Of a DNA stretch of 23,027 bases, positions 1-23,027 are shown one piece after another. The stretch spans positions 1 to 23,027 of the forward strand of contig PRDI01000023.1 in assembly GCA_003345595.1 (NCBI GenBank). Direction: 5' to 3'. The position numbers and the translations under genes are program-made. Position 1 is the first letter of the stretch. The number at the start of each line of letters is the position of its first letter. The DNA comes from Candidatus Thorarchaeota archaeon. Its GTDB lineage: Archaea; Asgardarchaeota; Thorarchaeia; Thorarchaeales; Thorarchaeaceae. The notes beneath the pieces are model-generated. The model saw only the letters and a list, made by a program, of their open reading frames with translations. It made no database searches and was not told the origin of the DNA.

Positions 1-1048
1 TAGCGCCGAAGCTTCCCACTGTGTCCGTGAAGAGTGCGCTGGAGAGCACCCAGTTGAATGCCTGCCAGCCAGACGCGCCTCTGGTTTTCAGTGCACCAAT
101 GTCACGTCTTCTCTCGTCTGCGAGCAAGGTGGAGTCATACTGGACCAGCATGACGCCCATAATGATAGTCGGAACTGAAACAGCAAGTGCGACTGCTCTC
201 GTGCTCGATGACCACGCAGCATATTCGAGCACAGCGTCGCGCAATCCGTAGCCATCATATGTGACCCAAGCATAAGGGAGAGTGCGTTGCTCTATCCTTT
301 TTCTGACGTTATCCAGTTCCTCTGCGGCACTCACAGGGTCCATGCTCAAAACGATATCGTGGTTCATTCGGACCCATATCTGTCGGCCATAGTCATAGTA
401 GGTACGTGCGCTCCCGAAGGCTTCCTCGAGACCTTGTTTTGTTGTGATCAGTTTCAAGGTGGTTGTCGGGGGTTCTTGCCAGTAGTAGTCTACCATGAAG
501 ACGTGGGATTCGAATGCGCCCACTACTATCATTGTATGATTGAGCTCTGTGACGTTGCCGTACTCATCGTATATGTGGTCGTGAATGGTATACTCGTTTC
601 CGACGCTCAGGCCCAGTCGGGACAGTGCGGCCACTTCCATGTAACATGTGCTATCGTTTAGGGGAGGGCTGCCCGGTGCGACATCGACTGCATTCTCGAA
701 AGAGTCAAAGAAAGTATCGTCGACACCCGCGTATGTGCTCTGATAATACTCGTAATCACCCTCCCACCGGCTCATCACGAAAAGCTGTTCAGTTCCAACG
801 ACACCGTCCTGTCCCATAACCATGTCTGAGATGTCTTCTACAGTCGTTGTGTTCTGTTGATAGAAGTAATATGTGATTTCCATCTCCATGTCAACTGGGG
901 TTTCTTGTATAGTGTCGCGAAAGACTTGGGGCCCGGTCCAGTCTGTGTAGAACAGGACACCCCCAACCACGCCAGATGACAGGGCAAAAACAAGGAAACT
1001 GAACAAGACCTGTGGAGTCCGTGACATTAGGCGCGAGAAGAGGAACAC
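1..1048 (-). CDS. FtsX/MacB-family ABC transporter permease (3' end truncated by the window edge)
   Basis: Not in the ORF track. Manual translation from GTG at 1048, which abuts the upstream TGA and follows GGGGGTGA, stays open for 349 codons to the window edge. It reads MFLFSRLMSRTPQVLFSFLVFALSSGVVGGVLFY (TM), then an extracytoplasmic domain, a TM segment and the FtsX-type motif ERRRDIGALKTRGAS. Confidence 0.88.
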   Translation of the reverse strand, partial: MFLFSRLMSRTPQVLFSFLVFALSSGVVGGVLFYTDWTGPQVFRDTIQETPVDMEMEITYYFYQQNTTTVEDISDMVMGQDGVVGTEQLFVMSRWEGDYEYYQSTYAGVDDTFFDSFENAVDVAPGSPPLNDSTCYMEVAALSRLGLSVGNEYTIHDHIYDEYGNVTELNHTMIVVGAFESHVFMVDYYWQEPPTTTLKLITTKQGLEEAFGSARTYYDYGRQIWVRMNHDIVLSMDPVSAAEELDNVRKRIEQRTLPYAWVTYDGYGLRDAVLEYAAWSSSTRAVALAVSVPTIIMGVMLVQYDSTLLADERRRDIGALKTRGASGWQAFNWVLSSALFTDTVGSFGA

Positions 1049-3835
1049 TCACAGTTCACCCCCATATGGGCCCGCCTCTGCCCAAGCAGCATTCAGCGCG
1101 GAGGCCATGTTCACTCTCGAACTCAGCAACGCCGTCAAGAGCGCGAAGACAGTGATTGAACCTAGGAATACAAGAAAGATAACGATCATTTGTAGCCAAG
1201 GAAGAACTATGGTGACACCTGCTGGGAAAAGATAGTAGCTAGTATGGTAGCCCACTAGGAGGTTCGTGATGAGTACCGGTGCAAAGAGTGTCAGAGTAAC
1301 TATGCTTGAGAGAGCCAGCACGATCATCTCAGCTCCCTGTGTCTTGACAATCAATCGCCTATCGGATCCCATGGCTCTCATCAACGCGACTTCGCGGCGG
1401 CGAGCTTGGATATCCTCGCTGGCATAGAGCAAGAAGCCGCCAGAAATGGTGGCAATCAACATTGCTGCCAGCATCGTGTCGACAGAACGGTCCATTCTAT
1501 AAGACGTCTGTTGAAGGTAGGCACTGACCTCTTTGGTCACAGATGCCCATTCGTTTCCCGTGATTACATCGATTCCACCACTGTCTAGAAGGCTTTGCCC
1601 AACCGCAGTTGAATTAGCGCCTTCCGTCGTCCTGACACAGTACAGGTTCTCTGCCCCGTGTGTCAGGTTCAGTTGGCTTTCAACAAAGGCTGCGTTCACC
1701 CAGATAGTATTCTTGCCCACTTCCATGGATCCCCAGTAGTATCCGTCAAGGAAGTATATCGGCCCATAGTAGGGTGTTTCATATCCTGTGTCTAGGAGCA
1801 ACCCGTTGGAGAGCGCCTCGGCTATCGCCACTACCGTGAGAGTGATAATCGTGGCTTCTCCGGTAGATTCGTCGAAGGCTCGAATCGTATCGCCCTCCTC
1901 CAATTCATAATCGGTTGCGATGTCAGCACTGACAATAGCTCCTGATAGGACGGAGTCCAATGTGAGTAGAGGCCCTCTTAGCGGCGAAGAGTTGAGGGGG
2001 CTGCCTTGATAATCATAGCCCACAGCCATGTACTCGACTGGATTCATGGCCACTAGACTCACTCCCTGATAGTCCATTGATGACATGGCTAGTGTGGCTG
2101 AAACTACGGACAGCTTCGTGCATGCCTCCACCTGAGGATGCAGAGTCACATTCGTAAAGAACTGATCCCATCGATCGCGTTCATAATTATCAAGATGGAA
2201 AGTGATTTCGGCGCCGAAGGCTAGTCTCGCTTGGTTCATCTTGGTCACAGGCATTGACGCACCGACGGCCGCAGAACCCCAGGCAAGCGAAATGGCTAGA
2301 ACCAAGACCACCGCGACAGGTGCCGCAGAGGATGCAGACTTCCCGATTCTCCTGACTCCCACCATTGACGGCACATATCCTGTTAATGAGGACATTGCAT
2401 GTGATAGCCTGTTTGCCCCACGTCTGAAGCCCTTCATGACAAGACTTGCCGCCCCGAGAAAGAGGGCATATGGGGCAAATCCGGATATGGCGTATAGAAC
2501 AGGATTAGTTTGAATCACGAAACCTGAAGAGTACATGGCCACCATCAACAATGATGCCAGGATCACTATGAGGAAGTCCCATCGTATGAAACGAAAGAGT
2601 GTCCAGACCCTTGCCAGTCTGCTGGTTTCTAGCTCAACGCTCTTCTTGGCTGAGTAAAGCATCTTGTATGCAAAGAAGACAATGGGCGGGATGAGTCCTC
2701 CAGCTAGGACCGAGAAGAATATTGACTCTATTGAAACCAAGAATGGTTCTTCCCAGATGAGAGAGAGGTTGAATTCGAAGAATCCCGTGGCTGCACAAGC
2801 AAATCTGCTTATCAGCAAGCCGATGCCCATTCCAACGAGGGTGCCCACAATAGTCATGCCAATCAGCTCCCGGAAGGCTATGTGTTGGATATCAGAAGAA
2901 GAGGCTCCTCTTGAAACAAGCATTTCGGACTCGTATCTTCGGTCATTGACATTGAACCTGATTGCCAAGAAGCACACGAGGCCTATGAGTAGCCCGACTC
3001 CTCCGCTTCTAGACACTTGGTTCAAACGAGCAGACATTTTCCACCACACATAGGAGTTGACGGCTTCTCCAAGTAGGTCGTACACGTAGTATGAGGAGCC
3101 GTACGGCAATCCGTAAAGCGGGTCTAGGCGCCGAATGCTTTCTTCAATACCTTGGAGAAAGCTAAGCGATGAGAACGTGTCATACGCGTTAACGTGGCTC
3201 CGGTCGACGTCCAGAATGGTCATTACTCGAAGGCTTGTCGAGTCAAGCAGGCTAGGCACAACTACTGCAATGTAGTAAGAGTAGTAGTAATAGTTGCCTC
3301 TACTCCACACGTCGGGATTCCCATATACGCCCACGAGCTGCAGAAGAGAGAATTGGATTTCATCTCCCCAGTACGTGTAGTTCACGATGTCCCCTGTCTG
3401 TGCACCAATCTCCTTTGCGACGCTAGTCTGAAGAGCTATCTCTGAGTCACTGACTGGAAACCTTCCCTCGTTGAGGACAAAGGCATCAGGAAACTCAGTG
3501 AATACATTTGCGTCTAAACTGACGACAGAGCCACCCCACTGGTAGTAGGAGGTTTTATTGGCTAGACTGACGTAGCCGGAAGATACGTCAATGGTAGCCA
3601 CCTTTTCAACGCCTTCGATGTTGGCGACCCGGTCCGCGATTTCCGTTTTGCCGGATTCCACAGTCATCGCAATCGGTCCGATGTCGATGACCGCATCCCA
3701 TTCGTGGATCGAGAACGAATCGACGTACGTGGTCACGCCCATGACCATTGCTGACGCAAGCACAAAGCAAAGCAGCGTTGCGGATTTCCTTCTGAGCCCA
3801 CCTGACAGTTCATAGCCTACCGGGAAGGCAGACAC
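1049..3835 (-). CDS. FtsX/MacB-family ABC transporter permease, duplicated two-module form (928 aa)
   Basis: N-terminal TM, two large extracytoplasmic domains, and two FtsX motifs (DRRYESEMLVSRGAS, ARRREVALMRAMGS), each followed by TM helices. Lies directly downstream of an ABC ATPase. Confidence 0.9.
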   Translation of the reverse strand: MSAFPVGYELSGGLRRKSATLLCFVLASAMVMGVTTYVDSFSIHEWDAVIDIGPIAMTVESGKTEIADRVANIEGVEKVATIDVSSGYVSLANKTSYYQWGGSVVSLDANVFTEFPDAFVLNEGRFPVSDSEIALQTSVAKEIGAQTGDIVNYTYWGDEIQFSLLQLVGVYGNPDVWSRGNYYYYSYYIAVVVPSLLDSTSLRVMTILDVDRSHVNAYDTFSSLSFLQGIEESIRRLDPLYGLPYGSSYYVYDLLGEAVNSYVWWKMSARLNQVSRSGGVGLLIGLVCFLAIRFNVNDRRYESEMLVSRGASSSDIQHIAFRELIGMTIVGTLVGMGIGLLISRFACAATGFFEFNLSLIWEEPFLVSIESIFFSVLAGGLIPPIVFFAYKMLYSAKKSVELETSRLARVWTLFRFIRWDFLIVILASLLMVAMYSSGFVIQTNPVLYAISGFAPYALFLGAASLVMKGFRRGANRLSHAMSSLTGYVPSMVGVRRIGKSASSAAPVAVVLVLAISLAWGSAAVGASMPVTKMNQARLAFGAEITFHLDNYERDRWDQFFTNVTLHPQVEACTKLSVVSATLAMSSMDYQGVSLVAMNPVEYMAVGYDYQGSPLNSSPLRGPLLTLDSVLSGAIVSADIATDYELEEGDTIRAFDESTGEATIITLTVVAIAEALSNGLLLDTGYETPYYGPIYFLDGYYWGSMEVGKNTIWVNAAFVESQLNLTHGAENLYCVRTTEGANSTAVGQSLLDSGGIDVITGNEWASVTKEVSAYLQQTSYRMDRSVDTMLAAMLIATISGGFLLYASEDIQARRREVALMRAMGSDRRLIVKTQGAEMIVLALSSIVTLTLFAPVLITNLLVGYHTSYYLFPAGVTIVLPWLQMIVIFLVFLGSITVFALLTALLSSRVNMASALNAAWAEAGPYGGEL

Positions 3836-3849
3836 CTCATTACCCCCTC

Positions 3850-4551
3850 TTACGTACTCCCTACTATGCGTCCATCCCTCATGGTATACACTTTGTCCAT
3901 CTGTTTGCCAACGTCTGGGTCGTGAGTCACAACGATCAGAGTTCCGCCTTCTCCTTTTGTAAGGCCGATCAGAACCCTCATCACGTCAATGCCCGTCTGC
4001 GTGTCTAGGTCACCTGTGGGCTCGTCTGCGAGGACCACGACAGAGCTCGTACTGCCCTTGGGCTTTGCAAGCGCACGTGCTATGGCCACTCGTTGTTGTT
4101 CGCCACCGGAAAGCTCGTCCGGCCTGTGCTCGGCTCTCTCAGCAAGGCCCACAAGACTCAGCAAATGATCAACCTTTTCCTTCCTCTCTGCTTCTGGAAC
4201 CCCGCTAATCAAGAGTGGCAGTTCGACGTTCTCGTATGCACTGAGGACGGGAAGCAGGTTGAAGAATTGAAACACGAAGCTGATCTTCTTCCTTCTGATG
4301 AGAGTCAGCTCACTCTCTGTCATGCCGGTGATGTCTATGCCATCGATGTAGACATGACCCTCGGACGGACGGTCTAGGGCCCCTATGAGATTGAGGAGGG
4401 TTGTCTTCCCACTGCCAGAAGGCCCCATTATTCCGATTGCTTCACCCCTCTCGACCTGAAGCGAAACCCCTCTGAGGGCTGGGACCTTAATCTCACCCAT
4501 TGAATAGACCTTTGACACTGACTCTAGGTTGACGATGATATCGTTGCTCAT
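3850..4551 (-). CDS. ABC transporter ATP-binding protein, LolD/FtsE/MacB-type
   Basis: Walker [10 protein letters not shown]-loop FVFQFFNL, signature [15 protein letters not shown], Walker [13 protein letters not shown]-loop VTHD. Likely start is ATG 4551 after GGGGGA; the track starts it at 4572. Confidence 0.95.
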
Positions 4552-4744
4552 CTTGTCCCCCACACTGAGCATATGACTGAGGTGTTTTCTCTCTTGGATT
4601 CATGTGCTAATAAGGAACATCATAGAAGAAGGCTCGTAGTCGTCAGAGTAACAGAAGCACTAGATTCCGGATGGTGAAACGAGAATCTTTATCTCTTCGA
4701 GATACATTCTCTGGTCATAGAATATATCGAGAGACTGAAGACGA

Positions 4745-5386
4745 ATGGCAGAGGACACACTGGAGATGCGCTATGAGTTCTTCAGCTGGAGAGGGTTTGC
4801 AGCAGGGGCCGCAATCATAGCCGCTTCTCTGTTCCTCCAGTCCATAATCGGGTTCCCTAGCGTATGGGAGAGCTCAGCCGTAGCCTATTTGATCCTGATG
4901 CTCCTTTCCGGTTTGGTCGTCGGCACCGCATCTGGCGGCGTCCTTGTGTATTTGATACCTCCCGACCAAGATGTGATTGGGCTATCGGGACTCGGCAGCG
5001 ATGATGCGACCCAGCATGTGGCTCTGCTTCTTGTCCTGCTCGCACTCGTGCAACCCGTGATTTCGGCATACTTGGTCTTTCCCCAGTTTTTTGGCGTGGA
5101 CCCACTTGCTGCGGTCTGGGTTCTTGTCGCATTCGCAGCGCCAAGCATCGGATTCGCTGCTGCGATGCTGGACAGGCAGAAAGCCATAGCCGCAGACTTA
5201 AGCATGTATTTCTCTTACAATGACCGGCTAGACATGGTCACGCTTCAGTGGCTGCATGGCCTTGGTCCCCGTACTGCGACATACAGGATGGGAATGCTAG
5301 AGAAAGCGGCATCAAGAGTGAAAGGGGTTCGCGTCAAAGGCCATGAGATTGTTCGGGAAGGTGGAACCCTTCCAACAAACCACTGA
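4745..5386 (+). CDS. Hypothetical membrane protein (about 4 TM plus a soluble C-terminal domain)
   Basis: 213-aa ORF with four hydrophobic stretches. TATA-like TTTATC near 4688. No recognised family motif. Confidence 0.75.
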   Translation: MAEDTLEMRYEFFSWRGFAAGAAIIAASLFLQSIIGFPSVWESSAVAYLILMLLSGLVVGTASGGVLVYLIPPDQDVIGLSGLGSDDATQHVALLLVLLALVQPVISAYLVFPQFFGVDPLAAVWVLVAFAAPSIGFAAAMLDRQKAIAADLSMYFSYNDRLDMVTLQWLHGLGPRTATYRMGMLEKAASRVKGVRVKGHEIVREGGTLPTNH

Positions 5387-5403
5387 CCTGCAGAATCTCT
5401 TCA

Positions 5404-5724
5404 CTAAGCCTTGTGACGGTTTGCCACGTGCGCAGCTAGGCCCTCTTCGGTCCATGCTACCCACGGACACTTGAGACATGTCAGCTTCTTACTGCCCACC
5501 CCGAATCGGGGAGGCGGTCTCTCTTCGAGTTCGTAGATAGTACCGCCGTAACCACTGCTCCTCCGCGTCGTGACCTTGAATCGCTTCTTGAAACACTCTT
5601 CGCAGATGGTAAGCCTCTTCATTTCCTCATTAGCGAAGCTATCCTCGAGAGTCTTGACTGGCTTCAAGGGCTGCAATTCCAGTCCACAACTCTCGCAGAA
5701 GTTCGGCGTGGGAATCACCATCAT
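5404..5724 (-). CDS. Small zinc-binding protein (CxxC-x27-CxxC plus a C-terminal C2H2 finger)
   Basis: CESC...CEEC and CLKC-x12-H-x4-H. Likely start is ATG 5724 or 5721; the track start at 5829 overlaps the GTPase gene. Confidence 0.8.
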   Translation of the reverse strand: MMVIPTPNFCESCGLELQPLKPVKTLEDSFANEEMKRLTICEECFKKRFKVTTRRSSGYGGTIYELEERPPPRFGVGSKKLTCLKCPWVAWTEEGLAAHVANRHKA

Positions 5725-5815
5725 CTTAGTGGAGGACCAATCAGACCTGCCACATCTGCCATGAATGACCGACGAGTATTTGTCTTTTCCCCATCTCGAA
5801 GCAGTATGCGGTCGA

Positions 5816-7144
5816 TTATCGACCGGCAACTTTGATATAAAGCTCCGCTGCGGTCCTGAACACGTCGTCTACACCCTGTCCTGTCAAACAGGATGTCTCG
5901 ATGAAGGCAACTGGGTGTAGCTTCTCGGCTGACCCAAGCCTGACTGCAATGTCTTCAGCTAGTTTCAAGCCTTCTTCTTGAGAAACTGGAGGCTCTCGGC
6001 TGGTCAACAATGCTCCTGCCCGAAGGTCCGTCTTGTTCCCTACAATGACCATTGGTGGACGTTGTCCTGAAACTGCCATGCTCTCTTTGAGCCAGAACTC
6101 GACGCTATCGAAGCTCCATCGGTCCGAAGTGCTGTAGACAATGATGACAACACCTGTTGAGTCATAGAAGGACTTGCGTGTGATCTTGCAGTTGACGGCA
6201 GTGTCAAACGACCAAACTTGAAGCCTGACTCTGTGTGCATCAAGTTCGATTGTTCTTTCAGAAATGTAGGGCTTCTTGTCAGCTTCGTTCTCCGGTTCAT
6301 CCATCGGCTTGAGTCCCGCTCTCTGCATCAGTGATGACTTGCCCACTCCTTCTTCGCCAAGTATCAGTGCCTTCGCAGTTACGATCGGCTTTATGATTCT
6401 TGAGGGCGCCGGACCTGGCCTCCGCGGCTGTACGATGGTCGCCGCACCTTCGCCCGAAGCTCGAGTCGAGGCGGCAGCCTCGGGTGGTGTGACTCTGCCT
6501 GCTGTCTGCGTAGCCGCAGGACTGCCTGCCGCAACGCCCGGCACAGATTGGGATTGCGGAGTCGCCTTTGCCGATTCAAGCCGCTTTTCTTCCGCTGCAA
6601 TGGGTCCCGGAGTTCGTGTCTTGGGAGTCCCAAGTATCTCTTCAGTGCCAGATACCTCGATCTTGATTCCCGGCTTTTCCGTCGTAGAGGCCAGAGCCGA
6701 CTTGGGAGCAAGGAATGAGTCACTGAGAGACTCGACAGCACTCAGTGCCTCCTCAATATCCTTGAACTCAGTTCCTGAAACCACGCCAGCTGGGGCTGGT
6801 ACCGCTTTTCCGCTCGCCTCAACCGCATTGGCTTTGGGTATAGCGGCAGCTACAGTTGTGCCTTCAGGAGGTTTGGAAGCTATCTGTTCTTTGGGCTTCG
6901 GTTTCTCTATACTCTCTCTGGCAACTGGTGTGGGAACAAGAGTAGCAGAAAGATCGCTTGCATCTGCTATTATCATTTTTACCTGGGGTAAACCTATCTT
7001 CTCGAGCGTTCCCTTCAGCACACCGGGCGGCAGCAGCTTCCCCTCTGTTACGAAGTACGTTTCAACGTCAGCTAGGACCTCGTTGAATGACCTGTTGTTG
7101 GTCCTTATCTTCTTCTTGAGGACGCCCTTGTCTCTTACCTCCAA
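5816..7144 (-). CDS. Rab/Ras-superfamily small GTPase domain protein with an N-terminal domain and long Pro/Ala-rich linker
   Basis: C-terminal domain (5816-6373) has G1 GEEGVGKS, G4 VGNKTD, G5 ETSCL and Rab-like elements (LQVW, SFY..GVVIIVYSTSDRWSF). G2 and G3 are degenerate. The frame is open upstream to 7285, so the start may be further upstream. Confidence 0.88.
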   Translation of the reverse strand: MEVRDKGVLKKKIRTNNRSFNEVLADVETYFVTEGKLLPPGVLKGTLEKIGLPQVKMIIADASDLSATLVPTPVARESIEKPKPKEQIASKPPEGTTVAAAIPKANAVEASGKAVPAPAGVVSGTEFKDIEEALSAVESLSDSFLAPKSALASTTEKPGIKIEVSGTEEILGTPKTRTPGPIAAEEKRLESAKATPQSQSVPGVAAGSPAATQTAGRVTPPEAAASTRASGEGAATIVQPRRPGPAPSRIIKPIVTAKALILGEEGVGKSSLMQRAGLKPMDEPENEADKKPYISERTIELDAHRVRLQVWSFDTAVNCKITRKSFYDSTGVVIIVYSTSDRWSFDSVEFWLKESMAVSGQRPPMVIVGNKTDLRAGALLTSREPPVSQEEGLKLAEDIAVRLGSAEKLHPVAFIETSCLTGQGVDDVFRTAAELYIKVAGR

Positions 7145-7404
7145 ATAGCCGGGAAGTAAGGCTACTGCGACAGTCGTCCCAGGTACTATCAGACTCGCTG
7201 CATCTCCGTGAAGCTTCTCAGGCGATATAGTCGGCTCTGTTGTGATAACTGTTTCGCTGACCTGCTGTTTGTGAACGAATACCAGTCACGTAGAATGTCT
7301 TCGACTGCCGACGAAAGCACTTGTCATCAGAAGCGCAATGTACATTTACCTGTTGAACAAGACTGTTACCCCTCCTGTCACCGAAAGAGTGCGAGGTTCA
7401 GAGA

Positions 7405-7965
7405 TTGACCGATGTTGACTTTCGAGAATATGTGGACATAATCCAAGACTGGCCTTCCCCAGGCAAGGCTGTCTGCGACATCAGTAGGCTGTTGGAGGAC
7501 CCGGCAATATTCCATGAGGCGGTCCAAGCACTTGCCAAGCCTATCGTCGAACTCAAACCAAACAAGGTGATAGGCATCGAACAGAGAGGACTGGCCTTGG
7601 GCAGCGCAATTGCGTTCTACCTAGGATGTGGAATCGTCCCTGCCCGCTCAATCGCATACCTTCCTGAGGACTATAGCAGGCCTGTTGAGTTCCTTCCATC
7701 CAGCAGGTTTGCCGATAGACGGCTTGCACTCGTTTCCGAGTCTATTGACCAAGGTGATCGGGTAGCTATAGTCGACGACTGGCTGATACAGGGGACCACC
7801 GTGCTAGCTGTGGCCAAAGTGGTCGAGAAGTTGGGTGCACAGGTAGTTGGCGTCGCATGCGTGATAAACAACATGAGTGAAACACGTCGCAGGATCTTGG
7901 GCCGGCCTGAGATACATAGTCTGATTCGAAACCTGCGAACTGATGTGCTCAACCCTGTCGACTAG
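7405..7965 (+). CDS. apt: Adenine phosphoribosyltransferase-like type I PRTase (divergent)
   Basis: APRT N-terminus (IQDWPSPG..CDISRLL.DP), GIEQRG and PRPP-loop VAIVDDWLIQGTT. TTG start after GAGGT. Confidence 0.72.
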   Translation: MTDVDFREYVDIIQDWPSPGKAVCDISRLLEDPAIFHEAVQALAKPIVELKPNKVIGIEQRGLALGSAIAFYLGCGIVPARSIAYLPEDYSRPVEFLPSSRFADRRLALVSESIDQGDRVAIVDDWLIQGTTVLAVAKVVEKLGAQVVGVACVINNMSETRRRILGRPEIHSLIRNLRTDVLNPVD

Positions 7966-7972
7966 TCGGGCG

Positions 7973-8024
7973 AAAAAGAGAGAAAGGGGCTGAGGTCAAT
8001 ATGACCCCAGCGCAGCCCATTTTT
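7973..8024. terminator. Bidirectional hairpin/oligo-T terminator between the convergent apt-like and fadD-like genes
   Basis: Stem GCTGAGGTCA-ATA-TGACCCCAGC (7989-8011; 10 bp with one G-U on the minus strand). Followed by TTTTT on + (8020-8024) and by TTTCTCTCTTTTT on -. Confidence 0.6.
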
Positions 8025-8027
8025 CTA

Positions 8028-9857
8028 CTACTCAGCCTTCTCACGCAGTTCTCTGCGGAGGACTTTGCCGACCATCGTCTTCGGCAGGGTTTCCACAAAC
8101 TCAACCTCAGTGGGCACCTTGTATGCTGCCATCTTCTCTTTGCAGAACTTGCGGATCTCATCCACAGTGGCTGTCTTGCCTGCCTGCAGGACGATGAAGG
8201 CCTTCACTGTTTCGCCACGCACCTTGTCAGGAACTCCGATGACTGCGGCTTCCTTGACAGCTGGATGCTCAAAGAGAATCTCCTCGACGTCTCGCGGCCA
8301 TACCTTGAACCCGGAAGCGTTGATGAGGTCTTTCTTCCTGTCCACAATGTATGTCCAGCCATCTTTGTCCATCTTTGCGATGTCGCCAGTCAGTAGCCAT
8401 CCGTCCTTTGACAGAACCGCTGCAGTCTCATCAGGCCGATTGTGATACCCAAGCATGACCTGTGGTCCCTTAACAGAAAGCTCACCAATCTCGTCAGGTC
8501 CCAGAACCTTAGAGGAGTTCTCGAGGTCCACAATCCTTGAGTACGTGCTCGGGAACGGAAGCCCAATTGATCCAATCCTTCTGAGGGTCTTGTCGAGCGG
8601 GTTTGCGTGAGTCACAGGCGAGGCCTCAGTGAGGCCGTAGCCTTCTATGATGATTGCGCCGGTTGCATCTTCGAATCTCTTCGTCACTTCAGCCGGGAGT
8701 GCCATTGCTCCTGCAATAGCGAGCTTGAGAGAGGTCAGCTTATACTTCTTGACCTCAGGGTGGCTGTAGATTCCAATCGCCATCGTGGCTACAGTCGGGA
8801 AGAAGGTTGGTTTGTACTTGTCAATCGATGCCAACACATGCTTGACATCGCGTGGGTTGGGTATGAGAATGATGGCGCCCGCCCACGACAGAGCAAGATT
8901 CATGCATATGGTCTGCCCGAAGATGTGCTGCAATGGGAGAGCAGCCACGAAAATCTCCTTCCCCTTTGTTGATATCCAGTCCATCCACGCACCACACTGA
9001 CAGCAGTTGGCCTTCAGATTGTTGTGTGTGAGCATCGCGGCTTTCGGTGTTCCTGTGGTTCCACCAGTGAACTGAAAGACCGCAATGTCCTTTGCAGGAT
9101 CGATTACGACTTTGGGTACGTCGGTGCCAGCACTTGAAAGAAAATCAAGCCAGTACTGATCACCTTCTGCGAGGGGTGGGACTTCCTTCATCTCTTTCTT
9201 GAACTTGGTCTTTGGAGCGAGAACCCGCTTTATCTTGCTTAGGGGGTCCCAAGCTGCGGTAACGATGACATTCTCCAAGTTCGTTTCCTTGCGTACTTCC
9301 TCGACAATGTGATAGAAGAAGTTCAGAACGACCATGGTTTTCGCCTTCGTGTCCTGCAGGAATATCCTCAGTTCTTTGGCCACACTCAGCGGGCTGATCG
9401 GCGTAACCGTGGCACCACACTTCAATGCACCAAAGTAGGCAATCACAAACTGAGGAACGTTTGGAAGCATGATGGCAACTGTGTCGCCCTTCTTTACCCC
9501 AAGCTTTGCGAAGCCGTTTGCGGCCCTCTTGATCATCTCATCTAGCTGCTTGTAGGTTATCGTTATTCCCTCGTAGATCAGGGCCTGATTATTCGGATAC
9601 TCTGCGATCGACTTATCCAGTTCGACCCAGAGAGGGCCTTCTCGTATCTCAATGTCGGCTGGAGTCTTACCCACATAGAATTTCAGCCACGGTCTGCCGT
9701 CCTTGGACAGAGCGGCAGCTGCCGGAGTAGGAGCTGGCTTCGGTGCAGCTGAAGCCGCTGGGACAGGAGCTGTCTTTGGTTTCTCCTCCTTCGGAGCAGT
9801 GGCTATCTTTCGCTTCTTTGGCTTCTCTTCCTGAGGTTTGTCATCTTTCTCGGCCAT
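8028..9857 (-). CDS. fadD: Long-chain-fatty-acid--CoA ligase (ANL adenylate-forming enzyme)
   Basis: P-loop FTGGTTGTPKAA, EGYGLTEASP, GWLLTGDIA, VDRKKDLI..GFKVWP and LPKT.VGK. N-terminal RPWLKFY is typical of FadD-like ligases. Confidence 0.93.
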   Translation of the reverse strand: MAEKDDKPQEEKPKKRKIATAPKEEKPKTAPVPAASAAPKPAPTPAAAALSKDGRPWLKFYVGKTPADIEIREGPLWVELDKSIAEYPNNQALIYEGITITYKQLDEMIKRAANGFAKLGVKKGDTVAIMLPNVPQFVIAYFGALKCGATVTPISPLSVAKELRIFLQDTKAKTMVVLNFFYHIVEEVRKETNLENVIVTAAWDPLSKIKRVLAPKTKFKKEMKEVPPLAEGDQYWLDFLSSAGTDVPKVVIDPAKDIAVFQFTGGTTGTPKAAMLTHNNLKANCCQCGAWMDWISTKGKEIFVAALPLQHIFGQTICMNLALSWAGAIILIPNPRDVKHVLASIDKYKPTFFPTVATMAIGIYSHPEVKKYKLTSLKLAIAGAMALPAEVTKRFEDATGAIIIEGYGLTEASPVTHANPLDKTLRRIGSIGLPFPSTYSRIVDLENSSKVLGPDEIGELSVKGPQVMLGYHNRPDETAAVLSKDGWLLTGDIAKMDKDGWTYIVDRKKDLINASGFKVWPRDVEEILFEHPAVKEAAVIGVPDKVRGETVKAFIVLQAGKTATVDEIRKFCKEKMAAYKVPTEVEFVETLPKTMVGKVLRRELREKAE

Positions 9858-9880
9858 TCTATTACCTCTTCTAGCAGGTA

Positions 9881-9908
9881 AACGTAGGATGGTCTTCTAA
9901 CGTAGGAT
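9881..9908. promoter_or_regulatory. Direct repeat AACGTAGGAT x2, candidate operator upstream of the fadD-like gene
   Basis: Exact 10-bp copies at 9881-9890 and 9899-9908, next to an AT-rich GATAAA element on the minus strand. Partial third copy AACGTAAGA at 9972. Confidence 0.35.
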
Positions 9909-10174
9909 TTATCCCTTCCGCCAGGCCTTCGGGGCAAAGATAGCTGAACCGAAGGAAGGGGGTTTGCATTGAACGTAAGAGCGGATAAGAATGCCAGTGT
10001 TCTAGGGAGTTGGTCGTCAGTTCATCGGTTTCCGACAGGTCTGTAGTTTCAGACCTGATTGCCTGAACAGCCCCCGCTCAGGGACGATGGGCTGGATACG
10101 ATTGGATTGCCTTACTCTTGACGGAAATGTGGTCGGTTCTGCCTCGAGCAAACGCGGGTTCAGCCGCAGTCCAA

Positions 10175-11377
10175 TCATATCTTTTGCCAGAGTGCCTCTC
10201 TCAGACAGACCCGGAGACCTCTCAGTGCGATGGATCCAATCTTGTTTCCTTCGCCATCGGACCCAGACATGAAAGACGCAGCCATCTTCTGTAGCTCAGT
10301 GTCTCTGTTTCCTATCTCGAACAGGACTCCAGCAAAGGGACCTGTGAAAAGTTTCTGGGCTACAAGCTGGCCTCTTACTGCACTTCCGAATTCTCGGTGC
10401 CAAGCCTGCTGGTAACGCATCAATGAATCAGCCTCGAGATGATCATGCTCGAGAGCTCTCCCAAGGATTACACCTGCTACTCTGCCAGCATGCATAGCAT
10501 AGGCTATTCCCCCACCGGTCAGAGGATTGACCATTCCTGCTGAGTCGCCTACGAGTAGACAACGACGTGTGAAGCTCACTGCTATTGGTCCTGATGTGGG
10601 TACGAGTGCTCCTCTTGCCCTGGATAAGTCAGTATTCTCGGAGATGAGACTGCTGCGTTTCAACATCCTAGTGAATAGTGAGAATAGCGAGGCCAGTCGG
10701 CGAGCATGACTCGCTACAACACCTAGGCCAACATTCACAGTGCTACGCTTTGGGAGCACCCACCCGTATCCCGGCAATCCACCTACATTTGTGAAGAGAT
10801 GGTACTCCCTATCCTGCCCATACCTACTGCCTATGTCCGATTCGGTAGTTGGGACCTCCTTGACCTTGCAGGCAGTGACTGATCTCGAAGGCCATCGTCT
10901 ATTAAGATTCGTCTGCCGGGCAACAACACTGCTGACGCCGTCAGCGCCAATTACCGCTCTGGCCGTGATCTCCTTACCCTGAGAGCTAAGAACGGCGACA
11001 GAGTCACGGTTGATTCTGACAGATACGACGTTAAATGGTGCTGTAGGGCAGGCGCCTGCTTCGATTGCCAGACGAAACAACGTGGAGTCAAAGTCTGTCC
11101 TCAGAGTCATAATCATATCAGACCGTCCTGTGAGAACAACGTGCCCATTTGGGGAGTGAATGACACCGCAGTGTGATACACTATTGATGAAGTCCGATGA
11201 CCTGCGACGAACATAGGGGAACTCGCTAAGCAAGCGTGGCGAAAAGCCGCCACCACATGGTTTGTCGCGAGGGAAGATGCTCCTGTCAATCAGACAGACG
11301 TTGAAGCCCATCTTCGCAAGTTGCCTGCCAGCGGTGGATCCGCCCGGACCTGCTCCCACTATAGCGATATCATACAT
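10175..11377 (-). CDS. Geranylgeranyl reductase family FAD-dependent oxidoreductase
   Basis: YDIAIVGAGPGG, PRDKPCGGG, RTDFD, IGADG, PGYGWVLP and VGDSAGMVNPLTGGGI. Confidence 0.92.
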   Translation of the reverse strand: MYDIAIVGAGPGGSTAGRQLAKMGFNVCLIDRSIFPRDKPCGGGFSPRLLSEFPYVRRRSSDFINSVSHCGVIHSPNGHVVLTGRSDMIMTLRTDFDSTLFRLAIEAGACPTAPFNVVSVRINRDSVAVLSSQGKEITARAVIGADGVSSVVARQTNLNRRWPSRSVTACKVKEVPTTESDIGSRYGQDREYHLFTNVGGLPGYGWVLPKRSTVNVGLGVVASHARRLASLFSLFTRMLKRSSLISENTDLSRARGALVPTSGPIAVSFTRRCLLVGDSAGMVNPLTGGGIAYAMHAGRVAGVILGRALEHDHLEADSLMRYQQAWHREFGSAVRGQLVAQKLFTGPFAGVLFEIGNRDTELQKMAASFMSGSDGEGNKIGSIALRGLRVCLREALWQKI

Positions 11378-11463
11378 CTACTAGACCTCTTCACGCGTGG
11401 AATCGCGCACATCAATGGTGAACCTTCAGATTCTAGTAAGAGCAGCAAACACCTTCAACCAGA

Positions 11464-12381
11464 TTAGGGCTTGGGCGGCTTGAGATAGACCTCGAATACA
11501 CCAGTCCAAAGCTGGCTTGTTTCTTCGGCCCTTATGAGGAGGTCACTATTGAAGTTCACTCCGACAGGTCTTGCCTTGCTCTTCTTCCACACGTCTGCGA
11601 ATATAATGGAGTGCACCTTGTTCTGGAAGTCCTCGGTGACCCGCGAGATCATTCTCTCAGTGTACGCTTGGTCAATGCCTTGGGCTGTCAAGTCCGCTGT
11701 TGGCCTGAAAACACGTTCTTTGCTGACAGCTCCTACACTCTTGTCAAAGACATAACCGATTCCCCCAACGAAGTAGAACACTCCGTGAGGAACACTTGGT
11801 TCATCACCGATCACTATGATGTCCCCGCCAGCCAGACTGACATACAGCGGCTCGGCGACGGTGAAGGGAATAGATGCCGCTTCGACCGATACGTCGTCCA
11901 TGCCTAGGTCCCGTTTCAGAAACACACCGAGCGTCTTCACTTGTCTGTCCAGTCTGAACGGCGTCAGGTCCCCGCCAAACACAACGTTTCTGGCTTTCTT
12001 GATGAGAAGGTCGATAATACTCTGACACTTCTTGAGAAACTCAATTCGCTGATCTTGTTTGTTTAGGAGCCGCTTGGCTGAAATCACAGCTCTGACATAT
12101 TCGATGTCCTTGAAATCAGAGATGATTGTCTTGGTCAAGTAGGCGCTGGCCTCAGTCTCGTTGAAACCTTCAAGTAGAGCCAGTTCTTTTGGTATTCGTT
12201 TTCCAAGATGAACCTGGCATGGGGCGTCGCTATCCCGGGCTTTGAAAAAGACACTAATGTCGAGTCCGAGTCGGGGGATGTCTGTGAATTGTTTCACATA
12301 GGGGCCATCTGGCACGATTTCTCGCGCCCTTGACTTCTGATAGATCTGGGCATACCTGGCAAACACATCGGCGCGTGACAT
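11464..12381 (-). CDS. Hypothetical soluble protein (about 305 aa)
   Basis: Long ORF with protein-like composition filling the gap between genes. Likely start is ATG 12381 (MSRADVFARY) after GAAAGTGA; the track extension to 12528 looks non-coding. Confidence 0.75.
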   Translation of the reverse strand: MSRADVFARYAQIYQKSRAREIVPDGPYVKQFTDIPRLGLDISVFFKARDSDAPCQVHLGKRIPKELALLEGFNETEASAYLTKTIISDFKDIEYVRAVISAKRLLNKQDQRIEFLKKCQSIIDLLIKKARNVVFGGDLTPFRLDRQVKTLGVFLKRDLGMDDVSVEAASIPFTVAEPLYVSLAGGDIIVIGDEPSVPHGVFYFVGGIGYVFDKSVGAVSKERVFRPTADLTAQGIDQAYTERMISRVTEDFQNKVHSIIFADVWKKSKARPVGVNFNSDLLIRAEETSQLWTGVFEVYLKPPKP

Positions 12382-12558
12382 TTCACTTTCATCCAGATAC
12401 TGTTGGTTTCGACAACCACTATTATCTCTTGTCGTCAATGGACTCAGAGAGTCTGTCGGCCACAATCTATAAAGACTCGGCGGGCTCCCCTCAGATGCGC
12501 AGTACTCGTCCGTCTGGCAAGGCCCCATGTAGGTCTACCATCACGCAGGTGAGCTAGT

Positions 12559-12861
12559 TTGGACAGAAAGAGAAGCGCACTCGTGTTCCTTGTCGTTGGG
12601 ATTGTTCTGTTTGTGCTTTCGATGTTCTATCTGCTGCCCTTGGAAGGACTCTATGTGCCCGCGCTTGTTATCATGTTCGCCGGAGTCATCATGATAGGAA
12701 TAGGTGGCGCCGTGCTCAAAGGCATCGATCGGTCGCTTGGCATACCAGAGGGAGAATGCAGATTCTGTAAGGGCACCGGGAGAATCTCGGACCCAACGGG
12801 AACAGCAACTTGTCCTCGGTGCGGTGGCACGGGCAAGGCAAGGGCTGATGACAAGGGCTGA
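12559..12861 (+). CDS. Small 2-TM membrane protein with a DnaJ-type zinc finger (2x CxxCxGxG)
   Basis: Two hydrophobic helices followed by CRFCKGTG...CPRCGGTG. TTG start after GGTGA. Confidence 0.82.
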   Translation: MDRKRSALVFLVVGIVLFVLSMFYLLPLEGLYVPALVIMFAGVIMIGIGGAVLKGIDRSLGIPEGECRFCKGTGRISDPTGTATCPRCGGTGKARADDKG

Positions 12862-12879
12862 AAGCTGTATTAGTCTGTT

Positions 12880-13638
12880 ATGCGTGAGTTCAAAACGGAG
12901 AGAGTTGAAGTGCCGCGGCCGATAGTCATTGGGCACCGAGGTACATCGGCATACGCCCCCGAGAACACGTTGTTGTCTTACGAAACTGCGTGGAAGATGA
13001 AGGCAGACATGGTCGAGCTTGATGTACGCAGTACTATCGATGGAGGCCTAGTATGCATTCATGACAAGGATGTTTCCAAGACAACAAACGGCAAGGGACT
13101 GGTCGCGAAGCTGACTCTAAAAGAACTAAGAAGCCTTGATGCAGGTAAAGGGCAGAAGGTGCCGCTGCTGAGCGAGGTACTGGACATGGCACGTGGTAAA
13201 TTCGGCGTCAACATAGAGATCAAAGTGCCTGACGTGGAGAATGCTATTCTCAAACTAGTGAAGGAGCGCTGCATGCTAAGGTCAATCATCTTTTCATCTT
13301 TCACTCATAGCATACTTACTGTCGTACGCGGCCTGGAGTCTGAGGCGTTCATGGCTGTGCTGTACGAAGAGTCTATGGATGACCCAGTAACCTATGCCTG
13401 TAACCTAAAGGCCAATGCCATCAACCCACTGTTTCTCATCTTGGAACCAGCAATAATACAGTCAGCTCGAAAAGCTGGGTTAAGGGTATATCCTTGGACT
13501 GTCGACGATGGTGGCATTATGACTGAGTTCCTTAACATGGGTGTCGACGGGCTGATAACTAACTGCCCCGATGTAGGCGTGAGAGCAGTTGAGGAGTACG
13601 TTGCTGCTCAAACCAGAGATAAACACCTGATTCCTTGA
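12880..13638 (+). CDS. ugpQ: Glycerophosphodiester phosphodiesterase (GDPD, UgpQ/GlpQ family)
   Basis: IGHRG..APENT, ELDV, CIHD, NIEIK, WTVDD and GVDGLITN.P. Confidence 0.93.
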   Translation: MREFKTERVEVPRPIVIGHRGTSAYAPENTLLSYETAWKMKADMVELDVRSTIDGGLVCIHDKDVSKTTNGKGLVAKLTLKELRSLDAGKGQKVPLLSEVLDMARGKFGVNIEIKVPDVENAILKLVKERCMLRSIIFSSFTHSILTVVRGLESEAFMAVLYEESMDDPVTYACNLKANAINPLFLILEPAIIQSARKAGLRVYPWTVDDGGIMTEFLNMGVDGLITNCPDVGVRAVEEYVAAQTRDKHLIP

Positions 13639-13650
13639 AAGGCCATGGCA

Positions 13651-13668
13651 GCCACCTTGACAGGTGGC
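13651..13668. terminator. Possible terminator hairpin between convergent genes
   Basis: Perfect 7-bp stem GCCACCT-TGAC-AGGTGGC beginning 13 nt after the GDPD stop. No clear U-tract. Confidence 0.25.
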
Positions 13669-13738
13669 CACACCCAATGGACTTTGACTCTTCCTCTGAC
13701 GACTGTTGAGGAGCGCCGATAGTGGCATGTGCGAGTGA

Positions 13739-15715
13739 CTAGGATTCTCCCTTAAGTCCGCCTCTCACCTTGAAGCCCTGCGTGAGCATGCCGAGCCTGG
13801 CTCCCGCCGAAACCCAGGTGAGTATACTTGTGATCTCTATGCCCACTACGAGAATCATCAGAGATGTTATGACACCTGCCACAGCTTGCGCAGATGGGAA
13901 GCCCGAGAAGACATAGAATGCATACAAGGCGACAAAGACACCTGCAAGCAGCCCTGCGGCCGCCGCGACTCTCACATATTGACCTTCGACTTGGTGGCCC
14001 TTCTGTAGGATGTCGCTCCCAAGACTTAGGTTAAGTGAGAGAACCATCACAAAACTCAGTGCATAGAGGGCAAAAGTGAGCGCGGCTGTAGTCAGTGCTT
14101 GATGTGAAACAGTCTCGTTGGACGATATCATGACTATCATCAATGCGAAGAGGGCGCTTATTCCGCCCAACACACCTCCTCCCCTGTATGCTCTACCATA
14201 GCCGAAACCTTCTAGCGCGACGTTTCGAACAAGCAAACATGCCAATACAGCGGCCATTATCGTGGGCCCTTGAATGGCGGGAGGAATGCCGGCTAGGAGC
14301 TCAACATTGAACCATCTGTTGGTGGGCCAGATCGCAGGAGGGCCGCTGCCGAATCCGCCAAGCATGAAGAGGACGAACAGGACTGACGCTGCAATGCTGA
14401 AGATTACTGTTAGAAACATCTGGGAGAAATGTGTGAATCTCCTCACTCTGGTTTCGACCATGAGAGTGCCTTGGGTGATAATGACAAGCCCGTAGCTCAC
14501 TGTTATGACTGAGGCCAGAACATAGGGCCCGACGAGCATGAAGACTGCTGCTATTACCAAGGGTATACCGGTGACGATATCTGTACTTCTTGCATATGCA
14601 CTGCCCATTAGAAGCATCACTGCCGCAGGACACATCGTGAGGAAGACGGCCAGCTCATTGGAGCCTTGAAGACCGGTGCCACTCTGTCCCGCTGCGATAA
14701 CGCCAAAGGCCGCCAGAAACACTGACAGATACTTGATACCGCCCCTAACAATGTCCTCGGAGATTTCGGACGCACGAAGCTCTCTGGCACCCAGCTTGGG
14801 CCCCAGCATGACCCAGAACAACATGGCAGCCAGAAACGCTCCAACATAAGGCGGCAGCGTTGCCCAAGTGGCTGTCCAAGTTGTTGGAGTTTCGACGATG
14901 GCGACTGTCCACCACGGCCGCCACACCTGCACTCCCTGAATCAGTACTACTGGGCCATTGAAAGTCGCGATTGCACCCACAAGGAATGCGAGAAAACCTG
15001 AGAGTCCGAAGCCGAACTTGGCTGGGTCCGTGCTTCTTGCATACTCTTTGATGTGTTTTCGGGGAGCCCACCAGTACATGCTTGCCATAAGCTGACCAAC
15101 AAGTAGGATTGCGTATGCGGCAGCGACGCCTATCACAAGGAAGCCATCCTGTGTCAGGCTGAGCGGGAGAACAGCCAAGAAGAATCCGTTCAGAAGTCCG
15201 GCGCTAAGACCATAGTTCGACTTGCTTGAGCTGACGTAGACTACGGAATTCAGCTGCCAAAGAATCACGAATATGGGCCCAACCATCGACAATGTGGTAA
15301 TGTAGTTCCTCACGGCAGTGATCGAGCTTGAGTTGACAGAGGCACCTGTGTAGATTGTGAAGAGCACAACAAGCGCGGCAATGCATGTCGCAAAGGCAAT
15401 TGATGGGAGACTCGATTCGAGGATTCCGCCAAGTCTTCGGAAGCCCCTCAACTGCAGCAGCAAACCGACGGCCAGCAATCCAAAGAATGCAGTCGAGTAC
15501 AGTACACTCTGTTGATATGCCACAAACGAAGCACCAAGCTTGGGGTAGAGCAAGACAATGCCCAAGGGCATCACGTCAGTAGTCAGTAGGGCTATCAAGC
15601 CAAGAGCAGCAGCGGCTGCACCAAACAGTCCACCCACTCCTGCAAGCTTGTCCAGCCGCCTGTTGAGATTCTCCTCTGCGACTGACAGTTCCCTGGAGGA
15701 AAACGCCTGTGCCAT
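13739..15715 (-). CDS. Large polytopic membrane protein of unknown function (about 658 aa, roughly 17-19 TM)
   Basis: Nearly continuous hydrophobic segments. Likely start is ATG 15715 (MAQAFSS) after GGAGA, with TTTAT about 40 nt upstream. The track start at 15916 would overlap the divergent gene. Confidence 0.82.
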   Translation of the reverse strand: MAQAFSSRELSVAEENLNRRLDKLAGVGGLFGAAAAALGLIALLTTDVMPLGIVLLYPKLGASFVAYQQSVLYSTAFFGLLAVGLLLQLRGFRRLGGILESSLPSIAFATCIAALVVLFTIYTGASVNSSSITAVRNYITTLSMVGPIFVILWQLNSVVYVSSSKSNYGLSAGLLNGFFLAVLPLSLTQDGFLVIGVAAAYAILLVGQLMASMYWWAPRKHIKEYARSTDPAKFGFGLSGFLAFLVGAIATFNGPVVLIQGVQVWRPWWTVAIVETPTTWTATWATLPPYVGAFLAAMLFWVMLGPKLGARELRASEISEDIVRGGIKYLSVFLAAFGVIAAGQSGTGLQGSNELAVFLTMCPAAVMLLMGSAYARSTDIVTGIPLVIAAVFMLVGPYVLASVITVSYGLVIITQGTLMVETRVRRFTHFSQMFLTVIFSIAASVLFVLFMLGGFGSGPPAIWPTNRWFNVELLAGIPPAIQGPTIMAAVLACLLVRNVALEGFGYGRAYRGGGVLGGISALFALMIVMISSNETVSHQALTTAALTFALYALSFVMVLSLNLSLGSDILQKGHQVEGQYVRVAAAAGLLAGVFVALYAFYVFSGFPSAQAVAGVITSLMILVVGIEITSILTWVSAGARLGMLTQGFKVRGGLKGES

Positions 15716-15873
15716 CGATAGTCTCTCCGCTGCCGATGATGCCGCTGGGCGGGGCATAAATAGATATCGGACAACGCGCAGCCTATTGGCCCATTTGTTT
15801 GAAAGCAAGTCTTCTGAGTCTTCATCGGCAATTACAAAAGGTCCGTTGCCGTGTTCTTTCAAACGGTGATTCG

Positions 15874-16020
15874 ATGCCCGAATTTGAACTATACGTGAAA
15901 GGAAAGAAGATACCAATGAACCAGTTTGTGAGCAGCATCGTGCATGACGTTCTGATGGCAGTCCTCTCCAACATGAAGGATGTCAGTCTCGACCACATCA
16001 AGAAGATTGAAGTTACGTGA
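15874..16020 (+). CDS. 48-aa protein resembling the C-terminal domain of archaeal/bacterial MobB-type proteins
   Basis: ATG 15874 after GGTGA. MPEFELYVKGKKIPMNQFVSSIVHDVLMAVLSNMK fits the recalled pattern LxVxGKxIPxNxFVxxI..L..L. Lies immediately upstream of the AOR gene. Confidence 0.65.
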   Translation: MPEFELYVKGKKIPMNQFVSSIVHDVLMAVLSNMKDVSLDHIKKIEVT

Positions 16021-16062
16021 AGGCGACATCTGACTATTCACTTTCAGGATGAGGTCAAGTTC

Positions 16063-17880
16063 TTGACGCATGATTGTTGGAATCGCAGGATGCTGTGGGT
16101 CGACCTGTCGAATGAAAGCACCAGAGAAATCGACTTGGAGAGTGTGGTCTTTGAGAAGTTCATCGGTGCGAAAGGGCTCGGCACATACCTTCTGTATCAG
16201 TATCTTAAGGGCGGCGAGGATCCGCTGGGCCCCAAGAACATCCTCTTTCTCCTAAGTGGTCCGCTTCAGGGTCTTCCTGCGCCTAACGTAGGAAGATGGA
16301 GCGTCGTAACGAAGTCACCTCTGACGGGCCTCTATCTTGACTCCCATTGCGGAGGCGGCATGGGCCGCGAGATAAAGAAAGCAGGGTATGATGCTGTAGC
16401 AGTGACAGGGAAGGCCAAGCGCCCAGTGACAATGGTGATAGAAAACCGTTTTGTTCGTTTCGAGAGCGCGAGCGAGATCTGGGGGAAGGGCATTCACGTT
16501 TCTACTGAACAGATCCGCAGTCGATCTAAGAAGGGAGCTTCTGTCTACACCATTGGCCCGGCAGGTGAGAAGCTCAGGCTCCTCTCGGTGGCGAGCTGTG
16601 ATGTCGCCCACCAGACAGGACGCGGCGGCGTGGGGGCCGTGATGGGGTCCAAGAATCTGAAAGCAGTAGTGGCAAGCGGCACTGGCTCAATCAAGGCACA
16701 TAATCTTGAAGCGATACGCGAAGTGAACAGGGCTGTCACAGCTTCATGGCAGGCCAAGGTCAGCGGCTTCAAGGACATTGGCACTGCCTTTCTGATTGAA
16801 CTGGCAAACGGGTTGGGCCAGTATCCCACTCGGAACTGGCAGGAAGGGTACTTCGAGGAGCATGAGAAGCTCGACAACTACAGAGCAGAGAAGGAGTATG
16901 GACTTGGTGCACACCAGTCTTGTCCTCACTGCATAATGCGCTGCACCCGAGCTTACAGGACTCCGAATCCTGATGGTTCCGGTTCTTCTGTCGAGTCCAC
17001 AGTCGAGTACGAAACATGGGGGATGCTCGGAGGCAACATTGGCGTCAGCAATCCAGTGACAGTCATGAAGCTAAACTATCTCTGCGATGATCTCGGCCTT
17101 GATACGATAAGCGCAGGGTCCATTATTGGATTCGCCATTGAGGCCTTCCAGCTCGGCATGATCAGTCAGAAGGAGGTTGGTTTCCCTCTGACTTTCGGCG
17201 ACTATGAATGCGCGGCGAAGCTCATCAGAATGATGGCAACAGGCGAGGGGATTGGAGAAGTCCTCTCGAAGGGAGTGAAACAGGCCGCCAAGATAATAGG
17301 AAAAGGTAGCGACAGGCTGGCGGTTCACGTGAAGGGGTTAGAGTGTGCGGCATGGGATGCTCGCGGTAGGAAAGGAATGGGCCTCTCGTATGCGACAGCT
17401 GATGTGGGAGCCAGTCACCTTAGAGGCTGGCCTGCAACCACAGATCCACCAGCGACGTCTGCGCTTGACGTAGTCGACTCTATGGTGAGAGCGCGTAATG
17501 AGAAGGTGCTCACAGACTCTCTGGTCGTTTGTCACTTCACGTACCACCTGCCTCTTGTACTGCAGCAGAAAATCACTCTTCTGAACGCCGCATCTGGTCT
17601 TGCCTATGACGAGGCATCAATACAGCTCTTCGGAACAAGAGTCGACACTCTCAGCAGGATGTTCAACGTGCGTGAAGGTATATCAAGAAAGGACGACGTG
17701 TTGCCTCCAAAGTTCTGGATACCGGAAAGTCAAGGTCCAAGAGCAGGGATGAGGGCCTTCGTGGACGAGTCCGATTTTAGGGCATGCATCGACCGGTACT
17801 ATCAGATTCGTGGCTGGGACAACGACGGTGTGCCTACGAAGGAAACGATTCGAGAAGTCGGGCTTGAGGGTATACTCTGA
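16063..17880 (+). CDS. aor: Aldehyde:ferredoxin oxidoreductase family protein (tungstopterin, 4Fe-4S)
   Basis: KSPLTG, GRGGVGAVMGSKNLKA, CPHCIMRC, EYET, CDDLGLDTIS, DSLVVC and YY..RGWD..GVP. TTG start after GAGGT. Confidence 0.95.
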   Translation: MTHDCWNRRMLWVDLSNESTREIDLESVVFEKFIGAKGLGTYLLYQYLKGGEDPLGPKNILFLLSGPLQGLPAPNVGRWSVVTKSPLTGLYLDSHCGGGMGREIKKAGYDAVAVTGKAKRPVTMVIENRFVRFESASEIWGKGIHVSTEQIRSRSKKGASVYTIGPAGEKLRLLSVASCDVAHQTGRGGVGAVMGSKNLKAVVASGTGSIKAHNLEAIREVNRAVTASWQAKVSGFKDIGTAFLIELANGLGQYPTRNWQEGYFEEHEKLDNYRAEKEYGLGAHQSCPHCIMRCTRAYRTPNPDGSGSSVESTVEYETWGMLGGNIGVSNPVTVMKLNYLCDDLGLDTISAGSIIGFAIEAFQLGMISQKEVGFPLTFGDYECAAKLIRMMATGEGIGEVLSKGVKQAAKIIGKGSDRLAVHVKGLECAAWDARGRKGMGLSYATADVGASHLRGWPATTDPPATSALDVVDSMVRARNEKVLTDSLVVCHFTYHLPLVLQQKITLLNAASGLAYDEASIQLFGTRVDTLSRMFNVREGISRKDDVLPPKFWIPESQGPRAGMRAFVDESDFRACIDRYYQIRGWDNDGVPTKETIREVGLEGIL

Positions 17881-18056
17881 GCTGATGAACAAAGCGCCTG
17901 TGCGCGTTACACCTGCAGGGCGGGCCTGCGGCTGGAATAGGCGTATGAGTTTTGTCGGCTGCGACCGGCGAGGAAGGCCAAGCTGTCTAGCTCGCGAGCT
18001 TGATAAGTGTTCAGCACATATGGCCATTTGGATGCAGTACTAAGAGCCTGAAAGTG

Positions 18057-18176
18057 ATGCGAGATAGACAGAGAGCCGAAGCACCAGATAGCCTTCTTAT
18101 GATGATTCTGGTCTTTTCACTGATAACCCTGCTTATTGCCCTCGCACTGATCTACTTGCCGGCGTGGCTCTCCTGA
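18057..18176 (+). CDS. Single-TM microprotein (39 aa)
   Basis: Not in the track. MRDRQRAEAPDSLLMMILVFSLITLLIALALIYLPAWLS* has a charged N-terminus and one strongly hydrophobic helix. GAAAGTG precedes the ATG and TTGATAA lies about 55 nt upstream. Confidence 0.6.
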   Translation: MRDRQRAEAPDSLLMMILVFSLITLLIALALIYLPAWLS

Positions 18177-18194
18177 GGCCCGATAACATCTACT

Positions 18195-18950
18195 CTATGA
18201 CTTGATGACTGAGTATACGTTCTGGATACAGCCAGTGAACTCACTCTCAGGATGTTTCAGAACCACGACGTATCTGCTGCCTGCCTCTATCAGTAGCTGA
18301 AGAAGAGGAATTATCGTCGCCACTTTGGTCTGGAACTTGTCCTCTACTTCTGCGATTATCGCCTTGTCCTCGTAGATACTCGGTTTCTTGTTTATGATGA
18401 TGCGGATATCAGGTACCTTGAGCTTCCTAGCCACACTAAGTGTGGCGGCTGTCCCCAAGAGGTCCTGTTCATCAATCCTTGCCACAACAAAAAGAAAGTC
18501 TGCGGTCGCCATGGACAGGAGGGTTTCTCGATCGAGGCCCGGATGTGTGTCGATGATCAGGTAGTCGAGGTTCTTCGCCTTTATCACATCAGTGAAGCCG
18601 CGCTTCAGGTCGCTGACCTCATAGCCCTCCCTCAGTATGCGGGTGATGTCAGTCGCACTCATCGAACTTGGAATAAGGAACAATTTACCCTGCTTGATAC
18701 CCAGCTGGCTTGTAAGATCCATGCAGGCGTCCGTGATATCGCATTCTCCCCTAAGGTAGTCATTCAGAGTGTACTTCAGCTTCTGTCGGCCCAGTCCAAA
18801 TATGACGTGTATCCCCGGAGATGCGACGTCAGTGTCCATCACAGCGACTCTCTTGCCATCAAGTGCCGCGATTGCTGCAAGGTTTGCAGCAATGTTGCTC
18901 TTACCGGTGCCTCCGCGGAAGCTGTGAATGCTCACTATGTCACCTGACAT
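18195..18950 (-). CDS. minD: MinD/ParA-family (SIMIBI) ATPase
   Basis: Deviant Walker A HSFRGGTGKS, A' DTDVASPG, Walker B IIDTHPG and IINK. The start overlaps the upstream stop by 11 nt. Confidence 0.88.
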   Translation of the reverse strand: MSGDIVSIHSFRGGTGKSNIAANLAAIAALDGKRVAVMDTDVASPGIHVIFGLGRQKLKYTLNDYLRGECDITDACMDLTSQLGIKQGKLFLIPSSMSATDITRILREGYEVSDLKRGFTDVIKAKNLDYLIIDTHPGLDRETLLSMATADFLFVVARIDEQDLLGTAATLSVARKLKVPDIRIIINKKPSIYEDKAIIAEVEDKFQTKVATIIPLLQLLIEAGSRYVVVLKHPESEFTGCIQNVYSVIKS

Positions 18951-20268
18951 GGGTCATCACCCTTTCATTCTCCCATCGAACATATTCCCCTAGGGAATGT
19001 AGAACTTCGAATATACGAGATGTCTGTATCTTGGTCTTGTCGGATATCTCCTTTATAGAGTAAGCGCCCGTGCAGTAACGCCACACGACATCAATCACTC
19101 CGAAGTCCTTCTTGGGCATTCCGACCACCTCCAGGTAGGCAGAGAAGCGTTCATTCCTCTCTTCCATCACCGGGAACAGTTTGGCGATGTGAGCGGCACC
19201 CTTTGATATGAGGTGGGCTAGCACTTCGTTTGTCTGTTCGCAGGAAAGACCCGCCTTTTCGTGCAGTTCCATCACTGTGATCTTCTCGTCAAGAAGCCCA
19301 AGAATCTTAACGGCATTTGTGCGGAGCTCTGCAGGCAGACCAGCCAATACGCGCTTTGAGGTGCTCATTACTCCCCCATCTTGGACGACTGGCAAAACAA
19401 CATCAAAGTCGTAGAAACCGGCCGTTTCTTCCAGACGTACTGGCTGGACCTTTTTCATGTTCCTCAAGTCGAGCTCGGAAACCATCCTCAGGTATGGTCC
19501 GACCAGTTTCATGAGTTCGGCATTGGACTTAGCTGCATTCACGACAAAAGCGGAGTAGATGTCGTTGTCCGTGCGCGTAATGAAGAATGATGTCAGAGGA
19601 TCGAGACTCGTGTGAACAGTCATGATTCCTTTGCCCGTTTGTGTTGTCAGACTGCCCAACAAATCGAGCAATGCTTCAAGCTCGTGTGCTCTCAGGTTCG
19701 AAGCCAAGATGAAACCGTCGCGAGTCACTGCTAAACTCCTCAGAACATCATGGCCCGTTTCAACGCTTGCCATTGCCAGCTTGAGTTGTTTCAAGTCCTC
19801 CCTCGGCAAGAGCCCTGTCTTGTATCGTCTTGCGAGCCCTGGGATGCCGTCGAACTTCTGAAGGAGCGCCTCCACTGTGTCGGTGAATGTCTTGAACATG
19901 CGAATGTCTGCTTGTTCCTTCTTCAGTTCTGAGTAGTACGTGCTGACAAACTGGTCAGAGAGGTCTCTCAGAAACACTCTGTATATCTCAGTGCTATCAT
20001 CCTGAGAAACGAGGGCCACGAAGAAGAGGTCTCCATTACGCTCCCAGACAAACTTGTTCGAAGCGAATGATACGACCCTAATACGCTGTTCGCCAACCTG
20101 TTCAGCGATTGAACCCATTGCGGATAGAAAAGCTGCGACCAGCTCGTCCAACTTCTTCGTGCCCGTCGCGCTGTAGTGAAACAGAGGAATGCCAGTGTCC
20201 CTGAGGATAATGACTTCTTTGACCAAGGTGTCTTCCCCGAATAGCGGCAGCAACCACTGCTTCTTCAC
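18940..20268 (-). CDS. Longin + roadblock-like + tandem winged-helix protein (NPRL2-like)
   Basis: Residues 16-140 show a longin pattern (IIL..TGIPLFHYS...LVAAFLSAM...F...Y...F..F). Residues about 155-265 show a roadblock pattern (SLAVTRDGFILAS). Two C-terminal wHTH-like repeats follow. Probable real start is TTG 20226. Confidence 0.8.
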   Translation of the reverse strand: MKKQWLLPLFGEDTLVKEVIILRDTGIPLFHYSATGTKKLDELVAAFLSAMGSIAEQVGEQRIRVVSFASNKFVWERNGDLFFVALVSQDDSTEIYRVFLRDLSDQFVSTYYSELKKEQADIRMFKTFTDTVEALLQKFDGIPGLARRYKTGLLPREDLKQLKLAMASVETGHDVLRSLAVTRDGFILASNLRAHELEALLDLLGSLTTQTGKGIMTVHTSLDPLTSFFITRTDNDIYSAFVVNAAKSNAELMKLVGPYLRMVSELDLRNMKKVQPVRLEETAGFYDFDVVLPVVQDGGVMSTSKRVLAGLPAELRTNAVKILGLLDEKITVMELHEKAGLSCEQTNEVLAHLISKGAAHIAKLFPVMEERNERFSAYLEVVGMPKKDFGVIDVVWRYCTGAYSIKEISDKTKIQTSRIFEVLHSLGEYVRWENERVMTHVR

Positions 20269-20273
20269 CGGGG

Positions 20274-20289
20274 TTATTATATCTTCTCA
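20274..20289 (-). promoter_or_regulatory. Candidate BRE/TATA promoter for the longin-roadblock-wHTH gene and minD
   Basis: Minus strand reads GAGAAG-ATATAATAA in the 54-bp intergenic gap. Confidence 0.45.
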
Positions 20290-20322
20290 GATGATTTGGT
20301 GCGGGAAGCCGGCCAGGCTTTG

Positions 20323-21258
20323 CTACTGGTCCTGCGCTACCGTGACCTCAACTAGTTTCCAGCTGACTGCGTTTCCAAGCCTACCCAGGACTTCAAAGAG
20401 CTTCTCCGCAGTCACACCAATCTTCTCACTGACCTCCACCACGGATTTGCTTCCGGTACATAGTGGTTTTGCCCGGTTGAGTATCTGATTGTCCTTACTG
20501 GGCAGACCCACAAGATCGAGATAGATGTCGAATCGAGCGTCTTCCTCTTGGAGCACTGGGCACATCTTGGATATTCCGACGACTCCCCATATGGTCAGGT
20601 ATTCGATGACCTCAGATATCTGCTCGGCTTCGAAACCTAGTGTCTGACTCATCTCGTAGATTGATATCTTACCGTCAATCGACTCAAGTATCCTGTTGCC
20701 AAACCCTCCGAAGTCTCTGTGAAACTGATCCAGAAGACCCATTGAGTCCGAAGCAGCATCGAATGCCAGCTGGTCCAATCTCGGCACGACGAACGAACTC
20801 AGGCTCGATGTAACTAGGAGTATGCCCTCATAGAAGGAGAATGACCTCTTGACCTCCTGCCCGAAATCCTCGAATGCATCCTCAACATGGATATCCTTCT
20901 TCAGTTCGCGCCCATATCGCGTTAGAAACCTGTGACTCAAATCTCTGAGTACAGCCCTCAAGACTCTCTCTGGTGCACCTGACTCCACGAGGAAAATGAA
21001 CAATGCTTCGGATTCAGTCTGATAGAGTATCTCCGAGCCTTCGAAGGAGAGGCTCTGAACGGAGCGTTCGCCGAATTCTGTGGCAAAGCTCGATATCGCT
21101 GATAGGAAACCCGACAACAGGCTGTCAAGTTTCCGCGTTTCATGAGGAGAATAGTGGAAGAGTGGAATGCCTCCTGAAGTTATGATCATGAACTCATTAA
21201 CGCGCAAGCGTCCGGTCAACTGCGGCATCTCCCGATTGAGCGTCAAAGGTGACGCCAC
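20323..21258 (-). CDS. Longin + tandem winged-helix protein (NPRL2/NPRL3-like paralogue)
   Basis: Longin pattern (MIITSGGIPLFHYS...LLSGFLSAISSFA) and wHTH repeats (ILESIDGKISIYEMS...YLTIWGVV; LCTGSKSVVEVS). Aligns without gaps to the N- and C-terminal parts of the downstream gene. Start uncertain within 21207-21258. Confidence 0.8.
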   Translation of the reverse strand: MASPLTLNREMPQLTGRLRVNEFMIITSGGIPLFHYSPHETRKLDSLLSGFLSAISSFATEFGERSVQSLSFEGSEILYQTESEALFIFLVESGAPERVLRAVLRDLSHRFLTRYGRELKKDIHVEDAFEDFGQEVKRSFSFYEGILLVTSSLSSFVVPRLDQLAFDAASDSMGLLDQFHRDFGGFGNRILESIDGKISIYEMSQTLGFEAEQISEVIEYLTIWGVVGISKMCPVLQEEDARFDIYLDLVGLPSKDNQILNRAKPLCTGSKSVVEVSEKIGVTAEKLFEVLGRLGNAVSWKLVEVTVAQDQ

Positions 21259-21281
21259 ATTAATGTATCTGAGAGGCCATA

Positions 21282-21292
21282 TCTATAATGGT
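21282..21292. promoter_or_regulatory. Candidate shared TATA element for divergent genes
   Basis: TCTATAATG on + and CATTATAGA on -, located between the divergent starts. Confidence 0.3.
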
Positions 21293-21349
21293 CCTGTCTA
21301 CGAAATGTCCATATTGCGGCCCGAGCGTGCACAGGGCCATCTTGCGTGT

Positions 21350-22975
21350 GTGACGAGCGTGCTCGAGTACAGAGAGTTCCCCATCAAGGTCGCGTTCTAC
21401 TATGTGCTTTTCTCTGCTATGCTTGCGTATGTCATATACTCAAGCAGCCGGCTGATTCTTGGTACCATGTTTCCCTCTTTCGGAAGCGGGAACTTGGGTC
21501 TCTTGGGATTCGGAATTCTGGCTGCTGTCCTCACTCTGTTGCCGGCCGGTGTCTTGGCAGATCACACGAGGTATCTGTATGTGATTAGTACGCTAGGTGC
21601 GTTAGCTCCGTTGCTTCTGGGTATGGCTATTGTGTTCGCAGGATCTCCCGGCCCAGACACTCCGACAATCGAAACCTCATTTACGATTCTTCTTTTCTCT
21701 GGAGCCGCTTTCTCTCTTGTGAGTTGGTGTGTTCAGCTAAACAAGACGGTCGTGGCGCGCTTTCGCGGCAGAGTCGCTGCCTCCTTCCTAGCAGTGTCCT
21801 TGGTAATCTTCGGAGTCTATTCTGCCTTGGATTCAGCCGGTTTCAGCCTGTACCTAATGCACATGCCAATTCCAGAGATTATAACCATTGCAGCAGTCCT
21901 CACACGACTTGCTTTCAGACCTTGGAGATGGTCACTGCACAAGCTAGCAGTCAAGGGGGAAGCAAGGTCTTACTTCATTCCGACGCTCCTTGTCATGGCT
22001 GCATACATACTCTGGTACTTCGGCACCCAACTGAGCATCAAAGAAGTGTTCAGGTTGGCCGTCGACCCCTCGTACGTTTCGCTCGGCCAGTATTCCGGTC
22101 TCTCCCTTTACGAGCCGGGGTTCATGGCTGTGGGTGTTGTATTCGCGGGACTGATAGCAGACACTAAGGGCAGAAAAACAGCTCTCACTTTCGGTGTTCT
22201 ACTGCTTGGCCTGCTATCGATCTTTGGTTCCCTTGCATATTACAATGCTGAGGATGGCTCTGCATACCTGAGTGCGGCTCCCCTGCTCATTTCTGAGCGT
22301 TTTGTTGAGGGCTTCCTTCTGGGTCTAATGCTTCTACTCATATGGGCCGAGCTGGGCTCTCCAAACACGAAGGGAAGACGCATTGCCGCCATGTGGATAT
22401 TCTTCATCGGATATATCGCTCTGTTGTTGGCTGTCTCGTTGGGGGTTTGGTTTGGCATCGACTGGTATGCACCAGATTGGGTGCGGCGAGCAGGGATACA
22501 GTTTGCAATCCTACTCACATTAGTCACATTGTACTGGTCAGCACCGCTACCTGAGATTCTGGGAAAGGAACTTGAGATGGAAGACCTTTCACTCGATTTC
22601 GATGAGAAGCTTGTCCGGCAGACTGCAGAGGCATTCGTGGGAGCAGAGGATCTCAAATCAATACGAAGCCAGCTTGATATTCTTGGCAGTACCGAAGAGC
22701 TGAGCGACAAGGATATGGATGAGATACTCGGCCCAGACTTCGACAAGACGCTTCCGTTGGGTGGAATCCCCGGCGTCGGTTCAAAGATGGAGCAACGCCT
22801 ACGAGAAGCCGGGTATGAGTCAGCTGCTCAGCTTGCTGGAGAAACCCCTCAGAGGCTGTCGGAAAAAGTGAAGGGTCTCACTCCGGCCAAGGCAGAGAAA
22901 ATCCTTGAAGGAGCACGGGTGGCCGTGAAGAAAGCGCTCAAGTCGAAGTCGAAAAAGGAAGGAGGACGAGGCTAG
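21350..22975 (+). CDS. MFS-fold 12-TM transporter fused to a C-terminal helix-hairpin-helix (RadA/Rad51 N-terminal-like) domain
   Basis: Twelve hydrophobic segments with MFS motif A in both halves (AGVLADHTR, AGLIADTKGRK) and RFRGR / TKGRR loops. An acidic linker leads to LGGIPGVGSKMEQRLREAGYESAAQLA...GLTPAKAEKILEGA. Start is probably GTG 21350 or ATG 21305; the track start at 21167 overlaps the divergent gene. Confidence 0.82.
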   Translation: MTSVLEYREFPIKVAFYYVLFSAMLAYVIYSSSRLILGTMFPSFGSGNLGLLGFGILAAVLTLLPAGVLADHTRYLYVISTLGALAPLLLGMAIVFAGSPGPDTPTIETSFTILLFSGAAFSLVSWCVQLNKTVVARFRGRVAASFLAVSLVIFGVYSALDSAGFSLYLMHMPIPEIITIAAVLTRLAFRPWRWSLHKLAVKGEARSYFIPTLLVMAAYILWYFGTQLSIKEVFRLAVDPSYVSLGQYSGLSLYEPGFMAVGVVFAGLIADTKGRKTALTFGVLLLGLLSIFGSLAYYNAEDGSAYLSAAPLLISERFVEGFLLGLMLLLIWAELGSPNTKGRRIAAMWIFFIGYIALLLAVSLGVWFGIDWYAPDWVRRAGIQFAILLTLVTLYWSAPLPEILGKELEMEDLSLDFDEKLVRQTAEAFVGAEDLKSIRSQLDILGSTEELSDKDMDEILGPDFDKTLPLGGIPGVGSKMEQRLREAGYESAAQLAGETPQRLSEKVKGLTPAKAEKILEGARVAVKKALKSKSKKEGGRG

Positions 22976-23027
22976 CCCCCCACAATGTGGCCTATTTCTT
23001 ATGCGAGGAACAAGACTAGAACCTTTT

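Follow-up and report, generated by a model that had tools for sequence, protein, structure and literature searches.

The locus described here ties a pair of paralogues with NPRL2/NPRL3-like architecture to one highly conserved ParA/MinD-type ATPase, through operon structure, co-retention and co-loss. It lies in a stretch of 23,027 nucleotides (the window) from Candidatus Thorarchaeota archaeon (GCA_003345595.1, PRDI01000023.1). In eukaryotes, platforms built from longin and roadblock domains have a central place in membrane traffic and nutrient signaling. Our best explanation, to which we give roughly an even chance of being right, is a vertically inherited Asgard module in which one or two proteins composed of a longin domain and two winged helices are co-expressed, and most likely work, with a variant ParA/MinD ATPase.

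The short and long sister genes are paralogues whose similarity is far beyond chance. BLASTP aligns their products in an N-terminal block of 157 residues (34% identity, E 5e-25, with two gaps near the end of the block) and a C-terminal block of 113 residues (37% identity, ungapped, E 4e-25), which are separated in the long protein by ~130 additional residues. The duplication proposed in the initial annotation is thus borne out, with an E value of about 1e-25 for each homologous block; the blocks it had delimited (127 and 73 residues, both described as gapless) are real, although they are in fact somewhat longer. Counted from the first GTG, the short paralogue is 311 amino acids long, its true start being likely the ATG at 21228 or a later codon. 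The long paralogue measures 442 amino acids from its GTG, and here the TTG at 20226 is the likely start, since it yields the N-terminus MVKE found in homologues. We collected 249 homologues of the short form, all the named ones coming from Candidatus Thorarchaeota, and 161 of the long form; NCBIfam holds no family for either protein. In a maximum-likelihood tree of 291 shared columns, rooted on a second longin family, the short clade falls outside a group of thorarchaeotal and hermodarchaeotal long forms (SH-aLRT 92), in a topology that has an unresolved base and carries a long-branch warning.

Table 1. Features of the locus, in window coordinates.
Feature	Coordinates	Strand	Basis and remarks
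ParA/MinD-type P-loop ATPase (P0003)	18195-18950	-	Pfam AAA_31, ParA, CbiA; Walker A RGGTGKS
Long paralogue (P0001): longin + roadblock + two winged helices	18940-20268	-	ORF, structure model, homologues
Tandem winged-helix tail, long paralogue	18970-19371	-	residues 300-433; model and BLASTP
Roadblock/LC7-type domain	19477-19803	-	residues 156-264; only in the long paralogue
Longin domain, long paralogue	19924-20217	-	residues 18-115
Short paralogue (P0002): longin + helical linker + two winged helices	20323-21258	-	ORF, structure model, homologues
Tandem winged-helix tail, short paralogue	20347-20736	-	residues 175-304; model; TrmB and HTH_47 matches
Longin domain, short paralogue	20899-21201	-	residues 20-120; beta-beta-alpha-beta-beta-beta-alpha
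Multi-pass membrane protein with C-terminal helix-hairpin-helix domain	21167-22975	+	HHH_5, E 5e-10; divergently transcribed

The structure models show the short form as a longin domain followed by two winged helices (pLDDT 82.7, pTM 0.78) and the long form as the same arrangement with a roadblock domain inserted (pLDDT 77.7); VIA-align, given the complete models, picked out only the longin and roadblock domains. Among 45 members of the family, Fuz_longin_1 is the best Pfam longin match (41/45), and TrmB (44/45) and HTH_47 (39/45) are the strongest and commonest matches to the tail. HTH_NPRL3 matched weakly in 9 of the 45 (best E 1.8e-4); in a search of the genome its matches were weak as well, and it matched control genomes too. 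The two tails differ in charge. In the short form the tail is strongly acidic (mean net charge across the family -7.9, pI 4.8), including the helix equivalent to the recognition helix (mean net charge -3.3), whereas in the long form it is close to neutral, and in some members basic (pI up to 9.6). The beta4-beta5 hairpin of the long-form longin domain reads WERNGD in this genome and WE[KR]KGD in the thorarchaeotal consensus (Lys in 42/45); at this place short forms carry an acidic hairpin, Hermodarchaeota have YES[RQ]x and family f2 has YEALG.

The third gene begins within the second, the ATG of the ATPase lying 11 nt inside the 3’ end of the long gene, to which it is translationally coupled. 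This gene had no place in the initial annotation's interpretation of the pair. Its product is related to archaeal MinD-1 (1hyq, E 1.5e-12), but an assignment as MinD, the protein of cell-division site selection, was rejected: it scores 81 bits against minD_arch (E 5.8e-23, cut-off 202) and 56 against minD_bact (cut-off 213), and its Walker A motif is RGGTGKS rather than KGGxGK[ST]. Across orthologues this motif reads [FY]RGGTGKSN, the arginine being invariant in all 37 that could be read, those of Hermodarchaeota included. The ATPase is far better conserved than its partners, at 80–86% identity across thorarchaeotal genera compared with 45–63% for the long form and 53–72% for the short form.

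The three genes keep company well beyond this genome. The order short, long, ATPase, with the start of the ATPase overlapping the stop of the long gene, occurs in 29 of 30 thorarchaeotal loci, and in Hermodarchaeota and a second family of the thorarchaeotal order the long gene and the ATPase are adjacent (6/6 hermodarchaeotal and f2 loci). Either paralogue can be dispensed with: Hermodarchaeota keep the long form alone, and one thorarchaeotal genus keeps only the short form, which adjoins the ATPase in five of its genomes. A phyletic survey of 301 Asgard genomes recovered the ATPase orthologue solely in families that have longin-tail proteins (62/76 genomes of f1, 1/1 of f2, 17/19 of f12, 1/1 of f28, and 0 elsewhere), and 12 f1 genomes, two of them 92% and 97% complete, lack both the ATPase and the longin genes. 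The ATPase is kept or lost together with them. Where present, the module is single-copy and syntenic (it occurs in 64 of the 76 genomes sampled from the family and in all 19 from Hermodarchaeota), and its surroundings are metabolic or housekeeping genes, with neither a defence nor an effector gene near it. An ORF of 448 amino acids that follows a truncated ATPase in CP070658.1 was considered as a diverged long paralogue and discarded (hhalign probability 0.2%).

On the opposite strand, the gene for the membrane protein, which probably starts downstream of 21258, is also found upstream of the module in CP070658.1 and CP070761.1. Its N-terminus was recovered in 17 of 32 other thorarchaeotal loci, despite their short flanks, and in 0 of 6 hermodarchaeotal and f2 loci; it is a conserved neighbor in Thorarchaeota only.

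We then considered whether the two paralogues associate, as a longin-mediated heterodimer in the manner of NPRL2–NPRL3 had been suggested. Complex prediction lends this weak support: the short–long pair reaches an ipSAE of 0.51 against 0.00 for the best control, with at least 77% of contacts common to the runs and a pLDDT of 77 or more for the partners. Of the solved complexes used for calibration, 58 of 80 attained the mark, and so did 2 of 110 mismatched pairs. However, only 7 of these 80, along with both mismatches, scored 0.60 or less, and scores in that range are more often wrong than right. An obligate heterodimer across the family is unlikely, since there are lineages in which the ATPase is accompanied by just one of the two forms, long or short.

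The likeness to the NPRL2 and NPRL3 subunits of GATOR1/SEACIT is seen at the level of the whole fold. When the short-form model was compared with the PDB by Foldseek, the top 11 matches were all GATOR1 or SEAC chains (NPRL3, NPRL2 or Npr), aligned over the full length (350–455 columns, E 1.4e-7 to 1.3e-5). At the sequence level, a broadened profile of the tail picks up human NPRL2 among PDB sequences, with E 0.0013 and three stretches that align collinearly, but generic winged-helix proteins score equally well or better, and the best match is one of these, the archaeal MJ223 (E 3.2e-5). A profile from the short family alone reaches NPRL2 at a non-significant E of 0.9, and single-sequence phmmer searches of PDB sequences with both proteins gave only noise. 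The collinear stretches contain three of the segments that the initial annotation had cited, namely ILPYIDG...LLYYGVV (NPRL2 residues 190–238), QKYPV (~328–332) and LYTGCHSYDEI (344–370). The HMMER output shows that human NPRL2, as deposited in the PDB, does contain them and aligns them with the corresponding positions of the archaeal tail. Between the two aligned winged helices, NPRL2 has ~70 more residues than the archaeal tail, which fits the earlier suggestion of one fewer winged helix. The longin domain, present at the N-terminus of both archaeal proteins as in NPRL2/NPRL3, is by contrast generic when taken alone, resembling other longins as much as those of NPRL2/3. In profile searches, neither protein matched Pfam NPR2 (PF06218) or NPR3 (PF03666) at E up to 1, a six-frame search of the whole genome found none at E up to 10, and Fuz_longin_1, TrmB and HTH_47 appeared instead. 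Support for the NPRL2/NPRL3 reading is partial: the full-length structural matches of the short form and the collinear stretches of the tail speak for it, the generic longin domain and the unmatched family profiles against it.

How far this resemblance reaches into function bears directly on the alternatives. A short–long heterodimer could be a proto-GATOR1, acting as a GAP on a Rag/Gtr-like GTPase encoded elsewhere, with the ATPase a mere operon neighbor. The Foldseek preference of the short form for NPRL3/NPRL2, the NPRL2-collinear tail and the weakly predicted heterodimer would all suit such a role, as would the basic beta4-beta5 hairpin, an asymmetric feature confined to thorarchaeotal long forms, which we infer to be the counterpart of NPRL2 Arg78; small GTPases with weak Gtr1_RagA matches are, moreover, encoded on other contigs of the genome. 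Yet none of these adjoins the pair (a Ras-family gene within the window is 11 kb away), the longin loops contain, in neither family, an invariant arginine that could serve as an arginine finger, and the hairpin is built on lysine in Thorarchaeota and on RN here. With NPR2 and NPR3 unmatched, no match to IML1 (PF12257), the profile for the third subunit DEPDC5/Iml1, at E up to 1 in this genome (83% complete), and a single paralogue retained beside the ATPase in some lineages, we regard a proto-GATOR1 as quite unlikely, and we view the pair as an NPRL2/3-like scaffold rather than an equivalent of GATOR1.

A different kind of partnership with the ATPase is conceivable in which the winged helices recognize the DNA of selfish elements, a ConB2-type ParA coats or sequesters it and the longin-like domain adds multimerization. 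The invariant arginine that replaces the first Walker A lysine is a ConB2 hallmark, the ATPase has a weak, partial PADLOC match to PDC-M28B (E 9e-8), and the preprint that describes such systems, as far as its text was available, reports mainly archaeal ParA–wHTH couples, some of them fused to a profilin-longin-like domain. Against defence speak the single-copy, syntenic occurrence of the module among housekeeping genes and an ATPase conserved across genera to a degree unlike that of patchy, fast-evolving defence genes, as well as the lack of effector or defence genes close by, of any PADLOC match for the longin proteins, of a DNA-friendly charge on the strongly acidic short-form tail and of Asgard archaea in the available preprint text; altogether, we hold this reading to be unlikely. 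Least probable, and in our view very improbable, is a pair of ligand-sensing transcription regulators, whose longin or roadblock domains would sense a signal and whose winged helices would bind DNA, with the ATPase either unrelated or a partition-type partner on DNA. The prevalence of TrmB and HTH_47 matches, the first rank of MJ223 and the near-neutral to basic long-form tail agree with it; the negative charge of the short-form tail and of its recognition-helix equivalent does not, and the proteins that match in structure over the full length are scaffolds, in which the winged helices bind protein. We also know of no regulator that combines longin and wHTH domains, which counts further against it.

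We therefore favor a module in which the longin proteins and the ATPase most likely work together. The longin (and roadblock) domains would dimerize into a platform like those to which nucleotide switches bind elsewhere, as a short–long heterodimer here and presumably as a homodimer where a single form exists. The switch bound would be the ATP-dependent ParA/MinD dimer, whose nucleotide state the platform may read, set or localize, and the short form, through its acidic winged helices, would offer protein-binding rather than DNA-binding surfaces; in Thorarchaeota, the HhH-tailed membrane protein encoded next door may mark the site of action. That the platform binds and regulates the co-encoded SIMIBI-class ATPase directly is a more tentative proposal, which we think possible but rather doubtful. 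Adjoining genes do not equal physical contact, the small GTPases encoded elsewhere in the genome could be the real clients of the platform, and the near-neutral long-form tail, judging by its composition, may bind DNA. The longin and roadblock platforms known to date act as regulators of small TRAFAC GTPases, and to our knowledge there is no solved example of one that regulates a ParA/MinD ATPase. If the proposal is true, a scaffold of NPRL2/3 type served an ATP-driven prokaryotic switch in the ancestor of Thorarchaeota and Hermodarchaeota, longin platforms are not confined to small GTPases, and the GATOR1-like architecture gains a concrete, testable pre-eukaryotic role.

Both halves of the module are already catalogued, separately, in the available texts of two studies; what is new here is the explicit link that joins the two descriptions and the evidence of housekeeping-like rather than defence-like behavior. 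Liu et al. (bioRxiv 10.1101/2020.10.19.343400; Nature 2021) list an ‘NPRL2-like’ family in Thorarchaeota and a few Lokiarchaeota, with which our pair agrees in architecture and distribution and is probably identical, although the preprint text, in the part available, mentions no tandem pair, roadblock insert or ParA/MinD neighbor. The same genome also has a second tandem pair of longin proteins with two winged helices, whose profile gives no NPRL2 match; this pair is an alternative candidate for the published family. Li, Burroughs and Aravind (bioRxiv 10.64898/2026.10.19.760177) describe ConB2 ParA–wHTH systems, for which they propose an immune role and report rapidly evolving wHTH proteins; a literature search for a link between roadblock or longin domains and MinD or ParA turned up nothing relevant beyond this preprint. 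Their systems, as described in the accessible text, share with ours the arginine in place of the Walker A lysine, a mostly archaeal occurrence, the coupling of ParA to one or more wHTH genes and some longin-like fusions. In our set, ParA adjoins genes for longin–wHTH fusions in 29/30 thorarchaeotal and 6/6 hermodarchaeotal and f2 loci, and either of two motifs invariant among the ATPase orthologues, SPG (after DTD) and DTHPG, could be the PG motif that the preprint places downstream of sensor-1. Unlike those systems, the present module is conserved, syntenic and near-universal within its clades, a distribution that is not defence-like, and the portion of the preprint available draws no connection to NPRL2/3 and does not mention Asgard archaea.

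Among eukaryotic complexes, NPRL2–NPRL3 (Npr2–Npr3 in yeast nomenclature) likewise comprises two paralogous subunits, each of which begins with a longin domain and ends, as the archaeal proteins do, in an array of winged helices, and NPRL2 shares the collinear tail motifs IDG...GVV, YPV and xGxxSxxEI...W; NPRL2/3 differ in having middle domains of their own where the archaeal long form has a roadblock. GATOR1 further departs from the archaeal pair in its arginine finger and in DEPDC5, and the gene partnered with the archaeal pair encodes a ParA/MinD ATPase instead of a Rag GTPase. The tri-longin RabGEFs (Mon1–Ccz1, Fuzzy–Inturned and HPS1–HPS4) are heterodimers of paralogues as well and provide the best Foldseek matches of the long form (E about 1e-8), over the longin and the second domain, in keeping with Fuz_longin_1 as the best Pfam longin match. 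They consist, however, of three longin-type domains without winged helices, whereas the archaeal proteins have one longin domain, with or without a roadblock, and two winged helices; having no three consecutive longin-type domains, they were not classed as tri-longin RabGEFs. Finally, the roadblock platforms of MglB–MglA and Ragulator–Rag serve small TRAFAC GTPases, while the NTPase linked to the longin pair is a ParA/MinD ATPase of the SIMIBI class.

The tandem genes in the window (coordinates in the table) are paralogous, and their reading in the initial annotation as products of a duplication was borne out by BLASTP: the short and long proteins share an N-terminal block of 157 residues (34% identity, E 5e-25) and a gap-free C-terminal block of 113 residues (37% identity, E 4e-25), separated in the long protein by ~130 additional residues. 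Since long-form homologues start at MVKE and a TTG at 20226 lies directly 5' of VKE, the true long protein is probably 428 aa in length. Similarly, the longest ORFs of the short paralogue and of the divergent membrane protein gene overlap at 21167-21258, so that the true starts of both are probably internal. Near-length searches returned, as named homologues of both forms, Candidatus Thorarchaeota "hypothetical proteins", and consecutive locus tags show the pair to be adjacent in many genomes.

Coordinates of the longin-tail genes, their domains and adjacent genes (nucleotide positions in the window; residues for domains)
Feature	Position	Strand	Description
Short paralogue	20323-21258	-	ORF, 311 aa counted from first GTG
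Short-form longin fold	residues 20-120		beta-beta-alpha-beta-beta-beta-alpha (AlphaFold2 model)
Short-form tail	residues ~175-304		two winged helices after a helical linker (AlphaFold2 model)
Long paralogue	18940-20268	-	ORF, 442 aa counted from GTG
Long-form longin	residues 18-115		AlphaFold2 model
Long-form second alpha/beta domain	residues 156-264		AlphaFold2 model
Long-form tail	residues 300-433		two winged helices (AlphaFold2 model)
ParA/MinD-type ATPase	18195-18950	-	251 aa; directly downstream of the long gene, ATG within its last codons
Multi-pass membrane protein	21167-22975	+	acidic linker, C-terminal HHH_5; divergent from the short paralogue

The ATPase is a diverged member of the ParA/MinD superfamily (81 bits against minD_arch, for which the cut-off is 202; archaeal MinD-1, 1hyq, E 1.5e-12). 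Its Walker A motif is RGGTGKS, and the arginine of this motif, together with the motifs DTD..SPG and DTHPG, is invariant across all readable orthologues. Of 30 loci taken from different Thor genomes, 29 keep the order short-long-ATPase with an identical start-stop overlap (the contig of the 30th stops before the ATPase), and identity across these loci is 80-86% for the ATPase, 53-72% for the short form and 45-63% for the long form. Hermodarchaeota and a second Thor-order family (f2) have the long form only, and the ATPase after it is 53-59% identical, while in five genomes of one Thor genus (G152, G167, G227, G248 and G284) the short form directly precedes the ATPase and the long form is absent; in a closed genome of the same genus (CP070658.1; locus L007, 6001-9072) the ATPase ORF is truncated at 167 aa, and the ORF after it (448 aa, no Pfam match) is unrelated. 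Among 301 Asgard genomes, ATPase orthologues were found in the family of the window genome (f1, 62/76), f2 (1/1) and two further families (f12, 17/19; f28, 1/1), and in no other family, including the two largest (0/68 and 0/28). Twelve f1 genomes that lack the ATPase also lack the longin genes, and the two apparent mismatches in co-occurrence are truncations at contig ends. One longin-tail protein plus the ATPase is the constant unit.

The HhH-tailed membrane protein is kept at its position in Thorarchaeota and not in Hermodarchaeota. A gene 11 kb from the longin pair (5816-7144, reverse strand) encodes a 442-aa protein with a Ras-family GTPase domain at residues 258-434 (Pfam Ras, E 4.7e-21) and an N-terminal ~250 aa without a Pfam match; no Pfam model matches two further large reverse-strand ORFs, 13739-15916 (725 aa) and 11464-12528 (354 aa), at E 1e-4 or better.

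AlphaFold2 models of the short form (pLDDT 82.7, pTM 0.78) and long form (pLDDT 77.7) were based on the family alignments A1 and A2. The proposed resemblance to NPRL2/NPRL3 holds for architecture: the top 11 PDB matches of the short model in Foldseek are GATOR1/SEAC chains (E 1.4e-7 to 1.3e-5, 350-455 aligned columns; identities assigned by chain lengths and the NPRL2 chain list), with NPRL3 leading, then NPRL2 and the yeast Npr proteins, and single-domain longins such as Sec22b ranking lower. With a tail-only profile widened by diverged Asgard relatives (A4), human NPRL2 is found at rank 4 (E 0.0013) through three collinear stretches (190-238, 309-332 and 344-370), in which the NPRL2 segments quoted in the initial annotation do lie. 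NPRL2 has ~70 more residues between the two aligned winged helices than the longin-tail proteins, a surplus that would fit one extra winged helix in NPRL2, as had been supposed. Against this stand TM-scores to GATOR1 chains of only ~0.3, a generic archaeal wHTH protein that outscores NPRL2 against the tail profile, and the Pfam results: neither the NPR2 nor the NPR3 model has a match in the window's genome, and the matches among 45 members are to TrmB (44), Fuz_longin_1 (41), HTH_47 (39) and, in only nine members, HTH_NPRL3. In favour of the resemblance, some diverged relatives do have matches, either to HTH_NPRL3 (E ~5e-5) or to the C terminus of NPR2 (E 7e-4). The likeness is therefore one of domain architecture and weak, collinear tail similarity, and no curated model places either form in the NPRL2/3 family. 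For the long form, the top-ranking structures are Fuzzy, Inturned, Mon1 and Ccz1, subunits of tri-longin RabGEFs (E ~1e-8), because these, like the long form, have a second longin-type domain.

The family extends beyond this locus. A second tandem longin and two-winged-helix pair lies on another contig of the same genome (C112; locus L011, 124-978 and 1129-1959, forward strand, 284 and 276 aa). Its members are 37% identical to one another and homologous to the window pair over their full length (hhalign probability 96%, E 3e-9, 236 columns), and pairs of this type are widespread among Thorarchaeota; their profile has no match to NPRL2. A Roadblock/LC7 gene (L011, 2790-3200) lies on the opposite strand ~0.8 kb downstream. 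In Helarchaeota and Jordarchaeia, diverged proteins share the two-winged-helix tail without a ParA neighbour. Two such relatives, from Jordarchaeia and another MAG (L048, 5001-6485; L050, 5001-6479), have a CBS-domain gene on one side and an uncharacterised gene of 180-195 aa on the other, with DUF1152 and a proteasome subunit as shared flanks and no ParA gene at either locus.

A missing arginine finger weakens the case for a proto-GATOR1, in which the pair would be a GAP acting on Rag-like GTPases: neither family alignment has an invariant arginine in the longin loops. The beta4-beta5 hairpin is basic in Thor long forms, WE[KR]KGD (Lys in 42/45; WERNGD in the window genome), but acidic in short forms, and it reads YES[RQ]x in Hermodarchaeota and YEALG in f2. 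The G-x-P at the beta2 start of both paralogues comes close to the GP motif reported for GAP longins (PMC12290439) without matching it exactly. DEPDC5/Iml1 was not found in the window's genome, which is 83% complete, and each paralogue is dispensable in some lineages. This dispensability also makes it unlikely that the heterodimer envisaged initially is obligate; structure prediction weakly supports such a heterodimer at ipSAE 0.51 (best control 0.00; at least 77% of contacts agree between runs, partner pLDDT at least 77). The mark applied is reached by 58/80 solved complexes and 2/110 mismatched pairs, but values no higher than 0.60 come from just 7 of the 80 solved complexes and from both mismatches.

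Immunity has been proposed for archaeal ParA-wHTH systems of the ConB2 assemblage, whose traits include a Walker A arginine and a wHTH at times fused to a profilin-longin-like domain (Li, Burroughs and Aravind, bioRxiv 10.64898/2026.10.19.760177). Such a role fits the parts list of the module but not its behaviour: it is single-copy, syntenic, nearly universal within its clades and slowly evolving, its neighbours are metabolic genes, and the longin proteins lack a PADLOC match. The window's pair, matched by description, is probably the family that Liu et al. (bioRxiv 10.1101/2020.10.19.343400) described as NPRL2-like, and the ATPase side is probably covered by the Li et al. preprint; a link between the two descriptions is absent from both texts. 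A plain transcription-factor role is possible for the long form, whose tail is near neutral. DNA binding by the short-form tail is unlikely given its strong acidity (mean net charge -7.9, pI 4.8, and -3.3 for the helix equivalent to the recognition helix).

From gene linkage and folds, we instead infer that the longin-tail proteins may form a dimeric platform, a heterodimer in the window genome and a homodimer in lineages with one form only, that would bind the ATP-dependent ParA/MinD dimer and read, set or localise its state. To our knowledge, longin and roadblock domains serve as dimeric platforms for nucleotide switches in all characterised cases, and such platforms are established for MglB-MglA, Ragulator-Rag, Mon1-Ccz1-Rab7, GATOR1-RagA and SRX-SRbeta.

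Follow-up and report, generated by a model that had tools for sequence, protein, structure and literature searches.

A gene at the end of contig PRDI01000023.1 of a Candidatus Thorarchaeota archaeon appears to join a carrier of the major facilitator (MFS) type to an HhH domain of the kind seen in DNA repair proteins, and raises the question of what such a protein would do at the membrane. Few membrane proteins are better known than MFS carriers, and none of these with a DNA-repair-type HhH domain was found in the literature searched. A preliminary description of the gene, made from the DNA letters, stated that no characterized protein of this architecture was known to its author; our literature and sequence searches did not find one either, and literature queries on a fusion of HhH with MFS, or on a longin/MinD module in Asgard archaea, returned nothing specific. 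We refer to the protein as MFS-HhH and to the whole 23,027-nucleotide stretch of DNA that was analyzed as the window. The window stops 52 bases past the MFS-HhH stop codon.

A Single Gene Fixed in Two Asgard Lineages

One open frame on the + strand spans 21167..22975. Within it, the MFS-HhH gene most likely begins at GTG 21359 and occupies 21359..22975 (+; 538 amino acids plus stop, a single ORF), because orthologs begin with M-L-E-Y-R-E-F-P at the corresponding codon. There the orthologs have ATG, TTG, or GTG, followed by CTTGAGTA, and these starts disfavor the GTG at 21350 chosen in the preliminary description. An alternative start at ATG 21305 (P0001, 556 amino acids) is possible and is common to one 87% relative; residue numbers used here are those of P0001. 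The layout of the protein is that proposed at the outset: a 12-TM MFS fold, an acidic linker, a (HhH)2 domain resembling the RadA/Rad51 N-terminal domain (NTD), and a basic tail, with everything after TM12 in the cytoplasm.

The window's own family, Thorarchaeota, is represented by 85 genomes, and 74 of them have the fusion in single copy. It is likewise single-copy in the one sister-family genome (1/1) and in 12 of 19 genomes of one Hodarchaeota family; it was found in none of the ∼295 other Asgard genomes. There are at least 43 homologs, of 514–571 amino acids, and HHH_5 is found in every one. The preliminary description was to be abandoned if the fusion proved absent from relatives or an assembly artifact. 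Since two Asgard lineages have kept the fusion, that objection fails. MFS-HhH is a real membrane protein of Asgard archaea, conserved probably by vertical descent.

A Very Divergent Major Facilitator Fold

The membrane domain (21368..22561, +; residues 22–419) was analyzed by AF2, Foldseek, VIA-align, a family profile, and a K/R count, which together describe a divergent 12-TM domain of MFS fold with an N-in/C-in topology. The AF2 model of MFS-HhH (pLDDT 76) has 12 confident TM helices, arranged in two pseudo-symmetric six-helix bundles. Among the top 49 matches listed by Foldseek there are only MFS chains (E 6e-7, probability 1.0), and the matches at probability 1.0 include VMAT1/2, MCT8, SV2A, YajR, PfHT1, and GLUTs. 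VIA-align places ∼350 residues on MFS carriers with Z 25–28 and an rmsd of ∼4 Å. The 12-TM MFS pattern read from the sequence is thus borne out at the level of fold.

Sequence comparison returned much less. None of the Pfam MFS-clan models matched the window protein at E<1, MFS_1 matched one of 16 family members only (E 0.0064, under the cut-off), and the 41 proteins of the same genome that match MFS_1 do not include MFS-HhH. Because every Pfam MFS threshold is failed, transport activity would be an extrapolation from fold and motifs. An hhalign comparison with the canonical MFS genes of the same genome gave 76% probability (E 2e-5; reversed control, 0.5%), which is no more than suggestive. 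A profile of the membrane domain run against 1.84 billion representatives recovered 25 proteins, with no eukaryotic or bacterial family among them. The domain belongs to the major facilitator fold and is very divergent.

The residues that are invariant across Thorarchaeota and Hodarchaeota all occupy MFS motif positions at the cytoplasmic face. The loop after TM8 (22160..22177, +; D286-T-K-G289-R290-K291) resembles motif A, which has the pattern G-x-x-x-D-[RK]-x-G-R-[RK] and is located between TM2 and TM3, between TM8 and TM9, or in both places; D286, G289, and R290 do not vary in Thorarchaeota, Hodarchaeota, and P0060 relatives, and the conservation of K291 is 90% or higher. This loop is the sole link to a true MFS_1 protein (P0068) and also anchors the hhalign match. 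After TM2, only D86 of motif A is kept (at least 90%). R154-G155 after TM4 and W347-x-E349...R359 after TM10 are invariant, and the cytoplasmic gating motifs of MFS carriers (W-x-E-x-G...K-x-x-R after TM10, D-x-x-G-R-K after TM8, R-G after TM4, and D after TM2) are retained. The polar residues found mid-membrane (E331, R332, E335, and H234) are conserved within Thorarchaeota only, so no substrate can be proposed. Counting K/R on the two sides by the positive-inside rule gave 14 inside and 1 outside, which puts the C-terminal tail in the cytoplasm, where the preliminary description had placed it.

The Cytoplasmic Tail

The tail is more conserved (52%–67% identity) than the membrane domain (41%–55%). 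A search with the tail alone (residues 415–556) recovered the same family only; at the sensitivity of this search, no other membrane protein and no stand-alone protein with the linker plus HhH was detected among proteins of 305–973 amino acids.

The linker had been described as about 65 acidic residues. It is 65 residues long (420–484) and acidic overall, but only 19 of its residues are D/E, and 7 are K/R. Conservation across the family, as a specific motif, is confined to the first 42 residues, an acidic juxtamembrane segment (22562..22687, +; residues 420–461) delimited by alignment of both lineages. Here E422, E426, and D433 are invariant, V437, S452, I453, and Q456 reach a conservation of 90% or more across both lineages, the net charge is −4 to −14 in 28/28 sequences, and a helix is predicted at low confidence. 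The remainder (22688..22756, +; residues 462–484) is an acidic insert specific to Thorarchaeota, which is missing in Hodarchaeota-type relatives and has a +9 basic block in its place in P0060. This distribution weakens the earlier suggestion of auto-inhibition by the acidic linker, which, judged from the aligned sequences, is not family-wide. A RadA-type F-x-x-A polymerization motif in the linker (A-F-V-G-A) was considered and dropped because its fourth position is unconserved in the alignment. In the full-length model, a single β-bridge connects V216 in the TM6-7 loop to L430 and hints that the linker may pack on the central loop; local pLDDT is below 50, and for this reason the bridge is not relied on.

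The (HhH)2 domain (22757..22924, +; residues 485–540) was located by Pfam, profile, model, and structure superposition. Pfam HHH_5 covers residues 485–538 (nucleotides 22757–22918) with E 4e-10 and 40.4 bits (cut-off 27), in agreement with the span of 22751–22920 read earlier by eye. Topo V HhH repeats and the RadA NTD are the profile matches of the domain, and the MFS-HhH profile matched PDB sequences only via the HhH part. The model of the domain (pLDDT 86–91) superimposes on the RadA NTD with an rmsd of 0.9–1.1 Å over 55–58 residues at 29%–42% identity, and identity to the RadA NTD of the same genome is 37%. The proposed likeness to the RadA/Rad51 N terminus thus stands in both sequence and structure. 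There are two helix-hairpin-helix units; hairpin 1 is P-G-V-G, with G490 and G492 invariant in Thorarchaeota, and hairpin 2 is K-G-L-T, of the G-h-S/T type that is present in RadA too. The protein is not a RadA/Rad51 recombinase: it ends 16 residues beyond the HhH domain, with no RecA-type ATPase core, and the NCBIfam RadA and Rad51 models match residues 485–547 only, at 12–26 bits versus cut-offs of 259–478 (RadA, 25.6 bits versus 259). The other HHH_5 proteins of the genome, RadA and probable UvrC-, Hef/XPF-, Hel308-, and ligase-like proteins (assigned by eye from ORF ends), are of the soluble repair type, and none has a multi-TM body.

The Lys-rich C-terminal tail noticed in the preliminary description (22925..22972, +; residues 541–556) carries a net charge of +6. 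Most family members have it; in others the charge is in the HhH domain (P0010 and P0011) or in the insert (P0060), and in every member the HhH domain and the basic patch beside it have a net positive charge together. With such a charge, HhH and basic patch might bind nucleic acid, or polyanions more generally. In Hodarchaeota relatives neither hairpin keeps G-h-G (they read G-V-S/T/D and L-S-V-P), and the domain has almost no net charge, which weakens the case for canonical DNA-backbone binding as the ancestral role.

A Module with Longin-wHTH Proteins and a ParA-Type ATPase

The most informative fact about the locus, missed in the preliminary description, is the linkage of MFS-HhH to longin-wHTH and ParA genes. 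A divergent intergenic region of ∼150 bp (21208..21358, no strand assigned) lies between the start of MFS-HhH and that of a longin-wHTH gene. The divergent arrangement, with a spacer of ∼160 bp, is repeated in Thorarchaeota and Hodarchaeota loci; alignment of five Thorarchaeota loci gave no conserved operator-like DNA motif in these regions and served only to settle the start codon of MFS-HhH. The first partner gene (20323..21207, −; ∼294–300 amino acids) encodes a longin plus wHTH protein according to weak Pfam matches (Fuz_longin_1, HTH_47, and TrmB). It has 249 homologs in Thorarchaeota at 57%–76% identity and adjoins MFS-HhH in loci L001, L002, L003, L019, and L030. The second (18940..20268, −; 442 amino acids) encodes a longin-(roadblock-like insert)-wHTH protein, recognized by homology to a 422-amino acid neighbor of the Hodarchaeota MFS-HhH (29% identity, E 3e-68). 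Its strong orthologs are found in families f1, f2, and f14 only, the same three as MFS-HhH. The third (18195..18950, −) encodes a ParA/MinD-type ATPase (Pfam AAA_31, ParA, and CbiA) with the Walker A sequence R-G-G-T-G-K-S; it is 55% identical to its Hodarchaeota ortholog, and the Lys-to-Arg exchange in Walker A is seen in both lineages.

The gene order, ParA, longin-wHTH, and (where present) the 300-amino acid paralog on one strand and MFS-HhH diverging from them on the other, is found in the same five Thorarchaeota loci and in Hodarchaeota loci L016–L018, and all other flanking genes differ between these Thorarchaeota and Hodarchaeota loci. MFS-HhH and longin-wHTH are adjacent and divergent in 12/12 f14 genomes with a match. 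G335, a 97% complete Thorarchaeota genome, has neither MFS-HhH nor the 442-amino acid protein, and in G311 (f2) MFS-HhH is unlinked from the longin-ParA pair. MFS-HhH, one or two longin(-roadblock)-wHTH proteins, and ConB2-type ParA form a gene module in Thorarchaeota and Hodarchaeota. The synteny within Thorarchaeota may largely reflect shared ancestry, and independent support comes essentially from one comparison, Thorarchaeota versus Hodarchaeota. Complex prediction for the 294- and 442-amino acid longin-wHTH proteins with the tail gave a score of 0.01, which we count neither way.

Proposed Function and Alternatives

It is probable, if not strongly so, that MFS-HhH is an MFS carrier or sensor body whose putative docking tail brings DNA and/or the ParA and longin-wHTH partners to the membrane. 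Judged from fold and motifs, the MFS body would still cycle by alternating access, either to carry a solute or to sense one. The tail would serve as a membrane-proximal docking platform: HhH and basic patch could hold DNA at the membrane, and the DNA-binding ParA and longin-wHTH partners, DNA, or both would be retained there. Solute or membrane state might in this way be coupled to a ParA-type ATP switch; as an alternative output, ParA could position MFS-HhH over the nucleoid. The main text of a recent preprint names small non-specific DNA-binding modules (HeH and HhH) as recurrent partners of ParA (bioRxiv 10.64898/2026.10.19.760177).

If the tail does bridge membrane, DNA, and ParA switch, archaea would have a new means of coupling solute or membrane state to the nucleoid or, alternatively, of positioning a membrane protein. 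There would also be a testable handle on the role of Asgard longin-domain proteins that have no adjoining small GTPase. The fusion is fixed in two Asgard lineages, and Hodarchaeota are close to the proposed eukaryotic stem. Were the tail only a regulatory appendage, the result would be a modest one, a new and very divergent MFS subfamily.

The latter outcome would follow if MFS-HhH were an ordinary solute transporter in which HhH, through protein-protein contacts, does no more than regulate or oligomerize the carrier, with ParA and longin-wHTH unrelated or merely co-regulated. We regard this as rather unlikely. The retained MFS fold and gating motifs fit it, as do the degenerate hairpins of Hodarchaeota, the unlinked gene in G311, and the existence of MFS carriers with extra cytoplasmic C-terminal domains, such as YajR (PDB 3wdo; Z 26.5). 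It leaves unexplained, however, why linkage to orthologous partners persists in two Asgard lineages that are distant from each other and otherwise differ in their flanks, why the phyletic patterns of MFS-HhH and its partners coincide, and why the tail is better conserved than the membrane domain.

The partners themselves bring in a second alternative, to which we give little credence: that MFS-HhH is the membrane sensor or effector of an immune ParA-wHTH system against selfish elements, in which HhH intercepts incoming foreign DNA at the membrane and ParA and wHTH coat it. The adjoining ATPase bears the ConB2 Walker A Lys-to-Arg signature, ParA plus profilin/longin-wHTH fits the archaeal "ParA-wHTH system" of Li, Burroughs, and Aravind, membrane-fused ParA variants occur in ConB2, and a type IIG-like methylase/restriction gene follows MFS-HhH in Hodarchaeota L016 and L017. 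Against these points, the module is single-copy and near-universal in its family, it has a fixed place among housekeeping genes (AOR, MTD, FrhB, GTP cyclohydrolase II, and TFIIB), and its proteins are well conserved (mean column identity 66%) rather than rapidly evolving. PADLOC gave no match for MFS-HhH or the longin proteins, and the preprint's main text names neither an MFS/HhH membrane partner nor Asgard genomes.

An extension of the docking reading, by analogy with eukaryotic complexes, is similarly improbable in our estimation. MFS-HhH would be a transceptor of Asgard nutrient or membrane-state signaling whose tail recruits a longin/roadblock-wHTH platform and the ParA switch, with DNA binding by HhH and wHTH giving an output to the nucleoid. 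It might then be a prokaryotic counterpart, possibly a forerunner in logic, of carrier-anchored longin complexes (SLC38A9 with Rag-Ragulator/GATOR1 and PQLC2 with C9orf72-SMCR8). An assembly or gene-calling artifact that fused two separate genes, one for a membrane protein and one for HhH, is refuted by the conservation of the fusion, as the same continuous ORF (∼500–620 codons open, no internal stops) recurs in 88 genomes and many metagenome contigs, closed or very long ones included, and no stand-alone tail was detected among proteins of 305–973 amino acids.

Comparison with Known Systems

MFS carriers such as VMAT2, MCT8, SV2A, OCTN2, and Spns1/2 share with MFS-HhH the 12 TM helices in two six-helix bundles, the motif-A-type D-x-x-G-R-K loop, and related cytoplasmic motifs. 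MFS-HhH differs from them in sequence, with 10%–17% identity only. Archaeal RadA and eukaryotic Rad51 NTDs, like the HhH repeats of Topo V, share HHH_5 and superimpose at ∼1 Å, but MFS-HhH has no RecA-type core, and its HhH lies at the C terminus, attached to a membrane protein.

ComEA has one TM helix and a (HhH)2 domain that binds DNA outside the cytoplasm, and Noc, which is ParB-like, has an amphipathic helix. Both combine membrane attachment with a non-specific DNA-binding module, which in MFS-HhH is putative; a carrier body of 12 TM helices is lacking in both, and neither showed a sequence match to MFS-HhH. A ComEA-type receptor, with a single N-terminal TM and an extracytoplasmic (HhH)2, was rejected on the basis of the 12 TM helices and cytoplasmic C terminus, and the Pfam/NCBIfam matches of MFS-HhH include no ComEA models.

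Transporter-anchored longin/roadblock complexes include SLC38A9 with Rag-Ragulator. In the PQLC2 complex with C9orf72-SMCR8-WDR41, a carrier recruits longin/roadblock regulators of an NTPase switch to the membrane (PMC12290439). The parallel of these complexes with the MFS-HhH module is one of analogy only, since the NTPase is a SIMIBI ParA rather than a Rag/Arf GTPase and the carrier families are unrelated.

An in silico study of 2026 described the ParA-wHTH pair type (Li, Burroughs, and Aravind, bioRxiv 10.64898/2026.10.19.760177). Its ConB2 form, mainly archaeal, pairs a ParA with Lys-to-Arg in Walker A with a wHTH that is optionally fused to a profilin/longin-like domain, and the neighbors of MFS-HhH correspond in both respects (R-G-G-T-G-K-S in ParA; weak longin/wHTH Pfam hits in both longin-wHTH proteins). 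A membrane-HhH partner of the pair is absent from the main text of the preprint, which predicts rapidly evolving immune systems, whereas the MFS-HhH module is conserved, syntenic, and single-copy.

Similar in overall plan are MFS bodies with additions at the C terminus; no sequence relationship to MFS-HhH was detected for those considered here. The yeast glucose sensors Snf3 and Rgt2 are MFS bodies with long signaling C-tails; these tails are disordered, whereas MFS-HhH has a folded (HhH)2. E. coli YajR has, like MFS-HhH, an MFS body with an extra cytoplasmic C-terminal module; in YajR this module is the ferredoxin-like YAM, and in MFS-HhH it is a RadA-type (HhH)2 accompanied by an acidic linker and a basic patch.

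Gene Model and Conservation of the Fusion

MFS-HhH occupies a single plus-strand open frame from 21167 to 22975 of the window. The preliminary description started the gene at 21350, a neighboring GTG. Orthologues begin M-L-E-Y-R-E-F-P, with ATG, TTG or GTG as start codon depending on the genome, and because the matching codon in the window is GTG 21359, this is most likely the true start and would give a protein of 538 aa. An alternative start, ATG 21305, is common to one 87%-identical relative. Residue numbering throughout is that of the corresponding protein, P0001 (21305–22972, 556 aa).

A C-terminal HHH_5 domain was found in all 43 full-length homologues (42–87% identity). The remote relatives P0060, P0063, P0065/P0070, P0066 (annotated from a Hodarchaeota MAG) and P0072 were retrieved with the membrane-domain profile alone and carry the same C-terminal domain; P0064, which belongs to the P0072 cluster, is a fragment (351 aa) that lacks the C-terminus. 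Judged from these sequences, the fusion is real and old. Among 400 sampled genomes of the phylum, MFS-HhH is single-copy in 74 of 85 from the window's own family, in the one genome that represents a sister family and, for a Hodarchaeota-type family (f14), in 12 of 19; about 295 genomes from some 30 other families lack it. A search with the tail alone, covering proteins of 305–973 aa, retrieved nothing outside the MFS-HhH family, and the remaining HHH_5 proteins of the window's genome appear to be soluble repair-type proteins.

The Membrane Domain

Residues 1–480 of P0001 have no Pfam or NCBIfam match, and a family profile matched PDB sequences via the C-terminal domain only. MFS_1 gave one sub-threshold match among 16 family members scanned one by one, and the protein is absent from its genome's 41 canonical MFS_1 matches. 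Although sequence models miss the domain, structure prediction settles the MFS fold. The AF2 model (26 homologues) has a mean pLDDT of 76 and twelve confident TM helices. Its top Foldseek matches are all MFS carriers (VMAT1/2, PfHT1, SV2A, LmrP and GLUTs; E down to 6e-7, probability 1.0), and VIA-align gave Z values of 25–28 with ~350 residues aligned at ~4 Å.

Once the most distant relatives are aligned with the family, conserved membrane-domain residues are few and all lie at the cytoplasmic face. R154, W207, Y223, D286, G289, R290, L345, W347, E349 and R359 are invariant, D86 and K291 are conserved to 90% or more, and R154 is followed by G155 throughout the alignment. D86 lies after TM2, R154-G155 after TM4, P-W207 after TM6, D286-x-x-G289-R290-K291 (MFS motif A) after TM8 and W347-x-E349...R359 after TM10; the modeled fold thus keeps the gating motifs. 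Nine canonical MFS proteins from this genome, compared profile to profile, aligned in the motif-A region (76% probability, E 2e-5; reversed control, 0.5%). The "12-TM MFS pattern" claimed earlier was therefore right as regards fold and motifs, whereas no sequence-model threshold was reached. Loop K/R residues number 14 inside and 1 outside, which indicates an N-in/C-in topology. Of 1.84 billion cluster representatives searched with the domain's profile, only 25 were retrieved, and by this sequence measure the family is extremely divergent. The mid-membrane polar residues H234, E331, R332 and E335 are kept within Thorarchaeota only and so suggest no substrate.

The Cytoplasmic Tail

HHH_5 matches residues 485–538 (E 4e-10). 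When the tail was modeled separately, pLDDT was 86–91 across this domain, which superimposes on RadA/Rad51 N-terminal domains at 0.9–1.1 Å over 55–58 residues (29–42% identity) and is 37% identical to the N-terminal domain (NTD) of its own genome's RadA. The RadA ATPase core is absent (NCBIfam RadA, 25.6 bits; threshold, 259). The last 16 residues of P0001 have a net charge of +6. The RadA-N-like HhH domain and basic tail of the preliminary description are both upheld. Elsewhere, a soluble plus-strand frame of ~229 codons (L005, G000:C117:38241-41402) has an acidic N-terminal stretch and then an HhH domain 35% identical to that of the MFS-HhH tail over 71 residues, as close as the NTD of RadA; the fused domain may derive from it or be its sibling.

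The linker (residues 420–484) has 19 D/E and 7 K/R among 65 residues. Across 28 aligned tails from both lineages, its first 42 residues form a conserved motif, acidic in all members and built on invariant E422, E426 and D433 and nearly invariant V437, S452-I453 and Q456. This conserved half is modeled at low confidence (pLDDT about 50–63), as would be expected of a segment that takes up its fold against a partner or the cytoplasmic side of the carrier. The second block (462–484) is confined to Thorarchaeota; Hodarchaeota-type proteins lack it and P0060 has a basic block (+9) in its place, so the auto-inhibition by the acidic linker that was earlier suggested as possible does not extend to the whole family.

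A basic patch is present in all members, but its position varies. It lies at the C-terminal tail in most (up to +13 in Hodarchaeota), within the HhH domain in P0010 and P0011, and within the insert in P0060. An ever-present, mobile patch would point toward a polyanion ligand, be it DNA, RNA or acidic lipid, whereas the non-canonical hairpins of the Hodarchaeota proteins (G-V-S/T/D and L-S-V-P) count against it.

Gene Neighborhood

At three Thorarchaeota loci (L001–L003), MFS-HhH is divergent from genes for a longin-wHTH protein of ~300 aa, a second of ~430 aa and a 250-aa ParA (window minus strand: 20323–21207, 18940–20268 and 18195–18950). At three Hodarchaeota loci (L016–L018), it is divergent from a gene for a 422-aa protein followed by ParA. 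All other neighbors differ (TFIIB, URO-D, SfsA and methylase in Hodarchaeota; AOR, MTD, TackOD1 and FrhB in Thorarchaeota). The Thorarchaeota 442-aa and Hodarchaeota 422-aa proteins are orthologous (29% identity, E 3e-68), as are the ParA proteins (55%); MFS-HhH itself is only 25% identical between the lineages. In each of the 12 f14 genomes that gave a match, it adjoins a longin-wHTH gene and is divergent from it. For the 442-aa protein, strong orthologues are limited to the three families that carry MFS-HhH, and a 97% complete Thorarchaeota genome (G335) has neither gene. Related genomes cannot be counted as independent, so the case for linkage comes down to a single Thorarchaeota–Hodarchaeota comparison and, from the sequences surveyed, a coincident phyletic pattern.

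The arrangement varies. At L019 (Thorarchaeota), a two-component system (3544–6739; HATPase_c protein, response regulator and PAS-rich histidine kinase) separates ParA and the 436-aa gene from the 302-aa gene, which still adjoins MFS-HhH. Downstream of that module (11720–15353) is a pair resembling the FtsX-type permease (928 aa) and ABC ATPase at 1049–4572 (minus) of the window, a MacB-like pair. In Thorarchaeota genus g12 (closed genome G368), only a 295-aa paralogue and ParA are left beside MFS-HhH and the 440-aa paralogue is absent; this ParA frame (L030, G368:C1:2219000-2231000, 6038–6664, minus) has 208 aa and may be truncated. The f2 genome G311 has MFS-HhH and the 430-aa/ParA pair at separate, unlinked positions. 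MFS-HhH is flanked there by SfsA, which also occurs near the Hodarchaeota loci, and by a gene for a protein of 272 aa that weakly matches Arrestin_N (L031:4174-4992, plus; E 4e-5).

A TackOD1-domain gene, conserved in Thorarchaeota loci, lies just downstream of and convergent to MFS-HhH (L001:9617-10549, L002:10903-11823, L003:10637-11524 and L019:10595-11536); the window ends before it. Matches to the 422/442-aa protein contain one in-frame TAA in all four genomes of g42 (f14; G108–G111, e.g., G111:C122:3782-5053) and one in-frame TAG in G101 and G350, which could reflect a gene boundary, a split gene or recoding. Another 442-aa protein (window 5816–7144, minus) has a Ras/Roc/Arf-like small GTPase domain in its C-terminal half (258–434) and an N-terminal region of roughly 250 residues without a Pfam match.

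Proposed Role and Comparison with Known Systems

We lean modestly toward a model in which the carrier body still cycles, as transporter or sensor, and the tail would serve near the membrane as a dock for DNA and/or for the DNA-binding partners (ParA and wHTH proteins). Docking might connect the ParA switch with solute or membrane state, or ParA might position MFS-HhH on the nucleoid. Within this model, canonical DNA binding by the HhH domain falls a little short of an even chance, and a mainly protein-binding role is a tentative possibility. We regard a plain carrier whose tail is regulatory as unlikely.

The ConB2 assemblage, whose ParA proteins have the signature Lys of Walker A replaced by Arg, includes a mainly archaeal "ParA-wHTH system", its wHTH optionally fused to a profilin/longin-like domain, that is predicted to coat invader DNA (Li, Burroughs, Aravind; bioRxiv 10.64898/2026.10.19.760177). 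The Walker A of the window's ParA is R-G-G-T-G-K-S, and the two or three neighboring genes therefore fit this system. The main text of that study describes no MFS or HhH partner for it and no Asgard genomes. MFS-HhH could be the membrane arm of such an immune system, but this is improbable: unlike a typical arms-race system, the module is single-copy, fixed among housekeeping genes and well conserved (mean column identity of the 300-aa protein, 66%), and PADLOC gave no match for MFS-HhH or the longin proteins.

The preliminary description had considered that the fusion might be absent in relatives or an assembly artefact; an MFS-fold body with an HhH tail is conserved in Thorarchaeota and Hodarchaeota, which refutes an error of assembly or gene calling, and the architecture stands. 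What is new is an MFS subfamily that is very divergent and whose HhH tail had not been described; the soluble half of the module was recently described in silico. By analogy only, the module may be likened to eukaryotic longin-GAP complexes, which are recruited to membranes by solute carriers such as PQLC2 (PMC12290439).
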